Shown here one piece after another: positions 1 through 64,000 of a stretch of 64,000 bases of DNA. The DNA comes from an uncultured Eubacteriales bacterium (GTDB lineage Bacteria > Acidobacteriota > Aminicenantia > Aminicenantales > Aminicenantaceae). Where the stretch lies: NCBI GenBank assembly GCA_964410125.1, contig CAYPGQ010000005.1:21395-85394 (forward strand), in the 5' to 3' direction. Positions within the stretch are counted from its first letter, which is position 1. Each line of letters opens with the position of its first letter. Below the pieces are notes generated by a model, which was given only the letters and a program-made list of their open reading frames with translations, made no database searches and had not been told where the DNA came from. A program made the translations under genes and the position numbers.

Positions 1-1511
1 ATGAAACCACACCCTGCTTGAGCGGATCGTTTGATACGCCCGGTGAGGCGCGGGATGTGGCGGTTTCGGGAAATTTCGCCTTCGTGGCCGATGCTTCCGA
101 AGGGCTCCAGGTCTTAGATATAAGCCGACCTGAGGCGCTGGTATTAAGCGCTGCCCTGGACACTCCCGGTAATGCAGAAGACATTGTCTTGGCCGGAAGC
201 TATGCCTATGTGGCGGATGGAGACTTCGGACTGCAAATCATAGATATCCAGGACCCTGCAGCTCCGTGGCTGACCGGGACATACGATACGCCGGATAAGG
301 CTGAGCAGGTGGCGGTCTCAGGAGAATATGCTTATGTGGCGGATGGTTCGTCGGGCCTTCAGATCCTGAACATCAAACAACCGGAAGCGCCGGAACTGGT
401 GACTACCTTCACTACCGCCGGCTATGCCCACAGTATCAAGGTACAGGGGAATTACGCCTATATCGGTAATCTTTACGATGGTGGCTTCCAGATCGTGGAT
501 ATCTCCGACCCTGAAGCGCCGTTTCAGGCAGGGTGGCGCAAGTACACCATGTACAATGAAAGCTGGGAAGTGGCGGTGGATGACGGATTCGCCTATGTGG
601 TGGATTATTTTGCCGGAGTGTATGTGATCTCGGTCCAAGACCCGGCCAAGCCGCGCCCGCTCGGATATTATTATACACCCGGTTCGATTCTAGCAGCGGA
701 AGTTCTGGGAGACCGGATCTGTGCCTTGGGCGACCTCTCCGGGTTCAAGGTTATTGACGGGGCTGTTCCCGAAGCTCTGAATGTGATTGGCTCGACCTCA
801 CCCTTTCGGGGAGTGCACGGTATGACAGCAGCAGGACAGCTCGGGTTGACAACCGACCGCTGGGGGCTGCGTATTTTTGATTTCAGCGATCTGGAATCCA
901 TCAAGCCAGTGGGTCGCTTGGCCATTCCAGGCGTCGCCCATGCGGTGGTGGTGCGTGGAAATTTTGCGTACTTGACCGCAGATCTCACAGGATTTCATGT
1001 GGTCTTCCTGAAAGATCCAACATCACCTGAACTTTTGGGGAGTTTTGAGATGGCAGGCTTTGCCTACGGTTTGGATGTGAGGGATGATCGTGCCTATGTT
1101 GCTAACAGCGACACCGGATTCCATATCCTGGATATCAATGATCCTGCGACTATCTCCCAGATTGGCTTTCTGGAGACGCCCGGATTGGCCTATGGCGTCT
1201 CGGTGCAGGGTGCTTACGCCTATGTGGCCGACGGAGACGCGGGTCTGCAGGTGGTGGATGTGAGCGATCCGGTGGCCCCTAAAATCGTGGGTAGCTGTGC
1301 TGTCGATGGTTTTGCCAACAGCGTAAAAGTGAACGGAACGTATGCTTATATCTCGGACGAGTCCTTCGGTCTGCTGAAAATCGATGTTAAAAATCCCCGA
1401 GCCCCGAAAGTGGTTGCCTCGTTTGAAACTCCCGGTGAATCCGCCTCTGTAAATGTTTGGGGCGAGTACGTGCTCATCGCGGATTCATTTTCTCTGATCG
1501 TGGTAAAATAG
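1..1511 (+). CDS. LVIVD-repeat beta-propeller protein (5'-partial; reading frame is open to the window edge)
   Basis: Repeated motifs YAYVADGDFGLQIIDI / YAYVADGSSGLQILNI / YAYVADGDAGLQVVDV are typical of LVIVD repeats. The frame containing 18..1511 has no stop back to position 1, so the gene continues upstream. Confidence 0.6.
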   Translation, partial: ETTPCLSGSFDTPGEARDVAVSGNFAFVADASEGLQVLDISRPEALVLSAALDTPGNAEDIVLAGSYAYVADGDFGLQIIDIQDPAAPWLTGTYDTPDKAEQVAVSGEYAYVADGSSGLQILNIKQPEAPELVTTFTTAGYAHSIKVQGNYAYIGNLYDGGFQIVDISDPEAPFQAGWRKYTMYNESWEVAVDDGFAYVVDYFAGVYVISVQDPAKPRPLGYYYTPGSILAAEVLGDRICALGDLSGFKVIDGAVPEALNVIGSTSPFRGVHGMTAAGQLGLTTDRWGLRIFDFSDLESIKPVGRLAIPGVAHAVVVRGNFAYLTADLTGFHVVFLKDPTSPELLGSFEMAGFAYGLDVRDDRAYVANSDTGFHILDINDPATISQIGFLETPGLAYGVSVQGAYAYVADGDAGLQVVDVSDPVAPKIVGSCAVDGFANSVKVNGTYAYISDESFGLLKIDVKNPRAPKVVASFETPGESASVNVWGEYVLIADSFSLIVVK

Positions 1512-1544
1512 AGCCTGTCCTTTCCAAGACTCTCCATCTTCTCC

Positions 1545-3212
1545 TTAAATTTTAAAAACTTGCAGCATTAGGATGCCGACAATGGCAGCCACGATTAAAT
1601 AATATGTCATCGGAATAAGAGTTTTCCGGATGAGGTGTCCTTCTTTTCCGATCAATCCGACGACTGCTGATGCGGCGACAACGTTATGCACACAGATCAT
1701 ATTTCCCGCAGCCCCTCCCACAGCCTGGAGTGCGACTATGACTCCAGGGACAGCTCCTATTTTGATGGCCGTGGCAAATTGAAAAAGACTGAACATCATG
1801 TTGGAGAACGTGTTGCTGCCAGCGATGAAAGCACCCAAAGCGCCGATCACAGCAGCCAGTCCTACCCAGGCTTTACCCACCAGCGCAGAGGCTCCCGCTG
1901 CCAATACAACGGGCATCTTGTCCAATCCTCCAGGAATTCCGCTGTTGATAAAAACCTTGACCATAGGCACAGCGAATGCAAGGGCTATAGTTGGGCCTAG
2001 GAGCATGCGAAAAGATCGTCTGATCGCTTTTTTTGCCTGTTTTTTAGAAATTTTTTGCACAAATAGAGTGAGGATAGACACGATTAAAAACAGGAATCCG
2101 GGTAAAAATAAAGGCTGAAAACTGGTATCGATCGGAGTGCCTAGGATTTGCCGCCAGCTCAAAGTTAGAGAAGCCAGAGTTTCCTTGAGCCACGGCCAGA
2201 GGCGGCTGGCCAGAAGAAAAATGGCCACGAGACCGTAGGGAAGCCAGGCTTTGAAGATGCTTTTTTCAGTCTGGATTTCCGTTTTTGTCTCGAATTTTTG
2301 GCCCTCCCATTCGGAAGGCCAGGTTTTTCGCATTGGAAAGTCCCAAACATCCTTCGGGATGAGAAAACCTGATTTGGCTGCGGGGATGACAAAAATCAGT
2401 CCGAGGAGGGATCCTACGAGTGTAGGAAATTCCGGTCCCAAAAACACACCGGTCAAGGTGTAGGGGATGGTGAAACAAAGACCGGAAAAGAGAGCAAAAG
2501 GCAGGATAGAAAATCCATCTGTCCATTTTCGATTTTTACCAAAAAACCGGCACATCATCAGTACCAGAATAAAGGGAATGAGAGTTCCTGTTATCCCATG
2601 GATGATGGCCACTTTGCCTCCGATGGCATTGAGATAGACGGGGTAATCAACGGAATGGAGGCTTAAATAGTTTGTGACTTCGGCTTGGCCGCTCAAACCA
2701 GCATTAACGCCGATCAGGATGGGTGTCCCTACGGCTCCGAAGGAAACGGGTGTGCTCTGGATGATAAGTGTGACCATGACCGCTGCCATGGCCGGGAAAC
2801 CGACGGCGACCAAAAGAGGGGCGGCGACAGCCGCTGGTGTACCGAATCCGGCCGAGCCCTCGATAAAAGCGCCAAAAAAGAAAGCCACAATGATGGCTTG
2901 AACCCGGCGGTCAGGAGAGATTAGAAACATGCTCTTGCGGATGGCGTGGATAGACCCGCTTTCCTGAAGCAGATTGAGCAGAAGAACAGCTCCCAGGATG
3001 ATATAAAGAATGGAGGCCGCAGTCACGAGGCCGTCGATAGATGCGGCGCCGACTTGGAGCAAAGGGACTTTCCAAACGAGCAGGGCCAAAAGAATGGTGA
3101 GTAGGTACGCCACGGGCATGGCGCGGGTGGCAGGCCACCGGAAAAGAACGATCAAGACGAACACAGAGAGAATGGGGAAAAGTGCGAGGACAGAAAGAAT
3201 TCCCAAACTCAT
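1545..3212 (-). CDS. L-lactate permease (LctP family)
   Basis: 555-aa polytopic membrane protein. The N-terminus [26 protein letters not shown] and overall hydrophobic profile match the LctP/LldP family. Confidence 0.75.
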
Positions 3213-3419
3213 GGATAAATCAGTTTCTGGGATTTATAAAACATCGATCGCCCAATGTCAAATCTGCTGTCGATTTAACCTGATCTTCTATTCCTCGCTG
3301 AGAAAAATCTTCCAAGCTGACGTTTCATCTGTGGCTTAAGTCATTTTTTTTGAAGGACTTGACTAAGGCCGATCCCAATAAATACAATAGAGAAGAATTT
3401 ATCAACGGAGGCCGAGTCT

Positions 3420-4304
3420 ATGGAATATGAATTTTATATCGTGGATGTGTTTGCCGAGGAGAAATATGCCGGGAACCAGCTGGGGGTATTCCGGAATGCG
3501 TCTGATCTTTCAGACTTGGACATGCAGATGATTGCCAAGGAGATGAACTACTCGGAGACGACGTTTATTCTCACCGACGATGAAAAGGATGGAGGATTTG
3601 ATGTCCGCATTTTCACGCCCGAAGAAGAGCTCCCGTTTGCCGGACATCCCACCTTGGGCACAGCTTTTGTGATCCAGCAGGAAATACTGAAAAGGCTGGT
3701 TGATAAAGTCGTTTTGAACCTTAAGGTCGGGCAGATCCCTGTCACTTTCGGCTATAAGGAGAATCAACCAGATATCTTATGGATGAAGCAGAAACCTCCT
3801 GTTTTTGGACAGGAAATCGACAAAGGACAAATGGCCCGGTCTTTGAACCTTGAAGAAAGTGCCCTTGATGAAAGATTCCCGATCCAGGAGGTTTCCACAG
3901 GCATCCCTTTCCTGATCGTTCCGCTCAAGAGTTTGGTCCATCTTAAAAAAGCAAAGGTCGATTTTCCAAAATTCATGAAACTGGTGGAAAATATTCAGGC
4001 CAAAGCTCCTCTCATATTCTGTCCCGAATCAAGGGAAAACCTGAATGATCTCAGCGTGCGGGTTTTTGTGGATTATTATGGTATACCTGAGGATCCCGCA
4101 ACCGGGAGTGCCAACGGATGCCTGGCTGGCTACCTTACAAAGCACTTCTACTTCGGCCAAAATCGAGTCGATGTTCGTGTGGAACAAGGCCACGAAATCG
4201 GCCGACCATCTCTTTTATACTTGAAGGCCGAAGAAAAAGCGGATGATATCGATGTTTTTGTGGGAGGTAAAGCTATAATGGTTGCCAAAGGAAAATTTGT
4301 GTAA
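3420..4304 (+). CDS. PhzF-family isomerase (phenazine biosynthesis-like protein)
   Basis: N-terminal [21 protein letters not shown] and overall length match PhzF/YddE-like epimerase-fold proteins. Confidence 0.7.
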
Positions 4305-4333
4305 TATGGTTAAACTGGCATTTTAAGGATATC

Positions 4334-5551
4334 GTGATGAAATCGCTTCCCAAAATAGCTATTTGTTCTGTCCTGTCGGTCCTTGTTTTTATCAATGGCT
4401 GTCAGACCAGACCTAAAATAGAACCTTATGAGATACCTGAATCGGTAGGGATGTCCTCATCCTGTCTTGCCCGTATAGACAAGATCATAAAAGAAGCCAT
4501 AGTCCGGAGAGATTTTCCCGGCGCGGTTATTCTGGTCGTTCGGAAGGGAAAGACCGTGTGGCGCAAAGCCTTTGGCCACAGCCAATGGGTTCCTGAGTTG
4601 GCTCCGATGGACGTTTCGAAAATATTCGACATGGCTTCGATCACCAAACCCGTCGCCACAGCCACATCGGTTATGATGCTGGTCGAGCAGGGCCGATTCC
4701 GGTTGTGGGATAAAGTTACGGATTTTGTGCCGGAATTTGTTGCCTACACCGATGAAGAAGGAAAATCCGGAGAGGATTCCCGCCTGTGGCATCTGCTCAC
4801 CCACACTTCAGGCCTTCCTCCTTACACGGATGCAGAGGATTTGAAGGACAAATATGGATATCCTATAACGCTGGAATCCATGATCGATCACATCGCCCAC
4901 CTGCAAAAACTCAATCCCCCGGGCCAAGAATTCCAATACAGCTGCCTGGGTTTCATAACTTTATCCTACATCGTGAAAAAAGTGACGGGAAAAACCATTG
5001 ACAAGTTTGCCTGGGAAAACATTTTTGAGCCGTTGGGGATGAATCACACTTTTTACACCCCTGTTGAAGAATTTCTGCCTTTGTGTGTGCCTACCCAGGT
5101 ATATGACGGAATCCCCCTTGTCGGAGTGGTCCATGATCCTCTGGCAAGATTGTTGGGAGGCATCTCTGGAAATGCAGGGCTGTTTTCGACTGCTGATGAC
5201 CTGGCGGTTTTTGCCAAGATGATGCTCAATCAAGGAAGTTTTAACGGCAAACGGATTCTCAGCCCTTTGGCTGTGGATAGGATGACAGAAATCTACCGCG
5301 TCACGGATTTTGCCGGGCGGGGATTGGGATGGGATCTTGAGTCTGGCTACTCAACCAACCAAGGCGACTTGTTCGGGCCGAATGCCTTTGGCCACACGGG
5401 ATATACAGGCACCTCTCTGATCATCGATCCCGATACAGAAACGATCGTCATATTTTTAACCAATAGTGTCCATCCCGAAGATAAGGGAGACATTGTTTCA
5501 ATGCGCAGCCGGGTAGCGAACGTCGTAGCCGGCTCGATTTTGATAAAATAA
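4334..5551 (+). CDS. Serine hydrolase of the beta-lactamase / PBP family (lipoprotein signal)
   Basis: Signal peptide with a lipobox-like INGC. The SxxK active-site motif appears as ASITKPV, and class C beta-lactamase-like downstream motifs are present. Confidence 0.75.
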   Translation: MMKSLPKIAICSVLSVLVFINGCQTRPKIEPYEIPESVGMSSSCLARIDKIIKEAIVRRDFPGAVILVVRKGKTVWRKAFGHSQWVPELAPMDVSKIFDMASITKPVATATSVMMLVEQGRFRLWDKVTDFVPEFVAYTDEEGKSGEDSRLWHLLTHTSGLPPYTDAEDLKDKYGYPITLESMIDHIAHLQKLNPPGQEFQYSCLGFITLSYIVKKVTGKTIDKFAWENIFEPLGMNHTFYTPVEEFLPLCVPTQVYDGIPLVGVVHDPLARLLGGISGNAGLFSTADDLAVFAKMMLNQGSFNGKRILSPLAVDRMTEIYRVTDFAGRGLGWDLESGYSTNQGDLFGPNAFGHTGYTGTSLIIDPDTETIVIFLTNSVHPEDKGDIVSMRSRVANVVAGSILIK

Positions 5552-5560
5552 CGGGACATT

Positions 5561-6421
5561 TTGATGACCAAACCCAAAAAATCAGATGGTTATGATCCTG
5601 GCGCCCTCGCTGATTATTATGACCATTTTGATGAAGAAGGTAGACTAACCATCGGATCAGGCCCGTTGGAGTTGGCCCGCACTCAGGAGATTTTGACGCG
5701 TTATCTTCCTTCACTACCCGCTGTGATCGGTGATGTGGGAGGAGGAGCAGGCATCCATGCCCTGTGGCTTGCGCAAAAGGGGTACCAGGTTCATCTTGTG
5801 GACCCTGTGCCCAAACACATCGAACAGGCAAACCGTGCTTCCCTGATTCAATCCGATTATCCCCTTGCCAGTGCCATGGTAGGAGATGCGCGTTCACTGG
5901 ATTGGGAAGATAATCATGTGGATGCGTTGCTCGCTCTCGGGCCCCTTTACCATCTGACTGAACGGGAGCCCCGGATTAAAGCCCTGAAAGAGGCGTCTCG
6001 GGTGACACGCAAAGGTGGCCTGATTTTTGCGGCTTTCATCTCTCGTTTTGCTTCCCTTATGGATGGCCTTTTCCTCAATTTTTTGGATGATCCTGTGTTT
6101 GTAAAGATCGTCGAACAGGATCTCCTTGACGGTCAACACAAAAACCCGACCGCCAATCAAGCCTACTTCACCTCAGCGTTCTTCCATCATCCCGATGACA
6201 TCGTTTCCGAAATCGAAGAATCCGGATTGACGCTCGAGAAAATCCTCGCGGTGGAAAGCATCGGGGGGCTTTTGACCAATTTCGATGCAATGTGGAAAGA
6301 CACAGAACGCCGAAAAAGATTGCTCAAGTTCATAAAAAAGATAGAGGATGAATCCTCCCTTCTGGGTGCCAGCGCCCACCTCATTGCCATCGCTAAAAAC
6401 ACGCCCGGCAATAGGAGGTAA
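5561..6421 (+). CDS. Class I SAM-dependent methyltransferase
   Basis: Glycine-rich SAM-binding motif VGGGAGIHALWLAQKGYQVHLVDP. Confidence 0.7.
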   Translation: MMTKPKKSDGYDPGALADYYDHFDEEGRLTIGSGPLELARTQEILTRYLPSLPAVIGDVGGGAGIHALWLAQKGYQVHLVDPVPKHIEQANRASLIQSDYPLASAMVGDARSLDWEDNHVDALLALGPLYHLTEREPRIKALKEASRVTRKGGLIFAAFISRFASLMDGLFLNFLDDPVFVKIVEQDLLDGQHKNPTANQAYFTSAFFHHPDDIVSEIEESGLTLEKILAVESIGGLLTNFDAMWKDTERRKRLLKFIKKIEDESSLLGASAHLIAIAKNTPGNRR

Positions 6422-6423
6422 GG

Positions 6424-6868
<445 letters not shown>

Positions 6869-7020
6869 TCCGGAGTAGTCGCCTCTCGGCGGGCTACAGA
6901 ACTGCGATGGAAGAGAATCGTTAAAACTAATCCAAAGGAAAACAATAAATTGCCCAATGTCAAGGTTTGATCCCATTAAGGTTGAGTTTGGATTTGGGTT
7001 TGGTGTATAAAAAAATAGAA

Positions 7021-8361
7021 ATGAAGGATAGGCTTCGGATAAGCGTTTCAGGAATCCGAGGGGAAGTGCCGGGGGCTCTCAACGTGGAAGTAGTTTCGAA
7101 ATTTTCCTCTGCGTTCTCTTCCACTCTTGAAAAGGGACAGATCGCCGTATGCAGGGATTCCCGTAACACGAGCCATATGCTCGAAATGGCCGTTCGTTCA
7201 TCAGTCATTGCCAGCGGACTGGACTGCGCGGATTTTGGACTTCTGCCCACGCCCTTTCTGCAATTTTTGATGGGAAAGGAAAAATATTCAGGAGGGATCG
7301 CCATTACCGGCGGGCATAATCCGGTTTCTTGGAATGCTGTGCTTCTCCTGGATTCTGAGGGAGATTACCTGGATATTTCGGAGGGATCGGAGGTTTTCAA
7401 CACCTACGAGGCGGGTGGTTTCACCAAAGCTTCCTGGAAAGAATTGGGCCATATTCAGACGAAAACTTTCCCGATGGATCTTTATTTCAAAGAGTTATCC
7501 CGCTTTGTCGATACCGACAGAATACGGAATAGTGAGTTCAAGGTGGTCGCAGATCCCTGCAACGGAGCTTCTTCGTCATTTTTGGGAGACTTTGGCGCTT
7601 TCTTTAACCTCGATCTCATCTTAATCAACGACAATCCAGAAAAGTCCTTTCCACATCCGCCTGAACCTTCAATCGAGAATGCCTCTCAGGTGGAAGCTGT
7701 TGTTGAATCCACTAGCGCGGATATCGGATTCCTGCTGAATTCAGACGGCAGCCGCATTTCTTTTGTCAATGAAAAAGGAGAAGCGTTCAGCGAGGAGATG
7801 ACTTTTCCCCTTGCACTCCTTTCTTTGCAGAGCAGCATCGATAAAGCCGTGACTACGACCGTTACCACATCTTGGGCAGATTGGGCTGCTCGTACCATTG
7901 GGATTCCCCTTACGCGCACAAAAGTAGGGCAGTCCTCGGTGGTTCATGTAATGGAATCTGAAGGAGCAGGAGTAGGCGGCGAGGGAAGCGGGAGCCTTTG
8001 CTTTTTATCTTTTTCTCTCGGGTATGATTCCCTGCTGACATTTGCTCTGATCCTGGATTTTATGGCCAGGGAGGAAAAATCCCTCTCAGAATTAACGGCT
8101 CTGTTTCCGGAGCGGCACATGAAAAAGATCAAAATCGAGGTTCCGCCGGAGAGGACCTACAGAGTGATGGATCGGCTTGAAGAAGTTTACTCTCGGGAAA
8201 ATCCCGATTACACAGATGGTGTCCGCGTGGAGAGAAAAGGTGTTTGGTTCAACATAAGACCTTCCTCGACAGAATTTGTGTTGAGGATAACGATCGAAGG
8301 GGAAAAACAGAAGGATGTGGAATCGATCGAAGATGAATTAAAAGATAGGATGAGGATTTGA
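7021..8361 (+). CDS. Alpha-D-phosphohexomutase family protein, paralog 1 (phosphoserine site replaced: GGHNP)
   Basis: ISVSGIRGEV N-terminus and four-domain phosphohexomutase organisation. The expected TASHNP phosphoserine loop reads ITGGHNP. Start placed at the internal ATG at 7021 (MKDRLRISVSGIRG). The stop overlaps the next gene by 4 nt. Confidence 0.65.
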   Translation: MKDRLRISVSGIRGEVPGALNVEVVSKFSSAFSSTLEKGQIAVCRDSRNTSHMLEMAVRSSVIASGLDCADFGLLPTPFLQFLMGKEKYSGGIAITGGHNPVSWNAVLLLDSEGDYLDISEGSEVFNTYEAGGFTKASWKELGHIQTKTFPMDLYFKELSRFVDTDRIRNSEFKVVADPCNGASSSFLGDFGAFFNLDLILINDNPEKSFPHPPEPSIENASQVEAVVESTSADIGFLLNSDGSRISFVNEKGEAFSEEMTFPLALLSLQSSIDKAVTTTVTTSWADWAARTIGIPLTRTKVGQSSVVHVMESEGAGVGGEGSGSLCFLSFSLGYDSLLTFALILDFMAREEKSLSELTALFPERHMKKIKIEVPPERTYRVMDRLEEVYSRENPDYTDGVRVERKGVWFNIRPSSTEFVLRITIEGEKQKDVESIEDELKDRMRI

Positions 8362-9695
8362 GAATTTCAGACCTTAAAATCAGTATCTCTGGTATCCGGG
8401 GAATCATCGGAGAGAGCTTGACGCCCCAGTTGATCATAAAATTTTCCGAGGCCTTTTCCACATACATCGGAGGGGGAAAGATTGCTGTAGGATCAGACAC
8501 ACGTCCCTCCGCGGCAATGGTGAAAAATGCTGTGTTTGCCGGGCTTCTCTCCTGTGGCGCGTCCCCGTTGGACCTGGGGATTCTGCCCATACCGTCGCTC
8601 CAGATCTATACCAAGGAAAAAAAACTGGATGGTGCGATATCCATCACCGCTTCCCACAACCCGGTCGAATGGAATGCTCTCAAATTGATCAGGAAAGGCG
8701 GGCATTATCTTTATCCCTATGAAGCGGAAGAACTGTTGGATGTTTATTACCAGGGAAGATTCCAGAGGGTGATAAGTCCGGATAAGATCGAGAGAGAGGA
8801 GGATCCATTTTCCATCCATCAGGATAAAATTGCCAGACTTGTCAATACGGATATTATCGGACAAAAGAAAATCCGGGTGGTTGTGGATCCCTGTGGGGGT
8901 GCGGCTTCTCCGTTCGTGAAGGATTTTCTCGAGATGCTCGGAGCCGAGGTGATTTGCGTGAACTGTGAGTTGACCGAAGGATTCCCCCGCAATCCAGAGC
9001 CCATCCCTGAGAATCTAAGCCTATTATGTGAAGCCGTGAAGGAACACAGGGCAGATGTGGGATTTGCCCAAGATGCGGATGCGGACAGGCTGGCAGCAGT
9101 GGATGAGAATGGCGTCCCGATCGGGGAAGAATACACACTTGCTCTTGCGGTGGATTATTATTTGCAGCAAAAAGAAAAGAGCCCGGTTGTGGTCAATCTG
9201 TCCACATCCAAAGTCGTAGAAGATGTCGCCCAAAAAGCGGGAGTGGAATTGCTTCGGTCGCGGGTGGGTGAGATCAATGTTGCGCGGATGATGGAAGAAA
9301 ATGGAGCAAAAATCGGGGGTGAAGGCAACGGCGGAATCATCGTAGCCGACGTCCATACTTGCCGTGACAGTTTTTCCGGCATGGCCTATCTCCTGGAATA
9401 TCTGGCATGGTCCGGAAAAAAGCTCTCCGAGCTGAGAAGGGAACTCCCGGATTATTTTATGATAAAACACAAGGTCAAAGCCTCATTTCGGGAAGCCCGG
9501 GTGATTCTGAATAAAATAGGCCAGAAGTTCAGGCAAGGAGAAATCCAGACTATAGATGGCCTTCGAGTAGATTATCCGGATTTCTGGCTGCATGTTCGTC
9601 CTTCGAATACAGAACCAGTAGTGCGGATTCAGGTAGAAGGAAAAAGTGAGGAATCGGCACACAAGGTTTTTAAACAAATCATTGAGGAGATCTGA
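8358..9695 (+). CDS. Alpha-D-phosphohexomutase (phosphoglucosamine/phosphomannomutase-like), paralog 2
   Basis: ISISGIRGIIGE N-terminus and the canonical active-site loop ITASHNPVEWNALK. A metal-binding DADADR-like segment is also present. Confidence 0.75.
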   Translation: MRISDLKISISGIRGIIGESLTPQLIIKFSEAFSTYIGGGKIAVGSDTRPSAAMVKNAVFAGLLSCGASPLDLGILPIPSLQIYTKEKKLDGAISITASHNPVEWNALKLIRKGGHYLYPYEAEELLDVYYQGRFQRVISPDKIEREEDPFSIHQDKIARLVNTDIIGQKKIRVVVDPCGGAASPFVKDFLEMLGAEVICVNCELTEGFPRNPEPIPENLSLLCEAVKEHRADVGFAQDADADRLAAVDENGVPIGEEYTLALAVDYYLQQKEKSPVVVNLSTSKVVEDVAQKAGVELLRSRVGEINVARMMEENGAKIGGEGNGGIIVADVHTCRDSFSGMAYLLEYLAWSGKKLSELRRELPDYFMIKHKVKASFREARVILNKIGQKFRQGEIQTIDGLRVDYPDFWLHVRPSNTEPVVRIQVEGKSEESAHKVFKQIIEEI

Positions 9696-10463
9696 GTGGA
9701 GATCATCATCTTAGCTGCCGAAGAGGATGTTTACGCAGAGGCCTCTGCCCGGGTTGTTGATTGGATTCACAAAAAGCCTAATGCTGTAATCGGGATGGCG
9801 ACGGGAAAAACAATGCTCGGGATATACAAAAATCTCATCGCCGATCACAAGCAGGGCCGCGTGGATTTTTCCGCTGTTAAAACTATCAACTTGGATGAAT
9901 ATTTGGGATTGGATCCGGATGATCCTTTGAGTTTTCATTCCTACATGTTTCAGAATTTTTTCCAGCATGTAAATGTGAAGATAGAGAACATCCTGATTCC
10001 CGACTCTTTGCCCGAGAACGTCGAAACGGAATGTGAGACTTACGAGCAAGCCATCAGAGAGAGGGGAGGGATAGATGTCCAGCTTCTGGGCATCGGAAGG
10101 GATGGCCACATCGGATTCAACGAGCCTTCCTCTTCACTCAAGGCTAGAACACGAGTGAAGACCTTGACCAAGGAAACACTCAAAAACAATTTTGGCAGTA
10201 CTGAAGGGCCGAGATTTGCGATTACTATGGGGATCGGGACAATCATGGATGCCAAAGAAATTATTCTGGTTGCGATCGGCGAGGAGAAGGCCAAGGCCAT
10301 CTCTCACATGGTCGAAGGTCCAGTCACTGCTTCTTGCCCGGCGTCTGTCCTCCAGCTCCATCCTAAAGTGAAAATCATTATCGATTTCGAGGCAGCACAT
10401 CTGCTCGAAAGGAAAGAGTATTACATGTGGGTTTGGGAGCACAAGAAGGAGGTGAATTCTTGA
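9696..10463 (+). CDS. nagB: Glucosamine-6-phosphate deaminase
   Basis: GMATGKTMLGIYKNL and LGIGRDGHIGFNEP motifs are characteristic of NagB. Confidence 0.85.
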   Translation: MEIIILAAEEDVYAEASARVVDWIHKKPNAVIGMATGKTMLGIYKNLIADHKQGRVDFSAVKTINLDEYLGLDPDDPLSFHSYMFQNFFQHVNVKIENILIPDSLPENVETECETYEQAIRERGGIDVQLLGIGRDGHIGFNEPSSSLKARTRVKTLTKETLKNNFGSTEGPRFAITMGIGTIMDAKEIILVAIGEEKAKAISHMVEGPVTASCPASVLQLHPKVKIIIDFEAAHLLERKEYYMWVWEHKKEVNS

Positions 10464-10481
10464 CTGCCAGATGGAAAATGA

Positions 10482-11663
10482 ATGATGTATAAAACTGCTC
10501 TCAAGGGAAATCTTGTTCTTAAAGATACCATCATTAACCAGGGATGCGTGGTTGTTGAAGGGCAAAAGATTTCTGGGATATTTGCTCCAACGGATCGATT
10601 CCAAGAGGAAGGAGTCAAATTTATCGATTATTGCAACGCATATATCGCACCGGGGTTTGTGGACCTGCACCTTCATGGGGCATTGGGGAAGGATGTGATG
10701 GATGTTCAGGAAGAAAGTGTACAAATGATCGCAGGACATCAAACTAACAATGGAGTTACAGGATTTCTGGGGTCCACGATGTCGGCTTCCCTGGACTTGG
10801 TTCTTGAGGCTATACGGGTGAGTAAAAATGCGGCAAAGGGTTCGTTGCCGTCTGAAATTTTGGGTGTCCATGTCGAAGGGCCTTTTGTGAGCATACAAAA
10901 AAAGGGTGCCCATTCGGCCTCCTTTATAAGAGGAATGACCGAAAAAGACTGTGAAAGACTGACAGATGCTGTAAACGGATTACATGTCATTCTTTCTCTA
11001 GCTCCCGAAGTGGAAGAAAACATGCGATTAATCGCAAAATTAAAAGCGCAAGGTTTTGTGGTGGCTATCGGACATACAAATGCTACCTATGATCAGGCTT
11101 TGGAGAGCTTTGCAAAAGGCGTGAGCCATGCTACCCATCTGTACAATGCCATGAGCGGATTCAACCACAGAGAGCCGGGGGTTGTCGGGGCAGTTCTGGA
11201 TTCCGATGATATCACCGCAGAGCTCATCGCCGATGGCGTCCATGTTCATCCCGCAGCCTTGCGTTTGGCTGTTGCCAGGAAAGGCCCAGAGAGAATCTGT
11301 TTGGTTACCGACTCGATGATGGCCACAGGTGTGGGAGATGGTGTTTATACTTGGGGTGAGGAAGAAATAGAAGTTCAAGGGAGCAGAGCGACGATTCGAG
11401 GAAGCGGAATTTTGGCAGGAAGTGTTTTGACCTTGAATGCAGCCATCAAAAACATGATCGGTTGGACCGGTGTAACCATAAATCAAGCCATAAATATGGC
11501 ATCCTTCAATCCTGCCTGTGTTCTCGGCATGGAAGATGAAATCGGGAGTATCCAAATCGGCAAACTTGCCAACCTTGTTGTGTTGGATAAAAATTTCCAG
11601 ATCGTGGATACGATACTGAGAGGAAAATCTACTTTGAGGAAAGGAAGCAGAAATGATGTATAA
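10482..11663 (+). CDS. nagA: N-acetylglucosamine-6-phosphate deacetylase
   Basis: Amidohydrolase metal motif GFVDLHLHG, a downstream HxH segment and Asp motifs. Length 393 aa. Confidence 0.85.
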   Translation: MMYKTALKGNLVLKDTIINQGCVVVEGQKISGIFAPTDRFQEEGVKFIDYCNAYIAPGFVDLHLHGALGKDVMDVQEESVQMIAGHQTNNGVTGFLGSTMSASLDLVLEAIRVSKNAAKGSLPSEILGVHVEGPFVSIQKKGAHSASFIRGMTEKDCERLTDAVNGLHVILSLAPEVEENMRLIAKLKAQGFVVAIGHTNATYDQALESFAKGVSHATHLYNAMSGFNHREPGVVGAVLDSDDITAELIADGVHVHPAALRLAVARKGPERICLVTDSMMATGVGDGVYTWGEEEIEVQGSRATIRGSGILAGSVLTLNAAIKNMIGWTGVTINQAINMASFNPACVLGMEDEIGSIQIGKLANLVVLDKNFQIVDTILRGKSTLRKGSRNDV

Positions 11664-14310
11664 ACCTATGAATTATGGGGCCTTTTTTCTTGTGTGTTTC
11701 AGCCTGTGTTTTATGACACTTTGCATGGGGAAAAAGATTCCTTCCCAAGACCGGTCCAAATTGCATTTGATGCCATGGCCCGCACACATGATCGTTGAAT
11801 CCGGAAAACTTCGTTTGAACTCCGGTTTTAGGGTCATTTGGCAAGGTTACGAGGAGCCGCGGTTGTCAAGAGCTGTGGACCGATTCGGTCACCAGTTTAA
11901 GGAGGTGACCGGTATTCCCCAATCTTCGATGATCGAGCCGGATGAAGCTGCCTTTTCTCTTGCCATTCACTGCGAGGGACCTGGTGAAGATGTCCAATCC
12001 ATAAGAGAAGAGGAGTCCTACACCCTTCGTGTAAGCTTCTCTGAGGTCGTTTTAAAAGCACCCACGCCGGTCGGTGTTTTGAGAGGGCTGGTGACACTTT
12101 TTCAACTCATCGAAAAGGGTAATGAGGGCTATTATATTCCGGCTGTCTGGATACAGGATGAGCCTCGTTTTCCATGGAGAGGATTACTGATCGATGTCTG
12201 CCGGCACTGGATACCGATGGAGGTTATCAAACGGAACCTGGACGGTATGGCGGCTGTGAAGCTCAATGTTTTGCACTGGCACCTCTCCGAGGATCAGGGA
12301 TTCCGTGTGGAATGCAAGAGCTTTCCCAAACTCCATGAAATGGGATCGGACGGATTATATTACACACAGAAACAGGTGCGCGAAATATTGGATTATGCCC
12401 GGGACCGCGGGATCCGGATAGTGCCAGAATTTGACATGCCCGGACACACGACAGCCTGGTTTATCGGGTATCCAGAGTTAGCCTGCACCCCCGGTCCTTT
12501 CGAGATCGGCCGTACCTGGGGAGTGCAAAATCCGTGTATGGATCCCACACGAGAAGAAACCTACATGTTCCTCGATACTTTCATCGGAGAAATGGCAGCG
12601 CTTTTTCCCGATGCCTATTTCCACATTGGCGGTGATGAGGTAAACGGAATAACTTGGGACAGCAATCCCGATATTATAGCTTTTAAAAAACAGAAGGGTA
12701 TGCAGGACAATCATGATTTGCAGGCCTATTTCAACAAAAGAATCCTGGCTATCGTTCAAAAACACGACAAAAAGATGATTGGATGGGATGAGATCTTCCA
12801 TCCTGATCTTCCCAGGGATGTGGTAGTGCACAGCTGGCGGGGTCCAAAATCGTTAGCTCAAACGGCCCGCGTGGGCTACATGGGAATCCTCTCTAATGGA
12901 TATTATATGGATTATATCCTGTCGGCCGCACATCATTATCGAGTTGATCCTCTCGGTGGCGATGCGGCTGAGCTGACAGAGGAAGAAAAGACCCGCATTT
13001 TGGGAGGAGAGGCATGCATGTGGGGAGAGTTTGTCGTGCCCGAGACAATAGATTCACGGATTTGGCCAAGAACAGCAGCAATTGCCGAGAGATTCTGGTC
13101 CCCTCAAGGTGTCAACGACGTGGAGGATATGTATCGCAGGTTAGAAAAGTTGAATTCAATACTGGATATGTTTGGGCTAAAACACCGGAATTACTATCCA
13201 GTGATGTTGAAGCGCGTGGCAGGGGAGCATCCTATTGATGCACTCAAAGTTCTGGCGGAGATCGTGGAACCGGTGAAGTATTACACACGGCCGAGAACGC
13301 GTGCTTATACCCAAATGACACCTCTCAATCGGTTGGTGGATGCGGCTCGTCCTGAAAGCCATAAGGGACGAAAGTTTGCAAACATGGTGGAGAAATTTCT
13401 GGCTGATACTCCAAGCTACAAAGTCAAAAACAAAACGATCCAAGAGTGGTTGGTCGAATGGCGAAACAACCATGAGGTCTTAAAACCAGTATTGGAAGAT
13501 TCCCCTTTGCTGGAAGAGATCATCCCACTCTCAGAGGATGTGGCTGCTCTAGCAGATGCCGGACTCCAGGCTATGGATTATCTGGAGGAAGGTCAGCAAG
13601 CGCCTCTCTCCTGGCTGGATGACGTGGTATCCTTATTGAGCCGTCCGAAAAAACCAGAGTACGAGCTTGTTGTTAAAATTGTGCCGGCCATCCAAGATCT
13701 GGTCCATGCTGTCCGGCCTCCATTGGTCAATGAAGACTTCGAGGATGGGGAGGCTCAGGGTTGGGAGCCGAATATTCCGGGAAACTGGAAAGTCGGCGGG
13801 GAATCGGGGACCCATTGCTACCAGCTTCAAGATCCAGGAACTCAGGGAAAGGTGAGAGCCCCCACATCGTGGTCTGTACTGAAAGATTTTGATATTTCCT
13901 GTTTTATTTTTACCGGGCGTCTCAGATGTAAAGCGGGTAGAGATAATCCGCATAGAGATATGGTCGTCATCTTTCATTACCAAGATCCCACGCATTTTTA
14001 TTATGTCCACTTCTCGGCCGTCAGTGATGAGGCCCACAATATAATCGGCCTTGTGAATGGCAAAGACCGGGTGAAGATCAATCATGAACCGCCAGGAGAA
14101 TCTGTCGCCAGACTGACAGACATGCAATTTCACGAGTTCAAAGTTACCTGTAATGCAGAGACCGGCGAAATCAAAGCATATTTGGACGACATGAGAATAC
14201 CGATCTTAACGGCGGTGGACACGACGTTAGGACATGGGTTGGTTGGATTGGGATCGTTCGATGACATCGGGAGTTTTGACGACATCAAGCTTTGGGGAAA
14301 AAAGGAGTAA
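11653..14310 (+). CDS. Secreted GH20 beta-N-acetylhexosaminidase with a C-terminal accessory domain
   Basis: Signal peptide. GH20 catalytic motifs LHWHLSEDQGFRVE and HIGGDEV. An extra C-terminal domain of about 250 aa follows. Confidence 0.8.
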   Translation: MMYKPMNYGAFFLVCFSLCFMTLCMGKKIPSQDRSKLHLMPWPAHMIVESGKLRLNSGFRVIWQGYEEPRLSRAVDRFGHQFKEVTGIPQSSMIEPDEAAFSLAIHCEGPGEDVQSIREEESYTLRVSFSEVVLKAPTPVGVLRGLVTLFQLIEKGNEGYYIPAVWIQDEPRFPWRGLLIDVCRHWIPMEVIKRNLDGMAAVKLNVLHWHLSEDQGFRVECKSFPKLHEMGSDGLYYTQKQVREILDYARDRGIRIVPEFDMPGHTTAWFIGYPELACTPGPFEIGRTWGVQNPCMDPTREETYMFLDTFIGEMAALFPDAYFHIGGDEVNGITWDSNPDIIAFKKQKGMQDNHDLQAYFNKRILAIVQKHDKKMIGWDEIFHPDLPRDVVVHSWRGPKSLAQTARVGYMGILSNGYYMDYILSAAHHYRVDPLGGDAAELTEEEKTRILGGEACMWGEFVVPETIDSRIWPRTAAIAERFWSPQGVNDVEDMYRRLEKLNSILDMFGLKHRNYYPVMLKRVAGEHPIDALKVLAEIVEPVKYYTRPRTRAYTQMTPLNRLVDAARPESHKGRKFANMVEKFLADTPSYKVKNKTIQEWLVEWRNNHEVLKPVLEDSPLLEEIIPLSEDVAALADAGLQAMDYLEEGQQAPLSWLDDVVSLLSRPKKPEYELVVKIVPAIQDLVHAVRPPLVNEDFEDGEAQGWEPNIPGNWKVGGESGTHCYQLQDPGTQGKVRAPTSWSVLKDFDISCFIFTGRLRCKAGRDNPHRDMVVIFHYQDPTHFYYVHFSAVSDEAHNIIGLVNGKDRVKINHEPPGESVARLTDMQFHEFKVTCNAETGEIKAYLDDMRIPILTAVDTTLGHGLVGLGSFDDIGSFDDIKLWGKKE

Positions 14311-14314
14311 TCTC

Positions 14315-15307
14315 ATGAATAGCAAACCGATCCTTAGACGCGAGTTTTTGAAAAAATGCGCAGTGGGTACCGCCGCGATAGGAATGATATCTGCAGGAAA
14401 ATTATTCTCTGGACGACCGGAATTACTCTACGATGCAAAAGGACTGCCCACGGTTATTCACGGAAAGACAGGAGCCAGGGTTCCGCGTTTAGCTGTGGGC
14501 TGCGGAAGCCGGTTTTGTGCTGTCGAGGACCCAGAGAAAAGCCAGGCGCTTCTTAACTATGCCTTGGACAGCGGATTCTATTATTGGGATACTTCCCATA
14601 ACTATGTTTACAATGGTGTTGTGAGTGAAGAGCGGCTCGGCCTTGTGCTGAAACACAGGAGGAAGGAAGTCTTTTTAGCCACCAAGGTTGGCAACCGAAC
14701 TTACGATGGAGCTATGCGTAATATCGAAGAGAGCCTAAAGCGTCTCAATACCGATCACCTGGAAATTCTCCAGATCCACAGCATCCTGTCCCTCGATGAT
14801 GTGGATAAAATAGGGGCGAAAGAAGGTGTCTTCCGTGCTGTCCAAAAAATGAAAGATGAGAAAGTCACGAAGTTCATCGGCTTTTCAGGTCATAGCAATG
14901 CCGATGCAATGGCTGCCACGGCCAAACGTTTTGATTTCGATACCATGCTGATCGCATTGAACCATTATGCGGAGAGAAAAGGGGATATGGAAAATTTTGC
15001 TATCCCTCGGGCGGCAGAGAAAAAAATGGGAATAATCGTGATGAAGGTGATCCGTCCTCGGGAAAATATCAAAGGTCTAAAAGCCGAGGATCTGATTCGA
15101 TATGCTTTGAGCCTCAAGAAACCTCACGTGGCTGTTATCGGGACGGATAGCCTGGAAGTCGTGAAAAAAAACCGGGAACTGCTGAGGAATTTTAGCTCGA
15201 TGAGTCCGGAAGAAATGGAGAAGATAAAAGGGGCCCTCGAGCCCTTTTTTGCCGGAAACGAAATGCCTTGGATGCAGCCAGGCTACACCGATGGGATAAG
15301 CATTTGA
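14315..15307 (+). CDS. Aldo/keto reductase with a Tat-type signal peptide
   Basis: ATG at 14315 preceded by aaaggag. Twin-arginine-like N-terminus RREFLKKCAVGTAAIGM. AKR fold motifs are present. The listed upstream start at 14234 overlaps the GH20 gene and is unlikely. Confidence 0.7.
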   Translation: MNSKPILRREFLKKCAVGTAAIGMISAGKLFSGRPELLYDAKGLPTVIHGKTGARVPRLAVGCGSRFCAVEDPEKSQALLNYALDSGFYYWDTSHNYVYNGVVSEERLGLVLKHRRKEVFLATKVGNRTYDGAMRNIEESLKRLNTDHLEILQIHSILSLDDVDKIGAKEGVFRAVQKMKDEKVTKFIGFSGHSNADAMAATAKRFDFDTMLIALNHYAERKGDMENFAIPRAAEKKMGIIVMKVIRPRENIKGLKAEDLIRYALSLKKPHVAVIGTDSLEVVKKNRELLRNFSSMSPEEMEKIKGALEPFFAGNEMPWMQPGYTDGISI

Positions 15308-16416
15308 GGGAGAATTTCATAAGCCGTCTGTCCTCCCTGGATGCATTCCGTGGCATTACCATTGCAGGTATGATACTGGTAAACAATCCAGGGAGCTGGC
15401 AGCATGTGTACTCGCCCCTTCGTCATGCCGAGTGGCACGGCTGGACACTCACTGATCTTATTTTCCCTTTTTTCCTGTTCATTGTCGGCGTTTCCGTTTC
15501 TCTTGCTCTTTCGAAAAGAATGGAGAGAGCGGACAGCCCTTTTTCTCTATACACAAAGATATTCCGAAGAAGCCTCATCATTTTTGCTCTCGGGATTGCG
15601 CTTCATTTGCTATTTCGGTTTGATTTTGTGCACCTCCGGATTCCGGGCGTCCTGCAACGCATTGCCATCTGCTATCTTGTCTCGGCACTGATTTTTTCGA
15701 AGGTGGGGATCAAAGGTAGAGTCGCGATCATTTTTTTTCTTCTGATCGGCTATTATTGGGTGATGAAACTTATTCCTGTACCAGGATATGGAGCAGGAGT
15801 GTGGGATTATCAGGGAAACCTCTGCGGGCATATCGATACAAAACTTCTGGGAGGACACCTGTACAAACTCCAATTCGACCCGGAAGGGATCCTCAGCACT
15901 TTTCCTGCCATTGCAACCACTTTGTTTGGAACCCTTGCAGGGGACTGGCTCCGAACCTCTAAAAATGTGCTCCAGAAATCGGGAGCGCTTATAGCTGTTG
16001 GGATCATGCTGACAGTTTCCGGGCTGCTTCTTCATCCGCTTTTTCCAATAAATAAACAGCTATGGACAAGCTCTTATGTCCTTTTTGCAGCCGGAGCGGC
16101 TTTGATTCTTTTAGGGTTATGTTTGGGGCTGATGGACGGTTTTGGGGCGAAAAAATGGGCTTATCCCCTTCTTGTTCTGGGCACAAATGCGATATTTGTT
16201 TATGTTGCTTCAACGGTTATGGTGAAGTTGCTGCTTGTGATAAAGGTTTCGACGAACAAAGGGGCAATCGCTCTCTATGCATACATCTACAATCATCTGT
16301 TGGTGCCGTTGGCTGGCCATCTTAACGGGTCCCTTCTTTTTCCTTTCTTGCTCCTTTCCCTCTGGGTTCTTATCATGATTCCTTTATACCGAAAAAAAAT
16401 ATTTATCAAAATTTAG
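15268..16416 (+). CDS. Heparan-alpha-glucosaminide N-acetyltransferase-like (DUF1624) membrane acyltransferase
   Basis: Conserved N-terminal SLDAFRG...MILVNNPG signature followed by multiple TM helices. The start is ambiguous: ATG at 15268 overlaps the AKR gene, and there is an alternative TTG at 15304. Confidence 0.6.
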   Translation: MDAARLHRWDKHLRENFISRLSSLDAFRGITIAGMILVNNPGSWQHVYSPLRHAEWHGWTLTDLIFPFFLFIVGVSVSLALSKRMERADSPFSLYTKIFRRSLIIFALGIALHLLFRFDFVHLRIPGVLQRIAICYLVSALIFSKVGIKGRVAIIFFLLIGYYWVMKLIPVPGYGAGVWDYQGNLCGHIDTKLLGGHLYKLQFDPEGILSTFPAIATTLFGTLAGDWLRTSKNVLQKSGALIAVGIMLTVSGLLLHPLFPINKQLWTSSYVLFAAGAALILLGLCLGLMDGFGAKKWAYPLLVLGTNAIFVYVASTVMVKLLLVIKVSTNKGAIALYAYIYNHLLVPLAGHLNGSLLFPFLLLSLWVLIMIPLYRKKIFIKI

Positions 16417-16431
16417 CCTGAATTATTTACG
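16417..16431. repeat. Short copy of the repeat-family terminal motif (CCTGAATTATTTACG)
   Basis: Lies directly after the stop of the HGSNAT-like gene. Related solo copies occur at 25122..25136, 25324..25334 (inverted), 30949..30963 and 63538..63552. Confidence 0.4.
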
Positions 16432-16638
16432 AGTTTAGACCCTCTACGTTCGACCATCACAGTACTCTCGCGGGTGGGCCGGATTGGTTCGCCAATTCCG
16501 AATTTTAAAGAGGTGATCCAGGAGCCCGGTGAAGATGGAACCGGACCCGACAAAGTCGGCTTCCCTCGAAGGACGATTCGTGAATGCTAGATCCTCAATG
16601 GTGCTCCGGACATGCCTGATGGGAGAGAACCGTTCAGG

Positions 16639-16782
16639 CTAATCTTGGTCGGGCGGTTTCGTGAGGTCGCGGAGCATGTCCACGATATTGCTTGCGCCTC
16701 CGATTATGACGATAATCACCAGCAGAGAGTAGCCTGAAAGAGTAAAAATTAGAACAGCTTTCCATAACAGTTCCCAATTCAT
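16639..16782 (-). CDS. Small (47 aa) hydrophobic protein translationally coupled to the symporter
   Basis: Its ATG overlaps the symporter stop as ATGA. It encodes MNWELLWKAVLIFTLSGYSLLVIIVIIGGASNIVDMLRDLTKPPDQD with one TM helix. It is below the 60-aa cutoff of the ORF track. Confidence 0.35.
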   Translation of the reverse strand: MNWELLWKAVLIFTLSGYSLLVIIVIIGGASNIVDMLRDLTKPPDQD

Positions 16783-18296
16783 CTCTTTACCTCCACTAGT
16801 TTGGTTTTATCGGGGAATATCAGGGATCCGAGGATCATCCCAAGGAATGCGATCAAGAATGTCATAACACCGATAAACTTATCGCTCAGGTAGAAGGGCA
16901 CGTTTTCCCCCGTTGTCCAAGGCCCGATTCCCAGGATGGCCAACAGGCCGGCATACAGCGCGATTTTTGCTCCGGTTTTGCTGGCTTTTTTCCAGTACAA
17001 ACCTGCAGTCACGACGGTAAAAGCACCCGCCAGGTAAATGGTGCCGGTGACTGCCATGTAATTCCAGAGAGATACGGGTGCTTCGAACCACAACCCCCAA
17101 ATAAGCAAAAAGATGCCAATAGCAACGATACAAATGCGTGTGATCAGGAGGCGGCTTTTGTCCGATAGGTTGTCTTTTTTCAAGGGAGCGACGATGTCCT
17201 GAGTGATCACAGAGCTCCAGCTGAGCAGGTAACTGTCATGGGTGGACATAAAAGCCGCAAACATGCCGGCCGCAATCAGTCCCAAAAAGCCGCTGGGAAG
17301 TACTTTTGCTATAAAGATAGGCATGCCGAATTGGCTGTTCAGGGCATCTGGTCCTTGAAAGGCCGCCAATAGCTTGGGTGATTGGGAGATGAAGATGAAA
17401 GCGCAAATGCCCCAGAGCATCGGGATGACCCGGCGGGCCAGATAAGAAACAGAGCTCCAAGCGTAGAGTTGTTTAGCCACTTTAGGTGTTTTGGCTGACA
17501 GGGCTCGGAGGGTCCCGGACTGCCAGAGAGCTCCGGCCGAAAAGGTAAGGATAACCATAAAAATCACATACAGGCTTCCAAATCCTGATCCTTCACTGAT
17601 GGGATTGAACCAAGATGCGCTGTCGACCGAAGGCGGCGCTTTGAAGAGATTTGCCCAGCCAACCTTGGAAATGGCGAACCAAGATCCGATGAGCATCCCT
17701 ATGGACAAGACGACGAATTGCATGAAATCGTTCAGAACCACAGAGACCATTCCGCCCAAAACCGTATAGACAAGCACCATAATCAACATGGCAGACATAA
17801 AAAGCTTCAATCCCGCCGGGTTGCTGTATCCGGTAACACCCATCATGAACCTGGCGCCTGCCTGAAGAAATAGACCCATGTTCAAGATCCCTCCCAACGC
17901 CAGGATGATACCCCCAACGATCCTCACATTTCTCCCAAAACGCATCTCATAAAACTCCGGGATGGTCATAACCCGCAGCTGCCGTAGCTTATAAACGATA
18001 AAACCCGTCAGTCCTATGGCCAGGATACAGAAGGTTTCGATGATCCCCACATGGAAGGCCGAAAGGCCGTGTTTAAATCCCAGCTCGGCGTTGTACATGA
18101 CAGTTACAAGCCCCAGCTCTGTTCCCGTAAGGGTTGCGATGGCTATGAAAAGCTTGAGCGAGCGGCCTGCCAGGATAAAATCACTCAATTGCCGGATGTA
18201 TTTTTTGACGATTATCCCGATCACGACAGGGATACAGATATAAACGCAGACGATCACCCAGTCGAGTGTTTTGAAATTTGTGGCAAAAACATCCAT
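16779..18296 (-). CDS. Sodium:solute symporter family (SSS) transporter
   Basis: 505-aa polytopic membrane protein with SSF-like topology and motifs. Confidence 0.75.
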   Translation of the reverse strand: MDVFATNFKTLDWVIVCVYICIPVVIGIIVKKYIRQLSDFILAGRSLKLFIAIATLTGTELGLVTVMYNAELGFKHGLSAFHVGIIETFCILAIGLTGFIVYKLRQLRVMTIPEFYEMRFGRNVRIVGGIILALGGILNMGLFLQAGARFMMGVTGYSNPAGLKLFMSAMLIMVLVYTVLGGMVSVVLNDFMQFVVLSIGMLIGSWFAISKVGWANLFKAPPSVDSASWFNPISEGSGFGSLYVIFMVILTFSAGALWQSGTLRALSAKTPKVAKQLYAWSSVSYLARRVIPMLWGICAFIFISQSPKLLAAFQGPDALNSQFGMPIFIAKVLPSGFLGLIAAGMFAAFMSTHDSYLLSWSSVITQDIVAPLKKDNLSDKSRLLITRICIVAIGIFLLIWGLWFEAPVSLWNYMAVTGTIYLAGAFTVVTAGLYWKKASKTGAKIALYAGLLAILGIGPWTTGENVPFYLSDKFIGVMTFLIAFLGMILGSLIFPDKTKLVEVKR

Positions 18297-18722
18297 CTAT
18301 ACAGGCCTCCTCTTATTAGTCTTCCCAAATCTTTCTGATCCAGGGAATAGTGGCTTTGAATGGTTAAGAAAAGTATCAAAATAAAAAATAAAAACCATAT
18401 CTTGGATAATATCATTGTTTTCATAATCGCAGGCAACAGCAGAATTTTACAACAACGGACTCTTTTTTCAAATGAATTTTTGAGGACAGATGACCTGTAA
18501 TCGATACACACTCCAAGTTCTTGCTTCCTGAAAAAGGGAGAGGGTAGTTTGGCATGTTTTTTGCTTGTTCATCTAAAGTTAAATTGTCGACATTGAATGA
18601 CCGGATGGAATAGATTAACATATTTGTATTGTCTAATAAGTATTGCAACTTTTTTGCGACAATAAAAGTTATTAAACATGTAGGATTTATAGGGAATAGG
18701 ACAACGTAAACTTTGGAGGAAA

Positions 18723-21700
18723 ATGATGTTTGCTTGTTACATTAAAAGGTATTTATTGATATTCACAATTATCTATATAGGAACCGTGTCTGCGGCCTCT
18801 CTTGTTCATGCCCAATATTTTGGACGAAACAAGGTGCAGTATGACAAATTCGATTTCAAAATTCTGAAGACACAACACTTCGATGTTTATTTTTATCCTG
18901 AGATGGAAGAATCGGCTCAACTGTCCGCTCGGATGGCTGAGCGTTGGTATGCTCGTCTCTCACGGATTTTTAACCATAAGCTCAAAGGCCGCCAACCCCT
19001 GATCTTATACGCTAGCTCTTCCCACTTCCAGCAAACGACCACTATCTCTGGGGCCATCGGGGAAGGAACAGGAGGAGTGACCGAGTCTTTTAAAAGACGT
19101 ATCATTCTTCCGGTTGGAGGCTCCCTAGCAGCAACCGATCGCGTGATCGGTCATGAGCTTGTCCATGCTTTCCAGTATGATCTCACTTCCCAAAATCGTT
19201 CGAGTTATGCTGGAGCTAGTTCAGGGCTAGCGCGTATTCCGTTGTGGTTTATTGAAGGTCTGGCCGAATACCTGTCCATCGGTTCGATCGATCCCAACAC
19301 AGCCATGTGGATGCGGGATGTGACGCAGAGGAAGGAACTTCCCACCATTAAAAAAATGGACGATCCTTACAAGTATTTTCCCTACAGGTATGGTCAGTCA
19401 CTCTGGGCCTACATCACTGGGAAGTATGGGGATGAAGCAGTGGCATCCTTGATGAAACAAGTGAGCCGCGTCGGAGAGCTGGAGTCTGCAATGCAAAAGG
19501 TTTTGAATGTGAACTTCGAGCAGTTGACAAAGGAATGGCACCAGGCCATGAATGAAACATATAATCCGATCGCAGAGAAAACCCGGCTTGTCGAAAAAAA
19601 TAGCCGTCCTCTTTTTAAGGCAACAAAGGAAAATAGACTGAATGTTTCGCCTACTCTCAGCCCGGATGGAAGCCAGATCGTTTTCCTTTCAAGCCGAGAT
19701 CTGTTTTCGATCGATATGTATTTGGCCGATGCAAAGACGGGAAAAATCATTCGCCGATTGGTAAAAACAGCTACAGACCCGCATTTTGATAGTTTGCAGT
19801 TCCTGAATTCCTCTGGCTCTTGGGATTCCAAGGGAGAGCGGTTCGTTTTTGGCGGTATAACCAAAAGTGAGCCTGTTCTTGTCGTAGTCAACACAAAAAC
19901 CGGCAAAAGAGAGAAAGAGGTCGTTTTCAAGGAATTGGGGGAGATATTGAACCCGACCTGGTCTCCGGATGGGCGTTTCGTCGCCTTTTCTGCTCTTGAT
20001 GGCGGCTTGTCGGATATTTTTTTGTTAGACCTTGAAACCGAAGAGTTGAAAAAGCTGACAGACGATCCCTTTTCCGACCTGTATCCTTCTTGGTCTCCAG
20101 ATGGCCGCACCATTGCCTTTGTCACAGACCGCTTTTCCAGTGACCTCTCGATCCTTAACATCGGGGACTTTCAGATGGCCTTGTTGGATCCCGACACGGG
20201 CGATATCGAGAAGATCCGAGGATTTCTCGGGGCGAAAAATATCAATCCTCAGTGGGCTCCTGATTCGAAAAGCCTTTTCTTTATGTCCGATCGTAATGGC
20301 ATTTCCAATGTGTACAGAGTCGATCTTGTCAGCGAGGAAATATCCCAGGTAACAAATCTCTTCACAGGTGTAAGCGGCATCATGGCCCAAAGTCCCGCCA
20401 TTTCGATTGCGCAAGAGACCGGCCAGATGGCTTTCAGCGTCTATTCGGAGAATAATTACAGCATCTACGCCATCGATTCTTATGAACTCCTTTCCGGGGA
20501 AGAGCCTAATGGTGATTTTGGAGAGATCTTGCCGTCCCTGCTCCCGCCAAGAAAAAAAGGTGAAGGAGAGGTGATCGCTCTCCTCAACAACCCGCTGTAT
20601 GGACTACCTGAAGAAGCCGATTTTGAAATTTCCGATTACAAGCCGAAACTGGCTCTGGATTATGTCAGTCCTGGCCAGATGGCTGTGGGTACAGACCGAT
20701 TCGGGATGTATGCTGGTGGGGGGATCATGCTGAATTTCAGCGACATGCTCGGCTATCACAACTTGTTCACCATGGCGCAGGTCAACAGCCGAGTCGAAGA
20801 TTCGACTCTGTTGGCTGGGTACCAGAACACGAGGAGCAGATTGAACTGGGGAGCTGTTGTGCAGCGGATTCCTTATGTGTATGGCGGGGTTTCTATGGGA
20901 TATGGGGACTTTTTGGGACAGACGGCTCTTCTCGAACAGGAATACATCTTTCGCCAGGTCAATTATCAAGCATCGATTTTTGCCTTCTATCCTTTCAATA
21001 AATCCCGCCGATTCGAACTGTCTGCGGGCTACCGGTTGATCGATTATCAACAAGAAGTCCGCACGCGGGCTTACACGATCGATGGGTTCTTTTTGGACCG
21101 AATCAAGCAGGAATTGGATGCTCCGGATAGTCTGTATTACGGATTTTTCACGGCAGCTTTTGTGTATGACAGCTCCTTCTTTGGTGCTACGGCACCAATC
21201 CTTGGGCAGAGCTACCGTATCGAATTTACGCCCTATTTTGGAGGCAATCTTAATTTCTCTTCTCTGCTCGCCGATTACCGGCGCTACCTTATGCCCGTAA
21301 GGCCGTTCACGCTGGCTTTCCGTATTATGCATTATGGTCGTTATGGGAATAACGCCACAGACGAGCGTTTTTATCCCTTGTTTTTAGGTTATGAAACTCT
21401 GCTCCGGGGATACAATTCATCCTCGTTCGGTTTCGACGAAAATGACGTTTATGCGCAGCTGTTCGGAAACAAGCTGATGATAGCCAATGTAGAACTTCGT
21501 TTCCCGCTTTTTGGGGTTCTTGGTTTAGGAAGAGGATATTACGGTATCCTTCCGGTGGATTTTGTGGCCTTTTACGATGCCGGGATAGCTTGGGGGTATG
21601 AAGTCGAAGGTGACGCCGAGAGTAAACCCTTCTTTTTGGGCGGCAATCGCAGACCACTTTCGAGTGTCGGCATAGGACTCAGGATGAACTTGATGGGATT

Positions 21701-21788
21701 CCTGATCATGGGATTCAATGCCGTGAAACCTTTCAACAGACCGAACAAAAACTGGGTGTTCCAGTTCACGATCATGCCAGGATTCTAA
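18723..21788 (+). CDS. Fusion protein: signal peptide, gluzincin metallopeptidase domain, PD40/TolB-like beta-propeller, and Omp85 (BamA/surface antigen) beta-barrel
   Basis: HELVHAFQYD (HExxH) followed by FIEGLAEY (a Glu that could be the third ligand). Repeated SPDG / SWSPDGR / QWAPDS PD40 motifs. A C-terminal barrel with the Omp85 loop-6 LLRGY motif and a terminal aromatic residue (...IMPGF). Confidence 0.55.
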   Translation: MMFACYIKRYLLIFTIIYIGTVSAASLVHAQYFGRNKVQYDKFDFKILKTQHFDVYFYPEMEESAQLSARMAERWYARLSRIFNHKLKGRQPLILYASSSHFQQTTTISGAIGEGTGGVTESFKRRIILPVGGSLAATDRVIGHELVHAFQYDLTSQNRSSYAGASSGLARIPLWFIEGLAEYLSIGSIDPNTAMWMRDVTQRKELPTIKKMDDPYKYFPYRYGQSLWAYITGKYGDEAVASLMKQVSRVGELESAMQKVLNVNFEQLTKEWHQAMNETYNPIAEKTRLVEKNSRPLFKATKENRLNVSPTLSPDGSQIVFLSSRDLFSIDMYLADAKTGKIIRRLVKTATDPHFDSLQFLNSSGSWDSKGERFVFGGITKSEPVLVVVNTKTGKREKEVVFKELGEILNPTWSPDGRFVAFSALDGGLSDIFLLDLETEELKKLTDDPFSDLYPSWSPDGRTIAFVTDRFSSDLSILNIGDFQMALLDPDTGDIEKIRGFLGAKNINPQWAPDSKSLFFMSDRNGISNVYRVDLVSEEISQVTNLFTGVSGIMAQSPAISIAQETGQMAFSVYSENNYSIYAIDSYELLSGEEPNGDFGEILPSLLPPRKKGEGEVIALLNNPLYGLPEEADFEISDYKPKLALDYVSPGQMAVGTDRFGMYAGGGIMLNFSDMLGYHNLFTMAQVNSRVEDSTLLAGYQNTRSRLNWGAVVQRIPYVYGGVSMGYGDFLGQTALLEQEYIFRQVNYQASIFAFYPFNKSRRFELSAGYRLIDYQQEVRTRAYTIDGFFLDRIKQELDAPDSLYYGFFTAAFVYDSSFFGATAPILGQSYRIEFTPYFGGNLNFSSLLADYRRYLMPVRPFTLAFRIMHYGRYGNNATDERFYPLFLGYETLLRGYNSSSFGFDENDVYAQLFGNKLMIANVELRFPLFGVLGLGRGYYGILPVDFVAFYDAGIAWGYEVEGDAESKPFFLGGNRRPLSSVGIGLRMNLMGFLIMGFNAVKPFNRPNKNWVFQFTIMPGF

Positions 21789-21858
21789 TCGTTCTTTCAA
21801 GCCGCCTGTAGTAAAAGCAGATTCATTTCGTATGCATGTGTCATTGTGCCTGTCCTTA

Positions 21859-22605
21859 CTAAAAAAGCCTGAAGAGCTTAAGGGCCATTATGCTGATGGC
21901 CACGGCAAGAATGATACGGATAACTCTTTCACCCCCTTTAACCGCCACGTGGGCGCCCCACCAACCTCCAAAGGCGTTACCTGCAGCAAGGGCGAGTCCA
22001 TATTCCCAATTTACATTGTCCGTCCACATGAATATCAGCAGTGCGGGTAAAGTGTAGATCAAAATAATAAATACCTTGTGCATGTTGACCGCTATGAGAT
22101 CGACGCGGAGAAGGTGGTAGAGGGCAGCCATGAACAAAAAACCCACGCCAATTTGGAGAAATCCACCGTAAAATCCGATTCCCAATAGGGCGGGATAAAT
22201 CCACCAGCTTCTCTGTTCTTTTTGATCTGGATTCCTATCCTTGTATGAACGTGAAAAGAACAAGGATATCACGATAAATATCAAGACCCCCCCCAAGATG
22301 CGTTCGAACAATACACTGCTGATCCGTGCGGCCAGGATGGCCCCTAGGATGGCGCCAGGGAGGGTGAACAGAGAAAGCTCTGTGCTTGTCCGGAACTGGT
22401 GCATTTTGTTCTTTCGGAAGGAAGCGACGGCAAAGATATTCTGGATAAATATAGCGATGCGGTTCGTGCCGTTAGCCAGGGCGCCGTCAAGGCCCATGAA
22501 AATCAGCGTGGGCAAAGTGAGGCTTGATCCACCGCCGGCATTCACGTTGATGAATCCCGCTATCGAGCCTACCCCGAATAAAATCAACCAGTTCCAATAG
22601 TCCAT
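21859..22605 (-). CDS. TauE/SafE family sulfite/anion exporter
   Basis: 248-aa membrane protein with two glycine-rich internal repeats typical of TauE/SafE. Confidence 0.65.
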   Translation of the reverse strand: MDYWNWLILFGVGSIAGFINVNAGGGSSLTLPTLIFMGLDGALANGTNRIAIFIQNIFAVASFRKNKMHQFRTSTELSLFTLPGAILGAILAARISSVLFERILGGVLIFIVISLFFSRSYKDRNPDQKEQRSWWIYPALLGIGFYGGFLQIGVGFLFMAALYHLLRVDLIAVNMHKVFIILIYTLPALLIFMWTDNVNWEYGLALAAGNAFGGWWGAHVAVKGGERVIRIILAVAISIMALKLFRLF

Positions 22606-22755
22606 TCACTCTTCCTGAAGCTAGAAAATTTATAGAAATCATACCTGTTGTCTTGAAAAAACGCAATGCATTGAACAAGAAAGAGTATTCGGTTTTAATC
22701 ATTGTGTAAGCAGCGGAAAATATTGATCAGTTTCCGAGGATGGAGTACTATTTGA

Positions 22756-23898
22756 TTGGGAATAGATATGAAAGATATCCATCCTCTCCTAGATGAAGAA
22801 AGCCAGAAAAAGGCCCGCTTTTATGAGAAAGAGAAACGTCTCCTTGGCTTTGCTAGCCTGATTCTATCTCTTGCCTTTCTCCTTATCTTTTATTTCAGTG
22901 GGATTAGTTCTTTACTGGCTGACCTCAATATTGCCCATTCCATCATAGGGACATTCCTCGTTTATGTGGTTACCTTTTATTCGACCATGACGATCTTCGG
23001 TTTTCCTTTGGAATTCTTTAGTGGCTATATTCATGAGCACAAATGGGACTTTTCCAACCACACGGTGAAGAGCTGGTTGTGGGAAAAGATCAAGTCCTTT
23101 TTTATAGGGTTGATCATTTTTATTCTCATATTGGGATTGTTACTTTGGATCATGGCCATAACTCCAAAATGGTGGTGGTTAGTGGCAGCATTGGTGATGG
23201 CCTTTGTGAGTGTAGTTTTTGCAATCCTTTTCCCGATTGTCATTGCTCCAATTTTTAATAAATACACGCCAATCCAAAATGAGAAATTAACCAAAGTCCT
23301 AGATAAAATGTTCGTGCGTGGAGGACTTAAGAGCAGTGGGATTTTCAAGGAGGACATGAGTCGTCAAACCAAAAAGGAGAATGCATTTCTGGCCGGATTG
23401 GGCAAAACGAGACGGATTGTATTGGGGGATAATTTGCTAGAAAATATGACGATTCACGAGATAGAATCGATCATTGCCCACGAAGTCGGTCACTATAAGT
23501 ATCAACATATCTGGAAGAATATCGGGATTGGAACACTGCAACAATTGCTGATTTTCTTTGTCATCAATTTGATATTAAAATGGGCGTTCCCTCACTTCCT
23601 ATCCTCAACACAAGGGAATCTTTCCCTTTTTCCTATATTTGCCATTTTATTGGGAGGATTTTCAGGATTCCTGTTTGCTCCGCTGAAAAATTGCCTTTCT
23701 CGAAATTTCGAAAAAGAGGCAGACAGATATGCACTGGCCAATATAAAGAATAACAGGGCATTCATGACAGCTCTCGCAGGATTGGCGAACCGAAACCTAT
23801 CCAATGCTTATCCAGAATGGTGGATGAAATCCCTGTATTATTCTCATCCGCCAATCGGCGAGCGGTTAAAAATGGCAGAGAAAAGAGATATAAAATAG
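22756..23898 (+). CDS. M48-family (Ste24/HtpX-like) zinc metalloprotease
   Basis: N-terminal TM helices followed by HEVGHYKYQH (HExxH) and a downstream Glu motif. The architecture is Ste24-like. Confidence 0.8.
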   Translation: MGIDMKDIHPLLDEESQKKARFYEKEKRLLGFASLILSLAFLLIFYFSGISSLLADLNIAHSIIGTFLVYVVTFYSTMTIFGFPLEFFSGYIHEHKWDFSNHTVKSWLWEKIKSFFIGLIIFILILGLLLWIMAITPKWWWLVAALVMAFVSVVFAILFPIVIAPIFNKYTPIQNEKLTKVLDKMFVRGGLKSSGIFKEDMSRQTKKENAFLAGLGKTRRIVLGDNLLENMTIHEIESIIAHEVGHYKYQHIWKNIGIGTLQQLLIFFVINLILKWAFPHFLSSTQGNLSLFPIFAILLGGFSGFLFAPLKNCLSRNFEKEADRYALANIKNNRAFMTALAGLANRNLSNAYPEWWMKSLYYSHPPIGERLKMAEKRDIK

Positions 23899-24210
23899 AA
23901 GGAATCATAAAACTTTTTTTGTTCAAAAGGAAAAATTCACAGGAGTACAGCTTCGTAATTTTTACGTTCGATAAACGATGTCACAACACAAGGTTTTGAT
24001 GGAATGAATTATGGGCTAAAAATCCGGGCCGAAACGAAGAAAAATGAACTCTCCTAGGGGGGTGAATATGTGATTTAAATTTCACCCCTAAAGAGGATTG
24101 CCAAATTAAGGCGATGTTGCCGATAATATTATCTTAGAATAGGAGTAGGGCAAAATATCGGAGCTCTAATCCAGGCACGAGATAAAAAGGAAACAGGAAG
24201 GGGAAAGCGT

Positions 24211-25092
24211 TTGAAAAGCCAAATGAAAAAAATTATTGGGCTTTCCATACTATTTTTATTTGTGTTGGGTCTGCATTCAGGCAGGCTTTATTCTTCCTCA
24301 AAAAAATTGAAAATTATCGTCGACAAAGCTTCTATCCATCTAGATCCGGATAAAAGAAGCACTGTGGTTGCCATGTTGAATAAAGGCTCTCTTGTGTCTC
24401 TTGGCAGTGAGCGTAAATTCCGTACAAATTGGAACTATGTTTATTTCACTTCAGAAAAATCTGGCCGGACCAAGTCTGGATACATCCTTGATATATTGGT
24501 TGAAAAACTCTTCGAAGTCACAAAAAAATCCACCATCCAACGAGAAGGGGATGAAACAGGGAACCAAGCAGGATCAAAAAAGAATTTCAGGAATACTCGA
24601 TGGGGAATGAACAAAGCGCAGGTTGTGCGGATCGAGGGAAGTCCAAATCACCGTGAAAATTCAGGCGGGTTGGATATTATTCAATATCCCCAGAAGATTT
24701 TGAACATGGATTGTATGATAGGGTACGTGTTTGCTTATAATAAATTAGCCAAGGCCAAATACAGTTTCCTTGCCAATTACGAGGACAAAAATCAGTATAT
24801 CCACAATTATAAAAAAATAAAGGATATCTTAATACAAAAATATGGAAAATCCGAAGCAGAAAAGGTTCTATGGCAGGATAAACAATATCAAAATAATCGT
24901 TCAAACTGGGGATTGGCTCTCAGCCTAGGTCATCTCGAGTTCAGTTCTCTTTGGAAGGATTCGGAAACAGAAATTCAACTCCGCGTGTATGGAGGAAGAA
25001 ATAGGGTTTTTCTTGTGGTGTTATACTCTGGTCTCGAATTCTTGGATCTGGCAAAAAAAGTGAGAGCACAAAGTCAACTTTCTATCTGGTAA
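24211..25092 (+). CDS. Secreted hypothetical protein
   Basis: ORF with an N-terminal signal peptide (IIGLSILFLFVLGL). No recognisable catalytic motifs. Confidence 0.4.
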   Translation: MKSQMKKIIGLSILFLFVLGLHSGRLYSSSKKLKIIVDKASIHLDPDKRSTVVAMLNKGSLVSLGSERKFRTNWNYVYFTSEKSGRTKSGYILDILVEKLFEVTKKSTIQREGDETGNQAGSKKNFRNTRWGMNKAQVVRIEGSPNHRENSGGLDIIQYPQKILNMDCMIGYVFAYNKLAKAKYSFLANYEDKNQYIHNYKKIKDILIQKYGKSEAEKVLWQDKQYQNNRSNWGLALSLGHLEFSSLWKDSETEIQLRVYGGRNRVFLVVLYSGLEFLDLAKKVRAQSQLSIW

Positions 25093-25121
25093 ATCGGATT
25101 CCTAGCCCCTCAACATCCTAT

Positions 25122-25334
25122 CCTGAATTATTCACGTGCCAAGATTGCTGCAGCGGCAAGGCAGTGGCTCATGAGCTGTATCTGTATACTGCGATTGGGC
25201 TACAACGAAGCCGATGTGGTGAGATTGGCTCGCCCGAAGGGTAAAAAATTCCGATGTATGATAATAATAGATATGAAATTTCAGTTTTTGCGGGAAAGAG
25301 ATAAAGCATCGGAATTTTTTATAAATAATTCAGG
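25122..25334. repeat. Pair of inverted terminal-motif copies (CCTGAATTATTCACG ... AATAATTCAGG) bracketing about 210 bp of unrelated sequence
   Basis: Located in the convergent intergenic region between the secreted hypothetical gene and the purF-like gene. The bracket length is similar to copies A and B, but the internal sequence differs. Confidence 0.35.
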
Positions 25335-25337
25335 TAT

Positions 25338-26738
25338 TTATTCAGCACCGTCCCAGCAGTAAGTGCACACCTTTTCTTTAGGAAGACCGATGGCCTCCAC
25401 AAGATCTTCCAGTCTTTGATACTGCAGAGAAGTCAAGTTTAGTCTTTTTCTGATACTTTCGACCATGGCCATATATTTATCCGAGCCTGCTTGGGCATAT
25501 TCGTTCAATTCTCCCACATTTTCTCCAACCAACTCATTGATAGCAGTCCTTGCGGCCAAGTCCATTTCTGATCTTGATCTGGAAAAGTTTAAGAACTTGC
25601 AGGCATAGATAAGGGGAGGGCAGGCTGGTCTCATGTGCACCTCCAAGGCTCCTGCATCGTACAACCTTTGGATGGTGTCCTGGAGTTGTGTTCCTCTAAC
25701 GATCGAATCCTCGCAAAACAACAATCGCTTGCCTTTGATGAATTCCTGGACCGGGAGGAGTTTCATTTTTGCGACCAAGTTCCGAATGGCCTGGTCCTGC
25801 GGCATAAAGCTTCTCGGCCAAGTCGGTGTGTATTTAACGAAGGGTCTTTTGAATGGGATTCCGGATTCGCCGGCATATCCTAAGCCATGGGCTGTTCCTG
25901 AGTCAGGGATGCCAGCCACAAAATCAATCTTGATCGAATCCCGCTGGGCAAGCTTTGCCCCGCATCGGTTACGGACATCCTCGACATTGATGCCTTCATA
26001 GCTCGATGCCGGGTACCCATAGTAGACCCACAAAAACCCACATATCTGCATTTTATCCTCTGGTGCCTTTTTTTGTTCGATCCCTTCACGCTTTAAAAGC
26101 ACGATTTCTCCGGGTCCTAGATACTGCTTGACGTTGAGTTCGAGGTTCGGGAATGCACAGGTTTCGAGGGAGGCAGCAAAACTTCCTTCTTTTTCTCCGA
26201 TGACGATCGGGGTTCGCCCCAATTTATCCCTAGCCGCATAGATACCATCATCTGTCAACAACAAGAGGGAACATGATCCCTCGATGGCTTCTTGGGCGCT
26301 TTTTATCCCTTCCACAAATGTCGATTCTTGGTTGATCAACGTGGAAACGAGTTCGGTCGGATTGATCTCCCCTCCACTCATATCCCGAAAATGGAGTTTT
26401 TTTTCCTGAAACGCTTTTTTAATGAGGTTTTCACTATTTTGAATGACCCCAACAGTGACGATGGCATAGTTCCCGAGGTGTGATCGAATCAAAAGCGGTT
26501 GGTCGTCAAAGTCGCTTATGACCCCGATGCCTTTGTTTCCGGACATCATCGTGATGTCGGTTTCGAATTTGGAGCGAAATTGAGCGTTCTCTATGTTGTG
26601 GATGAATCGGATAAATCCGGTTTCATTCTGTACAGCTAGTCCGCCCCTTTTTGTTCCGAGGTGTGAGTGGTAATCTGTACCGAAAAAAAGGTCGTTGACA
26701 CAGTCCTTGTCAGAAATGATTCCGAAGAAGCCTCCCAT
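25338..26738 (-). CDS. Amidophosphoribosyltransferase-like protein (PurF family) lacking the N-terminal Cys nucleophile
   Basis: Ntn-type glutaminase domain plus the PRTase motif LLFCEDSIVRGTQL. The N-terminus is MGGFFGI instead of the canonical MCGI. Confidence 0.65.
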   Translation of the reverse strand: MGGFFGIISDKDCVNDLFFGTDYHSHLGTKRGGLAVQNETGFIRFIHNIENAQFRSKFETDITMMSGNKGIGVISDFDDQPLLIRSHLGNYAIVTVGVIQNSENLIKKAFQEKKLHFRDMSGGEINPTELVSTLINQESTFVEGIKSAQEAIEGSCSLLLLTDDGIYAARDKLGRTPIVIGEKEGSFAASLETCAFPNLELNVKQYLGPGEIVLLKREGIEQKKAPEDKMQICGFLWVYYGYPASSYEGINVEDVRNRCGAKLAQRDSIKIDFVAGIPDSGTAHGLGYAGESGIPFKRPFVKYTPTWPRSFMPQDQAIRNLVAKMKLLPVQEFIKGKRLLFCEDSIVRGTQLQDTIQRLYDAGALEVHMRPACPPLIYACKFLNFSRSRSEMDLAARTAINELVGENVGELNEYAQAGSDKYMAMVESIRKRLNLTSLQYQRLEDLVEAIGLPKEKVCTYCWDGAE

Positions 26739-26910
26739 ACCTTACTCCTCAATTATCTAGATTTTTTGCTACTGTCAGACATTGGAATTTCGCGAGAGCT
26801 AACTATGACAAAATTCGATTCTTGTTTCAAGAAAAAACATGAGAAAATGTTATTATTGGAACTTTGGCCTCAGAAAATTGTATAATAAAAATACTAGAGA
26901 AGGAGGAACG

Positions 26911-27711
26911 ATGAAAAATAAGAGCTTTTTTCTGCTTATTCTTTCCATGCTTTTCCTAAGTTCTTGCTTTTATATACAAGTCGAATATCCACCAGAGAGG
27001 GGAAGGACTCCCTTGGAAGAATTTCATAAAAGTGTCCCTTTTTCCCCAGGTGGCACCCTTTCTTTGGCAAATGTGAATGGGAATGTTGAAATTAACGGAT
27101 GGGAGAGAGAAGAACTGGAAGTGTATGCAGAAAAAATGATTCAGCTTCCCGAACGAACCAAATTTTATATTTATCCCAGGAAAGACTTTGCCCCTGGAAT
27201 TGTTTTTGATAAGTTTGAGAATTTCATCAAAATCAGAACAAAAAACGTCTCAGAGAACAAAGAAGTAGGATTTGTGGATTACTTCATCGATGTTCCCAGT
27301 TCTATAAATTTGAAAGATATCGTGGTGAGAAAAGGGAATATAAATATCTCCGGAGTTTACGGCGATGCTTATTTGGATTTGACAGAAGGGGATATAACGG
27401 TGGAAAATTTTTCCGGATCTTTAACAGCATCGGCCAATCGAGGCTCTGTAGATGTTAGTCTGATTGACCTTCGGGAACAGGATGAGATTGTCATCACGTC
27501 CAGGGAGGGAAACATCACCTTGTCGCTCCAGGAAAATGCGAGTGCCCATCTGGTGGCTGCATTTCCCGATGGAGAGATCAGCAGTGAATTTGAAATCGAT
27601 GTGCCGCCAGGTGATAAAAAGATCGACACCCAATGGGGAGAAAATGGGCCCAGCATTTCTTTAACGGCTTTAAGGGGCAATATAAGGATCACAAAAATTA
27701 TGAAGTATTGA
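26911..27711 (+). CDS. Lipoprotein with DUF4097-like (putative adhesin beta-helix) repeats
   Basis: RBS aggagg 26901-26906. Signal peptide with lipobox LSSC. Repetitive G-N-I/V segments (GNVEINGW, GNINISGV, GDITVENFSGS, GNITLSL). Confidence 0.5.
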   Translation: MKNKSFFLLILSMLFLSSCFYIQVEYPPERGRTPLEEFHKSVPFSPGGTLSLANVNGNVEINGWEREELEVYAEKMIQLPERTKFYIYPRKDFAPGIVFDKFENFIKIRTKNVSENKEVGFVDYFIDVPSSINLKDIVVRKGNINISGVYGDAYLDLTEGDITVENFSGSLTASANRGSVDVSLIDLREQDEIVITSREGNITLSLQENASAHLVAAFPDGEISSEFEIDVPPGDKKIDTQWGENGPSISLTALRGNIRITKIMKY

Positions 27712-27737
27712 ATGTCTTTTTTTTAAAGGAGAAAAAC

Positions 27738-28514
27738 ATGGAAGAACAGAAAAAGGTCATCGTAGCCGGAATCATTTTTGTTGTATTGATAGTGGCCACA
27801 GCCTTCATTTATTACTTTTTTATTTATTCAAAACCTCAAAAGTCTGAAGAAGCGACCCAGATCGTTCAAGAGCAGCCCGTGGTTGAGGAGAAGGTCCAAC
27901 CAGAAGAGGAAAAGGTCGAACCGCTGGATGTGAGTTTGGATAAAAGTGATGATCTGGTCCGGAAACTTGCGGAAGAATTATCATCCCATCCTAAGCTGGC
28001 CATGTGGTTGATGAGCGAGGAATTGATTCGGAAGTTCGTGGCTGCCGTTGATAACATCGCCAATGGTCAAAGCCCAGCGCCGCAGATCGATTTTTTCAAA
28101 CCCGATGGAAAGTTCAAAATTGTCGAGGAGGTAGGAGAATGCTTCCTTGATCCAGAAAGTTATAAACGGTATGACCTTGCAGCTGAAGTTTTTGTATCAT
28201 TGGATTCCAAAGGATGTGTGACTCTGTATAGGCAGCTGAAACCAGCCATCCAAGAGGCATACAAAGATTTGGGATATCCAGACACAGAATTTGACAACAC
28301 ATTGAAAAAAGCTTTAATGGAACTTCTTAAGGTTCCCGTCATCAAACAGAACATCCAACTGGAAAAGAAGGTCTTGACCTATACAATAGTTGATACCGAT
28401 TTGGAATCCTTGAGTTCTGCCCAAAAACATCTTCTGCGAACGGGGCCAGACAACGTCCGAGTTATCCAGGGGAAACTTCGTGAGATGGCCGAATTTTTGG
28501 GTTTTATGAAGTAA
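27738..28514 (+). CDS. Membrane-anchored hypothetical protein
   Basis: Start MEEQKK followed by a single N-terminal TM helix, a Glu/Pro-rich linker and a globular C-terminal domain. The upstream start in the ORF track is unlikely. Confidence 0.4.
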   Translation: MEEQKKVIVAGIIFVVLIVATAFIYYFFIYSKPQKSEEATQIVQEQPVVEEKVQPEEEKVEPLDVSLDKSDDLVRKLAEELSSHPKLAMWLMSEELIRKFVAAVDNIANGQSPAPQIDFFKPDGKFKIVEEVGECFLDPESYKRYDLAAEVFVSLDSKGCVTLYRQLKPAIQEAYKDLGYPDTEFDNTLKKALMELLKVPVIKQNIQLEKKVLTYTIVDTDLESLSSAQKHLLRTGPDNVRVIQGKLREMAEFLGFMK

Positions 28515-28566
28515 AAAAAGCATCGACGTTTTTTATGAATAGTTCAGGTATAATGGCTCCATAATA

Positions 28567-30948
28567 ATGCTCAAAATCAGAAAAGGAACTCTTCTTTTTG
28601 CTCTGGAAGTCATAGCCATCTCTTCGTATTTCGCGTATGAAATAGCTCAAAATCAGCTGGATTCAAAACTCTCTCCGACCTTTACTTTTTTTCTATTTTT
28701 CCTGCTTTTATCTGCTGGCTTAGGAGGAATTTTATATTCTCTATTGAAATTTTACTCCCAAAAAATGGCATTATGGCTAGATGTGAGTGCTCAAGAGGTC
28801 AGGCGTTTTACCATCCTTTCTTTTGCTCCTTTTTTTTTTCTTGTGCTGGTGTTCATTCAGAAATTTGTCTTTCTCAATGAAATCAGCCATATTGTTTTGG
28901 TCGTCTCGACCCTTGGCTTCATTTATCTCCATTTGTTTTTTCTCTACCGCTTAAATAGGCAGCAACTAGAGATCTTTCCGAAGCTAAGCCGTGCAAAAAT
29001 CGCTCTTCTCTGTTTTGCCTTTGCAGGTATTGTTTATATCTTGGCAGCTTCTGGTATCTTGTTTACTCCATATCCCATTACTGGGGATGAACCCCATTAC
29101 CTCTTAATTACAAAAAGCCTTATATCCGATGGGGATGTCAATCTTTGGAACAACTACCAGAATAAAGATTATCTGGAATTTTATCCGGGGCGGCTTGACT
29201 CTCATACAACAACAGGTAAAAGAGGTTCCCAGTTCCAATACTCAAGGCATATGCCTGGATTATCTGTTCTGCTTTTGCCTGCTTATGTGGTAGGAACCAG
29301 AATTGGCAAAGTATCGGCATCCGTTTTAAGTAAACCGATGTCTGAAAAGGGCGTTCTGATTCTGGCCATCAGGTTTTTTTTATGTGTCTTAGCCGCGGCT
29401 TTAAGCGGAATGTTCTATTTAGTCGTGGATACCCTGCTGAAAAATCGCAAAGTATCTCTCATCACATGGGGCCTTTTTGGTTTCACGACTCCTCTTTTGT
29501 TCTATTCTTTCCAGATCTATCCCGAAGTAGTCGTCGCGCTCATTTCCATCTCTCTCATGTATCTTATTATTATCAAGTCCGATTGGAGGTTGTCCCGTTT
29601 ATTGCTTGCAGGAATCGGGATCGGGATTTTGCCTTGGTTCGGAATAAAGTATATGGTCATTTCAGCCGGATGTGGTCTTCTGTTTATATTCTCTTTTCTC
29701 AGGCAAAAGCAAAAAATAAAAAATTATTTCTATCTAGCGCTTCCAATTTTCCTTTCGGCTGTTTTTTTTCTATTTTTTCTATGGTCCCTGTATGGGAAAC
29801 TATCTCCCGTGGTTGTTTACAAAGGAACGACTGGAGATGGCAGTGTCTCATTTAATGCTTTATATCATTATAACCCGATCGAGTTCTTGAGGTGTTGGAT
29901 TGGATATTTGTTCGATCAACGAGTCGGCCTTTTCATTTATTCCCCTATTTTTGTTCTGTTTTTTCCAGGTTTGATCCTTTGGTTTAGGAAAAATAAAAAA
30001 GAAGCTTTGTCTTTGTTTTTTCCACTGATCCTGTACTGGGCTTTTTGTTCCCTGAGTTATTATTGGGGAGGCTACTGCCCCCCGGGAAGGACCTTGCTAC
30101 CGGTTTTGTGGATTATGTGTTTGTTCATGGGAGGGGCCATGTATTGGTCTGGGAAGAAAAAGCCTGTTGTCATCATGCATTTATTGGTTGGTCTTTCCTT
30201 TCTGAACACATATCTTCTAGCGCAAAACACACGCCTCCTCTACCACGAAAACCTTTCCTTTCATTGGGCAGAGTCTGGAAAAGTCAGCAATGTGTTGCAT
30301 TCGCTGAGCAATGCCTTCATCGATTTTACGAAGTTCGTTCCTTCGCTGTCCAGCCAGGAAGGAATCACTTGGATCCCGCTATTTTTTTGGATTCTTTTGT
30401 CTCTTTTGATAGGATTTTTCTTCATTAGAAGGGTGCGGAAATCCAATGGACGGATTTTGTGTCAAAAGATAATGGTTCCAATGGGAGCGGTTTTTCTCGT
30501 ATGTGCAGCTGTTGTACTTTATTCTTTTCTAGACATTCGCCTCGATGAACAAAAGTCTTTCCAAACAAAGGATGTTCATGTTTATTTCCAGGATGAAAAT
30601 ACATATGGCCATGAAATGAATGGTTTTTGGACAAAGGGAGCCAGCAAAGCAGAGATTATTGTAAAAAGCCCGAGAAAAGCATCAAGTATCGACTTGAGAC
30701 TGACATGTTCTTCCAGGGGAAAAACGATGGTGCGAGTAGGGAATGCGATTAGAATTTTGGGCAAAAAAAATAACGGAGAATCTGAGATAATGGTTTCCTT
30801 TCCCAAACCTGTGGGATTTGCATGGGGAGGGAATCATTTATATGCGATAAAAATCAGAGGGGAGAGCAGTTTTGTGCCCCGCAAGCGGGATAAGAAGTCA
30901 ACGGATAGCAGGTTTTTGGGGGTATTTGTTAGAGTTGAAGTTAATTAA
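28567..30948 (+). CDS. Large polytopic membrane protein, GT-C-fold glycosyltransferase-like
   Basis: More than 12 predicted TM helices. An acidic TGDEPHY motif in an early extracytoplasmic loop, as in GT-C enzymes (ArnT/PMT-like). A soluble C-terminal domain. It is adjacent to GT-A and GT4 genes. Confidence 0.4.
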   Translation: MLKIRKGTLLFALEVIAISSYFAYEIAQNQLDSKLSPTFTFFLFFLLLSAGLGGILYSLLKFYSQKMALWLDVSAQEVRRFTILSFAPFFFLVLVFIQKFVFLNEISHIVLVVSTLGFIYLHLFFLYRLNRQQLEIFPKLSRAKIALLCFAFAGIVYILAASGILFTPYPITGDEPHYLLITKSLISDGDVNLWNNYQNKDYLEFYPGRLDSHTTTGKRGSQFQYSRHMPGLSVLLLPAYVVGTRIGKVSASVLSKPMSEKGVLILAIRFFLCVLAAALSGMFYLVVDTLLKNRKVSLITWGLFGFTTPLLFYSFQIYPEVVVALISISLMYLIIIKSDWRLSRLLLAGIGIGILPWFGIKYMVISAGCGLLFIFSFLRQKQKIKNYFYLALPIFLSAVFFLFFLWSLYGKLSPVVVYKGTTGDGSVSFNALYHYNPIEFLRCWIGYLFDQRVGLFIYSPIFVLFFPGLILWFRKNKKEALSLFFPLILYWAFCSLSYYWGGYCPPGRTLLPVLWIMCLFMGGAMYWSGKKKPVVIMHLLVGLSFLNTYLLAQNTRLLYHENLSFHWAESGKVSNVLHSLSNAFIDFTKFVPSLSSQEGITWIPLFFWILLSLLIGFFFIRRVRKSNGRILCQKIMVPMGAVFLVCAAVVLYSFLDIRLDEQKSFQTKDVHVYFQDENTYGHEMNGFWTKGASKAEIIVKSPRKASSIDLRLTCSSRGKTMVRVGNAIRILGKKNNGESEIMVSFPKPVGFAWGGNHLYAIKIRGESSFVPRKRDKKSTDSRFLGVFVRVEVN

Positions 30949-30963
30949 CCTGGATAATTCAGG
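30949..30963. repeat. Palindromic solo motif CCTGGATAATTCAGG
   Basis: Lies between the convergent stops of the GT-C-like and GT-A genes. It matches the inner palindrome arm of repeat copies A and B. Confidence 0.35.
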
Positions 30964-30976
30964 TTAAAGGCCTTGA

Positions 30977-32197
30977 TTATACCAGTCCTGAAAGGGCGAT
31001 CGCTTCAGTTGTCACTTTTTTCGAGGAAAAAAAGTCCATCAGTTTTTCCCAATCTGTCTGAATACGAAGAAAGTTGTAATATGGATTTTCTTCAGAGTCA
31101 GCTTGAATTTTTGCTAGATAGATGTTTCTCATGCATTCCATGGCGCCTTGGGGATCTCCGGCACACATATAATCCAAGGCAAGCATTTGGTTGGATCGGT
31201 ATATTTTTTCTTCAAGGTCATCTTTAAGAAATTCTCCTGGGTAGGGATCTAGTTCTGAAGCATGAAGAGGATGCAAACCTGGATATCCCTCCTGACCATT
31301 CAGCTTCTTTTTTTCGAAAACAAACCGGAATATATCTTCCCTTACCTGTTCCCATTTGGGCGAAGTTTTTGGCGGAGCCATGTGTTTGATGGAGAGCTGA
31401 TTATCCAGGTAGGTCTTAAACCCGAACATCCGGGCATTGATCAGAAAATCAATGTCTTCTCCTCTAGGGATTGAAGGATCGAAGGGTATACGGGTGAAGA
31501 GGTCCTTGTGCAAAACCAGATTTCCTCCGAAGGCAAATGGTGTAACTTCAAGCCTCGGTTCCTCAGCAATTATCTGTTTGAATGCCCTGTTCATGCAGTC
31601 GATTTTGTTCCAGTAGGTCATCCAAGGAAGGATTTCCCTATTGAGGAGGAAGTCATCGTCAGGATTGATATAATAACCAGCCACTGCCAGGATTCTTTCT
31701 CCGTGCTTTTCTTGATCGATGAACTCAAGGGCCTTATCCATGAAATCCGGATCCTCGAATATTTCGTCATCATCGATCAGGACAGCTATCTCAGAGCCTA
31801 ACAGGTGCGGAACAAAGGTGCAGAGGTTGCGGACATTGGAATAGCCGTCAAGTTGGAGCAAGGATGTCATCTCTTCCTTTTTTTTCAGGGATAAAAATTG
31901 GTGAATTTTCGATAGATGGGAGTAAGAAAAAAGAAAAGTTTCCACATTCTTTGCGTGGTCCTCGATGATGGAAGCAATTTTGTTCTCCGCATCTTCCCGG
32001 ATATCCGATGCCGTAGCCACCCCTAGTATCACGAGTTGGAAATCTTTGCTTTTGATGATGGAAAGGCTATCGAGGAGGCGGCCGAGGGTTCCTTCTTCAT
32101 CCAAAGGTGTGGGATGGTCATAGATGGTATCCGTTTCTTTACGTCCTTCCTCTTTTTTCCGTCCCCAGTAGCTGGGGATAACCATGGTGACTTTCAT
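30977..32197 (-). CDS. GT-A fold glycosyltransferase
   Basis: N-terminal VTMVIPSYW, a DxD-type motif LIDDDE and a downstream RGEDID acidic motif. Confidence 0.5.
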   Translation of the reverse strand: MKVTMVIPSYWGRKKEEGRKETDTIYDHPTPLDEEGTLGRLLDSLSIIKSKDFQLVILGVATASDIREDAENKIASIIEDHAKNVETFLFSYSHLSKIHQFLSLKKKEEMTSLLQLDGYSNVRNLCTFVPHLLGSEIAVLIDDDEIFEDPDFMDKALEFIDQEKHGERILAVAGYYINPDDDFLLNREILPWMTYWNKIDCMNRAFKQIIAEEPRLEVTPFAFGGNLVLHKDLFTRIPFDPSIPRGEDIDFLINARMFGFKTYLDNQLSIKHMAPPKTSPKWEQVREDIFRFVFEKKKLNGQEGYPGLHPLHASELDPYPGEFLKDDLEEKIYRSNQMLALDYMCAGDPQGAMECMRNIYLAKIQADSEENPYYNFLRIQTDWEKLMDFFSSKKVTTEAIALSGLV

Positions 32198-33429
32198 TTT
32201 TTTCTCCCTTTTGTTTGGCTTAGAGGAGGTTTGGACATCATGTCCTCCAATACAGCCTCCAATCGGGCTACGCCTTTATCCCAGGCATAGCGATCCTCCA
32301 TGAGCTTTCGTGCATTGTTCTGTATCCTTTGGTAGAGATCGATGTTCCCGATCAAATCCGCGATTCCTTTGACAAAATCGTCGGGCCTATCGGCAAGGAT
32401 TATGTTTTCGCCATCGGAAGCAGGGATGCCTTCTGATCCCAACCGGGTGGATACCACAGGACGGCCCAACGCCATGGCTTCCAGTATTTTCCCCCGGAAT
32501 CCGCCTCCGAGCCTCACAGGACAGATGAACACTTTGCCTTTCCGCAAGTAGGGAGTGACATCGTCCACGGTTCCCGTCACAACAATAGATTTATCTGCAG
32601 AAAGACGGGTGATTTCTGGGGGTGGAGACTGGCCCACCACATAGAATTTCAGATCCGGCAGGGCCTTTTTCAGGCGTGGCCATATTTCTGCATGGAAATA
32701 CAGGACGGCATCCACATTCGGATAATGGAGGTAGTTGCCAAGAAATACCAGGCTGTTATCTTCTTCAGCTTGAGGGGAAAAGGCGAAGGTTTCCACATCC
32801 ACGCCATGGGGGACGATGGCGATGTCAAGATCCGGGCAGATCGCTAAAAGTTTGTCTTTTCCTTGTGGGGTCAAGGCAAGGACTTTGTCGGCGTTCCTGT
32901 ACATGTCGAATTCATATTTTTTCAAGCCTTTGAGATTGATCGCCTCTTTCAGTTTATCGAGACCGAGATTCTGATGCTGGAAACTTTTGAGACGGGCCAG
33001 ATAATAACATTCGTGGACGGACATGATCCTTCTTGTGGGAGGTAGATCTGGATTTTTATGAAGAAATTGGCCCATGACCGAATATTCGGCGATGACAAAA
33101 TCGTAGTTGTCTTTTTTCACCATTTCTGCGATGGTGTGCGCCATCTCTTCGGAATCATGAATCCGGAGAAAGTAGTAGGGGACAGGGGATAAAAAAAAGT
33201 GCGCCGCTGCTTTTATTAGAGAGCGTTTGGCTGGCAACGGAACGAGTTTTAAGTCATGGCAGAACGGCTGTACAGAGGGAATGTGTATTTCGTCTCCCGG
33301 TTTGCTGAAGGCCGTGAGAGAGACCAAGTGCTTTTTCGCAAGATATTTCAGCCGGTTGTAGATAATGATCGGCCCGCCAATGACTTTCGAATGCGGGAAT
33401 TCCTTGCAGGCGATCAAGATTTTCATCAT
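32194..33429 (-). CDS. GT4-family (GT-B) glycosyltransferase
   Basis: C-terminal EX7E-type region RGKILEAMALGRPVVSTRLGSEGI. Overlaps the upstream GT gene by 4 nt, consistent with an operon. Confidence 0.75.
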   Translation of the reverse strand: MMKILIACKEFPHSKVIGGPIIIYNRLKYLAKKHLVSLTAFSKPGDEIHIPSVQPFCHDLKLVPLPAKRSLIKAAAHFFLSPVPYYFLRIHDSEEMAHTIAEMVKKDNYDFVIAEYSVMGQFLHKNPDLPPTRRIMSVHECYYLARLKSFQHQNLGLDKLKEAINLKGLKKYEFDMYRNADKVLALTPQGKDKLLAICPDLDIAIVPHGVDVETFAFSPQAEEDNSLVFLGNYLHYPNVDAVLYFHAEIWPRLKKALPDLKFYVVGQSPPPEITRLSADKSIVVTGTVDDVTPYLRKGKVFICPVRLGGGFRGKILEAMALGRPVVSTRLGSEGIPASDGENIILADRPDDFVKGIADLIGNIDLYQRIQNNARKLMEDRYAWDKGVARLEAVLEDMMSKPPLSQTKGRKK

Positions 33430-33539
33430 CGCACTTTCATATCAAAATCAGGCAGCTTTTGTCCAGCAAAATAAAATAAGGAGGTTTTTTTCCATTATAA
33501 CTTACCCACACAAAATGGAAGAGAACCAAGAGGGAAAGC

Positions 33540-33938
33540 CTATTTTATTTTCAGGGCAATAAGCTTTTTCACCTGTTTTATAATGGCGGAAACCGTATTT
33601 TCGACGATTATCCGGCCTTTTTCCCTGGTTGCCAGGGTAGGATCCCCCCATATTCCTGTGGGGCTGAAGTGCTCTTTTCCATCAGGATCGCGCGTCAAAC
33701 CTCTTCGGTCAGGCCGAGAATCATAGTCTTTCACGGCCTTGGACATGTCGACCGTTTCCGGAGCGAGATACAGCATCATGGATGTTTCCCCCTCGTCCGC
33801 ATGTGTGCCGCCTTCTTGGAGTGCTTTTTCCGCTTCCATCCAAGTGAGGTTTTCGAGGACCACAGATGCTTTGTCTGCATAGGATACAAAGGGATTCAGA
33901 ATAAAAAGGATTAAAACTAACAGTTTAAGTTTCTTCAT
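33540..33938 (-). pseudogene. Creatininase-family remnant (internal deletion) with an acquired signal-peptide-like N-terminus
   Basis: A signal-peptide-like N-terminus is followed directly by creatininase N- and C-terminal segments (LENLTWMEAEKAL, HADEGETSMMLYLAPETVD, ATREKGRIIVENTVSAI). The central metal-binding core is missing. Its ATG abuts the radical SAM stop (TAGAATG). Confidence 0.35.
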
Positions 33939-33939
33939 T

Positions 33940-34935
33940 CTAACTCCAGTCGAAAGGATTTTTGCGATTAAAATCCGGTGTCCGGTGTTCCTCTGATGTG
34001 AAAGGCTCGGGTTGGATAAACAAGGTTTCGAATCCGCAATCGAGCGCTTTCTCCACCACTTTGTTATATTCCTCGACATCCAGGGGCCTTTGCAGGCTGG
34101 CGGGAGCTTTGTGGCAGGGTTTGTATTGGCTCATCAAGCTAAGAGCGGTTCCAACCCTGCAATTTTGGGCCAGCCACCGGAGGACCTTTATTGAGTCTTC
34201 GTTTTGTCCGGGCAGAACCAAGTGCCGAATGATAAGTCCTTTTTGTGCAATGTCTTGGTCATCACAAATAAATGCCGGCATTTGGCGATACATTTCTTGG
34301 ATCGAAGCACTGGCAAAAAGGAAGTAGTCGGATGCTTGAGAAAGAGTCTGGCTCAGCTGGGAGGAGAAGTACTTGCAGTCCGGGAGATAGATGTCCACGA
34401 TTCCATCTAAATATTGAATAACTTCGGCTTTTTCATACCCGTTTGAGTTGTACACCAAGGGAATTCGGAGTCCATGGTTGTAGGCCTTTTGTAAGGCTTT
34501 CAAAATGGGAAGAAGAATGTGGGTAGGGGAGACCAGGTTGATGTTCAGCGCCCCAATATTCTGGAGGCCGATCATTTGTGCAGCAATATCATCCGCAGTC
34601 TGTTCTTTTCCTTGGTTGAACCAGCTGAGTTGGTAGTTTTGGCAGAAGCAGCATTTCAGGTTGCATCCGGAGAAAAAAAGAGTTCCCGATCCTGGCCGGG
34701 GAACTGTTGATTTATCCGTTTTTTCGGCACAGTCATGAAGACCGCTTAAAACGGGTTCCTCCCCGAAATGGAGGATAGCATGGGAAAGAATGGCTAGATC
34801 CGCCGTCTGGCAAAATCCTTTTTCGCCGGATTTTCTGTCGACTCCACATTCTCTCGGGCAGAGCTTGCACTCTGTTTCGTGTCTAGCTAGATGATACAGA
34901 GCTTCTTCGATTTTATCTAGTTTTTGCTTTTGCAT
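33940..34935 (-). CDS. Radical SAM protein (PflX / COG1313-like activating-enzyme family)
   Basis: CX3CX2C cluster FFSGCNLKCCFCQNY, an additional N-terminal Cys cluster CKLCPREC, and a TIM-barrel length (331 aa). Confidence 0.7.
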   Translation of the reverse strand: MQKQKLDKIEEALYHLARHETECKLCPRECGVDRKSGEKGFCQTADLAILSHAILHFGEEPVLSGLHDCAEKTDKSTVPRPGSGTLFFSGCNLKCCFCQNYQLSWFNQGKEQTADDIAAQMIGLQNIGALNINLVSPTHILLPILKALQKAYNHGLRIPLVYNSNGYEKAEVIQYLDGIVDIYLPDCKYFSSQLSQTLSQASDYFLFASASIQEMYRQMPAFICDDQDIAQKGLIIRHLVLPGQNEDSIKVLRWLAQNCRVGTALSLMSQYKPCHKAPASLQRPLDVEEYNKVVEKALDCGFETLFIQPEPFTSEEHRTPDFNRKNPFDWS

Positions 34936-35002
34936 TTAGACATGTATTTTCTGTCTTTAGGCTCTCCTTTACTATAATTATTTTTCCTCCGTTCGTAAAT
35001 AG

Positions 35003-35209
35003 CCTGAATTATTCATAAACATGATTTTTTTTACGGAATTTAATGTTATATGCATTGAAATCAGGGACATATTGCCAGAAATTGGGGACATGTACCGATT
35101 TGTTTTGAAATCGGTAACGTGTCCCCTGAATTTCTGGTACATGTCCCTTGATTTTAAGCTCGTACATGAATAATTCAGGGTAACCTGGATAATTTATGAA
35201 TTATCCAGG
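35003..35209. repeat. Structured palindromic repeat element, copy A (MITE-like; TIRs CCTGAATTATTCAT / ATGAATAATTCAGG)
   Basis: About 90% identical to 63347..63508 except for two roughly 20-bp insertions. It contains the central hairpin GGGACATGTACCGATTT...AAATCGGTAACGTGTCCC and a second perfect palindrome CCTGGATAATT-TATG-AATTATCCAGG. It lies immediately upstream of the gene at 35264. Confidence 0.65.
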
Positions 35210-35263
35210 ATAGCTAAAAAAGCCTGATTGACATTCTTTTTTAATTGAATATTATAGGAACAA

Positions 35264-35743
35264 ATGCTGAATGATTTTGTGGAATTCCTGAATAATTTTC
35301 AATTGAACAGGGAGTTCATTGTCCTGATCGTGAGCATGCTCCCGATATTCGAGCTCCGGGGAGCCATTCCGTTGGCAGTGCTCCATTTTAACATGCCGGT
35401 GCTCACCGCATTCCTGCTATCCTGGATAGGCAATTTGATCCCCATCCTGCCCATAATTTATTTTCTGGAGCCGATTAGAAAAGCCCTCTCCCACATAAGG
35501 ATTGTGGATAAGTTTTTTAAATGGTTTTACTCTCGGACCTACAGGCGAGGAAAAAAAGCCATGAAATGGGGTGCCATCGGCCTTTCTCTTTTTGTCGCTA
35601 TTCCCTTGCCCGTGACAGGTGCGTGGACCGGCTCTGTGGTGGCGATTCTATTTGATATCAAACCCCGGTATGCTTTTCCGGCGATAATCTTGGGGGTAAC
35701 TATTGCCGGAATCCTTGTGTCCGCTTTTGTCTCAATATTTTAA
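35264..35743 (+). CDS. Small polytopic membrane protein (COG2426 / Sm_multidrug_ex-like)
   Basis: 159 aa with four predicted TM helices. The conserved ELRGAIPLAV segment resembles the putative small multidrug export protein family. Confidence 0.45.
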   Translation: MLNDFVEFLNNFQLNREFIVLIVSMLPIFELRGAIPLAVLHFNMPVLTAFLLSWIGNLIPILPIIYFLEPIRKALSHIRIVDKFFKWFYSRTYRRGKKAMKWGAIGLSLFVAIPLPVTGAWTGSVVAILFDIKPRYAFPAIILGVTIAGILVSAFVSIF

Positions 35744-35772
35744 CTAATCCGGATTATTCACGATCTTAAGAT

Positions 35773-36576
35773 TTATAGGATTTCCGTTTCGAGCGATTCC
35801 AGCATTTTATGGAGTTTGACAGACTGGACATAGGTTAGGTCTGTGGAGTCGTTTTGGAGAGGCGTTACGGTTATGTATCCTTGTTTAATGATCATAACAT
35901 CGCTGTCTTTATCCCCGATAGCCTTGGGATTCCCGGTCCCGATCCAATAATAAAGCCGTCCTCTGGGATCCTCTTTTTCGATGACGCGCGGATTGTACCT
36001 TTTTTGGCCGAGGTGCGCTATTTTGATACCTCTCAAGGGAGGAGCGGGAATATTGATGTTCAGGAATATTCCTTGAGGAAGGGGATTTTCCAGGATTTCC
36101 CTGGCGAGGGTGTGCACGATCTTAGCAGCCGCAGCGAAGAAAAAACAGCCCTCCTTGTCGGGAATAAGAGAAACGGCCATCGAAGGGATGTCGAGAAAAG
36201 CTCCCTGTCTGGCGCCCGCTACGGTCCCGGAGTAAAAGGTATCCTGTTGTCCGAGATTCGGCCCATGATTGATCCCGGAGATGAGCAGATCGGGAATTCG
36301 AGGCAGGAACTTCTGGACAGCCAGGTACACACAATCTGCCGGTGTTCCGGTCACTGCATATCTATTTTTTTTGACGGGCTTAACACGCAAAGGATGATGG
36401 AGTGTTAGGGCCAGGGAAGAAGCGCTTTTTTCTTGATCCGGGGCGACGATATAAATCTGACCCAAATTGGTGAGTTCATCGGATAAAACAGAAATTCCCT
36501 CTGCATACAAACCGTCATCATTGGTCAACAAGATCAGCGGTTTTGTCATTATCATCGGTTTAATTACCTCTTTCAA
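35773..36576 (-). CDS. surE: 5'/3'-nucleotidase SurE
   Basis: LILLTNDDGLYAEGI and YIVAPDQEKSASS motifs. The true start may be an internal Met (MIMTKP). Confidence 0.85.
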   Translation of the reverse strand: MKEVIKPMIMTKPLILLTNDDGLYAEGISVLSDELTNLGQIYIVAPDQEKSASSLALTLHHPLRVKPVKKNRYAVTGTPADCVYLAVQKFLPRIPDLLISGINHGPNLGQQDTFYSGTVAGARQGAFLDIPSMAVSLIPDKEGCFFFAAAAKIVHTLAREILENPLPQGIFLNINIPAPPLRGIKIAHLGQKRYNPRVIEKEDPRGRLYYWIGTGNPKAIGDKDSDVMIIKQGYITVTPLQNDSTDLTYVQSVKLHKMLESLETEIL

Positions 36577-36736
36577 GCCAATGCTGTCAATTTAAAACTG
36601 TCCTTAAATAACCTTCTATTTCATCAAACGTTCCCAGCATACACGACGTTGCGACTGAAGGGAGCAATGTCCCGAAGGGCGAGGGCAATATAACCCGTAG
36701 CGTATATGCTGTGCTATATGAAGTGGCGGGATCATT

Positions 36737-39283
36737 TTATCCCTTCAATGCTGAAATTAATTCTTTAACACTTTTAAATATGTATTTTTCAAAGTCTTCC
36801 TGACCTACTCTCATGAATGACCACTTACTCCCCGATAGACCCATAGCATCCTTGCACCATTTTTTCATCCTTTTGTCCTTATGCTCAACATCAACATCTT
36901 CTCTTCCTTTTGTTTCAATAATTAATCGTTCGCTCTCGTCAATTGTCACTAAAAAGTCGGGGTAATATAATCTAAGGTTATCCTTTGAATCTTTATACTC
37001 TACAAAGAACCCTATTTTGGGAACGATTTTACTGAAAGCCTCTACATCCTCAGCTCTGTCTAAAAATTTGGCAAAATCTAGCTCAAAATCATTATCACAT
37101 GGCACATAGTTAAAAATGCATCTATTGGCTAAATAAACCAATTTTGACCATACAAAAGGTCTAGTATCCGAGAGTCTTATGACATCCCTCTTTTCGGGCT
37201 CTCTTTCGGTGAAAGTCATATCTCTGAATGCATTTATGAATAAACTTATCAATTGTTCTTGAACTTCAGGAGAACTCAACTTATAAAGAACTCTGGGGTC
37301 TTCAAGGTCCACTTTCTCTGTAAACAATTTTTCCTCAACATATCTTTTCACCACGGGATAAAAACTTGCAAAGGCACCACCTATTTTTAGTTGTTTAAGT
37401 ATCTGGTCTGTATAATAAGCGATTACACTTTTGGAATCCTGAGGCACAGGCAAATCCCATTTTCTCTTTATAACTTCCATCCCTTTGAGCATATCCACAG
37501 CAATATATTCCATTTCTAAGCTTTTATTTTCTAAAGGAATCTTCAAGAAAGTTAGATTATCAATCTCTATTTCATCCAAATAAAATTCTCTTATGAGAAT
37601 TCTTGGACTCAGGATCGGTATTTCAATGTCCTTATCCAATTTATTTTCATCTATAAATATGGTGGTTAAATTAATCGACTTCCTGATGTCAAATTCGGCA
37701 AACTTTATATCTTCCTGATTTTCTAATTCTTCAAGAATATCTATCAGCCCGGGAGGTCCAATGACTTCGAGAACATTTACGGATTTGACTATATTTGCAT
37801 CTTCTTCTGGAAACATCTTCCTTAAGCCTCTTCCAATAACTTGTTCTGGAAGTACTTTTCTTTTTGAAGTATAAGACCGTAGTCCCACAATCACATTTAC
37901 ATTTCTCACATCCCACCCCTCATTTAACATTAATGTGCTGACTATTGCCTCGTAGGGATTTTTTTCAGGGTCAGGGTTATCAATAGTCTTTGCAAACTCT
38001 CTCGCCTTGGGCAAGTCTGCTTTTTTTACTTCTCCAGTACTATCCGTGTGTATCAATAATACTTTATCTTTAAGGTCTGGAACAGCAGAGTTCACATACC
38101 CAAATATTTCGTCTGCCTCCTTGTTCTCAGGGCATTGAAAGAAAAGCACAGGCTTCTTTGATAAGGGTCTCAATGCCTTTTTGTATTCTCGCCATCTTCT
38201 TATTCCCGCATCAATCCATGCTCTATATCTCTCAACAGCTTTAGTTGAAGCAATCTCGGAAGCATCTTTGACTATACCCTTTAGTGGTAATTTTACGATG
38301 TTCATTTCAATTGCTTCCTTGAGTGAGAAGTCCACGACAATCCATGGGAATAGGGCACCGGTCTCAGTTTTAGGCGTAGCCGAGAAGTCCAACTCCATAT
38401 TAATGCCTTTACCGGATTGAGAAACTAGATCTTTGTTAAGACCTAAAAGTATTTTCTTCCATGCCTTTTCAAAACTGTATATATGGTGGGCTTCGTCCTT
38501 CAAAATCATGATATTAGAGCAGGAAGTCAAAACCTCTTTTATTCTATTTTCTTGATAAATATCAGAAACATTATAAACTTCTGGCAATTCCATAACTTTA
38601 TCTACATACTCTTCTACTTCTTTCTTTTTGCTCTGCCGTTGTTCTAACTGCTGAATATTGGTTAAAAATAGCACACCCTCAGGAATAACATGAATTGGGT
38701 CTTCCTTAAGGATTACTTTTAAGTCGAACTCCTCTTGCCATTCTGGTGGAACAATCGGCAATTCTCTAAATATTTTTCCATCCTTAAAATCTCTGCAAAG
38801 CCTATCATAAATGACATTTTTCTCACCAGCGATAACCAGAAACTTGGATGTGTAATCATCTTTGTTTTCTCTCTTATGATTAAAGTAAGACCAGACTGTT
38901 GTTAATATCATCACAAAAGTTTTACCGGAGCCAGTTGCCATCTTGAATGCATAAAGAGGATATTGGTCATAAGAAGGGTCATACCCTTGTATGGGTCCCG
39001 CTCCAAAGTCCCTTGCCATATCTATAAAGTTTCTCTTTTTCATTACTTCATAAACATAAATCAGTGTTTCAATCGCTTCTCTCTGGCAGAACCAGAACTT
39101 GAAAGGCTCACCATCTACAATATGATCTTCACTAAACCAGAATCGCAACAAACGACGGCTGGTATCTGTTATGTTGGGATAGTCGTCTTCTCGCCAAGTG
39201 ATTACTGCTTTTCTTAGTTCATTAACCAAATATGCCTTACTTGGTCGTCTTTGTTCTGGGTGTAAGAGTTCAGTTGATTTCAT
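36737..39283 (-). CDS. Type III restriction enzyme Res subunit (SF2 helicase + PD-(D/E)xK endonuclease)
   Basis: Walker A MATGSGKTFVM, DEAH box ILKDEAHH, helicase motif VI-like VIGRGLR, and a C-terminal IIETKG endonuclease motif. Confidence 0.7.
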   Translation of the reverse strand: MKSTELLHPEQRRPSKAYLVNELRKAVITWREDDYPNITDTSRRLLRFWFSEDHIVDGEPFKFWFCQREAIETLIYVYEVMKKRNFIDMARDFGAGPIQGYDPSYDQYPLYAFKMATGSGKTFVMILTTVWSYFNHKRENKDDYTSKFLVIAGEKNVIYDRLCRDFKDGKIFRELPIVPPEWQEEFDLKVILKEDPIHVIPEGVLFLTNIQQLEQRQSKKKEVEEYVDKVMELPEVYNVSDIYQENRIKEVLTSCSNIMILKDEAHHIYSFEKAWKKILLGLNKDLVSQSGKGINMELDFSATPKTETGALFPWIVVDFSLKEAIEMNIVKLPLKGIVKDASEIASTKAVERYRAWIDAGIRRWREYKKALRPLSKKPVLFFQCPENKEADEIFGYVNSAVPDLKDKVLLIHTDSTGEVKKADLPKAREFAKTIDNPDPEKNPYEAIVSTLMLNEGWDVRNVNVIVGLRSYTSKRKVLPEQVIGRGLRKMFPEEDANIVKSVNVLEVIGPPGLIDILEELENQEDIKFAEFDIRKSINLTTIFIDENKLDKDIEIPILSPRILIREFYLDEIEIDNLTFLKIPLENKSLEMEYIAVDMLKGMEVIKRKWDLPVPQDSKSVIAYYTDQILKQLKIGGAFASFYPVVKRYVEEKLFTEKVDLEDPRVLYKLSSPEVQEQLISLFINAFRDMTFTEREPEKRDVIRLSDTRPFVWSKLVYLANRCIFNYVPCDNDFELDFAKFLDRAEDVEAFSKIVPKIGFFVEYKDSKDNLRLYYPDFLVTIDESERLIIETKGREDVDVEHKDKRMKKWCKDAMGLSGSKWSFMRVGQEDFEKYIFKSVKELISALKG

Positions 39284-40439
39284 CGCTTGTCACCTTGCAT
39301 CGGGGTATGGATAATATAAATTCCGTTTCCGTTGCATTTAACTTAATCTCTTTGTTTAATCTTTCTCTTATCGTTTTAATCATTCTGGGAACACCACTAC
39401 CGATATCTGTTACCATCCCAATTTTCAAAAGTAGATTATAAATAGTTGGATTTCGAAGGACATGACAGGATATCTTCATGCTATCTATAGTAACTGTATT
39501 AGGTAACCTTCCTGGCGTTCTGATTTCTATTCTGTCCTCAAATATGAATAATCTTATCGGAGCATTAATTGTATAATCTCGATGAGCTATCGCATTTACA
39601 ATCCCTTCTCTTAAAACTTTTTCAGGAATTTCAGGGTATAATTCTGATTCAAAACCTTTTATTTTGTGTTCTTCCTTTATATACAACTTCAGAAATTTTA
39701 ATGAGTTCTCAAGTATATCCGGAATTTTTGCTTCTAAATCTTTTTTATCAGATGGAGGAATAGAAACATCTATACCAGGTATGTAAGCGGCTATAATCTT
39801 TGCGTATGGAATAAATTGCTGAGGGTTTTTTCCAAAAAATAATATCCCAGCAATTGTAAGTTTTTTCTTATTTGTAATAACTTTAAGATTTTTGAGATAA
39901 TTCTCAATTAAACTTTCTTCTGGAGAAATATCTAAATATTTCTCCAGAAAATATATAAAGTAATCCATGTTAAGGCTGCCAAGTGGGGTTTTAGAGATAG
40001 GGGTCTCGTCATAATAAATGCTTCCGCTTGTTTGATAAAGCCTCCTAACTTCTAGCCATGAGGCTTGCCTACATCTATTCCCTGACTTAATATAATAAAG
40101 ACCACTTTTTGTTCGATAAGGTCTTTGCTCCCCTTTAGGAATATTGATAATTAAAACAATTTCACCATCCATATCCACTGTTTCTGGGAGAATACTAATA
40201 GGAGATTCACATCTATTGAATGCAACATCATCAATCTTTCTTACTGCTTCATCCAAATCTTCAACTCCTACAATATCACCTGAGTTGCCAATACCAATTA
40301 TTAATTGCCCACCATCTGTATTTGCAAAACAGACAATTGATTTTGCGAGAGTTTCATTATCAGGTAATCTTTCCTTGAACTCGGTATGTAAATTTTCACC
40401 TTTTAATATTTTTTCCTGTAGTTCCAATGTATCCATCAA
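39270..40439 (-). CDS. AlbA_2 / Schlafen-like divergent-AAA protein with a C-terminal HATPase-like domain
   Basis: N-terminal NLHTEFKERLPDNE...IVCFANTDGGQLIIGI is typical of the AlbA_2 domain. The C-terminal domain resembles HATPase_c_4. Its start overlaps the upstream gene by 4 nt and its end overlaps res. Confidence 0.55.
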   Translation of the reverse strand: MMDTLELQEKILKGENLHTEFKERLPDNETLAKSIVCFANTDGGQLIIGIGNSGDIVGVEDLDEAVRKIDDVAFNRCESPISILPETVDMDGEIVLIINIPKGEQRPYRTKSGLYYIKSGNRCRQASWLEVRRLYQTSGSIYYDETPISKTPLGSLNMDYFIYFLEKYLDISPEESLIENYLKNLKVITNKKKLTIAGILFFGKNPQQFIPYAKIIAAYIPGIDVSIPPSDKKDLEAKIPDILENSLKFLKLYIKEEHKIKGFESELYPEIPEKVLREGIVNAIAHRDYTINAPIRLFIFEDRIEIRTPGRLPNTVTIDSMKISCHVLRNPTIYNLLLKIGMVTDIGSGVPRMIKTIRERLNKEIKLNATETEFILSIPRCKVTSDEIN

Positions 40440-43159
40440 ACTCCCCCATATTTTTCTGCTCTTATTCTGAATGCTTCTTCTCCACCTTCCATAATATTTT
40501 TTACATCTGCCCTAATATCTTCTTTATCAATAGAGCCTTTGTTATTAATAACGCACCTTTCATTTTTAGTCTCTAAAACAAGAACCAATTCAGAGTCTCC
40601 TAAGACAGGGATGTTCGCATTATGTGTAGCAATAAATAATTGTCTTTTCCCCTTTATTTCTCTAAGGATTTTCACTACGTCCTCGTATATAAAACGGTTA
40701 TCAAGGTCCTCTTCAGGCTGGTCAAGAACAACAATCCTATCCTCTTGAGCAAATAGAAGCAATAATAAGGCAGTAGCTTTTTGACCAATAGAAAGTTTAT
40801 TAATTAATTTATATTCTTCATTCACTTTCAAAAATATTTCAATTTTGTCCTCGGGAAAAAAAGTTTCAAGCTCATAAAGTCTTTCGGAATCTTTAAACCA
40901 TTCTAATATTCTACTGGACATTGCCTGAGTGAGATTGAATTCTTCACGCAATTTCTGCTCATTACCCTTGATATATTGGGAAAGCAGAAGACCATCGGTA
41001 ACTTTATTGGGTGATTTAACCAACGCTTCAATAGCATCGCTTGAAACTTTTGAGCCTTTTAATAAGTTTTTTAAATCTTCCATAAAGTTGTCTCTTTCTT
41101 CTTCATATTTCACCTCAATTTTGAGTCTTCCTTTTAAGGCATCGTTTATTTTTTCAAGTTGTTCTTTTCTTATATTAAAAATATCATGCCTCTTCTTACC
41201 TATTTTATTCTTCGATTTCTCCCTATCATTTTCCAATTTTTCAATTTCCATTTCTAGCCTTATTAATTCTTCAATTAACGGTATTAACTTTGCCCTTTCC
41301 TTAGTCAATCTTTCGAGTTCGTCTGGTTTAAGTCCTTTCTCGGCCAATTCTTTTTTTATTTTTTGAATTTTTGTTTCTACTTTTTTCTTTTTTTCTAACC
41401 ATTCAGCATACAAGCCTTCAATACTTTTTCTGGTCTGGTCTGTTGTCTTGGAAAGCTGTTTTTTACTTTGCTCAAATGCTCTTTTAATTTGACTTATCTC
41501 TCCAGCTACCTTTTCCAGTATAAATTTATTTTCACTCTTGCCTCTCTTTAAATTATTTTCTAAATAGTTTAGTTCGGATGCAGATTCATCAAAAAAGAAA
41601 AGCATTTTTTCGTTTATTCCATCAAGTTTTTCAATTGCATCTTGTAATTTTTCTTCATCATCTACTATGTTAGTCCACCTTCTGAGTCTTTCTTCTACTT
41701 TCATACCTTTATAAACTTTTATTCCTGCTTCTATTCCCTTTAATCTTTGCTCATACTCTTCCCTTTTTCTCGTCTTTTCTTTAAGAGCTAAAAGCTTTCT
41801 TCCATTTTCTCTTAATTGTTCAATTAACCTCTTGAATTCCTCATGTAAATGCCTTATCCTCTCTCCTATTAATTCATCAATTAATTGGAGTTGAAAAGTA
41901 GGGGTAATAGAAAGAAAATAGAGTTCCTTTTGACCTATTATAATCGGATATTTTGCTTCTTCGAACAAACTCTGTATAGAAAAACCTGTCTTCACACCAC
42001 TTTCATCAATAATTTCTGTATCTTTCCCTATTGTCCTTTTTATCTCGAATTCCTTTTTCTCTTTTCCATAATATCTTTCAATAAAGACAGAAAGCTCCCC
42101 TCCACTTCCAACAACACTCTCTACAAAATCCATTCGGAAAGATTTATCTGCATAAATTGGTAAATCCATAACATATCGCATAGTTTCTATGATAGCCGAT
42201 TTACCCACACCCCTTCCTCCAATAAATGTATTTAGTTCAGGATTGAATAAAATTTCTATATCCCTCAGAAAAGTTGAGCCATTGATTAGTATCTTTGATA
42301 TTCTATTATGATAAAAAGAAGGACATTCATAAGTCTTCACCCTTACTTCTGGGTCGTGTAGAGCTATTTTTAAAGCACCAATGTTAAAAGAACTTAATTT
42401 ATAATATGTGGTTCTTAATTTACCATCCCTCTTTTTAGTGCCTATATCGTCAAGACTTTTAGGGTCAGTATTTTCAAGGATTGCTATTTTTTTAAAATAA
42501 TCAGATGGAAGTTCATTTGTAGATATAAGTTTATTTTTTCCTTCCTCAGAGATATATTCAATAGCATCAGGCTTTACATTCATCAAATACTTTGCAGATT
42601 GGGAAGGATTATAAGTATGAAGAAGTCCTTTATCATTTTCTAGGTGTGGAAATACAACCAAACATTTATATTTTTCTCGAATTTTACTTATCAACTTTTC
42701 CAGTTCTAATTCACTTTCAATATCTCTATGTTTTCTTCCGTCAACTAAGGATTTTTGTGGATTCTTGTCTAAACTGTGTAGAAATGTATTTAAACCTTTA
42801 ATATCCACATTTTGCTCAAAAATTAACAACAAATGAAGACCATATTTCCCACTTAATTTTAATGAAAGCTCAACTCCTGGAAATATTACAATTCCTTTAT
42901 CTTTAGCCTTATTCTTTATTAACTCAAACCAATCCTTTCTCAATCCGTTATAATCTGTAATAGCTCCTATCTTAATCTGCGCTTCTTGTATTTTCTTTAT
43001 ATATTCTTCTACTAATTTTTCACACTCGTTATTGGAATCTAAATTAATCCCTGGTGGTAATGTAAGACTTTCTACACCTGGAGAATGCAGATGTAAATCT
43101 GTCTTCACCCAATTTGCCCCATTATAACTTTTGTCATTCATAGTAATTAACTCTTTCAT
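40436..43159 (-). CDS. PHP-domain phosphoesterase fused to a Rad50/SMC-like ABC ATPase with a long coiled coil
   Basis: N-terminal DLHLHSPG and FPGVELSL PHP motifs. Walker A IGGRGVGKSAII at about residue 316. A coiled coil of about 350 aa. C-terminal signature SIGQKATALLLLLFA, Walker B VVLDQPEEDLD and H-loop IATHN. Confidence 0.5.
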   Translation of the reverse strand: MKELITMNDKSYNGANWVKTDLHLHSPGVESLTLPPGINLDSNNECEKLVEEYIKKIQEAQIKIGAITDYNGLRKDWFELIKNKAKDKGIVIFPGVELSLKLSGKYGLHLLLIFEQNVDIKGLNTFLHSLDKNPQKSLVDGRKHRDIESELELEKLISKIREKYKCLVVFPHLENDKGLLHTYNPSQSAKYLMNVKPDAIEYISEEGKNKLISTNELPSDYFKKIAILENTDPKSLDDIGTKKRDGKLRTTYYKLSSFNIGALKIALHDPEVRVKTYECPSFYHNRISKILINGSTFLRDIEILFNPELNTFIGGRGVGKSAIIETMRYVMDLPIYADKSFRMDFVESVVGSGGELSVFIERYYGKEKKEFEIKRTIGKDTEIIDESGVKTGFSIQSLFEEAKYPIIIGQKELYFLSITPTFQLQLIDELIGERIRHLHEEFKRLIEQLRENGRKLLALKEKTRKREEYEQRLKGIEAGIKVYKGMKVEERLRRWTNIVDDEEKLQDAIEKLDGINEKMLFFFDESASELNYLENNLKRGKSENKFILEKVAGEISQIKRAFEQSKKQLSKTTDQTRKSIEGLYAEWLEKKKKVETKIQKIKKELAEKGLKPDELERLTKERAKLIPLIEELIRLEMEIEKLENDREKSKNKIGKKRHDIFNIRKEQLEKINDALKGRLKIEVKYEEERDNFMEDLKNLLKGSKVSSDAIEALVKSPNKVTDGLLLSQYIKGNEQKLREEFNLTQAMSSRILEWFKDSERLYELETFFPEDKIEIFLKVNEEYKLINKLSIGQKATALLLLLFAQEDRIVVLDQPEEDLDNRFIYEDVVKILREIKGKRQLFIATHNANIPVLGDSELVLVLETKNERCVINNKGSIDKEDIRADVKNIMEGGEEAFRIRAEKYGGV

Positions 43160-45198
43160 TTTATCTTCACCTTCAAAACTTTATTTGTGTCATTCCCAAA
43201 CACATCCACAACTTTTGTCATTATCTGATATTCCCCTGCCTCTTCGTATTTGTGTCTAGCTTCATACTCTACTTTTGGATTCTTCTTCATCCTGAAACTC
43301 TGCCATTGATTATGAAAAGTATCGCCTTTGTAACCCCAGTCAATCGCCCAGTAGTCTATGAGCTCTCTTGAATCCTTTACCTTACAAGCGATTTCTGCAA
43401 GCTCCGCAGTTGGTGCAAGCTGAAAGTCTGTGATTTTCAGTTCTACTTCTTCCTTTTTCATTTTTGTTTCAATCTCCAAATAGGCAACTTCTGGGAATCT
43501 CACATATTTAGACAGTTCTTTTTCAATAACATCATCCCTTATTTTCAATAGTTGCAGGTCGAAACCCACTAAAGAAGATTTGATTTCATTCACTGATGGT
43601 ATTTGAACCAATTTCAAATCAACTCCGTTTTTCTTTGCTAATTCTTTTGCCAGCTCATTTACCTCATAACTCCACTCCCAGCCCAAAACATCTGCCTTAT
43701 TGAAATTATTGCTTTTACATTCAATTACAACCTTCTCAACTTCTTCCATCGTAACAGGAGCGTTCAAAGGACCAACATGTACTGCCCTCTCTCCTTTCCT
43801 TCCATGCAAATATCTAAACCCTGTTAGAGGTTGAGATTGATAGAGTTTGAGCATAAAAGCGAGGTATTCATCCTCTCTTTCCTGCCAGTAAACTGTTTCA
43901 TAATTTCCGATATTCCAGAGTTCAAAAGGTTTTGCTGGCTTTTCATAATTCTTTTTGTTTTCATCTTGTAAATCCTTTGAATTGTGAATATCTAAAAGCC
44001 TCTTTCTTGTAATTTGAATCGCAAACTTGGATAAATCAGAGCCTATCCATCTTCTACCGAGTTTCTCTGCAACCGCTAAAGTTGTGCCGGAACCGCAGAA
44101 GAAGTCAGCTACAATATCGCTTGGGTTAGAAGATGCAAGAATGACGCGTTTCAGGAGAGCTTCGGGTTTTTGAGTATCGAAGTCTAAACGCTCTGCACTG
44201 TTTGCTGAAATCGGAGCAACTTCATCATCTTTCCAAAGGTCCCCCAAGTAATTGCCTGCTTTTTCATCCAAGTATCTCTTTATCCTTGGGAGGCCGGATG
44301 ACGTAAAAATAATTTGCCCTTCGTCCATGGCTTTGTTAATCTTTTCTTGGTCCCAAATCCAATGTTTACCCGGTGGCGGATACAATAGCTTATCTCCGAA
44401 ATAACGTGGCGGGCCGCTTCCTTTCTGTGTAAAATCGAAAGAACCGTATCTCCGTCCGCTTTCCTCCTCTACATATGGGTAAACCTCCTCATCTTTTTCT
44501 CCTCTAATAAATTGTGGGTTGAAAATAGCACTGTTAGACTTTGAGTATATTAAGAGCATGTCCTTAACGTTACTGAAGAATTTGCTCTGGACTTTTGCAG
44601 CAGTCAGTTTGCGCCAAGTGATTTCATTTCTAAAATTCTCATACCCAAAAATTTCATCCATCATTACCTTAACATAATGTCCCACATGCCAGTCTAAATG
44701 CACATAAATAGAACCATTCTCAGCCAATAACCCCCTAATCAAAACCAATCGTTCGTACATATACTTGAGATAAGAAGCAATGCCACCGCTCCATGTATCT
44801 TTGTATGCTCGCTCTTCAATTATAGACGGCTCTTTTTCTATTCTCTCGTCTCCGAGTTTTGTTCTAATGGTAAAATCTGCTCCAGTAAAAAAGGGTGGGT
44901 CAATATATATCAGATTTATCTTACCAGCCCAGCCCTGCTTTATTAGAGAACTCATCACAAGCTTGTTATCCCCCCAGATGAGTTTGTTTTTCCAGTCCTT
45001 TGAATAGTTCTCAGGATACTCATTCTCCGGGAATAGTGAAACTGTATATCCTCCCTTAATTCTAGGTTTATTTACTGTTTCCACTACTTGAAAGGGAAGA
45101 TTTGGTTTCTCAACAGGTATCTTTTCCCCTTTCTCATATTTATCATATTTTTCTTCCCAAAGCAGCTCCACATATTTTTTGTTATGTGCCATATTCAT
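43156..45198 (-). CDS. Type III R-M Mod subunit (beta-class N6-adenine DNA methyltransferase)
   Basis: Motif IV IYIDPPF precedes motif I FFCGSGTT, which is the beta-class order typical of Mod proteins. Length 680 aa. The stop overlaps the next gene by 4 nt. Confidence 0.75.
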   Translation of the reverse strand: MNMAHNKKYVELLWEEKYDKYEKGEKIPVEKPNLPFQVVETVNKPRIKGGYTVSLFPENEYPENYSKDWKNKLIWGDNKLVMSSLIKQGWAGKINLIYIDPPFFTGADFTIRTKLGDERIEKEPSIIEERAYKDTWSGGIASYLKYMYERLVLIRGLLAENGSIYVHLDWHVGHYVKVMMDEIFGYENFRNEITWRKLTAAKVQSKFFSNVKDMLLIYSKSNSAIFNPQFIRGEKDEEVYPYVEEESGRRYGSFDFTQKGSGPPRYFGDKLLYPPPGKHWIWDQEKINKAMDEGQIIFTSSGLPRIKRYLDEKAGNYLGDLWKDDEVAPISANSAERLDFDTQKPEALLKRVILASSNPSDIVADFFCGSGTTLAVAEKLGRRWIGSDLSKFAIQITRKRLLDIHNSKDLQDENKKNYEKPAKPFELWNIGNYETVYWQEREDEYLAFMLKLYQSQPLTGFRYLHGRKGERAVHVGPLNAPVTMEEVEKVVIECKSNNFNKADVLGWEWSYEVNELAKELAKKNGVDLKLVQIPSVNEIKSSLVGFDLQLLKIRDDVIEKELSKYVRFPEVAYLEIETKMKKEEVELKITDFQLAPTAELAEIACKVKDSRELIDYWAIDWGYKGDTFHNQWQSFRMKKNPKVEYEARHKYEEAGEYQIMTKVVDVFGNDTNKVLKVKIK

Positions 45199-45297
45199 TT
45201 CCTCTTTTACACCTCAATACCGCCATTTCATATAACATTTTTCGCTGTTTATGAAGTGCGAGCGATAGCGATCATCTGGGTGAGCGGAGCGAACCAC

Positions 45298-45310
45298 AAA
45301 CACCGTGTTA
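45298..45310. promoter_or_regulatory. Dyad-symmetric 13-mer AAACAC-C-GTGTTA about 100 bp upstream of the mod operon start
   Basis: Shares the 12-mer AACACCGTGTTA with 55998..56010, where it forms a perfect 6-1-6 palindrome (TAACAC-C-GTGTTA) about 60 bp upstream of the ATPase operon. Confidence 0.25.
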
Positions 45311-45358
45311 GATGAAGTTGCTGCCGATCTATTTTTTATCTTCTCTCTATAAATCACG

Positions 45359-46087
45359 CTATATTCCTCCTAAAAATGACTTTCTTACCTTATCATTTTC
45401 AAGGAGGTTTTTTGCTTTGTCTTCAAAGGCAATTTTGCCTATTTCAAACACATAGCCTCTATCTGCATATTCTAAAGCCATTCTCGCATTCTGCTCAACA
45501 AGGAGAATGGTTGTTCCATCTTTATTAATCTCTTTTATCTTCTCAAATACAGTATTCACATAATTCGGAGAAAGTCCCAGTGACGGTTCATCCAATAAAA
45601 GCAGTTTTGGTTTTAACATCAGGGCCCTACCAATAGCAAGCATCTGTTGTTCACCACTGCTTAATGTTCCTGCTCTTTGTCTCTGTCTCTCCTTAAGAAG
45701 TGGGAATATGCTGAATACCTTATCAATATATTCTTGAAGGGTTTTTTTATTACTTCTCGTGTATGAGCCCATTTCCAGATTCTCTAAAACGTTCATTGAA
45801 GTAAAGACCCTTCTTCCTTCTGGCACCAGACAAAGTCTTTTCTCAACTAACTGATACGGCTGCTTACTATTTATGTTTTCTCCTCGATATAAAATCTCTC
45901 CCGACTTAGGTTTCACCAGACCACAAATTGCCTTTAAGGCGGTAGATTTACCAGCACCGTTTGGACCTATCATTGCCACGATTTCTCCCTCACTTATATT
46001 GAGAGAAATGTCATCCAGAGCAAGGACAGTATCGTAATATACTGTTAAGTTTCTTACCTCAAGAAGCACTTTCACGCCTCCTGCCAA
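45359..46087 (-). CDS. Branched-chain amino acid ABC transporter ATP-binding protein (LivF-like)
   Basis: Walker [10 protein letters not shown], signature LSSGEQQ, Walker B LLLLDEPS. Confidence 0.8.
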
Positions 46088-46841
46088 GATAGGCTTCTAT
46101 AACCTTATCATTTCTGGTAATCTCTTCTGGAGGTCCTTCAGCAATCTTTTGACCATAGTTTAATACAATGACATTATCAGAAATTCCTGTTACTACTTTC
46201 ATATCATGCTCAATGAATAGAATCGTCTTGCCCTTTGTTTTTAATTTCTTTAGCACATCCAGTATCTTAACTCTCATATTAGGGAAAACCCCGGCTGTTG
46301 GTTCATCCAATAAAAAGAGTTCGGCTTCCATTGCCAATGCTCGGGCTAATTCAAGCAATCGTCTCTGTCCATGAGATAAATTCTGTGCAAGTTCTTCTTT
46401 TTTGTCTATAAGACCTACCAATTCAAGATATTCCAGAGCCTTCTCTCTATTTCTCTGCTCCTCGTCCTTCATAACCTTCGATTGAAGAAGCGCAGATATA
46501 AGTCTCTCACCTTTATCATATTTAGTTGCAAGCAACATATTCTCCATGACCGTAATCTGTGGGAAAAGCCTGATATTTTGAAATGTCCGTGAGATGCCTA
46601 ATTTAGCTATCTTGTAAGGTGGCAGATTAATAATCCTTTTATTTCTAAAATATACATCTCCAGATTGAGCATTGTAGAATCCAGAGATTATATTAAACAC
46701 TGTCGTCTTACCTGCACCATTAGGACCAACCAGGGCGTTTATAGTGGCTGGTTCAATAGAGAAGTCCAGGTTGTCTACTGCAACAATTCCATCAAATTCT
46801 TTAGAAAGATCTTTAACTTCTAATAACATCTCATCACTCAC
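46059..46841 (-). CDS. Branched-chain amino acid ABC transporter ATP-binding protein (LivG-like)
   Basis: Walker [10 protein letters not shown], signature LSHGQRR, Walker B LFLLDEPT. Confidence 0.8.
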
Positions 46842-47707
46842 TTGAATTGATACCTTCCCATTATGCCTTGTGGTCTCTTGATCATAAGCACAACCAAAAG
46901 CAATCCATATAGCATCTGTCTCATCGGAGCTGCAATTGATGACGGCATACCTAGAAATCTAAGAAGTTCAGGGAAGACCACAAGAATTACTGCTCCCGCT
47001 ATAGAGCCTGATATACTTCCCATTCCGCCAAAAATAACCATAAGGAGGATGGTAATAGATTCCATTACAGTAAAGCTCGATGGATCAATGAAGGTTATGT
47101 AATGGGCATAAAGGCTCCCAGCAATCCCAGCAAAGAATGCTCCAATAATGAAAACCAATATCTTGTGCTTGGTTGTATTTTTTCCTAATGCCTGTGAGGC
47201 AATTTCATCTTCCCTGATAGATCTCAATATTCTGCCAAAAGGGGAATTCACTACTCTTCTTACAACAAAGATAGTAATTATCACAAAAACTAAAACCAGT
47301 AATAGGTAGGACCATATTTCTGACAAGTGAAAACCGAAAACGGAAAACCCAGGTATTCCAGGAAGTCCCATTGGACCTCTTGTAAGAGATACCCAGTTCT
47401 TAGCAATGGAGTAAATAATTATCCCTAATCCGAATGTTGCCAGAGCAAGATAATCTCCCTTCAGTCGCACTGCCGGATAGCCTATTACAATGCCTGAGAG
47501 TGCCGCTACACACGCTCCTATCGACAATCCTATCCAGGGAGATAAATCCATATTTAATGCAAGGAGACTTGATGTATATGCCCCTATACAAAAAAAGGCT
47601 GCATGACCCAGTGCTGGTAGGCCTGTATATCCCACAATGAGATTAAGGCTCAGGGTAAGAATTATGTAAATCCCAGCAATAATAAGTATATGTAAGAGAT
47701 ACTCCAT
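46838..47707 (-). CDS. Branched-chain amino acid ABC transporter permease (LivM-like)
   Basis: Polytopic permease. Overlaps the adjacent genes by 4 nt. Confidence 0.7.
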
Positions 47708-47711
47708 AGCC

Positions 47712-48590
47712 TTAAATTGTGTCCTTTTCTGTTTTGGTACCTAAAAAACCCCATGGTCTTATCAAAAGAAAAATTATAAGGATAACAAACGCTATACAAT
47801 CCTTCCATCCGGCTGATATTTTCCAGATACCAAGATTCTCAGCTAATCCCAGAAAGAATCCACCCAGCACTGCACCTGGAATACTACCGATGCCACCGAT
47901 AATAGAGGCAATAATTCCCTTCAAGAGAGCGCTGAATCCCATTGTTGGTTCAATATTTGTTTCAAAGGAAATAAGTATCCCAGCAGCACCGGCTAATGCA
48001 GAGCCTATGGCAAATGAAGTCAAGACTATCTTCTCGGGATTTATACCAACAATATTTGCCGCTATGGGATCATCAGACACCGCCCTCATTGCCTTGCCGA
48101 GCTTTGTCTTCTGGATAAAAAGCAAGAGTAGTATCATAAGAATGATTGAGACCGCTAAAATTAAAATCTGGATATCAGTAATCACGGCGCCAAGAAAATG
48201 GTGTCCTTCTTTAATAGGGCCGGTTCTTATTGTAAGAATCTGTGCTCCATAGAGCAGTTGAATCAGGTTTTGAAGGAAGATAAAGACACCGAATGATGCA
48301 AGGAGAAAAATCAGGTTAGATGCATTCTGTTTGCGAAGGGGATGATAGACGAATCTATCAATGGCTATACCTAAAAGTCCTGCTAAAATTATCGCTGAAA
48401 AAAAAGAAAGGACGAAATTGAGGTGCAAGGAAATAATTAGTGTATAAGCAAAATACGCACCGGTCATATAAACCACCCCATGAGCAAAGTGAAAAAACTT
48501 TACCGTACGATAGATTACAGTAAAGCCTATAGCAATGAGGGCATAAATGCTGCCTGCGATTATGCCGTTAAGTATTAATTGTTGTATCAT
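47712..48590 (-). CDS. Branched-chain amino acid ABC transporter permease (LivH-like)
   Basis: Polytopic permease immediately upstream of the LivM-like gene. Confidence 0.7.
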   Translation of the reverse strand: MIQQLILNGIIAGSIYALIAIGFTVIYRTVKFFHFAHGVVYMTGAYFAYTLIISLHLNFVLSFFSAIILAGLLGIAIDRFVYHPLRKQNASNLIFLLASFGVFIFLQNLIQLLYGAQILTIRTGPIKEGHHFLGAVITDIQILILAVSIILMILLLLFIQKTKLGKAMRAVSDDPIAANIVGINPEKIVLTSFAIGSALAGAAGILISFETNIEPTMGFSALLKGIIASIIGGIGSIPGAVLGGFFLGLAENLGIWKISAGWKDCIAFVILIIFLLIRPWGFLGTKTEKDTI

Positions 48591-48868
48591 TTGTTTTTAT
48601 TATATATATTTTTATTCTAAAAGCCTTTCGTCTTTGTGTATCTGCTAGACAAATTTAATTTGTGTCTAATTGTGACACCCCGAATAATGAGAATGTAAAT
48701 ACTATCAACTATTACCCCATTAAGTAGAAGTTGTGAAATCATAGTTTATACTACCTTACTTTTCCAATAAAAACTTTAAATTCCATTGGTTAACCTTTTG
48801 TCAAATACAAAGACTGGAGCCCATCCTTCCCATACTCTCATTACACCATCCTGTCACTTCTGAATAAG

Positions 48869-50785
48869 TCATTGGTGAAGGTTTCTTAAGGGAAAAATCC
48901 TCTCGAAAAACTTATTGAAGACAGTTATTTGGTAAAGGGAGTACAATTCTGCTTTTTCAAGCTCTCCTGTCCAGTCTGATTGGAAAGATTCGTTGTGTAG
49001 CACACTTTTTTCAGGCAGTGCCAAAACAAAGGATTCATCTGCAACTAAAATTGAGTACACCTCTTCCCAGCCCGCGCGAGAAAAAAGCAAAGAAATGAAG
49101 AGACGCATCCACTCTTTTTCTTTGTGCCCAAAGTATAAAAGGAAAATAGCATGGGAATCTTTCAAATGTGCGTATAGAGGATTTCTTGTGGACTTATTGC
49201 CAATATCCATACTTAAAAAATCCATCGATAGATAGTGAGGAGGATCGGCTATAATAAGATTGTAATCTCCGTAATAAATATCGTTGGGTTCTTCTAACGG
49301 TGGTTGCTTTTTATAGTGATTTGTCAACGAAAATATATCAGCAGGCACGATATGAGCTGCACTTGAGACTTTCTCATTATACGGAAAAGGATTTTTATCT
49401 ATACTAGCAATGTTCAGCTGTTCGTCTGATGATCCCCGTAGGAAACACTCATTTAGACCTGTTCCGGAAAAAAGACTAAGTATCTTTAGATTATTTTTAT
49501 TTTTAATTGCTTGTACTACAGATAAGGAGATATATCCTAAAAGCGGAGAGGGGCCGACTTGCTCTGAATATCTATAAACCAAATCTAGCTCGTTTTCCCT
49601 CAATTGTACACCAAGTTTCTCAAATTTCTTTCTGTAGATCCCCAAAACAGAATCATCAGAGACTTCATTCTTTGTCCATTCATATAAGTTAACATCCATA
49701 GCTTCAGTCACCTCAATCGTTGGCGAGATAAAAACATCTACCCTTATCTTTAGTTTATCCACCGGAATTACATTTGTCTTTTCGGTAACTTTCAATTCTT
49801 TACATTGAAGAGCCTCCAAATAACCTTTCATCCAACCATTTAAGTATTCCTCTATTTTATTTAATATCATCGCTGAGTCACTATATAGAAAATTGTATCC
49901 ATCTTTGTTAGAGATATATAGTCTTATTATTAGAACATACGCTGGATGCTTCGGTGAATTTTTGTTACCTATTCGCTCTACCACAAATAAATTGTGTCCA
50001 ATATTATCAACGCTGACTATATCCCTCTTATTCCGAACTTTTATCATATTCTCAACATATCGGTTGGCTTCTCCTTTAAGATGATTAACAAAGTCTTTAT
50101 TGGATATGCAGAAGCGTTTATAGCTCTTTTTATATTCCAAACAAAAATTATATGTAGAGTGAATAACTTCCATAATCCTTTTACATAGAATCTTAAGCTC
50201 CTCATCATACTTATACATATCCGTATATTCTTCCTCTAAAACAAGGGCAATTCCCCCAAGAGTCCCATGTGAATAAATCGCAAATTTAAAGTTTTCATAT
50301 TTTTCCTTTTGAACAGTTAAAAAAGAATACGCTGTAGAAACCACACTATGCTTATAAGTCAAATCTTGAATATCACCAACCAGTTCAAAGTTTTTCCATG
50401 TAGATGGAGATTCCAATTTAAATCCTGCCGGAATGGGTTTTTTTATGCCAAAATGTCTAAGTTTTTCTTCGCTCCTCAGTGCAATATGTTTGTCCCAATA
50501 AATTTTTAAGAAGTCCGCGTACTTTTTTTGGGTTTCTTCCTTTATATTGCCAGTGTAAACGAGTTTTCTATCAGACCTTTTGTAATGGATCCCTCCTATA
50601 GTAATTCCTATAATTTTAAACTTCTTTTGTATAGATTCCCATCGTTTTTCCGCGATGCATTTAACTGGATTGTCGGTTTTATTATTATGCGACAACAAAT
50701 CTCTCCTTATTGTATCCACTATCGCACTTTCGAAAGAAAGGAGAGCTTCTTTTCTTAATTGTAGTTTTTGGTCATTGACACCCAT
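48869..50785 (-). CDS. Hypothetical 638-aa protein with a C-terminal amino-methyltransferase-like domain (FSGTG ... DPPH)
   Basis: The C-terminal third carries LSLFSGTGLNE (motif I-like) followed about 80 aa later by NLIIADPPHY (a (D/N)PPY-type motif IV, gamma-class order). The N-terminal 400 aa resemble nothing I recognise. Confidence 0.4.
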   Translation of the reverse strand: MGVNDQKLQLRKEALLSFESAIVDTIRRDLLSHNNKTDNPVKCIAEKRWESIQKKFKIIGITIGGIHYKRSDRKLVYTGNIKEETQKKYADFLKIYWDKHIALRSEEKLRHFGIKKPIPAGFKLESPSTWKNFELVGDIQDLTYKHSVVSTAYSFLTVQKEKYENFKFAIYSHGTLGGIALVLEEEYTDMYKYDEELKILCKRIMEVIHSTYNFCLEYKKSYKRFCISNKDFVNHLKGEANRYVENMIKVRNKRDIVSVDNIGHNLFVVERIGNKNSPKHPAYVLIIRLYISNKDGYNFLYSDSAMILNKIEEYLNGWMKGYLEALQCKELKVTEKTNVIPVDKLKIRVDVFISPTIEVTEAMDVNLYEWTKNEVSDDSVLGIYRKKFEKLGVQLRENELDLVYRYSEQVGPSPLLGYISLSVVQAIKNKNNLKILSLFSGTGLNECFLRGSSDEQLNIASIDKNPFPYNEKVSSAAHIVPADIFSLTNHYKKQPPLEEPNDIYYGDYNLIIADPPHYLSMDFLSMDIGNKSTRNPLYAHLKDSHAIFLLYFGHKEKEWMRLFISLLFSRAGWEEVYSILVADESFVLALPEKSVLHNESFQSDWTGELEKAELYSLYQITVFNKFFERIFPLRNLHQ

Positions 50786-50801
50786 TTATTCCGCTCCTTC
50801 G

Positions 50802-51824
50802 TTACTTCAAATGTGGGTAGGAATCAGTATATTTCCATGCAGGATCGTAAAAGAACATTAGAAATATTTTGTTCTTAACCTTCTTAGCCATTTTAAGACA
50901 TGCCATTAGGGTCAAGCAGGAGCTTCTACCAACGAGTTGTTCTTCTATTCCATGCAGAAGTTTTTCACCTTCTTTATAAGTGTCTTGTGGGAGTAGAATA
51001 AAATCATCTATTATATCTAAATTAATATCTAATTTCTCTGGAGGCAAACCGAATGGCGCGATTCCGTATATCTCATGAATAAGTTTTTCGCGGTCTAACA
51101 CTTCCCCTTTTGCTTTTAGTGTTTGAATCATAGGAAGCTCAGAAGGTTCCACAACAATAACTTTTTCTGAATTCAGAGTTGCCTTCAGATATTCTCCACT
51201 CCCACTTATAGTGGTACCTGACCCTACAACTCCTACATGAAAGTCAGGCATTACACCATAATTCTTTTTAATAATAAACAAAGTATCCTGCATAAGTTTA
51301 TGAAAAGCCTTTTTAGCACTTGGGCTTATTTTAGTAACACAGTATAGCCGATGAGGATTCTCTCCGATTTTTCCGCCCTTTTTTACTTTGTCCTCATTTA
51401 AAATTTCCTCTAACTTTTTGACATAGCCTTTTGCATATTCACCAGCAGGAGAAAAGACTACTTCGCAACCATATTCTTTTATCTGCTCTACTCTTGCCTG
51501 AGGGGTGTCTTTGTGGGTAATGACTGTGCACTTTTTGTATCCCAGTAAGGTCGCACATTTTGCAAATGCGGCTCCTGCATTCCCCGTGCTGGCTTCTATC
51601 ACTGGTGTAATACCTGCTACAATATATCCTTTCTCCTCAGCCTCCTGAAACAAAATTGGATAAATCCTGTCAAATGTGCTCCCCGTAGGATTCTTCCATT
51701 CTTCAATTGCGAATATCCTGTTTCTATTAGGTATTTCTATCTTCTTGATTTCATATACCGAGGCGCGAATTACACTTATCTCTTTATACAGTTTTTCTCT
51801 ACTTTCAGGTAACATTGTCTTCAC
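50802..51824 (-). CDS. Cysteine synthase-fold (PLP fold type II) protein lacking the Schiff-base lysine
   Basis: Aligns to the CysK/threonine synthase signature across NPTGSTFDRI (canonical NPSFSVKCRIG / NPTGSFKDRG), ASTGNAG (TSGNTG) and GVVGSGTTISG (GVGTGGT). The PLP lysine position is Phe. It overlaps the SBP gene by 4 nt. Confidence 0.6.
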   Translation of the reverse strand: MKTMLPESREKLYKEISVIRASVYEIKKIEIPNRNRIFAIEEWKNPTGSTFDRIYPILFQEAEEKGYIVAGITPVIEASTGNAGAAFAKCATLLGYKKCTVITHKDTPQARVEQIKEYGCEVVFSPAGEYAKGYVKKLEEILNEDKVKKGGKIGENPHRLYCVTKISPSAKKAFHKLMQDTLFIIKKNYGVMPDFHVGVVGSGTTISGSGEYLKATLNSEKVIVVEPSELPMIQTLKAKGEVLDREKLIHEIYGIAPFGLPPEKLDINLDIIDDFILLPQDTYKEGEKLLHGIEEQLVGRSSCLTLMACLKMAKKVKNKIFLMFFYDPAWKYTDSYPHLK

Positions 51825-52942
51825 TCTCCCACTTCTACAAATTGTCCATTTTTTATCGTTTTGAGCATTACTTGTGCTATGATATCTCCGTTCTTATCAA
51901 AACTTATAGGCCCGATCGCACCCGGAAATTTTTTAAGTGAGTACAAACCTTTTTTTATATCCTCAGAACTCCCGCTAGAAGTGGCAATTACTTCATACAA
52001 TACTCTAATTGCATCATATCCAAGAGCAGAAAAGAGATCGGGAACTTCACCATATTTCTTTTGGTACTTTTCAGAGAAGCTTTTTGCTACCTTTAATGTT
52101 TTCGGAGTGAATTTCTGCATCGTGTATATAACGCCTTCAGCTGCATTACCAGCTATTTTTATCACTTCCGGGGATTCAATCCCTATAGTGCTAAAAATTC
52201 TATCTTGAAATCCCAATTCCTTTGCCTGTCTGAGAAAATGAGCCATTTCTAATGAATGACCGATAAGATAAACTCCGTCATAGTGAGATTGTCGTAACTT
52301 TGCAATAACTGTCCGAAAATCAGATGTTCCCTGCTCATACCCCTCAGAATAACCGATGCTACCTCCCACTGACTCATATTTTTTCTTAAAAACCTCAAAG
52401 TTACCTGCACCATAGTCTGTATTCACAAAAATCACAGCCAATTTGCTTATCTTATATGTCTTAATAGCTTCTTCCGCCATTGCCTCAACTTCTAACTTTC
52501 CACTTAATCTTAATCTAAAAATATTCTCTCCGGCTTCTGTAATAAGTGGACTGGTGGCACCTGAAGATAAAAAGACAACCTTTTCTTGCTCCGCTATTGG
52601 TGCACAGGCCATAACAATAGAACTTCCCACCCCCCCGGTTACCGCCGCCACTTTCTCCGCTCGAATCAGCTTGTTAAAAGCACTTACCCCTGCCTGAGGG
52701 TTTGTTTGAGAATCTTGAACAATAAGTTCTACCTCTATAGGCTTATTCTGATTAATCTCTTCTACTGCAATTTGCATTCCCTTGTAGTTTCGTTCGCCTT
52801 GTGGAGCTAGTGGGCCTGTTAAGGGTAATATCACCCCAATCTTTATCTCCCCTTGCTCTTTCTTTGTCTGGGTGACAAAGAACACGATGGCTAAAGCCAC
52901 AACCACCACGACACCGATTCCGATCCATATGTTCCGTTTCAT
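51821..52942 (-). CDS. ABC transporter substrate-binding protein (LivK / Peripla_BP_6-like)
   Basis: N-terminal TM/signal, then IKIGVILPLTGPLAPQG typical of branched-chain amino acid/amide binding proteins. Confidence 0.75.
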   Translation of the reverse strand: MKRNIWIGIGVVVVVALAIVFFVTQTKKEQGEIKIGVILPLTGPLAPQGERNYKGMQIAVEEINQNKPIEVELIVQDSQTNPQAGVSAFNKLIRAEKVAAVTGGVGSSIVMACAPIAEQEKVVFLSSGATSPLITEAGENIFRLRLSGKLEVEAMAEEAIKTYKISKLAVIFVNTDYGAGNFEVFKKKYESVGGSIGYSEGYEQGTSDFRTVIAKLRQSHYDGVYLIGHSLEMAHFLRQAKELGFQDRIFSTIGIESPEVIKIAGNAAEGVIYTMQKFTPKTLKVAKSFSEKYQKKYGEVPDLFSALGYDAIRVLYEVIATSSGSSEDIKKGLYSLKKFPGAIGPISFDKNGDIIAQVMLKTIKNGQFVEVGE

Positions 52943-53019
52943 AATTCACTGCCTCCTTATTTCAAAAATTTCATCTTCCGCATTTTAGAATCTTTCAAAT
53001 TTCCAATTATATTATTAAG

Positions 53020-53562
53020 TCAATGATCCTGGGCCATAATTCCGACTTTTCTCAACTGTTCCTTAAGATATTGCTCACTCCTGTTCAATATACCCTTGAA
53101 GTGTTTCCGAACCACAATATCAAATTTAGGACAAAGTTGACTTTCCAAATCCTTCATCCGGTTAGGCCTTAAACTTTCAATCAACATCTCTCTTGTTGGG
53201 ATTTCATCCATCGGGATTTTCGCAAGAATCCAGTTTTCAAGAGGGGCAAGACGTAAGACTGCTATAACAGGTTGGTAGCCATCGTGAGTACGGTCACGAA
53301 GAGCCTGCACATTATCAGTGGTGAGAGGAATTGATAATTTCTCTGTGGTTTTTACCTCAACTGCAAACTTTTGATTAGATTCCGATGTTATATCAATATC
53401 AACTCCTTGCACGCCTCGTTCTACAATATTAGTAAAGCCCATTTCATGGAAGCTGAGAGCCAGTAGTTTTTGTACAATTTTGCCAAAAGGTCCAGATGGT
53501 GTACCTTTGATTCCAAACTTTTTCTGCAACTTCTGTAAAAGTTCAAGAGTTTCTACTTTCAT
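53020..53562 (-). CDS. Small PD-(D/E)xK-fold nuclease-like protein
   Basis: GVDIDITSESNQKFAVEVKT matches the D-x(n)-E-x-K restriction-endonuclease-like core. Its start is 3 nt after the upstream ATPase stop. Confidence 0.4.
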   Translation of the reverse strand: MKVETLELLQKLQKKFGIKGTPSGPFGKIVQKLLALSFHEMGFTNIVERGVQGVDIDITSESNQKFAVEVKTTEKLSIPLTTDNVQALRDRTHDGYQPVIAVLRLAPLENWILAKIPMDEIPTREMLIESLRPNRMKDLESQLCPKFDIVVRKHFKGILNRSEQYLKEQLRKVGIMAQDH

Positions 53563-53564
53563 AA

Positions 53565-55742
53565 TTATATTTCCTTCGAAATTTTCGGGCCGGAATCCGG
53601 TGCCCAGTCCGAAAGCTTATATATAGTTTTGACTTTGGTAATATTATCCTTTAAAAGCTGTTGCATTTCAGCATCCATAGTAGAGACTGTAATGTTTTTT
53701 ATATCGCTGAGTTCATTAAAGATTTCTACAAGACGAGCTTTTTGCTGTGAATCTAAACTTTGCGATGAGTCGTCCATCAAGATAAATCCGAGAGGATGAG
53801 AATCTCCAGATGCTTTAGTCAAACCTAAGAAAATAGACAAAGCAAGGCTATTCAGGTCTCCTTGACTTAGAACAGGAATGGGTCTCTTGCCGTCTTGGTC
53901 TTCGAAAATATAAAAGTTTCCGCCAGTTTTTTTATCCTCATCTACTTTAATATTGAGTGTTTGAAAAGCCGGGTTGTTGGTTATTCTACGAAAGTAGCGG
54001 CCAATTGCACTCCTGGCTGAATCAATTTTTTCTTCTGCTTCCTTTAGCATACAAGATTTGATAATTTTACTAAGTTCTTCCACGTCTCTTACTAGATTTG
54101 AGACATCGGTTCTGATTTTCTCTTGTTTCTGGTATTCATTGGTTTTTTGAATTTGGTTTATTTCTTCGAGTTTATTCTTAAATAGCAAAATATCATAAAG
54201 TAAGTTCATTATATCTGTTTTTTCTAAAATGGCGTCAATTGTAACTTGCTTATTCTTAATAGCATCTGCAATCTCTTTTAAACGTGAATCAATGTTTTTT
54301 ATTTCTATGGATAATATTGCAGCAGGATCATCCTTATCAGTCAACTCTTTATGTAGAAATTCTGAGATATTATTGATTGCCTTCTTTAATTCCTCTTTTT
54401 CTCTTCTAGCGTCTTTCTCTAAGTGGACAAGTTCCTTCTTCAATCTTTCAAAATCGGTTTTCTTTTTGTCTAATTCTGCCTGTTGTTTTTCTAACTCCTG
54501 CACTTGGGCTGTAATTTTTTCCTCCCATTCCTTTCGTAAATGCTCAAGCAAATTGGACACCTTTTCTCCGCATAAGGGACAAATGTCAGCATCAGAGGGA
54601 GCAGCTAATTTCAGAATGGAAATACCTTCTTCAATCAATTTCGCTTTCGGGCTTATTCGCTTAATTTCTTTATTAATAGCATCAATCTCTTCAAATGCTT
54701 TTCTTATTTTATTGTCGATTTCATCTTTGTTGCCATTTTCTTGTTCAAAATCCTGAAGTTCCTTCTTCTTTGATTTAAGATTCAGGTATTGAGTCTCATA
54801 TTTACTTTTGAATGAAACCATTTCGCTTCTCTTCCTTTGTTTTTCTGATTGTTCTTTCACGTCGGGAGATTCTGCCCAAAGACGGCTGCACTCATTCTTA
54901 ATATCGGTAATAAATGACTCGGTATTTTTCCAATCAGAAGGAGGAGAAATTGCCGTTGTTGTAAGTCCCAATAGTCGGGCAAAGTTACCAATGTCTTTTA
55001 TGGTTGATTCTACCAGTTCAAGCAGTTTATTTTCGTTTAATTCTTCTTCACTCAGTCCCTTCTCTTTGGCTTTATCTCTTTTATTATCCAGGTCTTTTTG
55101 CCTTATCTTTATCCCTTCTTGTACACGGGTCTGAAATTTATTAAATTCTTCTGTAAGCTCTTTCTGAAGCTTTAAGACGTCAGACTTCTTAATACCATCA
55201 AGAATATTCCGATAATCTGATAAACCTAAGAGGCGGTCCATTACAGCACTCTGTTCGCTTGGTTTTTGTATCACAAAGTCGTGGATAGTCTCCTGGTGTT
55301 GATATACGGTAGTAGCAAAGTCTTTGAATGAAACCCGAAGTAACTTTGCTATTTCTTGGTCACCCTCGTCTCCTTCTTTCTCTGTTCCATTTGGCAAAGA
55401 TATTTTTATACTTTTGCCTTTTTTGCCTTTTCCCTTGGCTTCGGCTCGAGTAATAGTAAAGATTCCCTGTTCTCCCTCGATTTTCAAATTTACCTTGGCC
55501 TTCTCAGAATTATCATTCACAACTCTCCAGGCCATCTCACCTGTGCCTACACGTTCACGAATTCCAGATTTTTCACCAATGCACTCATCTCCATACAAAC
55601 ACCATTCAATTGCATTTAATACACTACTCTTACCTTGATGATTTCCCCCATGTAGTAAAGTAACGGGATTTTCGAATTCGATAGAGGTTTTTTGAGTAAA
55701 TCCTCTGAATCCTTCTATTTCTACTTTTTTAATCTTTAACAT
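53565..55742 (-). CDS. Compact Rad50/SbcC-like ABC ATPase with coiled coil and a CxxC zinc hook
   Basis: N-terminal EIEGFRGF...HGGNHQGKSSVLNAIEWCLYG (Walker A). A central coiled coil with ICPLCGEK at its midpoint. C-terminal signature LSQGDLNSLALSIF and Walker B FILMDDSSQSLD. Confidence 0.6.
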   Translation of the reverse strand: MLKIKKVEIEGFRGFTQKTSIEFENPVTLLHGGNHQGKSSVLNAIEWCLYGDECIGEKSGIRERVGTGEMAWRVVNDNSEKAKVNLKIEGEQGIFTITRAEAKGKGKKGKSIKISLPNGTEKEGDEGDQEIAKLLRVSFKDFATTVYQHQETIHDFVIQKPSEQSAVMDRLLGLSDYRNILDGIKKSDVLKLQKELTEEFNKFQTRVQEGIKIRQKDLDNKRDKAKEKGLSEEELNENKLLELVESTIKDIGNFARLLGLTTTAISPPSDWKNTESFITDIKNECSRLWAESPDVKEQSEKQRKRSEMVSFKSKYETQYLNLKSKKKELQDFEQENGNKDEIDNKIRKAFEEIDAINKEIKRISPKAKLIEEGISILKLAAPSDADICPLCGEKVSNLLEHLRKEWEEKITAQVQELEKQQAELDKKKTDFERLKKELVHLEKDARREKEELKKAINNISEFLHKELTDKDDPAAILSIEIKNIDSRLKEIADAIKNKQVTIDAILEKTDIMNLLYDILLFKNKLEEINQIQKTNEYQKQEKIRTDVSNLVRDVEELSKIIKSCMLKEAEEKIDSARSAIGRYFRRITNNPAFQTLNIKVDEDKKTGGNFYIFEDQDGKRPIPVLSQGDLNSLALSIFLGLTKASGDSHPLGFILMDDSSQSLDSQQKARLVEIFNELSDIKNITVSTMDAEMQQLLKDNITKVKTIYKLSDWAPDSGPKISKEI

Positions 55743-55754
55743 CGTCTACCTTCA

Positions 55755-55940
55755 TCATAGCGTTTTTTCAAGATTCTCAAGTAGTTGTTCATAATCCTTT
55801 TTGATTTTATCTATTCGAGAGTTGAGCGTTGATTTTATCTGCTCAACTCCACCTTGTTCATAGGATTCGCATATTTCTTGCCAGAGATTTCTCAATTTCT
55901 CTTCTTTTATTTCTTTTTGAACTTTTTCTTTATAGGTCAT
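55755..55940 (-). CDS. Small (61 aa) charged coiled-coil protein
   Basis: Short ORF 12 nt upstream of the ATPase gene. Helical, K/E-rich. Confidence 0.3.
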   Translation of the reverse strand: MTYKEKVQKEIKEEKLRNLWQEICESYEQGGVEQIKSTLNSRIDKIKKDYEQLLENLEKTL

Positions 55941-55997
55941 AGATTTCTCCTTTATCTCTTAATTTGTAGCTCCAATTGATAATTATCAGCGATTTCA

Positions 55998-56010
55998 TAA
56001 CACCGTGTTA
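55998..56010. promoter_or_regulatory. Perfect 6-1-6 palindrome TAACAC-C-GTGTTA upstream of the small-protein / Rad50-like ATPase operon
   Basis: Read directly from the sequence. Partner site at 45298..45310. Confidence 0.25.
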
Positions 56011-56034
56011 TGTGATAGGCAATCAATTTCAATT

Positions 56035-56625
56035 TTAATCCCTCTTTCGACAAATATGATTCATCTTTTTTTGGAAATTATCTCTAAGGTTTGTATTTCT
56101 TTCATCTTTTAATTGTTCAAGGTAATGATAAAAATCGTCTTTAAGTTTTTTATGAAATTCAGTTCTGTTGATAACCATTTTATTATTGATATTTTGAACG
56201 AGTGGACCAATAGAACAAACTAAAGAATCACTTTGTATTTCAGCTTGGTGTAGAATTCCACATCTATAATTCTTGTAGAATCGCATTGCCATATCCTGTG
56301 AAAAATACTTTTTGAAAGATGGACTTGTTGTTAAGAATTTTTTAAACGCTTTTTCAGATTTATTCTTTGTAGTTTTCCACCCTTCAATAAATGATTGTAG
56401 TGTTTCAATTAACAGACAATCGATAGATAATATTGTAAATCCATATTTCTTTTCTTTGGACAGTTTATTTTTTTCTTTTTCTATTAATAAATCTACTGGT
56501 TCAAAATATCTGTTCTCTATTCTCATATTTAATATTTCTATGGCTCGGTTCCAGTCAGGACTGGATAAATCATTTAAATTCAATCTGAGCCATTCGTTAT
56601 GCTGTATTCCTGGAGCAATTTCCAA
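56035..56625 (-). CDS. Hypothetical protein (196 aa)
   Basis: ORF in the AT-rich island. No recognisable motifs. Confidence 0.35.
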   Translation of the reverse strand: MEIAPGIQHNEWLRLNLNDLSSPDWNRAIEILNMRIENRYFEPVDLLIEKEKNKLSKEKKYGFTILSIDCLLIETLQSFIEGWKTTKNKSEKAFKKFLTTSPSFKKYFSQDMAMRFYKNYRCGILHQAEIQSDSLVCSIGPLVQNINNKMVINRTEFHKKLKDDFYHYLEQLKDERNTNLRDNFQKKMNHICRKRD

Positions 56626-56757
56626 ATATATTCCTCCCTATTGAGTGCCTTTCATATAACGTTCCTAGCATAAAACAAGTTTTTGTAAATTAAATATATG
56701 GGTGAGTACCACCAGGCATGAACCTTTTGTGCTATGTTAGGCGATGTCCACACCCTC

Positions 56758-58236
56758 TTATGCTCCAAGAACCCATTGGACTGTGAGTTCCTTTTCATCA
56801 AAGAGACTCTTCGCAGTCGTAGCATCGTCTTTTGCAAGACGTGCAGCAATTTCACCTGACGGATCAGGGTCGTCCCATATCTTGTGGTCGAATATCTTCT
56901 TGACAAATCGTCTGAAGTAATTGAATTCCTCATCTGGAATGACACGGTAGAAAAAGAGCGCTCTCTCTTCGTCTGTATAATTTTTCAGGTGTATATTAAT
57001 TGCATCTCTCAATAGAATAGCCCAAGCCCTCACGGCTCCCGCGCTAAAGATTCTTTCAGCTTTTTTGTGCACAGCATCAGCACGTTCAGGCGCCCACTTA
57101 TCTTCTAATCCTTCTTCAGCGATAATAGTCATAAGTTTGACTAGATTGCGCTTTTCGTCCTTTCGAAAGTCGGTATCGGATTCGAATTCTTCATCAACGG
57201 GCGGCGACACCAGCATGTGTTGAAAAAAAGTCTTTTTTATTCGAGCAAATGTCAAGGGTTGCTTTCGACCTCTGTGCTTCTCTGATAGATACCTTGACAA
57301 CTTGTTTGACTCATCGTTTACTATTTCATTGTACAAAGCTAGTGCGATTTCATTTCTAGCTTGTGCCCATGTCTTTTGCTTTGAGTGGAAGAGGAAATTG
57401 TAGAAACCTAATTCCGACTTTTCTCCTTCCGTATCCATATATTCTATCCAGTCCTCTCCAAAGATATCGGCATATTTCTGCATCAATTCATGAGAATAAA
57501 ATGACATTTGTCTGTATGGCCCGTGTGCATCAAGATTGGTTTCCTTTAGCAATCTCTTGTCTGGGGTGATGTATATTTTACATTCTATCATTGGACGCCC
57601 AGCCCAAATTTGAGCTGCTGCTTTATGTTGTCCGTCGAAGAGATAAAGAGTGCCACTTTCATCGATTCTACAAATTGAGGGGGATATCTGTGTGTTAATT
57701 TGAAAGTGCCGATATAACTTCCATAAATTTGGCTCTCGTAGGGGGCGGGGTTGTAACTCAATGTCATTTCCGATGTATTCAACTGGTAATGTTCCGTAGA
57801 AATATTTCCAATTGGTTGTTGCGCATATGTAAAGTGGAAAGTCATGCCTGGAATCCTTATAAAATAGGCTGATATGCTCTTCTTTGATTTCGTAGCTGAG
57901 TCGTTCTCCACAATGCCCCTTTTTATGACGGATTAAATCGTCAAGAAATTTAGGCTCCCCACCTTCGAAAAATGCCGCGAGTTCTATCTTGTCACGATAC
58001 TCTTGAAGGCTCATTGTACCAATCGTGCGATGGTGACGTTTGCAAACGGGAGCAATATTATCCAAGCTAGTTGGACCACCTGAGGAAAATGGTTTAATGT
58101 GATGAAATTCGATAGACGCATCCTCAGGAATAGGTTCCCCGTCAACAAAGCACCTTCGCTCATGCTGATCGAGAACCTTTTGCTTTTCAGTTTCTGAGAG
58201 CTGTCTTTTTTTGGCCATTTCTTCCCTCCTTTTCAT
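56758..58236 (-). CDS. HNH endonuclease domain fused to a DGQHR / ParB-like (DUF262-like) domain
   Basis: N-terminal CFVDG...HHIKPFSSGG...LDNIAPVCKRHH (HNH). Mid-protein LYLFDGQHKAAAQIWAGR, a DGQHR-type ParB/DndB-like motif. Confidence 0.5.
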   Translation of the reverse strand: MKRREEMAKKRQLSETEKQKVLDQHERRCFVDGEPIPEDASIEFHHIKPFSSGGPTSLDNIAPVCKRHHRTIGTMSLQEYRDKIELAAFFEGGEPKFLDDLIRHKKGHCGERLSYEIKEEHISLFYKDSRHDFPLYICATTNWKYFYGTLPVEYIGNDIELQPRPLREPNLWKLYRHFQINTQISPSICRIDESGTLYLFDGQHKAAAQIWAGRPMIECKIYITPDKRLLKETNLDAHGPYRQMSFYSHELMQKYADIFGEDWIEYMDTEGEKSELGFYNFLFHSKQKTWAQARNEIALALYNEIVNDESNKLSRYLSEKHRGRKQPLTFARIKKTFFQHMLVSPPVDEEFESDTDFRKDEKRNLVKLMTIIAEEGLEDKWAPERADAVHKKAERIFSAGAVRAWAILLRDAINIHLKNYTDEERALFFYRVIPDEEFNYFRRFVKKIFDHKIWDDPDPSGEIAARLAKDDATTAKSLFDEKELTVQWVLGA

Positions 58237-58340
58237 TTTTCATATGTTATGGAGTGAATGTTGCCTAACCATTATGCGAAAAAGAAACTACTATTTTCCC
58301 CTGTTGTATATCTTTGCCGATTTTTAGATTTGCCATAAAT

Positions 58341-58556
58341 TTATATTATTAGTTCCTTCCAACTTACATTTAATGCTTTGGCGATTTTTGCAACTGTCTG
58401 AACAGAAGATTTTTTAACAACATTGGACTCTAATTTTGTTAAAGTGGTATAAGGAATGTCGGCTTTTCTTGCAAGTCTATCTTGTTTAAGTTCTTTTTTC
58501 TCCCGAAATTTTTTTACATTATCTACAATCATATTTGTAATTGATATTGTTTCCAA
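58341..58556 (-). CDS. XRE-family helix-turn-helix transcriptional regulator (71 aa)
   Basis: LKQDRLARKADIPYTTLTKLESN is a typical HTH_3 segment. The size resembles RM controller or cI-like proteins. Confidence 0.7.
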   Translation of the reverse strand: METISITNMIVDNVKKFREKKELKQDRLARKADIPYTTLTKLESNVVKKSSVQTVAKIAKALNVSWKELII

Positions 58557-58796
58557 TTTTTGATTGTAAATTTAGGGTAACCCCCTCTGACATTCAATAT
58601 TATACCAAATCCAAAAATAATTTGCAGCAAATTTTTGATCCCAGTTTAAAATTGATGGGCAAATATTGCCCCCACCCAAAATTTACCAAAAAAAGAAATC
58701 TGCGGGGAAAAGAATTTTGTTTTTTCTTCCTGCTTTATCCCAAAAAGGGGAGGCAGGCTCGGAGTGCAGGAAATAGCAGACAGCCAAAGTCTAATA

Positions 58797-58873
58797 TGGT
58801 CGGGACGGGCGGATTTGAACCGCCGACCCCACGCACCCCAAGCGTGTGCGCTACCAGACTGCGCCACGTCCCG
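58797..58873 (-). tRNA. tRNA-Pro (anticodon GGG), CCA encoded
   Basis: The minus-strand sequence CGGGACG-TG-GCGC-AGTCTGGTA-GCGC-A-CACGC-TTGGGGT-GCGTG-GGGTC-GGCGG-TTCAAAT-CCGCC-CGTCCCG-A-CCA folds into a canonical cloverleaf with anticodon GGG and G37. Confidence 0.8.
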
Positions 58874-58933
58874 ACCAAAAGGACCATTTATTATAACAAA
58901 GATTGGAAATCAAGCAAGTGTGGGATGAAGCTT

Positions 58934-59287
58934 TTATTTTTTCTCAAGAGATGTAGCAAGGTCTTTCAACTGCTGCCTGACATCATAAAGGGCTTTTCTC
59001 AGCCGATCGGAGTGGACAGATGTTGAACTTTTCAAACCGAATTCTTCCTCGATGCGCCTTTTTGCTCCAGCAAGAGTTAAGCCTTGTGTATCGACGAGCT
59101 CCTTCAGACGGAGGATGATAGCCAAGTCTTTTTTCCTGAAAATCTTGTGCCCTGTGGCTGTCTGGCCGGCATGGATGAAATAAAATTCTTTCTCCCAGTT
59201 GTCGATGACCTTTGGGTCCAGTTTAGTTATGCGACTGATCTCATCCAGCTTGTATACAAGCTTTTCAGGAATGTTTTCACTTTTCAT
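58934..59287 (-). CDS. MerR-family transcriptional regulator
   Basis: N-terminal YKLDEISRITKLDPKVIDNWEKEF HTH and a C-terminal coiled coil. Confidence 0.6.
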   Translation of the reverse strand: MKSENIPEKLVYKLDEISRITKLDPKVIDNWEKEFYFIHAGQTATGHKIFRKKDLAIILRLKELVDTQGLTLAGAKRRIEEEFGLKSSTSVHSDRLRKALYDVRQQLKDLATSLEKK

Positions 59288-59419
59288 CTGAGTCTAACCC
59301 TGGGCCGATGGGTGTACCAGCTTGTAAAATAACATGGATTCTCCTGTTCGTCAAGGTAAAGGAAATTCCCCATTTATATTGATATCTGGTATAATTCCTG
59401 CGGAAGGATAATCGGGAGC

Positions 59420-60730
59420 ATGACGGATAAAACCGGCCAGGAGCGCGTTCCTCTGGCGGAGAGAATGCGCCCTAAGTCATTAGAGCGATTCTGCGGTCAG
59501 GAGCACCTAGTAGGCCAAGGGAAAATCTTGTCTCAACTTATCGAGACAGATCATCTCGTTTCGATCGTATTCTGGGGGCCGCCCGGCTCTGGAAAAACGA
59601 CTCTGGGATACATCCTGGCACAACAGTACAATCTCCCATGCTTGTTTTTCAGCGCCGTTCTCTCTGGGATAAAGGAAGTCAAAAACGTTATGGCCAAGGC
59701 AGAAAGCCATAAAAAGTTGTACGGCCAGCCGACAATAATATTCATCGATGAACTGCACCGATTCAACAAAGCCCAGCAGGGCGCATTCCTGCCTTATGTG
59801 GAAAAAGGGGACATCATTCTGTTTGGTTCCACAACGGAAAATCCCTCGTTTGAAGTGATCGCACCCCTGCTTTCAAGGATGAAAGTTCTGGTGTTGAAAC
59901 CCCTGGCAGATGAGACATTGTTCCATATCCTCAAAGAGGCCATCAAGGATAAAAATGATGGTTTGGGAAGGTTGAGCCTGACGATAGGGGACCAGGCGCT
60001 CAAAATGATCATAGATTACGCAAACGGTGATGCCCGCCGGGCATTGAATACCCTTGAGATTTCAGCCAACCTCGCGAAAAAGGGCAAAATTTCGGTGGAG
60101 CAGGTTAAAGAGGCTCTCCAAAAAAGGATCCTCCTGTATGATAAAAAGGGAGAAGAACATTTTAACCTGATCTCGGCACTCCACAAAAGCCTGCGCAACA
60201 GTGATGTGGATGCATCCCTGTATTGGCTGGCTCGTATGATCGCGGCCGGAGAAGATCCCTTGTATATTGTCCGGAGGCTTGTCCGTTTTGCTTCGGAAGA
60301 TATCGGGCTGGCGGATCCCCAAGCTCTAACCATTGCCCTCAATGCCAAGGATGCTTATGATTTTATCGGTTCTCCGGAAGGGGAATTGGCTTTGGCAGAG
60401 GCCGTCATCTATTTTGCCTCAGCTCCCAAAAGCAACAGAGCTTATGTTGCGTTCGCAAAAGCCATGAAAGATGTGGAATCCAGTCCTTTCGAGCCCGTGC
60501 CTCTTCAACTACGTAATCCTGTCTCCTCATTGATGAAGGATATCGGATACGGAAAAGATTATAAATATGCACACAGCTTTGAGCCTGTGACCACGGATAT
60601 GGAAACTTTCCCTAAAAAATTCAAAGGCCGTAAGTATTATGATCCTGGCCATTTAGGATTGGAAAAAGAGATAAAGAAGAGAATCGATTGGTGGAATGAC
60701 TTGAAAAAGAAGACTAAAGCGAAAACCTGA
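59420..60730 (+). CDS. rarA: Replication-associated recombination protein A (AAA+ ATPase RarA/MgsA)
   Basis: Walker A GPPGSGKTTL, Walker B IIFIDELHRFNK, arginine finger region, and a MgsA-type C-terminal domain. Confidence 0.85.
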   Translation: MTDKTGQERVPLAERMRPKSLERFCGQEHLVGQGKILSQLIETDHLVSIVFWGPPGSGKTTLGYILAQQYNLPCLFFSAVLSGIKEVKNVMAKAESHKKLYGQPTIIFIDELHRFNKAQQGAFLPYVEKGDIILFGSTTENPSFEVIAPLLSRMKVLVLKPLADETLFHILKEAIKDKNDGLGRLSLTIGDQALKMIIDYANGDARRALNTLEISANLAKKGKISVEQVKEALQKRILLYDKKGEEHFNLISALHKSLRNSDVDASLYWLARMIAAGEDPLYIVRRLVRFASEDIGLADPQALTIALNAKDAYDFIGSPEGELALAEAVIYFASAPKSNRAYVAFAKAMKDVESSPFEPVPLQLRNPVSSLMKDIGYGKDYKYAHSFEPVTTDMETFPKKFKGRKYYDPGHLGLEKEIKKRIDWWNDLKKKTKAKT

Positions 60731-61033
60731 TCTATTTTTCTCCTTTGTTTTCTTTGAGAAGGTAATAAATTTCCCAACTTATTTCGTCAGCCAGACATCC
60801 GATGCAGGACTTTTCCGTGGTGGCGATTTCTTCATCCGTGATTTTTTCTTTGATGATTCTCTTAACTCGTTTTCTGATCTTGTAGAGCAGGATGTAATTT
60901 ATCATGGCCTGTAATCATTCGAATGATATCAGCTTATATTTCTTATGTAAACCCTGGTTTAAGCCTTGTTTCTCGGATAAGGAAAGACTTACCTCAACGA
61001 GCAAAAAATGCTATCATACGGTCTTTTGAAGGC

Positions 61034-62734
61034 ATGAAAAAATCCGCAATCCTTCTTTGTATAATCCTATTCAGCCATTTTTGCTCGATATTCAAAGCTA
61101 AGGTTGTTCCCTATCCAACGGGAGTGATTTTTCCTGTTGAGAATGCTCACGAACTCTCGTATGAAGGTGAGATCGTTTCCCTGATTCAAAAAGAAGGTAA
61201 TCTCCTTTTTTTCTCCACGAGAAAAGGGAAGATTTACTGTATCGATGGTCAAAAAAGAGAGATGTTGTGGAAAGTAGATATTTCCGCTTCTTTATCATCC
61301 CCCCCGTATCTCACAGAGAGCCGCATTTATGTCAACGACAGCGAGAACATTCTTTATTCTATAGATCGCAACGGAAAGCTTCTGTGGGAAACAACGCTCG
61401 TGAGCAAAATCACGAGCGGGATCGCAGAGAGCGGGGGGCAAGTCTTTGTCGGTACAGAAAATGGGCTCCTCTTCAGCCTGAATGTAGAAACGGGGGAAGA
61501 ACTCTGGGAATTCCAGGCCGATGATGCCGCTCGATCCAATATCGTTATTTGGCAAGATAAGGTGCTATTTGGATGTGATGATCGTTCCATCTATATTGTC
61601 GACAAAAGAGGAAGGCTTTCGGGAAAATATCATGTTGGGGGAAGAATAGGAAAAACTTTGACTGTGGCTGAAAACCTCCTATTTTTCGGGACGGACGATC
61701 GGTATCTTCACTGTTGGAATTTGAAACGACAAAAAAGAAAATGGAAGATTCGTTCCGGTGGCGCCACTTTTGTTCCTCCTGTTGTGGTTGGGAAACGGAT
61801 ATTTTTTCTGTGCTGGAATTGTGTTTTATACTGTTTGAACAAAAATAGCGGAACGATACTTTGGTGGAATTCTATTCCCTCCAGGAGCGATTATCGGATG
61901 GAGGTCATCGATAAGAAGGTTGTGGTATCCTCCTTTTCTCCGGAGCTAGTTTGTTTCGACATAAAAACAGGAGAAAACAAAGGCAGCTATGATGCTTCCC
62001 AAGAAATCAAATCTAATCCGGCCTGGTTAGCTCCTTTCCTATTGGTCAATCTCCATGACCCGGAAAACGACACAGAGAAATTGGTGTTTCTCAAAAAGAC
62101 AGTGAAAGTAACCCTTTCCTCCTCGAAAATATCTCCCAACGAACCAAATGAGGAGATAAAATTCACGGCAAATGACACCGGATTCCATCTGCCAAAGCAT
62201 GAATTTTCTTTGAATCGTTATATCAAAGCAAAGTTTTATCCGGATATTTTTTTCCTGTTTCAACAGGGAGACAGCAAAATCGTTCAAGAGAGTTCTGAGA
62301 TAGGAACCTGGGATTGGTTCCCTGAGGAAGAAGGGTATTACAGCGTGAACGTTGTTGTTGTCGATGAAAAAGAAAAGGCTCAAGCAAAGTTTCCTTTTTT
62401 AATTCAGAAAAGGGATGTCGAGCTGTCTTTGTCATCCTCGTTGGAATCCCCGCAGAAAGTCGACCAAGAAATTGTTTTTGAGGCTAACTTTTCCGGATTT
62501 GTAACCCCTCGATTTGAATTCCGCCTCAGCCGATTGGAATGGGTGAGTGTGGTTGCCAAATTTCCCATTTTATTTGTGGAGGATGAGGAGGTTGTCCAGG
62601 AAACATCGGTAGAGAATTCCTGGACTTGGACTCCAGGAAACGAAGGGTTATATTTTATCAGAATTATTGGGCAGGATGAGCAAGAATCGGCAACGGCCTA
62701 TATGGCCTTTGCCATTAAGCAAGGAATAGAATAG
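61034..62734 (+). CDS. PQQ-like beta-propeller protein with two C-terminal tandem Ig-like repeats (secreted)
   Basis: Signal peptide MKKSAILLCIILF. Repeated PQQ-like blades (YCIDGQKREMLWK, LYSIDRNGKLLWE, LFSLNVETGEELWEF...). Two repeats of about 100 aa at the C-terminus. Confidence 0.55.
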   Translation: MKKSAILLCIILFSHFCSIFKAKVVPYPTGVIFPVENAHELSYEGEIVSLIQKEGNLLFFSTRKGKIYCIDGQKREMLWKVDISASLSSPPYLTESRIYVNDSENILYSIDRNGKLLWETTLVSKITSGIAESGGQVFVGTENGLLFSLNVETGEELWEFQADDAARSNIVIWQDKVLFGCDDRSIYIVDKRGRLSGKYHVGGRIGKTLTVAENLLFFGTDDRYLHCWNLKRQKRKWKIRSGGATFVPPVVVGKRIFFLCWNCVLYCLNKNSGTILWWNSIPSRSDYRMEVIDKKVVVSSFSPELVCFDIKTGENKGSYDASQEIKSNPAWLAPFLLVNLHDPENDTEKLVFLKKTVKVTLSSSKISPNEPNEEIKFTANDTGFHLPKHEFSLNRYIKAKFYPDIFFLFQQGDSKIVQESSEIGTWDWFPEEEGYYSVNVVVVDEKEKAQAKFPFLIQKRDVELSLSSSLESPQKVDQEIVFEANFSGFVTPRFEFRLSRLEWVSVVAKFPILFVEDEEVVQETSVENSWTWTPGNEGLYFIRIIGQDEQESATAYMAFAIKQGIE

Positions 62735-62765
62735 ATCAAATAATATTTAGAGAGGAGGGAAAGAA

Positions 62766-63311
62766 ATGAATCGCGATGAAGCTTTGAATTTAGTGAAAGC
62801 TCATTTGAAGAACAAAAATCTCGTCAAACATTGTTTAGCTGTGGAAGCCTGCATGAGAGCGATGGCCCGCAGACTCGATCAGGATGAGGAGAAATGGGGG
62901 CTGGCAGGAATCCTGCATGATCTGGATTATGAGATTACCGAAAAAAGTCCGGAGCTACATACTACAGAAACTGTCAAGATTTTGAAGGAGAAAGGAATGG
63001 ATGCAGAGATTATTCGGACTATCCAAGCCCATGCCGGTCATGTTGAGTGCCAGAATGAGATGGAATGGTCCATTTTTTCTATCGATCCTCTCACAGGTTT
63101 AATTATCGCGGCCACCCTGATGCATCCCAGCAAGAAGCTCAAAGAAGTGGACTTGTCCTTTGTGAAACGCAGGTACAAAGAAAAGAGTTTTGCGCGGGGA
63201 GCCAGGCGAGAGGATATCGAACAGATCAAAAATATCGGTATGGACCTGGATGATTTTGTCGAAATTTGCTTGGAAGCCATGCAGGGAATCGATAAAGATT
63301 TGGGCCTCTAA
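62766..63311 (+). CDS. HD-domain (HDIG-type) phosphohydrolase
   Basis: H...HD metal motif (KHCLAVEA...GILHDLDY) in a 181-aa protein. Confidence 0.7.
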   Translation: MNRDEALNLVKAHLKNKNLVKHCLAVEACMRAMARRLDQDEEKWGLAGILHDLDYEITEKSPELHTTETVKILKEKGMDAEIIRTIQAHAGHVECQNEMEWSIFSIDPLTGLIIAATLMHPSKKLKEVDLSFVKRRYKEKSFARGARREDIEQIKNIGMDLDDFVEICLEAMQGIDKDLGL

Positions 63312-63346
63312 CATCTTGCTTCAAAATAGTGAAGTATTGTTTTTAT

Positions 63347-63508
63347 CCTGAATTATTCATAAATATGATTTTTTTAACGGGATTGAATGCTATATGCATT
63401 GAAATCAGGGACATGTACCGATTTTCCGAAATCGGTAACGTGTCCCTTGATTTTAAGCTTTTACATGAATAATTCAGGGTAACCTGGATAATTTATGAAT
63501 TATCCAGG
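63347..63508. repeat. Structured palindromic repeat element, copy B (MITE-like), followed by a solo terminal palindrome at 63538..63552
   Basis: Near-identical to copy A (35003..35209) but lacks A's two insertions. It has the same TIRs, central hairpin and CCTGGATAATT-TATG-AATTATCCAGG palindrome. It sits immediately upstream of the RocA-like gene. Confidence 0.65.
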
Positions 63509-63573
63509 TTATTAATGTATAATGTTAAATTCTTGAACCTGAATAATTCAGGTAAAAAAAAGGAGGAAAAGAT

Positions 63574-64000
63574 ATGAACGCTGTTGTGAAGATTCCACAT
63601 CCTTCGAATGAGCCTATATTCAGCTATGCACCTGGGACTCCTGAGAAGGCGGCTTTGAAGGTGCAGATTGAAAAAATGCTTGGTGAGAGAATGGAAATTC
63701 CCTTAATAATCGGGGGAAAAGAAGTAAAAACCGGAAATTTGGCAGACTGCCGTTGTCCACACGACCATAATCATCTTCTGGCTCAATATCACAAAGCTGG
63801 TCCAAAAGAAATCGAGATGGCTGTTGGAGAGGCCAAAAAGGCCTGGAAAGATTGGTCTGAAATGGATTGGATTTCGCGTGCCTCGGTGTTTTTAAGAGCT
63901 GCAGAACTTTTGGCAACCAAATACCGGGACATTCTGAATGCATCAACCATGCTCGGGCAGTCCAAGACCCCCCATCAAGCCGAAGTCGATGCTGCTTGTG
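63574..64000 (+). CDS. 1-pyrroline-5-carboxylate (L-glutamate gamma-semialdehyde) dehydrogenase, RocA-type (3'-partial)
   Basis: RBS AGGAGG at 63561..63566, 7 nt before the ATG. The N-terminus resembles Bacillus-type RocA aldehyde dehydrogenases. The frame is open to the window end. Confidence 0.7.
   Translation, partial: MNAVVKIPHPSNEPIFSYAPGTPEKAALKVQIEKMLGERMEIPLIIGGKEVKTGNLADCRCPHDHNHLLAQYHKAGPKEIEMAVGEAKKAWKDWSEMDWISRASVFLRAAELLATKYRDILNASTMLGQSKTPHQAEVDAAC

What the first reader, a model, noticed from the sequence alone, without database searches (positions are those of the whole stretch)
40436..43159. Unusual architecture: PHP phosphoesterase domain fused N-terminally to a Rad50/SMC-like ABC ATPase
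The sequence shows PHP motifs (DLHLHSPG, FPGVELSL) in the first 250 aa or so. These are followed by Walker A (GGRGVGKS), a coiled coil of about 350 aa, and C-terminal signature / Walker B / H-loop motifs (LSIGQKAT, VVLDQPEEDLD, IATHN). In SbcCD/Mre11-Rad50 the phosphoesterase nuclease is a separate calcineurin-like subunit. A single-chain PHP-Rad50-like protein inside an R-M operon is not an arrangement I can assign to a named defence family.
Basis: partly seen in the sequence, partly recalled or inferred. Interest (0 to 1): 0.7.

Follow-up and report, generated by a model that had tools for sequence, protein, structure and literature searches.

The report
TrlF/Ppl-type PHP–ATPase inside restriction operon
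The gene really does encode a PHP phosphoesterase fused to an SMC/Rad50-like ATPase, but it belongs to an already named family (TrlF, a relative of the anti-phage protein Ppl), and it travels with a Schlafen-type partner gene as a two-gene cassette that repeatedly sits inside restriction-modification operons.

Summary
An AlphaFold model of residues 1-285 matches only PHP domains among its significant PDB hits. The remainder matches SMC/Rad50/RecF/RecN heads with a helical insert of about 240 aa.

The interpretation "cannot be assigned to a named family" is wrong. The protein passes NCBIfam's TrlF model (481 bits, cut-off 350). It aligns end to end with the anti-phage protein Ppl model, but stays below that model's cut-off. 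About 1,240 50%-identity clusters are related at E<=1e-30.

- **Partner gene.** The downstream gene is TrlG, a Schlafen/AlbA_2-HATPase_c_4 protein with an intact Ex4ExK RNase motif. It directly follows TrlF in 39 of 79 related genome loci.
- **R-M context.** The TrlF-TrlG pair is nested in or next to Type III, Type I, Eco57I-type, PglZ-linked and DUF1156 restriction-modification loci, including HsdR-TrlF-TrlG-HsdS in 38 E. coli genomes.
- **PHP metal site.** This clade keeps the six ligands of the two-metal core invariant. It has replaced all three ligands of the third metal with S31, Y70 and K234.

The most likely function is a Ppl-like defence module that backs up restriction. That function is inferred, not shown.

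The parts
40436..43159 (-). trlF: 907-aa PHP-ABC(SMC-like) ATPase, TrlF family, Ppl relative
   Evidence: ORF. NF045780 481 bits, above the 350 cut-off, full length. PADLOC Ppl E=3e-48. AF2 pLDDT 86.6.
42332..43120 (-). PHP phosphoesterase domain (residues ~14-276). Ligands H23, H25, E97, H109, H172, D232 are kept. The third-metal positions are S31, Y70, K234.
   Evidence: Domain model pLDDT 91.6. Top 27 PDB fold hits are all PHP domains. Profile alignment to TM0559. Ligand table over 177 sequences.
41870..42304 (-). ABC ATPase N-lobe (residues ~286-430): Walker A G314-S321, Q-loop Q410
   Evidence: Pfam SMC_N/AAA_23/AAA_15 sub-threshold hits. Invariant columns. Fold hits to SMC/Rad50/RecF heads.
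41138..41863 (-). Helical/coiled-coil insert (residues ~433-674): five long helices, rich in E/K/L, no Cys
   Evidence: DSSP of the AF2 model. Composition and Cys positions.
40445..41125 (-). ABC ATPase C-lobe (residues ~679-905): signature LSIGQ 789-793, Walker B D813 followed by Q814-P-E816, H-loop H846
   Evidence: PDB sequence hits to ABC/SMC/Rad50/AriA at this segment.
39270..40439 (-). trlG: 388/389-aa prokaryotic Schlafen (AlbA_2) + HATPase_c_4 partner, with catalytic-type motif E15-x4-E20-x-K22. The start is either TTG at 40439 or ATG at 40436 (TGATG overlap with the trlF stop).
   Evidence: Pfam AlbA_2 83.7 bits and HATPase_c_4 64 bits. Sequence. Motif present in 38/38 homologues. Same two domains as Photorhabdus TrlG. 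JGI gene calls.
43156..45198 (-). Type III-like DNA methyltransferase (mod), 680 aa; its stop overlaps the trlF start by 4 nt
   Evidence: Pfam N6_N4_Mtase 161 bits. PADLOC MTase_III 356 bits. Overlap.
36737..39283 (-). Type III-like restriction subunit (res), 848 aa: ResIII helicase + C-terminal RE_endonuc; overlaps trlG by 14 nt
   Evidence: Pfam ResIII 50 bits, RE_endonuc 23.5 bits; NCBIfam BPTD_3080-family partial match; PADLOC REase_III. A 33%-identical homologue sits directly next to its methyltransferase, with no trlFG between them, on an Aminobacter plasmid.

Best explanation
**Identity (about 0.9).** The ORF encodes a TrlF-family protein. A PHP metal-dependent phosphoesterase is fused in one chain to an SMC/Rad50-like ABC ATPase. 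The ATPase head is split by a helical insert of about 240 aa. The protein is homologous over its whole length to the single-gene anti-phage protein Ppl.

**Cassette (about 0.85).** Together with the next gene, trlG, it forms a two-gene cassette. TrlG has a Schlafen/AlbA_2 RNase-type domain with an intact Ex4ExK motif, a histidine-kinase-like ATPase domain and a C-terminal region. The pair is inherited as a unit. Here it is nested, translationally coupled, between the mod and res genes of a Type III-like R-M system on a low-GC island.

**Mechanism (about 0.45; all steps inferred).**
1. TrlF acts like Ppl: nucleotide binding holds the protein in check, and DNA ends or 3' overhangs engage the head and helical arms.
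2. Its PHP centre, here probably two-metal with K234 in place of the third-metal histidine, hydrolyses nucleic-acid phosphodiester bonds.
3. TrlG is the partner effector or switch, and its RNase activity stops growth.
4. Placement inside R-M operons makes the pair a second layer. It would either work on ends produced by restriction or fire when restriction fails.
For: - **Family.** NF045780 scores 481.4 bits against a cut-off of 350, spanning 13-905 of the protein and 1-944 of the model. The Ppl model matches 14-902 vs 1-880 at 239 bits. PADLOC Ppl gives E=3e-48.
- **Fold.** PHP for residues 1-285; SMC/Rad50/RecF/RecN heads for the rest.
- **Ligands.** H23, H25, E97, H109, H172 and D232 are invariant in 25 homologues and kept in all but 2 of 147 sequences of this clade.
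- **Ppl function.** Ppl is a defence gene and a PHP 3'-5' ssDNA exonuclease gated by NTP depletion and 3'-OH ends (review PMC12904381; citation of Xu et al. 2026; phage counter-gene).
- **Partner.** TrlG lies directly downstream in 39 of 79 genome loci. These are nearly all complete loci with at least 31% TrlF identity, plus four at about 27%. Divergence of the two proteins correlates with rho=0.91, n=28. The same pair occurs on Pseudomonas, Klebsiella, E. coli and Yersinia plasmids.
- **TrlG catalytic motif.** The motif defined for anti-phage bacterial Schlafens is present here and in 38/38 homologues.
- **Growth arrest.** The Photorhabdus TRL operon arrests growth at 36-37 C, and point mutations in trlG relieve it.
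- **R-M nesting.** Of 27 TrlFG loci with sequence on both sides, 15 have R-M-type genes on both sides and 5 on one side. Types include Type III, Type I, Eco57I/MmeI-type, PglZ-linked and DUF1156. HsdR-TrlF-TrlG-HsdS occurs on an IncC plasmid and in 38 of 5,426 E. coli genomes.
- **Optional insert.** The window's own type of mod-res pair exists without the insert.
- **Operon and island.** Gene overlaps are 4, 4(1) and 14 nt. Island GC is 31-38% against 38-48% in the flanks.
Against: - No experiment exists on this protein or on any TrlF-TrlG pair as a phage defence.
- The protein fails the Ppl equivalog cut-off (239 vs 1000 bits), so Ppl's biochemistry may not transfer.
- Three of the nine canonical PHP ligands are replaced, so catalysis is unproven.
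- Q814 occupies the position of the catalytic Glu after the Walker B Asp. ATP hydrolysis may therefore be slow, absent, or carried out by E816/E817.
- In Photorhabdus no suppressor mutations fell in trlF, so TrlF's contribution to the phenotype is unknown.
- Seven of 27 fully visible TrlFG loci have no recognisable R-M neighbour, and some plasmids carry the pair alone. Coupling to R-M is therefore not obligatory.
- The site between R-M genes may simply be an insertion hotspot, as others suggested for hsdS/hsdR.
Confidence: 0.6

Rival explanations
1. TrlFG is an autonomous defence or abortive-infection cassette. It lands between R-M genes only because those junctions are permissive recombination hotspots in defence islands. 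There is no physical or functional coupling with the methyltransferase or the restriction subunit.
For: - The pair occurs alone on a Pseudomonas plasmid and in 7 of 27 fully visible genome loci.
- It sits in at least five unrelated R-M types. That is easier to explain by mobility than by specific protein contacts.
- DarTG2 occupies the same hsdS/hsdR slot, and the authors of that work propose a hotspot.
- Ppl works as a single gene.
Against: - Tight translational coupling: 4-nt and 1-4-nt overlaps with the flanking R-M genes here and on the IncC plasmid.
- 15 of 27 loci are flanked on both sides, on the same strand.
- This does not exclude the rival. It argues only for co-expression.
Confidence: 0.35
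2. The PHP domain of this clade is not a nuclease. It is a degenerate or nucleotide-binding regulatory module. TrlF is purely a sensor ATPase, and the Schlafen RNase TrlG is the only effector, as in the AriA-AriB pair of PARIS.
For: - All three third-metal ligands are replaced by S/T31, Y70 and K234 in the TrlG-linked clade. TrlG-less relatives that score best on the Ppl model keep all nine.
- A TrlG-less WOR-3/Stahlbacteria clade has lost nearly all ligands. This shows the scaffold can survive without catalysis.
- In Photorhabdus only trlG mutations relieve the growth arrest.
- NTPs are reported to bind Ppl's PHP domain.
Against: - The six ligands of the binuclear core are invariant across the clade. 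Such conservation is hard to explain without metal binding.
- K234 is itself conserved and could stand in for the third metal.
Confidence: 0.2
3. TrlFG is a stress-responsive growth-arrest module, as described for temperature restriction in Photorhabdus, and is not primarily an anti-phage system.
For: The only direct phenotype for a TrlF-TrlG operon is growth arrest at 36-37 C, relieved by trlG mutations or by deleting the operon.
Against: - The context here and in most loci is R-M/BREX-like defence genes, plasmids and a low-GC island.
- Homology to the defence protein Ppl and to anti-phage Schlafens.
- Heat-triggered toxicity is a known side effect of abortive-infection systems (general knowledge).
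Confidence: 0.1
4. It is a housekeeping SbcCD/Mre11-Rad50-like DNA repair enzyme in which a PHP nuclease replaces Mre11.
For: SMC/Rad50-type head plus a metal phosphoesterase. Source annotations call homologues 'DNA repair ATPase RecN'. Fold hits include Rad50 and RecN.
Against: - Patchy distribution on plasmids and islands.
- GC content lower than the surrounding genes.
- Always found in defence contexts.
- Short helical insert with no CxxC hook.
- Its closest named relatives, TrlF and Ppl, are not repair proteins.
Confidence: 0.03

Closest known systems
TrlF of the Photorhabdus laumondii Temperature Restricting Locus (NCBIfam NF045780, 'TrlF family AAA-like ATPase')
   Same: Passes the family's curated cut-off over its full length. 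It has a PHP ('histidinol phosphatase'-annotated) N-terminus plus a large ATPase. It is followed by a TrlG protein with the same AlbA_2 + HATPase_c_4 domains.
   Different: There is no 79-aa TrlR/RptR-type regulator in the window. The pair is nested in a Type III-like R-M operon rather than standing alone between polA and dsbA. No phenotype is known here. Plasmid TrlFs from Proteobacteria and Listeria are only about 27-28% identical to it, and they carry N-H where this clade has D-Y in the 'TDH' motif.
Ppl (Gao et al. 2020 single-gene anti-phage system; Xu et al., Mol Cell 2026; NCBIfam NF042955, PADLOC Ppl)
   Same: Same end-to-end architecture and clear homology. Ppl is reported to be a PHP 3'-5' ssDNA exonuclease with an NTPase domain, activated by NTP depletion and 3'-OH ends. 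This is the best available model for how TrlF works.
   Different: The score is far below the Ppl equivalog cut-off (239 vs 1000 bits). Ppl acts alone, whereas this protein has a conserved Schlafen partner. Relatives scoring highest on the Ppl model keep all nine PHP ligands, but this clade has S31/Y70/K234 at the third-metal positions. No Ppl structure turned up in the PDB copies searched.
SbcCD / Mre11-Rad50
   Same: An SMC-type ABC head interrupted by a helical arm, combined with a metal-dependent phosphoesterase that would act on DNA ends. Fold hits include Rad50.
   Different: The nuclease is a PHP domain fused in cis, not a separate calcineurin-like subunit. The arm is about 240 aa with no Cys and no zinc hook. 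Q occupies the Walker B catalytic-Glu position. The genomic context is defence, not repair.
Restriction-linked ABC-ATPase nucleases PrrC/RloC, and PARIS (AriA-AriB)
   Same: The logic is similar. An ABC ATPase sensor is linked to an RNA-cleaving effector, either encoded inside R-M loci (PrrC, RloC) or triggered by anti-restriction proteins (PARIS). ABC-family relatedness shows in the PADLOC AriA/LmuB/GajA hits and the PDB AriA hit. Background comes and from general knowledge.
   Different: The effector domains are unrelated: Schlafen and PHP here, against an anticodon-nuclease domain or TOPRIM there. No trigger is known for TrlFG, and no test of membership was met.
Prokaryotic Schlafens (pSlfn, HisKinase/HisKinase-HTH class), for the partner TrlG
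   Same: AlbA_2 domain with the Ex4(E/D)xK motif plus a histidine-kinase-like ATPase domain. The same architecture is reported to be linked to BREX and related loci in at least 1,017 taxa and is viewed there as a backup effector.
   Different: Neither paper read here mentions 'PHP', so neither describes the PHP-ATPase partner. The experimentally proven pSlfns have other fusions, Ig-like and DUF262.
DarTG2 embedded in a Type I R-M island regulated by RptR
   Same: A second defence module sits between R-M genes. [quoted passage not shown] Judging by its PGAP names, this is the TrlG-TrlF pair.
   Different: The proteins are different. There is no RptR-like gene here, and the host system is Type III rather than Type I.

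Membership tests
TrlF family AAA-like ATPase (NCBIfam NF045780) | Whole-protein score at or above the curated cut-off (350 bits), with a full-length match | tested here: met
   481.4 bits, residues 13-905 vs model 1-944/944.
TrlF family AAA-like ATPase (NCBIfam NF045780) | N-terminal PHP-type phosphoesterase domain | tested here: met
   Fold search: all 27 hits at E<=1e-3 are PHP domains. Profile hit to TM0559 at E=2.6e-8. Pfam PHP itself is sub-threshold at 20.3 vs 26.4 bits.
TrlF family AAA-like ATPase (NCBIfam NF045780) | ABC/SMC-type ATPase motifs (Walker A, Q-loop, signature, Walker B, H-loop) | tested here: met
   G314-S321, Q410, S790-Q793, D813 and H846 are invariant in 25 homologues. 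Q814 replaces the usual catalytic Glu.
TRL operon (Photorhabdus trlF-trlR-trlG) | Adjacent TrlG (AlbA_2 + HATPase_c_4) | tested here: met
   Window 39270-40439: AlbA_2 83.7 bits, HATPase_c_4 64 bits. Same domains as published for TrlG.
TRL operon (Photorhabdus trlF-trlR-trlG) | Small (79 aa) TrlR regulator in the operon | tested here: not met
   No small HTH-like ORF between or beside the four genes.
TRL operon (Photorhabdus trlF-trlR-trlG) | Temperature-induced growth arrest | not testable with these tools
   This is a phenotype known only from the paper.
Ppl anti-phage protein (NCBIfam NF042955 / PADLOC Ppl) | Equivalog score of at least 1000 bits | tested here: not met
   239.5 bits. PADLOC Ppl 162.6 bits, E=3e-48. 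The protein is homologous to Ppl but not an equivalog.
Ppl anti-phage protein (NCBIfam NF042955 / PADLOC Ppl) | Single-gene system | tested here: not met
   A conserved partner, TrlG, lies directly downstream in 39 loci.
Ppl anti-phage protein (NCBIfam NF042955 / PADLOC Ppl) | 3'-5' ssDNA exonuclease activity inhibited by NTPs; phage protection | not testable with these tools
   Known only from the literature.
Canonical trinuclear PHP active site | Nine ligands: HxH, D/H(+6), H of 'TDH', E, H, H, DxH | tested here: not met
   Six are kept (H23, H25, E97, H109, H172, D232). The three assigned to the third metal are S31, Y70 and K234. Assignment of ligands to metals rests on my memory of the YcdX structure, not on a tool result.
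Mre11-Rad50 / SbcCD | Long antiparallel coiled coil with a CxxC zinc hook | tested here: not met
   The helical insert is about 240 aa with no Cys between residues 280 and 868.
Mre11-Rad50 / SbcCD | Separate calcineurin-like (Mre11/SbcD) nuclease subunit next to the ATPase | tested here: not met
   The neighbours are a methyltransferase, TrlG and Res. No Metallophos hit was found.
Type III R-M system (operon context) | Mod: beta-class N6/N4 methyltransferase. Res: SF2 helicase with a C-terminal PD-(D/E)xK-type endonuclease. | tested here: met
   N6_N4_Mtase 161 bits and PADLOC MTase_III 356 bits. ResIII 50 bits, RE_endonuc 23.5 bits (cut-off 23.4), PADLOC REase_III. The Res match to the NCBIfam BPTD_3080 family is only partial.
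Prokaryotic Schlafen nucleases (for TrlG) | Ex4(E/D)xK catalytic motif in the Schlafen/AlbA_2 domain | tested here: met
   E15-NLHT-E20-F-K22. Present in 38/38 TrlG homologues. Motif definition.
PrrC / RloC restriction-linked anticodon nucleases | C-terminal anticodon-nuclease domain on the ABC ATPase | tested here: not met
   No PrrC or RloC model hit in PADLOC, Pfam or NCBIfam. This is an analogy only.

The most novel reading that the evidence does not exclude
TrlF-TrlG is an uncharacterised two-protein immune module that works together with methylation-based restriction systems of many types. TrlF would be a Ppl-like SMC-type ATPase whose PHP centre has been remodelled to two metals plus a lysine. 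It would sense DNA ends made by restriction, or the failure of restriction, and it would switch on the Schlafen RNase TrlG. That would link DNA restriction to tRNA/RNA-level shut-down in one operon.
Probability: 0.3. Interest if true: 0.6.

Novelty: new member of a known kind. Interest (0 to 1): 0.35.

Why it matters
On its own, the gene is an ordinary member of a named and fairly large family. Its closest studied relative, Ppl, already has a proposed mechanism.

What may be worth following up is the cassette and its context. TrlF is almost always paired with a Schlafen-type protein. The pair is repeatedly wired into Type I, Type III, Eco57I-type, PglZ-linked and DUF1156 restriction loci, including IncC resistance plasmids and 38 complete E. 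coli genomes. Yet in the literature I could search, it appears only as a 'temperature restriction' operon and, in passing, as a pair 'of unknown function'.

The consistent replacement of the third-metal ligands in the partnered clade gives a concrete, testable difference from Ppl. If the pair proves to be a restriction-linked backup, it would be another example of layered immunity of the PrrC or PARIS kind. It would also place bacterial Schlafens, the most common class of which is untested, in a defined system.

Tried and rejected
- **First 'TrlF' literature search.** It returned only TRLFS spectroscopy papers. A whole-word search then found the Photorhabdus paper.
- **Solved Ppl/TrlF structure.** A single-sequence search and a profile search of PDB sequences found only generic ABC/SMC/Rad50/AriA chains. 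Foldseek with the full model found no PHP-ATPase fusion.
- **Key papers not held.** Xu et al. 2026 (Ppl mechanism) and Krishnan et al. 2020 (ABC ATPase classification) are not in the library. Ppl's biochemistry is therefore cited second-hand from a review.
- **Promoter/terminator scan of the island.** It found no more sites than the shuffled controls, so the operon is inferred from gene overlaps only.
- **Island borders.** There are no flanking direct or inverted repeats beyond chance and no adjacent tRNA, so the borders and the insertion mechanism remain undefined.
- **Model coordinates.** They are not available to scripts. I could not measure metal-site geometry or see how the PHP domain packs on the ATPase head.
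- **SbcCD-like repair enzyme.** Considered and rejected on context, distribution and the missing hook (see rival explanations).
- **Lamassu LmuB, PARIS AriA, Gabija GajA, MADS mad3.** Considered as family assignments. The PADLOC hits are weak (E between 1e-6 and 1e-12) and restricted to the ATPase core.

Full report
**Observation.** The finding's coordinates match an ORF on the minus strand, 40436..43159, 907 aa with an ATG start. The plus-strand translation is full of stops. The same protein, 100% identical, occurs on several metagenome contigs with the same neighbours.

**Named family.** NCBIfam places the protein in the 'TrlF family AAA-like ATPase' model NF045780. It scores 481 bits against a curated cut-off of 350, with residues 13-905 aligned to model positions 1-944. 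The 'anti-phage protein Ppl' model NF042955 also aligns end to end (14-902 vs 1-880), but at 239 bits against a cut-off of 1000. PADLOC's Ppl model gives E=3e-48. LmuB, AriA, GajA, PtuA and mad3 match only weakly, and only on the ATPase core. Pfam sees sub-threshold SMC_N, AAA_21, AAA_23, AAA_15 and PHP hits, which explains source annotations such as 'DNA repair ATPase RecN'. The family is large. An exhaustive HMMER scan of 1.84 billion cluster representatives found 1,244 proteins at E<=1e-30, and most of the best 150 align from about residue 10-20 onward, so they include the PHP domain. RefSeq plasmids carry many genes already labelled TrlF.

**Structure of the ATPase part.** A full-length AlphaFold model (25-sequence alignment, pLDDT 86.6, pTM 0.71) shows four parts: a mixed alpha/beta domain at 14-276, an ABC N-lobe at 286-430, five long helices at 433-674, and an ABC C-lobe at 679-905 with a helical sub-domain. 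Its PDB matches are SMC, condensin, MukB, JetC, Rad50, RecF and RecN heads with coiled coils. The helical insert is about 240 aa rather than 350 and has no Cys, so there is no Rad50-type zinc hook.

**Structure of the PHP part.** A separate model of residues 1-285 (pLDDT 91.6, pTM 0.89) has 27 PDB hits at E<=1e-3, and all are PHP domains. They include TM0559, RNase AM, BVU_3505, the PHP domains of Pol III alpha and PolC, BAD_1165 and Cv1693. A sequence profile of the domain hits TM0559 at E=2.6e-8 and more weakly RNase AM, BAD_1165 and YcdX.

**Metal ligands.** In 25 homologues of 47-90% identity, D21, H23, H25, D69, E97, H109, H172 and D232 are invariant. I aligned 177 sequences, including relatives at 20-27% identity, and used the TM0559 and Ppl-like sequences as guides. 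The canonical nine PHP positions map as follows.

| Canonical position | Residue in this protein |
|---|---|
| HxH | H23, H25 |
| D/H at +6 | S31 |
| His of 'TDH' | Y70 |
| Glu | E97 |
| His | H109 |
| His | H172 |
| DxH | D232, K234 |

From my memory of the YcdX structure, the three substituted positions are exactly the ligands of the third metal, and the six retained ones build the binuclear core. I did not verify this with a tool. The S/T-Y-K pattern is nearly universal in the clade that carries the partner gene. TrlG-less relatives that score highest against the Ppl model (L063, L069, L072, L079) keep all nine ligands. A TrlG-less WOR-3/Stahlbacteria clade has lost almost all of them. Even so, this is a variant PHP site, and activity is not guaranteed.

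**Walker B.** The motif reads LDQPEEDLD and is invariant. Gln sits where ABC ATPases normally have the catalytic Glu. This could mean slow or no hydrolysis, or use of E816/E817 instead.

**The partner gene.** The next gene, 39270-40439 on the minus strand, overlaps the trlF stop as TGATG if the ATG start is used. It has Schlafen/AlbA_2 (83.7 bits) and HATPase_c_4 (64 bits) domains. These are the two domains published for TrlG of the Photorhabdus laumondii Temperature Restricting Locus. That operon is trlF ('histidinol phosphatase'), trlR (79 aa) and trlG. Its induction at 36-37 C arrests growth, and point mutations in trlG relieve the arrest. The window's TrlG carries E15-x4-E20-x-K22, the Ex4(E/D)xK catalytic motif defined for anti-phage bacterial Schlafens that cleave tRNA. 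All 38 TrlG homologues from related loci have the motif. Among 79 genome loci encoding TrlF relatives, TrlG lies directly downstream in 39. These are nearly all complete loci with at least 31% TrlF identity, plus four at about 27%. Similarity of the two proteins to the window's copies co-varies (Spearman 0.91, n=28). Shared ancestry of the genomes contributes to that figure. The best plasmid matches to TrlG all lie next to a gene annotated as TrlF.

**Context in the window.** The four genes run mod, trlF, trlG, res. Mod (43156-45198) is an N6_N4 methyltransferase of PADLOC MTase_III type. Res (36737-39283) is a ResIII helicase with RE_endonuc and matches PADLOC REase_III. The overlaps are 4, 4(1) and 14 nt. 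The genes sit between a Liv-type ABC transporter and surE. Island GC is 31-38% against 38-48% in the flanks. A 33%-identical Res sits directly beside its methyltransferase on an Aminobacter plasmid with no insert between them. So trlFG is an optional insertion into this type of R-M.

**Context elsewhere.** The flanks differ in other loci, but most are still methylation-based defence genes.

| Flanking system | Loci or records |
|---|---|
| Window-type mod/res | L006-L010 |
| Larger N6_N4 methyltransferase plus a 1,000-aa ResIII protein | seven loci |
| Eco57I/MmeI-type methyltransferases, one with a PLD-SNF2 helicase | L014, L015, L023, L028, L037 |
| SNF2 + NOV_C helicases, DUF1156 methyltransferases, a PglZ-like gene | L012, L013, L016, L019, L022, L050 |
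| Type I HsdS/HsdR | L017, L018, L029 |

Of 27 TrlFG loci with sequence on both sides, 15 have such genes on both sides on the same strand, 5 on one side and 7 none. Seven truncated loci show one on the visible side. An IncC NDM plasmid carries HsdR-TrlF-TrlG-HsdS-AAA-HsdM with 4-nt overlaps, and the same allele is in 38 of 5,426 complete E. coli genomes. The pair also occurs alone on a Pseudomonas plasmid, and TrlF occurs alone on Listeria plasmids.

**What is already known.**
- Ppl was reported as a single-gene defence with PHP and ATPase domains.
- A 2026 review summarises it as a ssDNA 3'-5' exonuclease. It is activated when NTP depletion relieves NTP binding to both domains and when 3'-OH ends made by phage homing endonucleases are detected (primary paper cited, not readable here).
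[quoted passage not shown] By its PGAP names this is TrlG-TrlF.
- A BREX survey reports Schlafen + minimal histidine kinase + wHTH proteins next to BREX-type loci in at least 1,017 taxa as putative backup effectors. It does not contain the term 'PHP'.
- 'Guilt by embedding' is an established idea.
- So the protein family, the partner's family and embedding in R-M have each been seen before. Within the library I could search, the TrlF-TrlG pair has not been characterised as one system, and its remodelled PHP site has not been described.

**Most likely mechanism.**
- Shown: fold, family, conserved ligands, conserved partner, co-transcription-compatible nesting in R-M operons, and mobility across R-M types.
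- Inferred by homology to Ppl: nucleotide-gated recognition of DNA ends by a dimeric SMC-like ATPase, and hydrolysis by the PHP centre.
- Inferred from Schlafen work and the Photorhabdus phenotype: TrlG is an RNase-type effector that arrests growth.
- Inferred from context only: the pair is a second layer for restriction, acting on restriction-made ends or firing when restriction is blocked, as with PrrC, RloC and PARIS.
- My confidence is about 0.9 for identity, 0.85 for the two-gene cassette, 0.45 for the Ppl-like mechanism and 0.3 for true functional coupling with R-M.
- The main rivals are an autonomous cassette in an insertion hotspot, and a non-catalytic PHP domain with TrlG as the sole effector.

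**Verdict.** The interpretation 'unassignable and unusual' is not supported. This is a new member of a known kind. Interest is moderate to low for the gene itself. The R-M-nested TrlF-TrlG cassette and its two-metal-type PHP site are a reasonable lead for experiments.

Noticed in passing
window 53020-58236 (- strand): A second SMC-like defence candidate lies about 10 kb away. The 725-aa ORF 53565-55742 matches PADLOC LmuB (the Lamassu SMC ATPase) over its full length at E=1e-49. It is followed by a 180-aa ORF (53020-53562). Upstream are a 196-aa ORF (56035-56625) and a 492-aa HNH-domain protein (56758-58236). The region may therefore be a defence island.
   Followed up: partly
window 48869-50785 (-) and 28567-30948 (+): Two large ORFs (638 aa and 793 aa) have no Pfam hit at E<=1e-5 and no PADLOC hit. 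The 638-aa one sits between the Liv transporter genes and is conserved on the related contigs.
   Followed up: no
L054-L062, L064 (candidate division WOR-3 / Stahlbacteria): This clade of TrlF-family proteins has no TrlG, and its PHP motifs are degenerate (D-A-K for D-H-H, R for the Glu, D/N for the His residues). It sits in its own conserved neighbourhood. It looks like a PHP-inactivated offshoot of the family.
   Followed up: partly
L086:9004-10167 (E. coli IncC plasmid) and L085:8595-9752 (P. avellanae plasmid): The TrlG partners on these proteobacterial plasmids read EDSRHQFK / EDSRQQFK. Gln replaces the second acidic residue of the Schlafen Ex4(E/D)xK motif, whereas all 38 genome-locus homologues keep E or D. 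This may be an inactive or altered RNase in that branch.
   Followed up: partly
window 40700-40732 (TrlF residues 810-820): The Walker B region is LDQPEEDLD and is invariant across the family, including distant plasmid members. Gln occupies the position of the ABC catalytic Glu, which is the classic hydrolysis-dead E-to-Q state in engineered ABC proteins.
   Followed up: partly
L053:2033-4783 and L053:9969-12779 (Rhodobacteraceae MAG): Two TrlF-family genes lie within 13 kb on one contig. Only the first is followed by a TrlG.
   Followed up: no
window 40436-40439: The trlG start is ambiguous. The mechanical ORF list uses TTG at 40439 (389 aa, 4-nt overlap). The public gene calls use the ATG at 40436 (388 aa), which gives a TGATG stop/start overlap with trlF.
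   Followed up: yes
L034:5895-7184: In one locus without R-M neighbours, the gene two upstream of TrlF-TrlG is an AAA_21/AAA_15 (OLD/Abi-type) ATPase, which is another defence-type neighbour.
   Followed up: no

Follow-up and report, generated by a model that had tools for sequence, protein, structure and literature searches.

The operon at positions 45359–52942 of the window, the 64,000-nt stretch of DNA analysed here, raises the question of why an amino-acid importer should enclose a cysteine-synthase-fold protein lacking its PLP-binding lysine and a large methyltransferase-like protein, and whether such a gene set serves nutrition at all.

Gene content and genomic setting

Seven co-directional genes were found on the minus strand, transcribed in the order LivK-type SBP, CysK-fold protein (PALP), 638-aa protein (X), LivH, LivM, LivG and LivF. 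The coordinates, gene content and operon order of the original prediction held for every open reading frame. The features are as follows:

51821–52942, minus strand: SBP of the HAAT/LivK type, 373 aa, with an N-terminal hydrophobic signal/anchor segment (Peripla_BP_6, E = 1.8e-59)
50802–51824, minus strand: lysine-less CysK/OASS-fold protein, 340 aa from a GTG start or 337 aa from the ATG at 51815 (PALP, E = 2.1e-34)
51666–51692, minus strand: NPTGSTFDR motif with Phe51 in place of the Schiff-base lysine (translation; profile alignment to CBS/CysK chains)
51327–51341, minus strand: CVTKI segment with Lys165, aligning with the active-site QQF/DQY segment of OASS and CBS
48869–50785, minus strand: third gene X, 638 aa, without a Pfam or NCBIfam match
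49457–49471, minus strand: FSGTG, SAM-binding motif I of the methyltransferase-like domain (F439 and G441 nearly invariant in the family)
49235–49246, minus strand: DPPH, motif IV of the (D/N)PP(Y/F/H) amino-methyltransferase type (D514, P515 and H517 nearly invariant)
48591–48868, minus strand: X–livH spacer, 278 nt, with a decayed livH 5' copy (41-codon ORF, 48620–48742)
47712–48590, minus strand: LivH-type permease, 292 aa (BPD_transp_2, E = 3.3e-46; LivH model, E = 3.3e-55, below cut-off)
46838–47707, minus strand: LivM-type permease, 289 aa (BPD_transp_2, E = 7e-53; LivM model, E = 9.6e-67)
46059–46841, minus strand: LivG-type ABC ATPase, 260 aa (ABC_tran, E = 9e-32; BCA_ABC_TP_C, E = 1.5e-11; LivG model, E = 4.9e-76)
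45359–46087, minus strand: LivF-type ABC ATPase, 242 aa (ABC_tran, E = 2.1e-34; LivF model, E = 7.5e-79)

The importer comprises the full five-component set of HAAT systems such as E. coli LivJ/K-LivHMGF: a Peripla_BP_6 SBP, a pair of permeases of the BPD_transp_2 type and a pair of ATPases, of which one ends in a BCA_ABC_TP_C tail. The best solved relative of the SBP was the branched-chain amino-acid binding protein 3td9 of Thermotoga maritima (E = 1.7e-53). All five importer proteins scored under the NCBIfam equivalog cut-offs, the SBP reaching 155.6 bits with the LivJ/K model (cut-off 477 bits). Unlike HAAT operons, this one has two extra genes wedged between the SBP and permease genes, and it is island-borne, low in GC and mosaic. 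The predicted 4-nt overlap of the SBP and CysK-fold genes exists with the GTG start; with the ATG of the public gene calls, 9 nt downstream, the protein has 337 aa and the genes are separated by a 5-nt spacer. They are tightly coupled whichever start codon is used.

The 278-nt interval before livH, previously taken for a promoter gap, contained no promoter signal above chance, and no terminator was found after the 638-aa gene. It carried a decayed livH start instead, whose remnant peptide (MISQLLLNGVIVDSIYILII...) resembles LivH N-termini (54% over 28 aa, E about 2e-5 in a local database). X–livH spacers elsewhere measure 0–26 nt, but 143 nt in L050, and there are loci where livH directly adjoins the third gene or overlaps it. 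By its sequence, the interval appears to be a recombination scar, not a promoter gap.

GC-content was about 0.31–0.40 over 36–58 kb of the window versus 0.47–0.53 in its first 22 kb, in agreement with the AT-rich island proposed earlier. The expected defence modules were present on both flanks: a type III Mod (7e-107), Res (5e-14), a Ppl-like ATPase (3e-48) and a Schlafen/AlbA_2 gene on one side, and an LmuB-like SMC ATPase (1e-49) on the other.

The lysine-less CysK-fold family

NPTGSTFDR aligns with NPGGSVKDR of CBS and CysK and has Phe at the PLP-lysine position, which bears out the lysine-less cysteine-synthase fold of the original prediction. The AF2 model of the protein (pLDDT 94) matched CysK/OASS structures in Foldseek with a TM of about 0.78, while the CysK model gave 108.5 bits against a 351-bit cut-off. 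Shared with the fold type II PLP enzymes CysK/CysM (OASS) and CBS are the fold itself and, with CysK and CBS, the Asn loop (STGNAGA), the glycine-rich phosphate loop (GSGT) and the pyridine-N-contacting Ser. In contrast to those enzymes, the whole family has Phe or Tyr for the Schiff-base lysine, and about 10–20 residues are inserted ahead of CVTKI.

Phe or Tyr occupied the lysine position in all ~55 relatives, and F51 itself is nearly invariant. Little or no variation across the lysine-less family was seen at N82, G201-S202-G203 and S302, the positions that in CysK contact O3', the phosphate and N1 of PLP. The alignments indicate that lysine loss marks a whole conserved family in which the other PLP-binding residues are kept, and we infer that the protein binds PLP. 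Lys-to-Ala mutants of CysK-fold enzymes (PDB 1d6s, 3vc3, 3x44, 5b1i) are likewise lysine-less yet hold PLP, and 3vc3 (K95A) was among the top structural matches. According to the PDB descriptions, 3x44 (K43A with O-ureido-L-serine) and 5b1i (K42A with L-methionine) contain the amino acid trapped as an external aldimine. By analogy, these engineered proteins could serve as a model for ligand trapping by the natural one. They are, however, laboratory mutants of real enzymes, whereas the loss in the cassette is natural, ancient and conserved, with an aromatic replacement.

Lys165 of the CVTKI segment is nearly invariant in the family and may be a relocated lysine or a ligand contact; its placement near the active-site segment could mean restored catalysis. 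It thereby bears on the main rival explanation, in which the operon is nutrient-scavenging or catabolic island cargo importing an unusual amino acid or conjugate, e.g., an adenosyl-sulfur compound. We regard this as possible but rather unlikely. The CysK-fold protein would then be a genuine enzyme that uses Lys165 as a relocated base or binds PLP non-covalently, a proposal that we find similarly doubtful. A standard amino-acid HAAT transporter with an SBP matching 3td9, the strong conservation of PLP-contact residues and the near invariance of K165 in an aligned active-site segment all favour this explanation; the Tyr-type branch (e.g., P0056) lacks K165, which argues against it. Genomic neighbourhoods lend it further support. 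Deeper-branching Tyr-type and Phe-type lysine-less relatives adjoin genes for an SSF (sodium:solute) symporter, an SDR, a SIS-domain protein, an FAD oxidase and a PhyH dioxygenase, surroundings that look metabolic, and NUDIX genes lie next to solitary family members. Lysine-less PALP genes are also found on their own among housekeeping genes in DPANN-like archaeal contigs, which counts against a conflict role.

Recurrence of the cassette and its third position

The order SBP–PALP(Lys-less)–X–LivHMGF recurred in at least ten distinct metagenome cassettes, whose SBP and PALP are 40–57% identical to those of the window. It was seen in L012, L013, L017, L019, L021/22, L024, L026, L023/L050 and L052, with tiny spacers or overlapping genes. 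Homologues of the 638-aa protein (25–37% identity) lie between a lysine-less PALP gene and livH in L015, L023/L050 and L052. In the genome of L015 plus L016, X directly follows PALP, although LivHMGF is upstream of the SBP gene. In L053, a 638-aa homologue is followed directly by livH, and the 124 nt sequenced upstream of the homologue contain no PALP gene. Given this linkage and the recurring order, the chance juxtaposition considered alongside the original prediction is excluded. This locus represents one instance of a conserved, horizontally mobile cassette of seven genes found in uncultured microbes; very probably the cassette is a conserved functional unit with a variable third gene. No described equivalent was found in PADLOC, Pfam or literature searches.

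In the window, the third gene encodes a C-terminal class I methyltransferase-fold domain after an N-terminal part of about 400 aa that has no recognisable relative, residues about 254–400 of which are conserved in the family. No methyltransferase model in Pfam or NCBIfam reached threshold, and the earlier methyltransferase-like call is supported by the FSGTG (motif I) and DPPH (motif IV) motifs. Identity to (D/N)PP(Y/F/H) amino-methyltransferases (RlmJ, RsmD/HI0767, HemK, Trm1) and to spermidine synthases was 9–17%.

Across cassettes, the third position is occupied by at least five unrelated families with no homology between them detectable by BLAST or hhalign: the 638-aa type, a CBASS-type purine-nucleosidase fusion (L013) and several orphans, two families of which have hydrophobic N-termini. 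The L013 gene matched the PADLOC CBASS "Effector, PN-superfamily" model (2.3e-17), and its domain also matched MTA/SAH nucleosidase (4e-12). Window and L053 encode LivH proteins 94% identical (88.9% at the nucleotide level) next to X proteins only 30% identical, with nucleotide homology beginning exactly at the livH ATG. Between L021 and L026, X is 56% identical and the remaining genes 90–97%. Taken together, the sequences show that the third gene is a slot swapped between cassettes.

The catabolic explanation would give the third gene a tailoring role specific to each lineage, for instance as a methyltransferase or MTA/SAH-type nucleosidase, a part of it that we also hold to be unlikely. Adenosyl compounds are bound by both methyltransferase-like and nucleosidase domains, and the MTA/SAH match of L013 fits this account. 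However, the L013 domain fits the CBASS effector model better (60.7 bits) than Pfam/NCBIfam nucleosidases (46–47 bits), and several occupants are orphans, including the two families with hydrophobic N-termini, which carry no enzyme signature. Metabolic enzymes are not normally replaced at one operon position by unrelated proteins.

Evolutionary rates were compared between L021 and L024. X differs by 68.7 nonsynonymous and 4.3 synonymous changes (dN/dS 3.8, P = 2.5e-4 against neutrality), versus 4 nonsynonymous and 6 synonymous changes in LivH+LivM+LivG (Fisher P = 1e-4 vs. X); dN/dS was about 0.2 for the neighbours. This signal of selection, the strongest seen, derives from a single lineage of metagenome assemblies, and in one of them, L024, the PALP gene has a premature stop. 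The substitution pattern shows the third gene to be under positive selection in the L021 family, the only lineage with comparable close alleles. Neither this ratio nor 30–56% identity on a 90–97% identical backbone is expected of a tailoring enzyme.

The same values bear on a further alternative, in which the CysK-fold protein is a cytoplasmic transporter regulator (trans-inhibition sensor) or an amino-acid/B6 buffer with no conflict role, and X is under relaxed constraint. CysK is known to moonlight in regulation, partnering CysE, CymR and CdiA-CT, and the tight coupling of the SBP and PALP genes would suit such a role. Relaxed constraint, however, predicts a dN/dS of about 1 and stops, not 3.8 with X ORFs that stay intact despite three in-frame indels, and the defence-island location is left unexplained. 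We consider this alternative highly improbable.

It is also improbable, if slightly less so, that SBP, PALP and LivHMGF form the functional unit and that X is unrelated selfish, toxin or defence cargo at a PALP–livH recombination hotspot. The unrelated occupants, the sharp homology break at the livH ATG with the decayed livH remnant in the window, and the AbiE, ParE and 23S_rRNA_IVP genes inserted between operon genes of L012 are all compatible with a hotspot. Against it, every cassette with the interval sequenced had an intact third gene, none being empty, and this gene often shows translational coupling with the genes beside it, overlapping or abutting PALP or livH (L013, L017, L052). Moreover, 638-aa members with as little as 25–37% identity still adjoin lysine-less PALP genes, and X keeps its place after PALP in the rearranged genome of L015 plus L016.

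Known defence systems adjoin four of the six cassettes with sequenced flanks, a small sample. L012 has GajA (1e-278), GajB and an MmeI-like gene upstream, besides the AbiE and ParE genes within the cassette; L050 has a C5 methyltransferase (8e-166) and a type II restriction enzyme; and L013 has an AbiEi-like protein, a CHAT-TPR protein and TniB. No recognisable defence neighbours were found for L052. The cassette proteins themselves matched no PADLOC model except for the ATPases, whose matches reflect generic ABC similarity.

A putative import-and-response system

The slot is swapped, it is under positive selection in one lineage, and the cassette usually lies among defence systems; therefore, we read the cassette as conflict- or defence-type rather than housekeeping nutrition. 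The evidence suggests an undescribed conflict or defence system, not a plain nutrient operon. The original prediction had left two options, a metabolic cargo cassette or an uncharacterised system sensing or transforming an imported amino-acid-like ligand; its unusual parts and their linkage stand, and the evidence leans towards the latter.

Our tentative model, to which we give somewhat less than even chances, is that the cassette serves conflict or defence: the PLP-fold protein would trap an imported ligand resembling an amino acid, and this capture would be coupled to a variable effector. The SBP and the LivHMGF-type transporter would carry an amino-acid-like compound into the cell, where the cytoplasmic lysine-less protein would capture it, most likely as a PLP external aldimine, which would be long-lived for want of a lysine that could displace it. 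The third protein would then be controlled by whether this protein carries ligand, or would make use of that state. The third protein would be the output module: a SAM-binding amino-methyltransferase-like protein in the window, and elsewhere a CBASS-type purine nucleosidase fusion or an orphan, in some cases with a hydrophobic N-terminus. Ligand trapping, coupling of PALP to X and the defence role itself are all putative.

Such an arrangement resembles CBASS, Lamassu, Avs and Thoeris in combining a conserved module with non-homologous outputs, one of them a CBASS-type PNP nucleosidase domain, in its defence-island location and in the positive selection on its variable gene. In contrast to these systems, it has no cyclase, STAND or SMC core, and the conserved module is an SBP-dependent importer with a PLP-fold protein. 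We know of no precedent for an SBP-dependent importer in a defence system. A conceptual analogue is found in arbitrium/RRNPP peptides, which are taken up by the housekeeping Opp permease and sensed by TPR receptors: there, too, a small molecule from outside the cell passes through an ABC importer to a cytoplasmic receptor, which then switches an output. The cassette differs in having a dedicated importer and, as its putative receptor, a PLP-fold pseudoenzyme.

Importer operon of the window

All seven same-strand open reading frames of the original prediction were recovered on the minus strand at 45359-52942, with coordinates agreeing exactly. They encode a LivK-type substrate-binding protein (SBP), a CysK-fold protein (PALP), a 638-aa third protein (X) and four Liv-type transporter components.

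Genes of the cassette in the window
51821-52942 (-): SBP, 373 aa; Peripla_BP_6, E = 1.8e-59
50802-51824 (-): PALP (CysK-fold), 340 aa; PALP, E = 2.1e-34; cysK model, 108.5 bits
48869-50785 (-): X (third gene), 638 aa; without Pfam or NCBIfam match
47712-48590 (-): LivH-like permease, 292 aa; BPD_transp_2, E = 3.3e-46
46838-47707 (-): LivM-like permease, 289 aa; BPD_transp_2, E = 7e-53
46059-46841 (-): LivG-like ATPase, 260 aa; ABC_tran and BCA_ABC_TP_C
45359-46087 (-): LivF-like ATPase, 242 aa; ABC_tran, E = 2.1e-34

The 4-nt overlap described for the SBP and PALP genes holds if the PALP gene starts at GTG; public gene calls instead place the start at an ATG 9 nt further on, so that 5 nt separate the two genes. 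The SBP matched the solved structure 3td9 (E = 1.7e-53) and is a type I periplasmic binding protein (Peripla_BP_6/ANF_receptor). The set expected of a HAAT importer (Liv-type family, TC 3.A.1.4) was complete, with two BPD_transp_2 permeases and two ATPases, one of LivG type with BCA_ABC_TP_C and one of LivF type. Orthology to E. coli LivJ/K-HMGF, and with it branched-chain amino-acid specificity, was not supported, as every score lay under the NCBIfam equivalog cut-offs (LivH 187.9 vs 379 bits, LivG 255.3 vs 362, SBP 155.6 vs 477). An Rfam scan of the window returned tRNA-Pro only, with no riboswitch or other known RNA in the locus.

The window differed at 38 positions from three otherwise identical metagenome contigs (L001, L002, L005). 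All of these differences (window 45629-48039) lay in livF, livG, livM and livH (3' half only) and clustered densely at 47721-48039; the X, PALP and SBP genes showed none. The tract looks like strain-level recombination.

A CysK-fold protein without the Schiff-base lysine

The predicted model of PALP (AF2, pLDDT 94) had the fold type II PLP fold, with TM ~0.78 to O-acetylserine sulfhydrylase (OASS) structures, although its score did not reach the curated TIGR01139 cysK cut-off (108.5 vs 350.95 bits). When PALP was profile-aligned with CBS and CysK chains of solved structure, NPTGSTFDR stood opposite NPGGSVKDR. This places Phe51 at the Schiff-base lysine position and bears out the predicted lack of the PLP-binding lysine. 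Phe or Tyr occupied this position in all ~55 homologues (34-61% identity) and in relatives down to 26%. Sequencing error or pseudogene formation was ruled out as the cause of the loss, which is family-wide in a protein otherwise strongly conserved. One family member, the PALP gene of contig L024 (L024:1320-2360), carries a premature TAA (Y218*, TAC to TAA), either a pseudogene or a sequencing error; the third gene of the same contig differs from that of contig L021 at 13% of residues.

In CysK, PLP is held by an Asn loop, a Gly-rich phosphate loop and a Ser that contacts the pyridine nitrogen. The corresponding STGNAGA loop, GSGT loop and GRSS serine were invariant or nearly so across the PALP family. 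The best structural matches of the PALP model included the engineered Lys-to-Ala mutants 3x44, 5b1i and 3vc3 (K95A). Two of these CysK-fold mutants, 3x44 (K43A, with O-ureido-L-serine) and 5b1i (K42A, with L-methionine), retain PLP and trap an amino acid. Because the PLP-holding residues are kept and the closest structures include PLP-retaining mutants, PALP is most simply read as a candidate PLP-holding ligand trap or receptor. Another lysine, Lys165 (CVTKI), was nearly invariant in the family and missing from its Tyr-type branch; it aligned with the QQF/DQY active-site segment of OASS and CBS and, judging from this alignment, could be a relocated base.

Whatever the cassette does, bacteria and archaea share a conserved clade of Lys-less CysK-fold proteins that keeps its cofactor-binding residues. 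It is an undescribed natural counterpart of the amino-acid-trapping laboratory mutants and may represent a new class of PLP-based ligand receptor. Literature searches for fold type II proteins lacking the lysine, and for defence systems combining PLP with a binding protein, returned nothing relevant.

A recurrent cassette with an exchangeable third gene

The order SBP, Lys-less PALP, third gene, LivH, LivM, LivG, LivF recurred in many independent metagenome contigs (L012; L013; L017; L019; L021/22, L024 and L026; L023/L050; L052). Chance juxtaposition was ruled out, the order being found in at least 10 cassettes. The original prediction had allowed that the 638-aa and CysK-like proteins might not be linked elsewhere; a gene of the 638-aa family directly followed the Lys-less PALP gene in L015, L023/L050 and L052, so this objection falls. 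The genome represented by L015 and L016 (contigs overlapping at 100% identity) had the order LivHMGF, SBP, PALP, X, which could reflect two cassettes in tandem. Another 638-aa homologue, in L053, was followed directly by livH, and the 124 nt upstream of it encoded no PALP C-terminus. Spacers within the cassette were small or negative in most loci, with exceptions of 278 nt in the window and 143 nt in L050.

Searches gave no sign of plasmid or phage carriage of the cassette. Plasmid collections held no family-level PALP match (best ~30% identity, an ordinary cysK), viral contigs likewise held none, and plasmids and phages gave no 638-aa match. In a scan of GTDB species genomes the sole relative was an ordinary protein at 29% identity.

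A word-indexed search of 5.8 billion proteins matched the 638-aa protein to itself only. The protein occurred on 16 contigs, and its neighbouring genes were the same in all 10 places listed. Exhaustive HMMER searching added 17 further relatives, the full-length ones 23-41% identical. The conserved part (residues ~254-607) comprises an unknown domain (VVERIGNK...FLY...KIEEYLNGW) and, after it, a methyltransferase-like domain with nearly invariant motifs (GPS, FxGxG, D463, D483, DPPH, YFxHxE) and residues (F439, G441, D463, D483, D514, P515, H517). All three sequence hallmarks were present (FxGxG as motif I, an acidic residue after beta-2, DPPH as motif IV), together with a Rossmann-like class I methyltransferase fold; the AF2 model (pLDDT 77, pTM 0.84) matched RlmJ and Bud23 in Foldseek. 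The call of a (D/N)PPY-type methyltransferase-like protein is therefore supported by fold and motifs, at that level. Curated family thresholds were not reached: Pfam and NCBIfam gave no methyltransferase match for the window protein, homologue P0062 gave sub-threshold matches only (Methyltransf_31, 23.8 vs 27 bits), and a PDB profile search returned E ≥ 0.009.

No recognisable relative was found for the N-terminal ~400 residues. A conserved GG hairpin and the REC-GGDEF fusions of two homologues suggested a degenerate GGDEF/palm domain there, which neither hhalign nor the PDB profile search supported. In these homologues, P0066 (L055:1496-5566) and P0068, the C-terminal module (unknown domain plus DPPH methyltransferase fold) is fused to receiver and GGDEF domains, with an additional C-terminal guanylate kinase in P0066. 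The fusions hint at a nucleotide-related substrate.

The third position is a variable slot that held at least five gene families, with mutual similarity undetectable by BLAST or hhalign.

Third-gene families at the slot
638-aa family: 638-763 aa; window, L015, L023/L050, L052, L053; C-terminal methyltransferase fold
Orphan: 537-581 aa; L017, L021, L024, L026; hydrophobic N-terminal segments
Orphan: 414 aa; L019; hydrophobic N-terminal segments
Orphan: 375 aa; L012; weak GIHY-motif similarity to the 638-aa family, E ~0.07
Purine-nucleosidase-like (PNP) fusion: 533 aa; L013; N-terminus matching the PADLOC CBASS model 'Effector, PN-superfamily' (2.3e-17)

The PNP fusion also matched Pfam PNP_UDP_1 (2e-12) and the NCBIfam MTA/SAH nucleosidase (4e-12). 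An adaptor domain common to the third genes was sought by BLAST and hhalign and none was found, the sole hint being the weak GIHY similarity.

On near-identical backbones the third gene diverged far faster than its neighbours. Between L021 and L024, X was 86.7% identical at the amino-acid level, with 68.7 nonsynonymous and 4.3 synonymous differences (dN/dS 3.8; binomial P = 2.5e-4 vs neutrality), compared with 4 nonsynonymous and 6 synonymous differences across the 855 codons of LivH, LivM and LivG (Fisher P = 1e-4). For L021 and L026, X was 56% identical (dN/dS 0.81) and its neighbours 90-97% (dN/dS 0.15-0.22). The window and L053 shared 30% of X residues, against 94% for livH (88.9% at the nucleotide level). 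Hypermutation by a diversity-generating (DGR-type) mechanism was ruled out: substitutions were gene-wide, 70% were transitions, and there was no adenine specificity.

The 278-nt spacer ahead of livH was originally taken for a promoter gap, a reading that found no support; it contains a livH remnant. Within 48591-48868 lies a 41-codon ORF (48620-48742, minus strand; MISQLLLNGVIVDSIYILIIRGVT...) resembling LivH N-termini (54% over 28 aa), but at the nucleotide level it is unlike the livH of the cassette. Exchange of the third gene probably left it behind as a decayed 5' piece of a foreign livH. The remnant is consistent with a past exchange at the X/livH junction; nucleotide homology between the window and L053 begins exactly at the livH ATG (window position 48591).

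We consider it very likely that these genes make up a functional cassette, conserved and mobile, in which an importer of amino-acid type is combined with a Lys-less protein of PLP fold and with a third gene that evolves fast and can be exchanged. A reading of the third gene as unrelated cargo at a recombination hotspot appears improbable. Whatever the cassette does, a slot with dN/dS ~3.8 within an otherwise strongly conserved transporter operon offers a sharp entry point to an arms race in uncultured lineages, for instance Aminicenantes-like bacteria or DPANN-like archaea.

In L012 (L012:9056-15631) the operon is interrupted, with an AbiEi/AbiEii pair between the third gene and livH, and a ParE toxin pair and a 23S_rRNA_IVP gene between livH and livM.

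Genomic surroundings and possible function

As predicted, the cassette lies in an AT-rich island (GC ~0.31-0.40 at 36-58 kb vs 0.47-0.53 in the first 22 kb). One neighbouring gene product clusters at 90% identity with a protein of a Candidatus Aminicenantaceae MAG, which makes an Aminicenantes bacterium the probable host. A tRNA-Pro(GGG) gene (58797-58873, minus strand) marks the right edge of the low-GC tract (~36-58.5 kb); no att-type direct repeat of it of at least 14 nt was found elsewhere in the window. The defence modules proposed on both sides were confirmed.

Modules flanking the cassette
36737-45198 (-): type III restriction-modification operon; Mod 43156-45198 (E = 7e-107), Res 36737-39283 (5e-14)
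53020-58236 (-): LmuB-like flank; SMC ATPase, 725 aa (1e-49), with a 180-aa orphan directly downstream

The first module is a composite defence operon. Between Mod and Res it encodes a 907-aa PHP and SMC-like ATPase (PADLOC Ppl model, 3e-48) and a 389-aa Schlafen/AlbA_2 and HATPase_c_4 protein matching pAgo-associated models. In the second, the 180-aa orphan is possibly a Lamassu-type effector; a 196-aa orphan and a 492-aa HNH protein lie further along, and the small proteins of this flank had no Pfam or PADLOC match.

Four of the six cassettes with usable flanks, a small sample, adjoined recognised defence or mobile-conflict genes: the window, L012 (GajA (1e-278), GajB and an MmeI-like gene upstream; AbiE and ParE pairs within the operon), L050 (a C5 methyltransferase (8e-166) and a type II restriction enzyme) and L013 (an AbiEi-like protein, a CHAT-TPR protein and TniB). 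L021 had a weak methyltransferase-like neighbour only, and L052 no recognisable defence neighbour. In PADLOC-DB v2, a defence-system model library, PALP, X, LivH and LivM had no match, the SBP match was marginal (PD-T4-6, E = 0.0069), and the ATPase matches reflected generic ABC similarity.

Our preferred mechanism, tentative as a whole, is that an imported ligand would be captured by the PLP-fold protein, that the captured state would be coupled to the third protein acting as an effector, and that the cassette would act in conflict or defence. DPANN-like archaeal contigs also carry solitary Lys-less PALP genes, set among housekeeping genes, and these count against the conflict reading. The main rival, in which the cassette is specialised for catabolism or salvage and its enzyme is non-canonical, is a less probable but serious candidate. 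Deeper-branching Lys-less relatives did occur in metabolic-looking contexts, of Tyr type in L029 and L036 and of Phe type in L028/L032.

Contexts of deeper-branching Lys-less relatives
L029: HTH regulator and sodium:solute symporter, then PALP
L028/L032: STAND NTPase and FAD oxidase, then PALP and PhyH dioxygenase
L036: LivF, SBP, SDR and SIS-domain protein, then PALP and a 990-aa protein

Coupling to solute uptake is the theme common to the clade and fits receptor and enzyme roles alike. Least likely, and quite improbable in our judgement, is a regulator or buffer of the transporter with no conflict role.

A more specific version of the conflict reading, less likely than not but with a substantial chance of being right, is a new import-coupled prokaryotic conflict or immune system built from importer, ligand-trapping pseudoenzyme and swappable effector. 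A dedicated SBP-dependent ABC importer would bring in an extracellular amino-acid-like signal, perhaps an alarm or kin metabolite or a lysis-released compound. The Lys-less pseudoenzyme would trap it covalently as an external aldimine, and trapping would switch the fast-evolving, interchangeable effector, whether methyltransferase-like, purine-nucleosidase or possibly membrane-anchored. The parts are of known kinds (HAAT importer, CysK fold, class I methyltransferase fold). No described counterpart turned up, in the libraries and literature searched, for the conserved Lys-less clade, for its link to a dedicated importer or for the hypervariable, positively selected slot. Should the cassette prove to act in defence or conflict, it would be, to our knowledge, the first such system whose conserved core pairs a PLP-fold pseudoenzyme with a dedicated importer of nutrient type. 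Extracellular small-molecule sensing would then join the known triggers of prokaryotic immunity. Independently of what the cassette does, the orphan third-gene families, the 638-aa family included, would acquire a functional setting.

Further genes accompany PALP in individual loci. Just upstream of the cassette, the L050-type locus (L018:4198-5265; L050:288-3089) encodes a second Lys-less PALP (355 aa), a paralogue transcribed in divergent orientation, and a PNP_UDP_1 protein that stands alone (257 aa). A NUDIX hydrolase gene lies near the solitary PALP gene in three independent DPANN-like archaeal loci (L011:2084-9035; L049:8305-10077; L056:863-3769), close and divergently oriented in L049 and L056, with Fic genes nearby in two of the three.

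Follow-up and report, generated by a model that had tools for sequence, protein, structure and literature searches.

The locus analysed here has its closest described counterparts in the LivJ/K-HMGF importer of branched-chain amino acids, in the O-acetylserine sulfhydrylases CysK and CysM, and in the amino-directed methyltransferases (MTases) that act on DNA, on rRNA and tRNA, or on protein. CysK can serve other proteins as a binding partner or activator, as in its complexes with CysE and CdiA-CT. A CysK/CBS-type module that has no PLP-binding lysine and is non-catalytic has been described at the N-terminus of C. elegans CBS-1 (PMC3316156). Among the MTases, a T. thermophilus homologue of Trm14, a family that makes m2G6 in tRNA, carries NPPH as motif IV and provides a precedent for His at the fourth position of this motif (PMC3177210). 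A search of the literature yielded no paper describing an operon of substrate-binding protein (SBP), CysK-like protein, slot gene and LivHMGF, none on a lysine-less bacterial CysK-like family and none on a MTase with the DPPH motif. Such an operon was identified in the window (the whole stretch of 64,000 nucleotides that was analysed), and its features, including those of the slot gene, here called X, are collected in Table 1.

Table 1. Features of the importer operon in the window; residue numbers refer to X unless stated otherwise.
Feature	Positions	Strand	Basis
LivF-type ABC ATPase	45359..46087	(-)	ORF and family match
LivG-type ABC ATPase	46059..46841	(-)	ORF and family match
LivM-type permease	46838..47707	(-)	ORF and family match
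LivH-type permease	47712..48590	(-)	BPD_transp_2
livH 5' remnant, 28 codons, within the 278-nt gap after X	48659..48742	(-)	tblastn with LivH: 54% identity over 28 aa, E 1.3e-6
Gene X, 638 aa	48869..50785	(-)	sole ORF at these coordinates; ATG start
Class-I (Rossmann-fold) SAM-MTase-like domain, residues 401-600	48986..49585	(-)	PDB profile, Foldseek, AF2
LYFGHKEKEW, residues 550-559, located where predicted strand beta5 ends; Y551, H554 and E556 are family-specific invariants	49109..49138	(-)	alignment and AF2 secondary structure
Motif IV NLIIADPPHY (D-P-P-H), residues 509-518	49232..49261	(-)	aligns with IIIANPPYV of M.BseCI
Motif I LSLFSGTGLNE, residues 436-446, FxGxG SAM-binding loop	49448..49480	(-)	aligns with VLDPACGDG of M.BseCI
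VGPS, residues 410-413, with invariant G-P-S, preceding motif I	49547..49558	(-)	alignment
Conserved core-N subdomain, residues 212-400, always upstream of the MTase-like domain	49586..50152	(-)	hhalign, alignment
Residues 1-211, limited to the operon-linked subfamily, mostly basic	50153..50785	(-)	missing from distant P0011, P0013, P0015, P0017 and P0018
CysK-like fold-type-II PLP-fold protein, 337 aa, without Schiff-base lysine	50802..51815	(-)	Pfam PALP (PF00291) 2.1e-34
Phe48 codon of the CysK-like protein, at the PLP-binding Lys position of CysK	51672..51674	(-)	alignment with solved CysK
HAAT-family (LivJ/K-like) SBP with N-terminal membrane anchor or signal	51821..52942	(-)	Peripla_BP_6 1.8e-59

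The best PDB relative of the SBP is the amino-acid-binding protein 3td9 (1.7e-53), followed by LivJ and LivK, and the presence within a single operon of a Peripla_BP_6 SBP, a pair of BPD_transp_2 permeases and a pair of ABC ATPases identifies the system as a HAAT importer. The genes are closely spaced, with about 5 nt between the SBP gene and that of the CysK-like protein (PALP) and 16 nt between the stop of the latter and X, which is preceded by a ribosome-binding site of the Shine-Dalgarno-like sequence GAAGGAG. All seven distinct operons with a full-length or split relative of X were found to contain the HAAT SBP, the CysK-like protein, X and LivH/M/G/F, as far as the contigs reach, and the operon genes recur with relatives 30-58% identical (L009, L010/L019, L013, L014, L015 and the P0002 contig). 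The gene order is SBP-PALP-X-LivHMGF, except for L010/L019, in which LivHMGF comes first. According to the preliminary description, X is flanked by a CysK-like protein and by the ABC importer, and indeed the gene of the former lies directly upstream and importer genes lie on both sides, but these are not incidental neighbours, the partnership being kept in seven independent operons. X thus travels with an operon for amino-acid ABC import as a fixed passenger that can nevertheless be exchanged, and the constant partner in this operon is the lysine-less CysK-like protein.

The single minus-strand ORF of X agrees with the 638-aa protein originally proposed at 48869-50785. Its family is tiny, with 18 representatives in 1.84 billion proteins, and its relatives share only 22-40% identity. 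No relative was found in 185,579 species-representative genomes or in collections of plasmids, phages and viral contigs, and searches of X against Pfam, NCBIfam and PADLOC gave no match. A phmmer search of X against PDB sequences gave noise only, and the word-indexed homologue search returned X alone when X was the query, and X plus P0002 and nothing else when an alignment of 17 sequences was used. The ORF in the window is intact and is present in identical copies on 16 contigs from many samples; the closest relative is frameshifted, and in two samples the break falls within a (TA)7 tract. Distant relatives of the X core occur as fusions with REC domains, GGDEF-like domains and guanylate kinase, with sigma-54 regulators alongside; their surroundings are of signalling type, with no transporter context.

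The family to which X belongs is very rare and unannotated, and its C-terminal domain has a true SAM-MTase fold. A profile of 13 sequences of the C-terminal module, when searched against PDB, gave the gamma-class N6-adenine MTase M.BseCI at the top (E 5.7e-6), with an alignment spanning motif I through NPPY/DPPH, and next the RsmD-like HI0767 (0.002), YccW (0.003) and HemK (0.007). As in class-I enzymes, the acidic residues D463 and D483 align with the corresponding SAM-binding motifs (II and III) of M.BseCI and HI0767. The AlphaFold (AF2) model of X, based on an alignment of only 17 sequences, reached pLDDT 78.5 and pTM 0.85 and shows the beta1-alphaA-beta2...beta7 pattern, i.e. the seven-stranded alpha/beta fold of the class-I SAM-MTase superfamily; the single-sequence model (pLDDT 37.6) was unusable. 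Foldseek with the model against PDB gave, at E<=1e-3, exclusively class-I MTase-fold enzymes (RlmJ at the top with 2.9e-5; RlmCD, Bud23 and HemK), and that against BFVD likewise gave MTase-fold matches only. Thus the outcome that had been named as fatal to the MTase assignment, chance motifs with no similarity to the fold, was checked by both the PDB profile and Foldseek, and both match MTases. The top BFVD match was a spermidine-synthase-like aminopropyl transferase. Spermidine synthases carry DxxDP in the corresponding place; this identity was set aside because the motif following strand beta4 of X is ADPPH, that of amino-MTases.

The motifs of X are arranged in the order X-like (VGPS), I, II, III and IV, which is the order of gamma-class amino-MTases; the claim that motif I precedes motif IV in gamma-class order holds (residues 436-446 and 509-518). 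By positional analogy, VGPS would occupy the place of motif X of amino-MTases. Relatives carry DLFSGSG as motif I, and motif IV reads DPPH in most of the family, with DPHH as the variant of P0007 and P0016. Seven residues, F439, G441, D463, D483, D514, P515 and H517, vary little or not at all across relatives. Of these, D514, P515 and H517 are identical in all six full-length relatives and reach at least 90% conservation over all 17 members, and H554, E556 and E584 are conserved to a similar degree. Conservation of D514, P515 and H517 and of H554, E556 and E584 at 22-40% identity indicates selection on an active site. The motifs are beyond chance, as the seven residues are kept across such divergent relatives and the family profile aligns them with motifs I-IV of solved MTases. 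The segment LYFGHKEKEW is predicted, from the topology of the MTase fold, to adjoin the active-site region.

No curated family was matched above its threshold. Members of the X family show sub-threshold similarity to N-directed MTases (PrmC 9e-6, PrmB 1.7e-5, RsmC/D, PrmA and N6-adenineMlase). Among the 17 members the best scores to DNA-MTase Pfam families, below threshold and from one member each, were 0.0018 for N6_N4_Mtase, 0.026 for D12 and 0.044 for Eco57I, and X of the window gave no match to N6_Mtase, N6_N4_Mtase, MethyltransfD12 or Eco57I. Also below the cut-offs were Cons_hypoth95 (0.0012; 19 against 24 bits) and MTS (9.7e-5; 22.5 against 23 bits) for RsmD/RsmC, TIGR00095 for RsmD (16.7 against 117.5 bits), and TIGR03534 for HemK/PrmC (25.3 bits for the best member against 199.1), the motif being DPPH instead of NPPY. 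As only residues 601-638 (about 40 aa) follow strand beta7, X has no C-terminal target-recognition domain (TRD). In five of six members the charge of the MTase domain ranges from acidic to neutral.

The N-terminal region of about 400 aa, described from the beginning as having no assignable identity, indeed gave no match in Pfam, NCBIfam, PADLOC or PDB sequences; a profile of seven N-terminal sequences found nothing in PDB at E<=10, so that no RNA-binding domain such as THUMP or PUA was matched by sequence. Whole-model Foldseek lists are dominated by the MTase domain, not by this region, and a test for internal repeats was negative. The core-N subdomain carries the motifs VVERIGNK, LIIRL, NFLY, KIEEYLNGW and RxDV, with R271, G273, R288, L289, F299, L300, I311, L315, G317, D350, V351 and P355 being invariant, and an hhalign comparison of the N-terminal profile with P0011/P0013 gave a probability of 97.3% (E 2e-11) over residues 212-325. 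Residues 1-400 have a net charge of +6 to +20 in five of six members, with pI of about 9. A beta-hairpin with invariant GG, together with the GGDEF domains of distant relatives, had prompted the idea of a degenerate GGDEF/palm domain, which was rejected by hhalign (probability 0.2%).

For the CysK-like partner, the plain label given in the preliminary description is incomplete, since the catalytic lysine is missing. In the alignment with solved CysK, the sequence NPTGSTFDR of the partner stands against GGSVKDR, with Phe48 opposite the Lys, and the cysK model scores the partner at 108 bits, its cut-off being 351. The partner has the PALP fold, the Asn loop and the Gly loop of CysK/CysM and lacks the Schiff-base Lys of SxKDR; within its subfamily, Lys is replaced by Phe, Tyr or His in all members (five X-linked orthologues and about 55 clusters), and STGNAG (Asn loop), GSGT (Gly-rich phosphate loop) and the Ser contacting the pyridine N are retained. 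Loss of the Schiff-base Lys makes it more likely, as judged from the sequence, that this protein holds or senses a ligand than that it is a cysteine synthase. Lysine-less PALP proteins also occur alone, with neither transporter nor X (L023, L031 and others), indicating that PALP function does not depend on X.

The slot between PALP and livH is occupied by different genes in different operons. In sister operons with backbones 66-76% identical, unrelated proteins, Y and Z, are found in the place of X, so that three unrelated families share one slot (hhalign probability of X against Y or Z, <=1%). Both Y and Z are transmembrane proteins; the 2TM segment at the N-terminus of Y gives a weak, non-significant hint of SLATT_5 (E 0.015), and Z matched in PADLOC only Csx19 at 0.015. 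Inspection of the sequences gave no C-terminal CysE/CdiA-like docking tail common to X, Y and Z. The livH 5' remnant after X belongs to a 5' end different from that of livH in the window and represents a recombination scar. LivH of the window is a mosaic, being 67% identical to LivH of Y-type operons and 37-39% identical to that of other X-type operons.

In the wider neighbourhood, the operon lies between a type III-like restriction-modification (R-M) cluster and a gene for Lamassu-like LmuB, in a low-GC island beside tRNA-Pro; neither a tRNA-derived direct repeat nor an integrase was found bounding this island. The earlier statement that X has no adjacent restriction partner is correct for the immediate neighbours, but a complete type III-like R-M cluster (43156-45198 and downstream) is located 3.7 kb away. 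This cluster has its own Mod and does not need X. No nuclease partner was found at any X-related locus examined, other X-type loci such as L015 have no defence neighbourhood, and none of X, Y, the PALP protein and P0003/5/8/18 was matched by PADLOC-DB v2.

Our preferred reading, held tentatively, is that X is a soluble SAM-dependent amino-directed MTase, a dedicated but exchangeable accessory of the amino-acid importer module, and that it most likely N-methylates a non-DNA target linked to the module. X would combine the class-I Rossmann fold, gamma-type motif order and D-P-P-H as the catalytic motif with a novel N-terminal region of about 400 aa, and would direct its catalytic activity to a nitrogen; the CysK-like PLP-fold protein would be the constant cytoplasmic partner of the module that holds or senses a ligand, and the target might be a protein of the module or else the amino compound that is imported, which the CysK-like protein possibly presents. 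That membrane proteins take the place of X in near-identical backbones speaks against an obligatory step of X on the imported compound. The lone occurrence of lysine-less PALP proteins, the signalling-type surroundings of distant X cores and the small alignment of 17 sequences behind the model also count against this reading. The best matches to nucleic-acid MTases (M.BseCI, RlmJ and RsmD-like) and the basic N-terminus would also fit RNA or DNA binding, so that X could be a base amino-MTase producing m2G or m6A in rRNA or tRNA, or m6A or m4C in DNA, with the N-terminus binding and recognizing the target and the operon linkage reflecting co-regulation instead of a common chemistry. We consider this unlikely. 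A DNA N6-adenine MTase leads and an RsmD-like protein comes second in the sequence matches, the rRNA m6A MTase RlmJ leads in structure, motifs I and IV are of amino-MTase type, NPPH occurs in the tRNA m2G6 MTase homologue, R-M and Lamassu-like genes share the low-GC island, and, as a weak hint, the (TA)7 interruption in the closest relative is reminiscent of the simple-sequence switching known from phase-variable DNA methylases; however, every curated nucleic-acid MTase threshold is missed, neither a TRD nor similarity to an RNA-binding domain was detected, the extreme rarity, with absence from 185,579 species genomes, is unlike housekeeping RNA MTases, and X is strictly linked to the transporter and PALP, gives way to transmembrane proteins in sister operons and has no nuclease at related loci. 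Of the three possibilities put forward at the outset we favour the orphan DNA MTase least, because X lacks a target-recognition domain, no DNA-MTase threshold is reached and related loci contain no nuclease partner; the acidic to neutral charge of the MTase domain in most members also speaks against a DNA MTase. A protein or small-molecule N-MTase and a sensor/effector fusion rank above it.

Exchange at the slot brings in a further unlikely explanation, that SBP, lysine-less CysK-like protein, X/Y/Z and LivHMGF form a sensor-effector system for signalling or for inter-genomic conflict and defence, in which an amino compound would be sensed by importer and PLP-fold pseudoenzyme, with the slot gene as an interchangeable output or effector and X as its SAM-using version. 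The three unrelated families in near-identical backbones, the cassette exchange indicated by the livH remnant and mosaic LivH, the 2TM segment of Y, the signalling fusions of distant X cores, the position between R-M and LmuB genes and the precedent of CysK as a binding partner or activator are in agreement with such a system, but X, Y, Z and PALP are all without PADLOC match apart from the Csx19 value of Z, the SLATT hint is not significant, other loci lack a defence neighbourhood, no shared tail for docking into the CysK-like active site is present, and phages, plasmids and viral contigs carry no relatives of X. A more far-reaching version, which we likewise regard as unlikely, would be an undescribed modular system in which importer and PLP-fold pseudoenzyme serve as a constant chassis for sensing or ligand capture and recombination at the livH 5' end exchanges one effector for another. 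In such a system X would be the SAM-dependent effector, and both its D-P-P-H active site and its N-terminal fold would be new. It is very unlikely that the MTase-like domain is inert, acting only as a sensor binding SAM/SAH or a nucleotide, or that X is a decaying passenger gene in this genome: the frameshift in the closest relative, the change of the motif IV aromatic residue to His and the small, patchy family would suit this explanation, and against it stand the intact ORF identical on 16 contigs, the conservation of D514/P515/H517 and of H554, E556 and E584, and the occurrence of NPPH in a Trm14-family homologue.

If the preferred reading is correct, X defines an unannotated amino-MTase family with invariant D-P-P-H, additional invariant His and Glu residues and a novel partner region of 400 aa, and its target is probably neither the DNA of an R-M system nor housekeeping RNA. 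Likewise, about 55 clusters labelled 'cysteine synthase A' would be mis-annotated, having no catalytic lysine, and may represent a PLP-fold ligand sensor tied to amino-acid importers. An ABC importer operon in which an internal gene is exchanged by recombination would be an unusual architecture, and could reveal a new coupling of transport to modification, regulation or conflict functions. No long-standing question is resolved by this analysis; its value is in a well-delimited and experimentally tractable case with predicted function.

Compared with the gamma-class N6-adenine DNA MTases (M.BseCI, PDB 7qw5; M.TaqI type), X has the same class-I fold, the I-II-III-IV order and the FxGxG motif I, and its (D/N)PPx motif IV aligns residue for residue with IANPPY of M.BseCI, but motif IV has His at its fourth position, outside the (D/N/S)PP(Y/F/W) pattern; X also differs in having an unrelated N-terminal region of 400 aa and no C-terminal TRD, in its location inside a transporter operon with no restriction partner, and in scoring below the Pfam DNA-MTase thresholds. 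With the rRNA and tRNA enzymes RlmJ (m6A2030), RsmD/RsmC (m2G) and Trm14/TrmN (m2G6), X shares the leading structural match (RlmJ), the second sequence match (HI0767) and, in its relatives, a motif I (DLFSGSG) similar to that of RsmD-type enzymes, whereas it scores far below the cut-offs of these families, has no detected THUMP or other known RNA-binding domain, and is a transporter-operon-linked protein rather than a housekeeping one. The protein N-MTases of the HemK/PrmC, PrmB and EEF1AKMT1 types employ a (N/D)PP(Y/F)-type motif on a protein amide or amine; HemK is present in both sequence and fold match lists of X and PrmC is the best NCBIfam similarity of a member, whereas the N-terminal architecture of X is different and its context includes neither release factor nor ribosomal genes.

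The CysK-like partner shares with the O-acetylserine sulfhydrylases CysK and CysM the PALP fold, the Asn and Gly loops and the pyridine-N Ser, at 25% identity to E. coli CysK, but its subfamily has Phe, Tyr or His in place of Lys, an insertion of about 20 aa with the invariant K162, and GRSS for GISS. Like CBS-1, it is a fold-type-II PLP module missing the lysine; in CBS-1, however, Lys is changed to Glu, the PLP pocket is blocked and the module is part of a eukaryotic tandem fusion, whereas the partner retains the other PLP-contacting loops and is a stand-alone prokaryotic protein. All five components of the LivJ/K-HMGF branched-chain importer are present here and in order, with the SBP being closest to amino-acid-binding HAAT proteins, but this SBP has an N-terminal hydrophobic anchor, and two extra cytoplasmic genes, encoding the lysine-less PALP and the variable slot protein, lie between the SBP gene and livH.

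X, the 638-aa protein with the methyltransferase-like C-terminal domain, is encoded by a single ORF (48869-50785, minus strand, ATG start), as the preliminary description had it, starting 16 nt past the stop of the upstream gene and preceded by a GAAGGAG ribosome-binding site. The two motifs pointed out there were located at residues 436-446 (LSLFSGTGLNE) and 509-518 (NLIIADPPHY), and the neighbours were also as described, with the CysK-like gene (PALP) on one side and ABC importer genes around X. No match for X was obtained with Pfam, NCBIfam and PADLOC models or among PDB sequences searched with X alone, and when 5.8 billion clusters were queried by a word-indexed search, X itself was the only one recovered. 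Scanned exhaustively with HMMER, 1.84 billion representatives yielded a family of 18 proteins, including five full-length relatives (30-41% identity), the closest relative in the form of two split ORFs, fragments, and distant proteins sharing with X only residues ~212-600; no relative was found in 185,579 species-representative genomes, PLSDB plasmids, INPHARED phages or IMG/VR contigs. In each of two independent samples (locus L132:1304-1317 and, for sample 3300042731, a JGI contig of 6020 nt), a frameshift within a (TA)7 tract divides the closest relative into ORFs of 309 aa and 335 aa, the window's X having only (TA)3 at the equivalent place; the split may reflect slipped-strand switching, pseudogene formation or an assembly error that recurs.

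The N-terminal region of about 400 aa, previously described as unknown, has no detectable relative and gave 0 PDB matches at E<=10 in a profile search with residues 1-400; it is basic, and no internal repeat was detected in it. A diverged GGDEF domain was considered for the N-terminus and rejected (hhalign 0.2%). The module common to X and the distant relatives P0011 and P0013 begins at about residue 212 (hhalign probability 97.3%), and X is therefore divided into three parts (see the table). The X-core, made up of core-N and the MTase-like domain, is also found in other architectures. P0011 (L016:1496-5566) consists of REC, a GGDEF-like domain (RGDEF), the X-core and guanylate kinase, and adjoins a sigma-54 DNA-binding-domain protein; P0013 (L128:6954-10109) consists of REC, a degenerate GGDEF and the X-core, and adjoins a sigma-54 activator. 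Another X-core protein, P0018 (730 aa; L130:7205-9397), is encoded immediately after a further class-I MTase gene.

Residues ~401-600 form a Rossmann-fold SAM-MTase-like domain with gamma-type motif order. F439 and G441 (motif I), D463 (motif II), D483 (motif III), D514, P515 and H517 (motif IV), together with G411-P412-S413, Y551, H554, E556 and E584, are invariant or nearly so across the family. When a profile of 13 C-terminal-module sequences was searched against PDB, the top match was M.BseCI, a gamma-class N6-adenine DNA MTase (E 5.7e-6; alignment from motif I to IANPPY/IADPPH), followed by RsmD-like HI0767 (0.002), YccW/RlmI (0.003) and HemK (0.007). Several family members also gave sub-threshold Pfam/NCBIfam matches, all covering one and the same region, to Methyltransf_31, MTS, Cons_hypoth95, Methyltransf_15, N6-adenineMlase, PrmC, PrmB, RsmC/D and PrmA; the curated thresholds of DNA, RNA and protein MTase families were not reached by X. 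AlphaFold prediction from the single sequence was unusable (pLDDT 37.6), but with an alignment of 17 sequences it gave a model of pLDDT 78.5 and pTM 0.85, for which Foldseek against PDB and BFVD returned only class-I SAM-MTase-fold proteins, including RlmJ (2.9e-5), RlmCD, Bud23, RlmLK, HemK and spermidine synthase. Since conserved residues, profile matches and modelled fold agree, the motifs are not coincidental. Motif IV is unusual in having His as its fourth residue, though "NPPH" is on record for the T. thermophilus Trm14 homologue (PMC3177210). Gamma-class DNA MTases carry a C-terminal target-recognition domain; in contrast, X extends for only ~40 residues beyond the final strand of its modelled fold, and such a domain is thus absent.

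Features of the window and of X, and gene order at loci of its relatives (P-numbers; L-numbers, metagenomic loci; SBP, LivJ/K-type binding protein)
Feature	Position	Strand	Remark
Type III-like R-M cluster	36737-45198	-	one side of operon; has its own Mod
LivH, LivM, LivG, LivF	45359-48590		downstream of X
X N-terminus	residues 1-211		subfamily-specific
X core-N subdomain	residues 212-400		conserved
X MTase-like domain	residues 401-600
PALP/CysK-like gene	50802-51815	-	upstream of X
Phe replacing Schiff-base Lys in PALP	codon 51672-51674	-
SBP	51821-52942	-	upstream of X
Lamassu-like pair	53020-55742	-	other side of operon
492-aa HNH protein	56758-58236		beside tRNA-Pro, with small HTH and MerR genes
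tRNA-Pro(GGG)	58797-58873	-	end of low-GC stretch, which is packed with defence-type genes
L009 (P0003)			SBP - PALP - X - LivH; contig ends there
L013 (P0006)			SBP - PALP - X - LivH - LivM; contig ends there
L015 (P0008)			SBP - PALP - X - LivH - LivM - LivG - LivF; full set
Split closest relative (P0004 + P0002)			PALP - X-N - X-C - LivH - LivM - LivG; bounded by contig ends
L014 (P0007)			X - LivH; short contig
L010/L019 (P0005)			LivHMGF - SBP - PALP - X

Seven independent X operons, the window's included, were thus collected with X identities of 30-58%, showing that X, the importer and the lysine-less PALP have been inherited together in the long term. The SBP is nearest to amino-acid-binding HAAT proteins (3td9, 1.7e-53, then LivJ/LivK). 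After labelling of the genes by local HMMs, 30 metagenomic loci with lysine-less PALP fell into three contexts, including SBP-PALP-X-LivHMGF and PALP alone (L023, L028, L031 and others), so that PALP occurs without X. X is also replaceable by unrelated proteins: hhalign gave <=1% among X and the proteins Y and Z that take its slot in sister operons, and in their SBP and PALP backbones L009 (X), L020 (Y) and L021 (Z) share 66-76% identity, whereas L009 reaches at most 56% with the remaining X operons. Within the window, X is separated from the intact livH by 278 nt, which include 28 codons left over from the 5' end of a different livH (48659-48742, minus strand; tblastn E 1.3e-6; MISQLLLNGVIVDSIYILIIRGVTIRHK). 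The intact LivH shares 67% identity with LivH of Y-type operons, the closest to it, but only 37-39% with that of other X-type operons. It follows that the slot gene is exchanged by recombination and that the window operon is a mosaic.

The partner PALP carries NPTGSTFDR where CysK/CysM have NPxGSxKDR. In the HMMER alignment its Phe stands against the Lys of GGSVKDR in the solved cysteine synthases 8t2c and 8srt; a MAFFT alignment with E. coli CysK agrees, the HMMER alignment being independent of the E. coli sequence. Phe or Tyr occupies the Schiff-base position in all five X-linked orthologues, and ~55 subfamily clusters (from 5.8 billion proteins) are all substituted, mostly by Phe and in a few cases by Tyr or His; the Asn loop (STGNAG), the Gly-rich phosphate loop (GSGT) and the pyridine-N serine are kept. 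The window PALP scored 108 bits against the cysK model (cut-off 351), and the source label "cysteine synthase A" of several relatives is probably a mis-annotation. Salmonella OASS K41A is said to have been isolated (by Rege et al., in 1996) still carrying amino acids captured in external-aldimine form, and by this analogy a ligand-holding or sensing role of the lysine-less PALP is plausible; alternatively, K162 or K328, invariant lysines specific to the subfamily, might substitute for the Schiff-base lysine. C. elegans CBS-1 likewise includes a lysine-less fold-type-II module, which is non-catalytic (PMC3316156). A second, divergently transcribed lysine-less paralogue adjoins the SBP-PALP-X operon in some loci (L009:1-485, minus strand; L022:4198-5265, plus strand), and stand-alone copies are also found in unrelated surroundings, for instance in L031 beside arginyl-tRNA synthetase.

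The host belongs to Candidatus Aminicenantes, its MgsA being 77-89% identical to that of Aminicenantes MAGs. The window operon lies within a stretch (36700-58873) of 33-40% GC, whereas the first 35 kb have about 47%; for the low-GC stretch around the operon a comparison of 38% against 46.5% was also obtained. No integrase or tRNA-derived direct repeat bounding it was found. The R-M cluster encodes a 680-aa Mod (N6_N4_Mtase; PADLOC MTase_III 7e-107), a 907-aa PHP plus SMC/AAA_21-type ATPase, a 389-aa SLFN/AlbA_2 plus HATPase_c_4 protein and, last, a ResIII helicase of 848 aa whose C-terminus carries a RE_endonuc domain; the second and third of these genes fall outside the standard type III set. 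The Lamassu-like pair begins with a 725-aa SMC-type ATPase (PADLOC LmuB 1.1e-49) that also resembles arcadin-4 and Rad50 in NCBIfam. The protein encoded next, of 180 aa, shows only weak resemblance to Hjc and NOV_C (restriction-endonuclease-like), and no LmuA model gave a match.

We tentatively favour, at somewhat less than an even chance, X as a SAM-dependent N-directed methyltransferase that would serve as an exchangeable accessory of the importer module and act on an amine or protein tied to it, not on R-M DNA. As the main rival stands the reading of X as an RNA/DNA base amino-MTase, to which the best matches (M.BseCI, RlmJ, RsmD-like), the basic N-terminal region and the NPPH precedent point; against it, however, the family is rare, X is tied to an importer operon and has no recognition domain, and membrane proteins replace it in sister operons, and we consider it rather unlikely. 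The importer module might also be a sensor-effector system for signalling or conflict, a reading that we find doubtful; it would be consistent with the changing occupant of the slot, the operon's island setting in the window, a weak hint of SLATT similarity in Y (E 0.015) and the signalling-type fusions or neighbours of P0011 and P0013 (REC, GGDEF-like, guanylate kinase, sigma-54). Sequence and model together show an MTase-fold domain with a conserved active site of amino-MTase type, and that the domain is inert or decaying seems improbable.

The X module is rare, odd and clearly delimited, and bears directly on no long-standing question. A literature search for the X family, the lysine-less CysK-like subfamily and the exchangeable-slot importer operon found nothing. 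The fold of X is already known; new are the X family, marked by the D-P-P-H plus Y/H/E/E signature and by an N-terminal region of 400 aa that is itself novel, the subfamily of lysine-less CysK-like partners, and the importer operon with its exchangeable slot.
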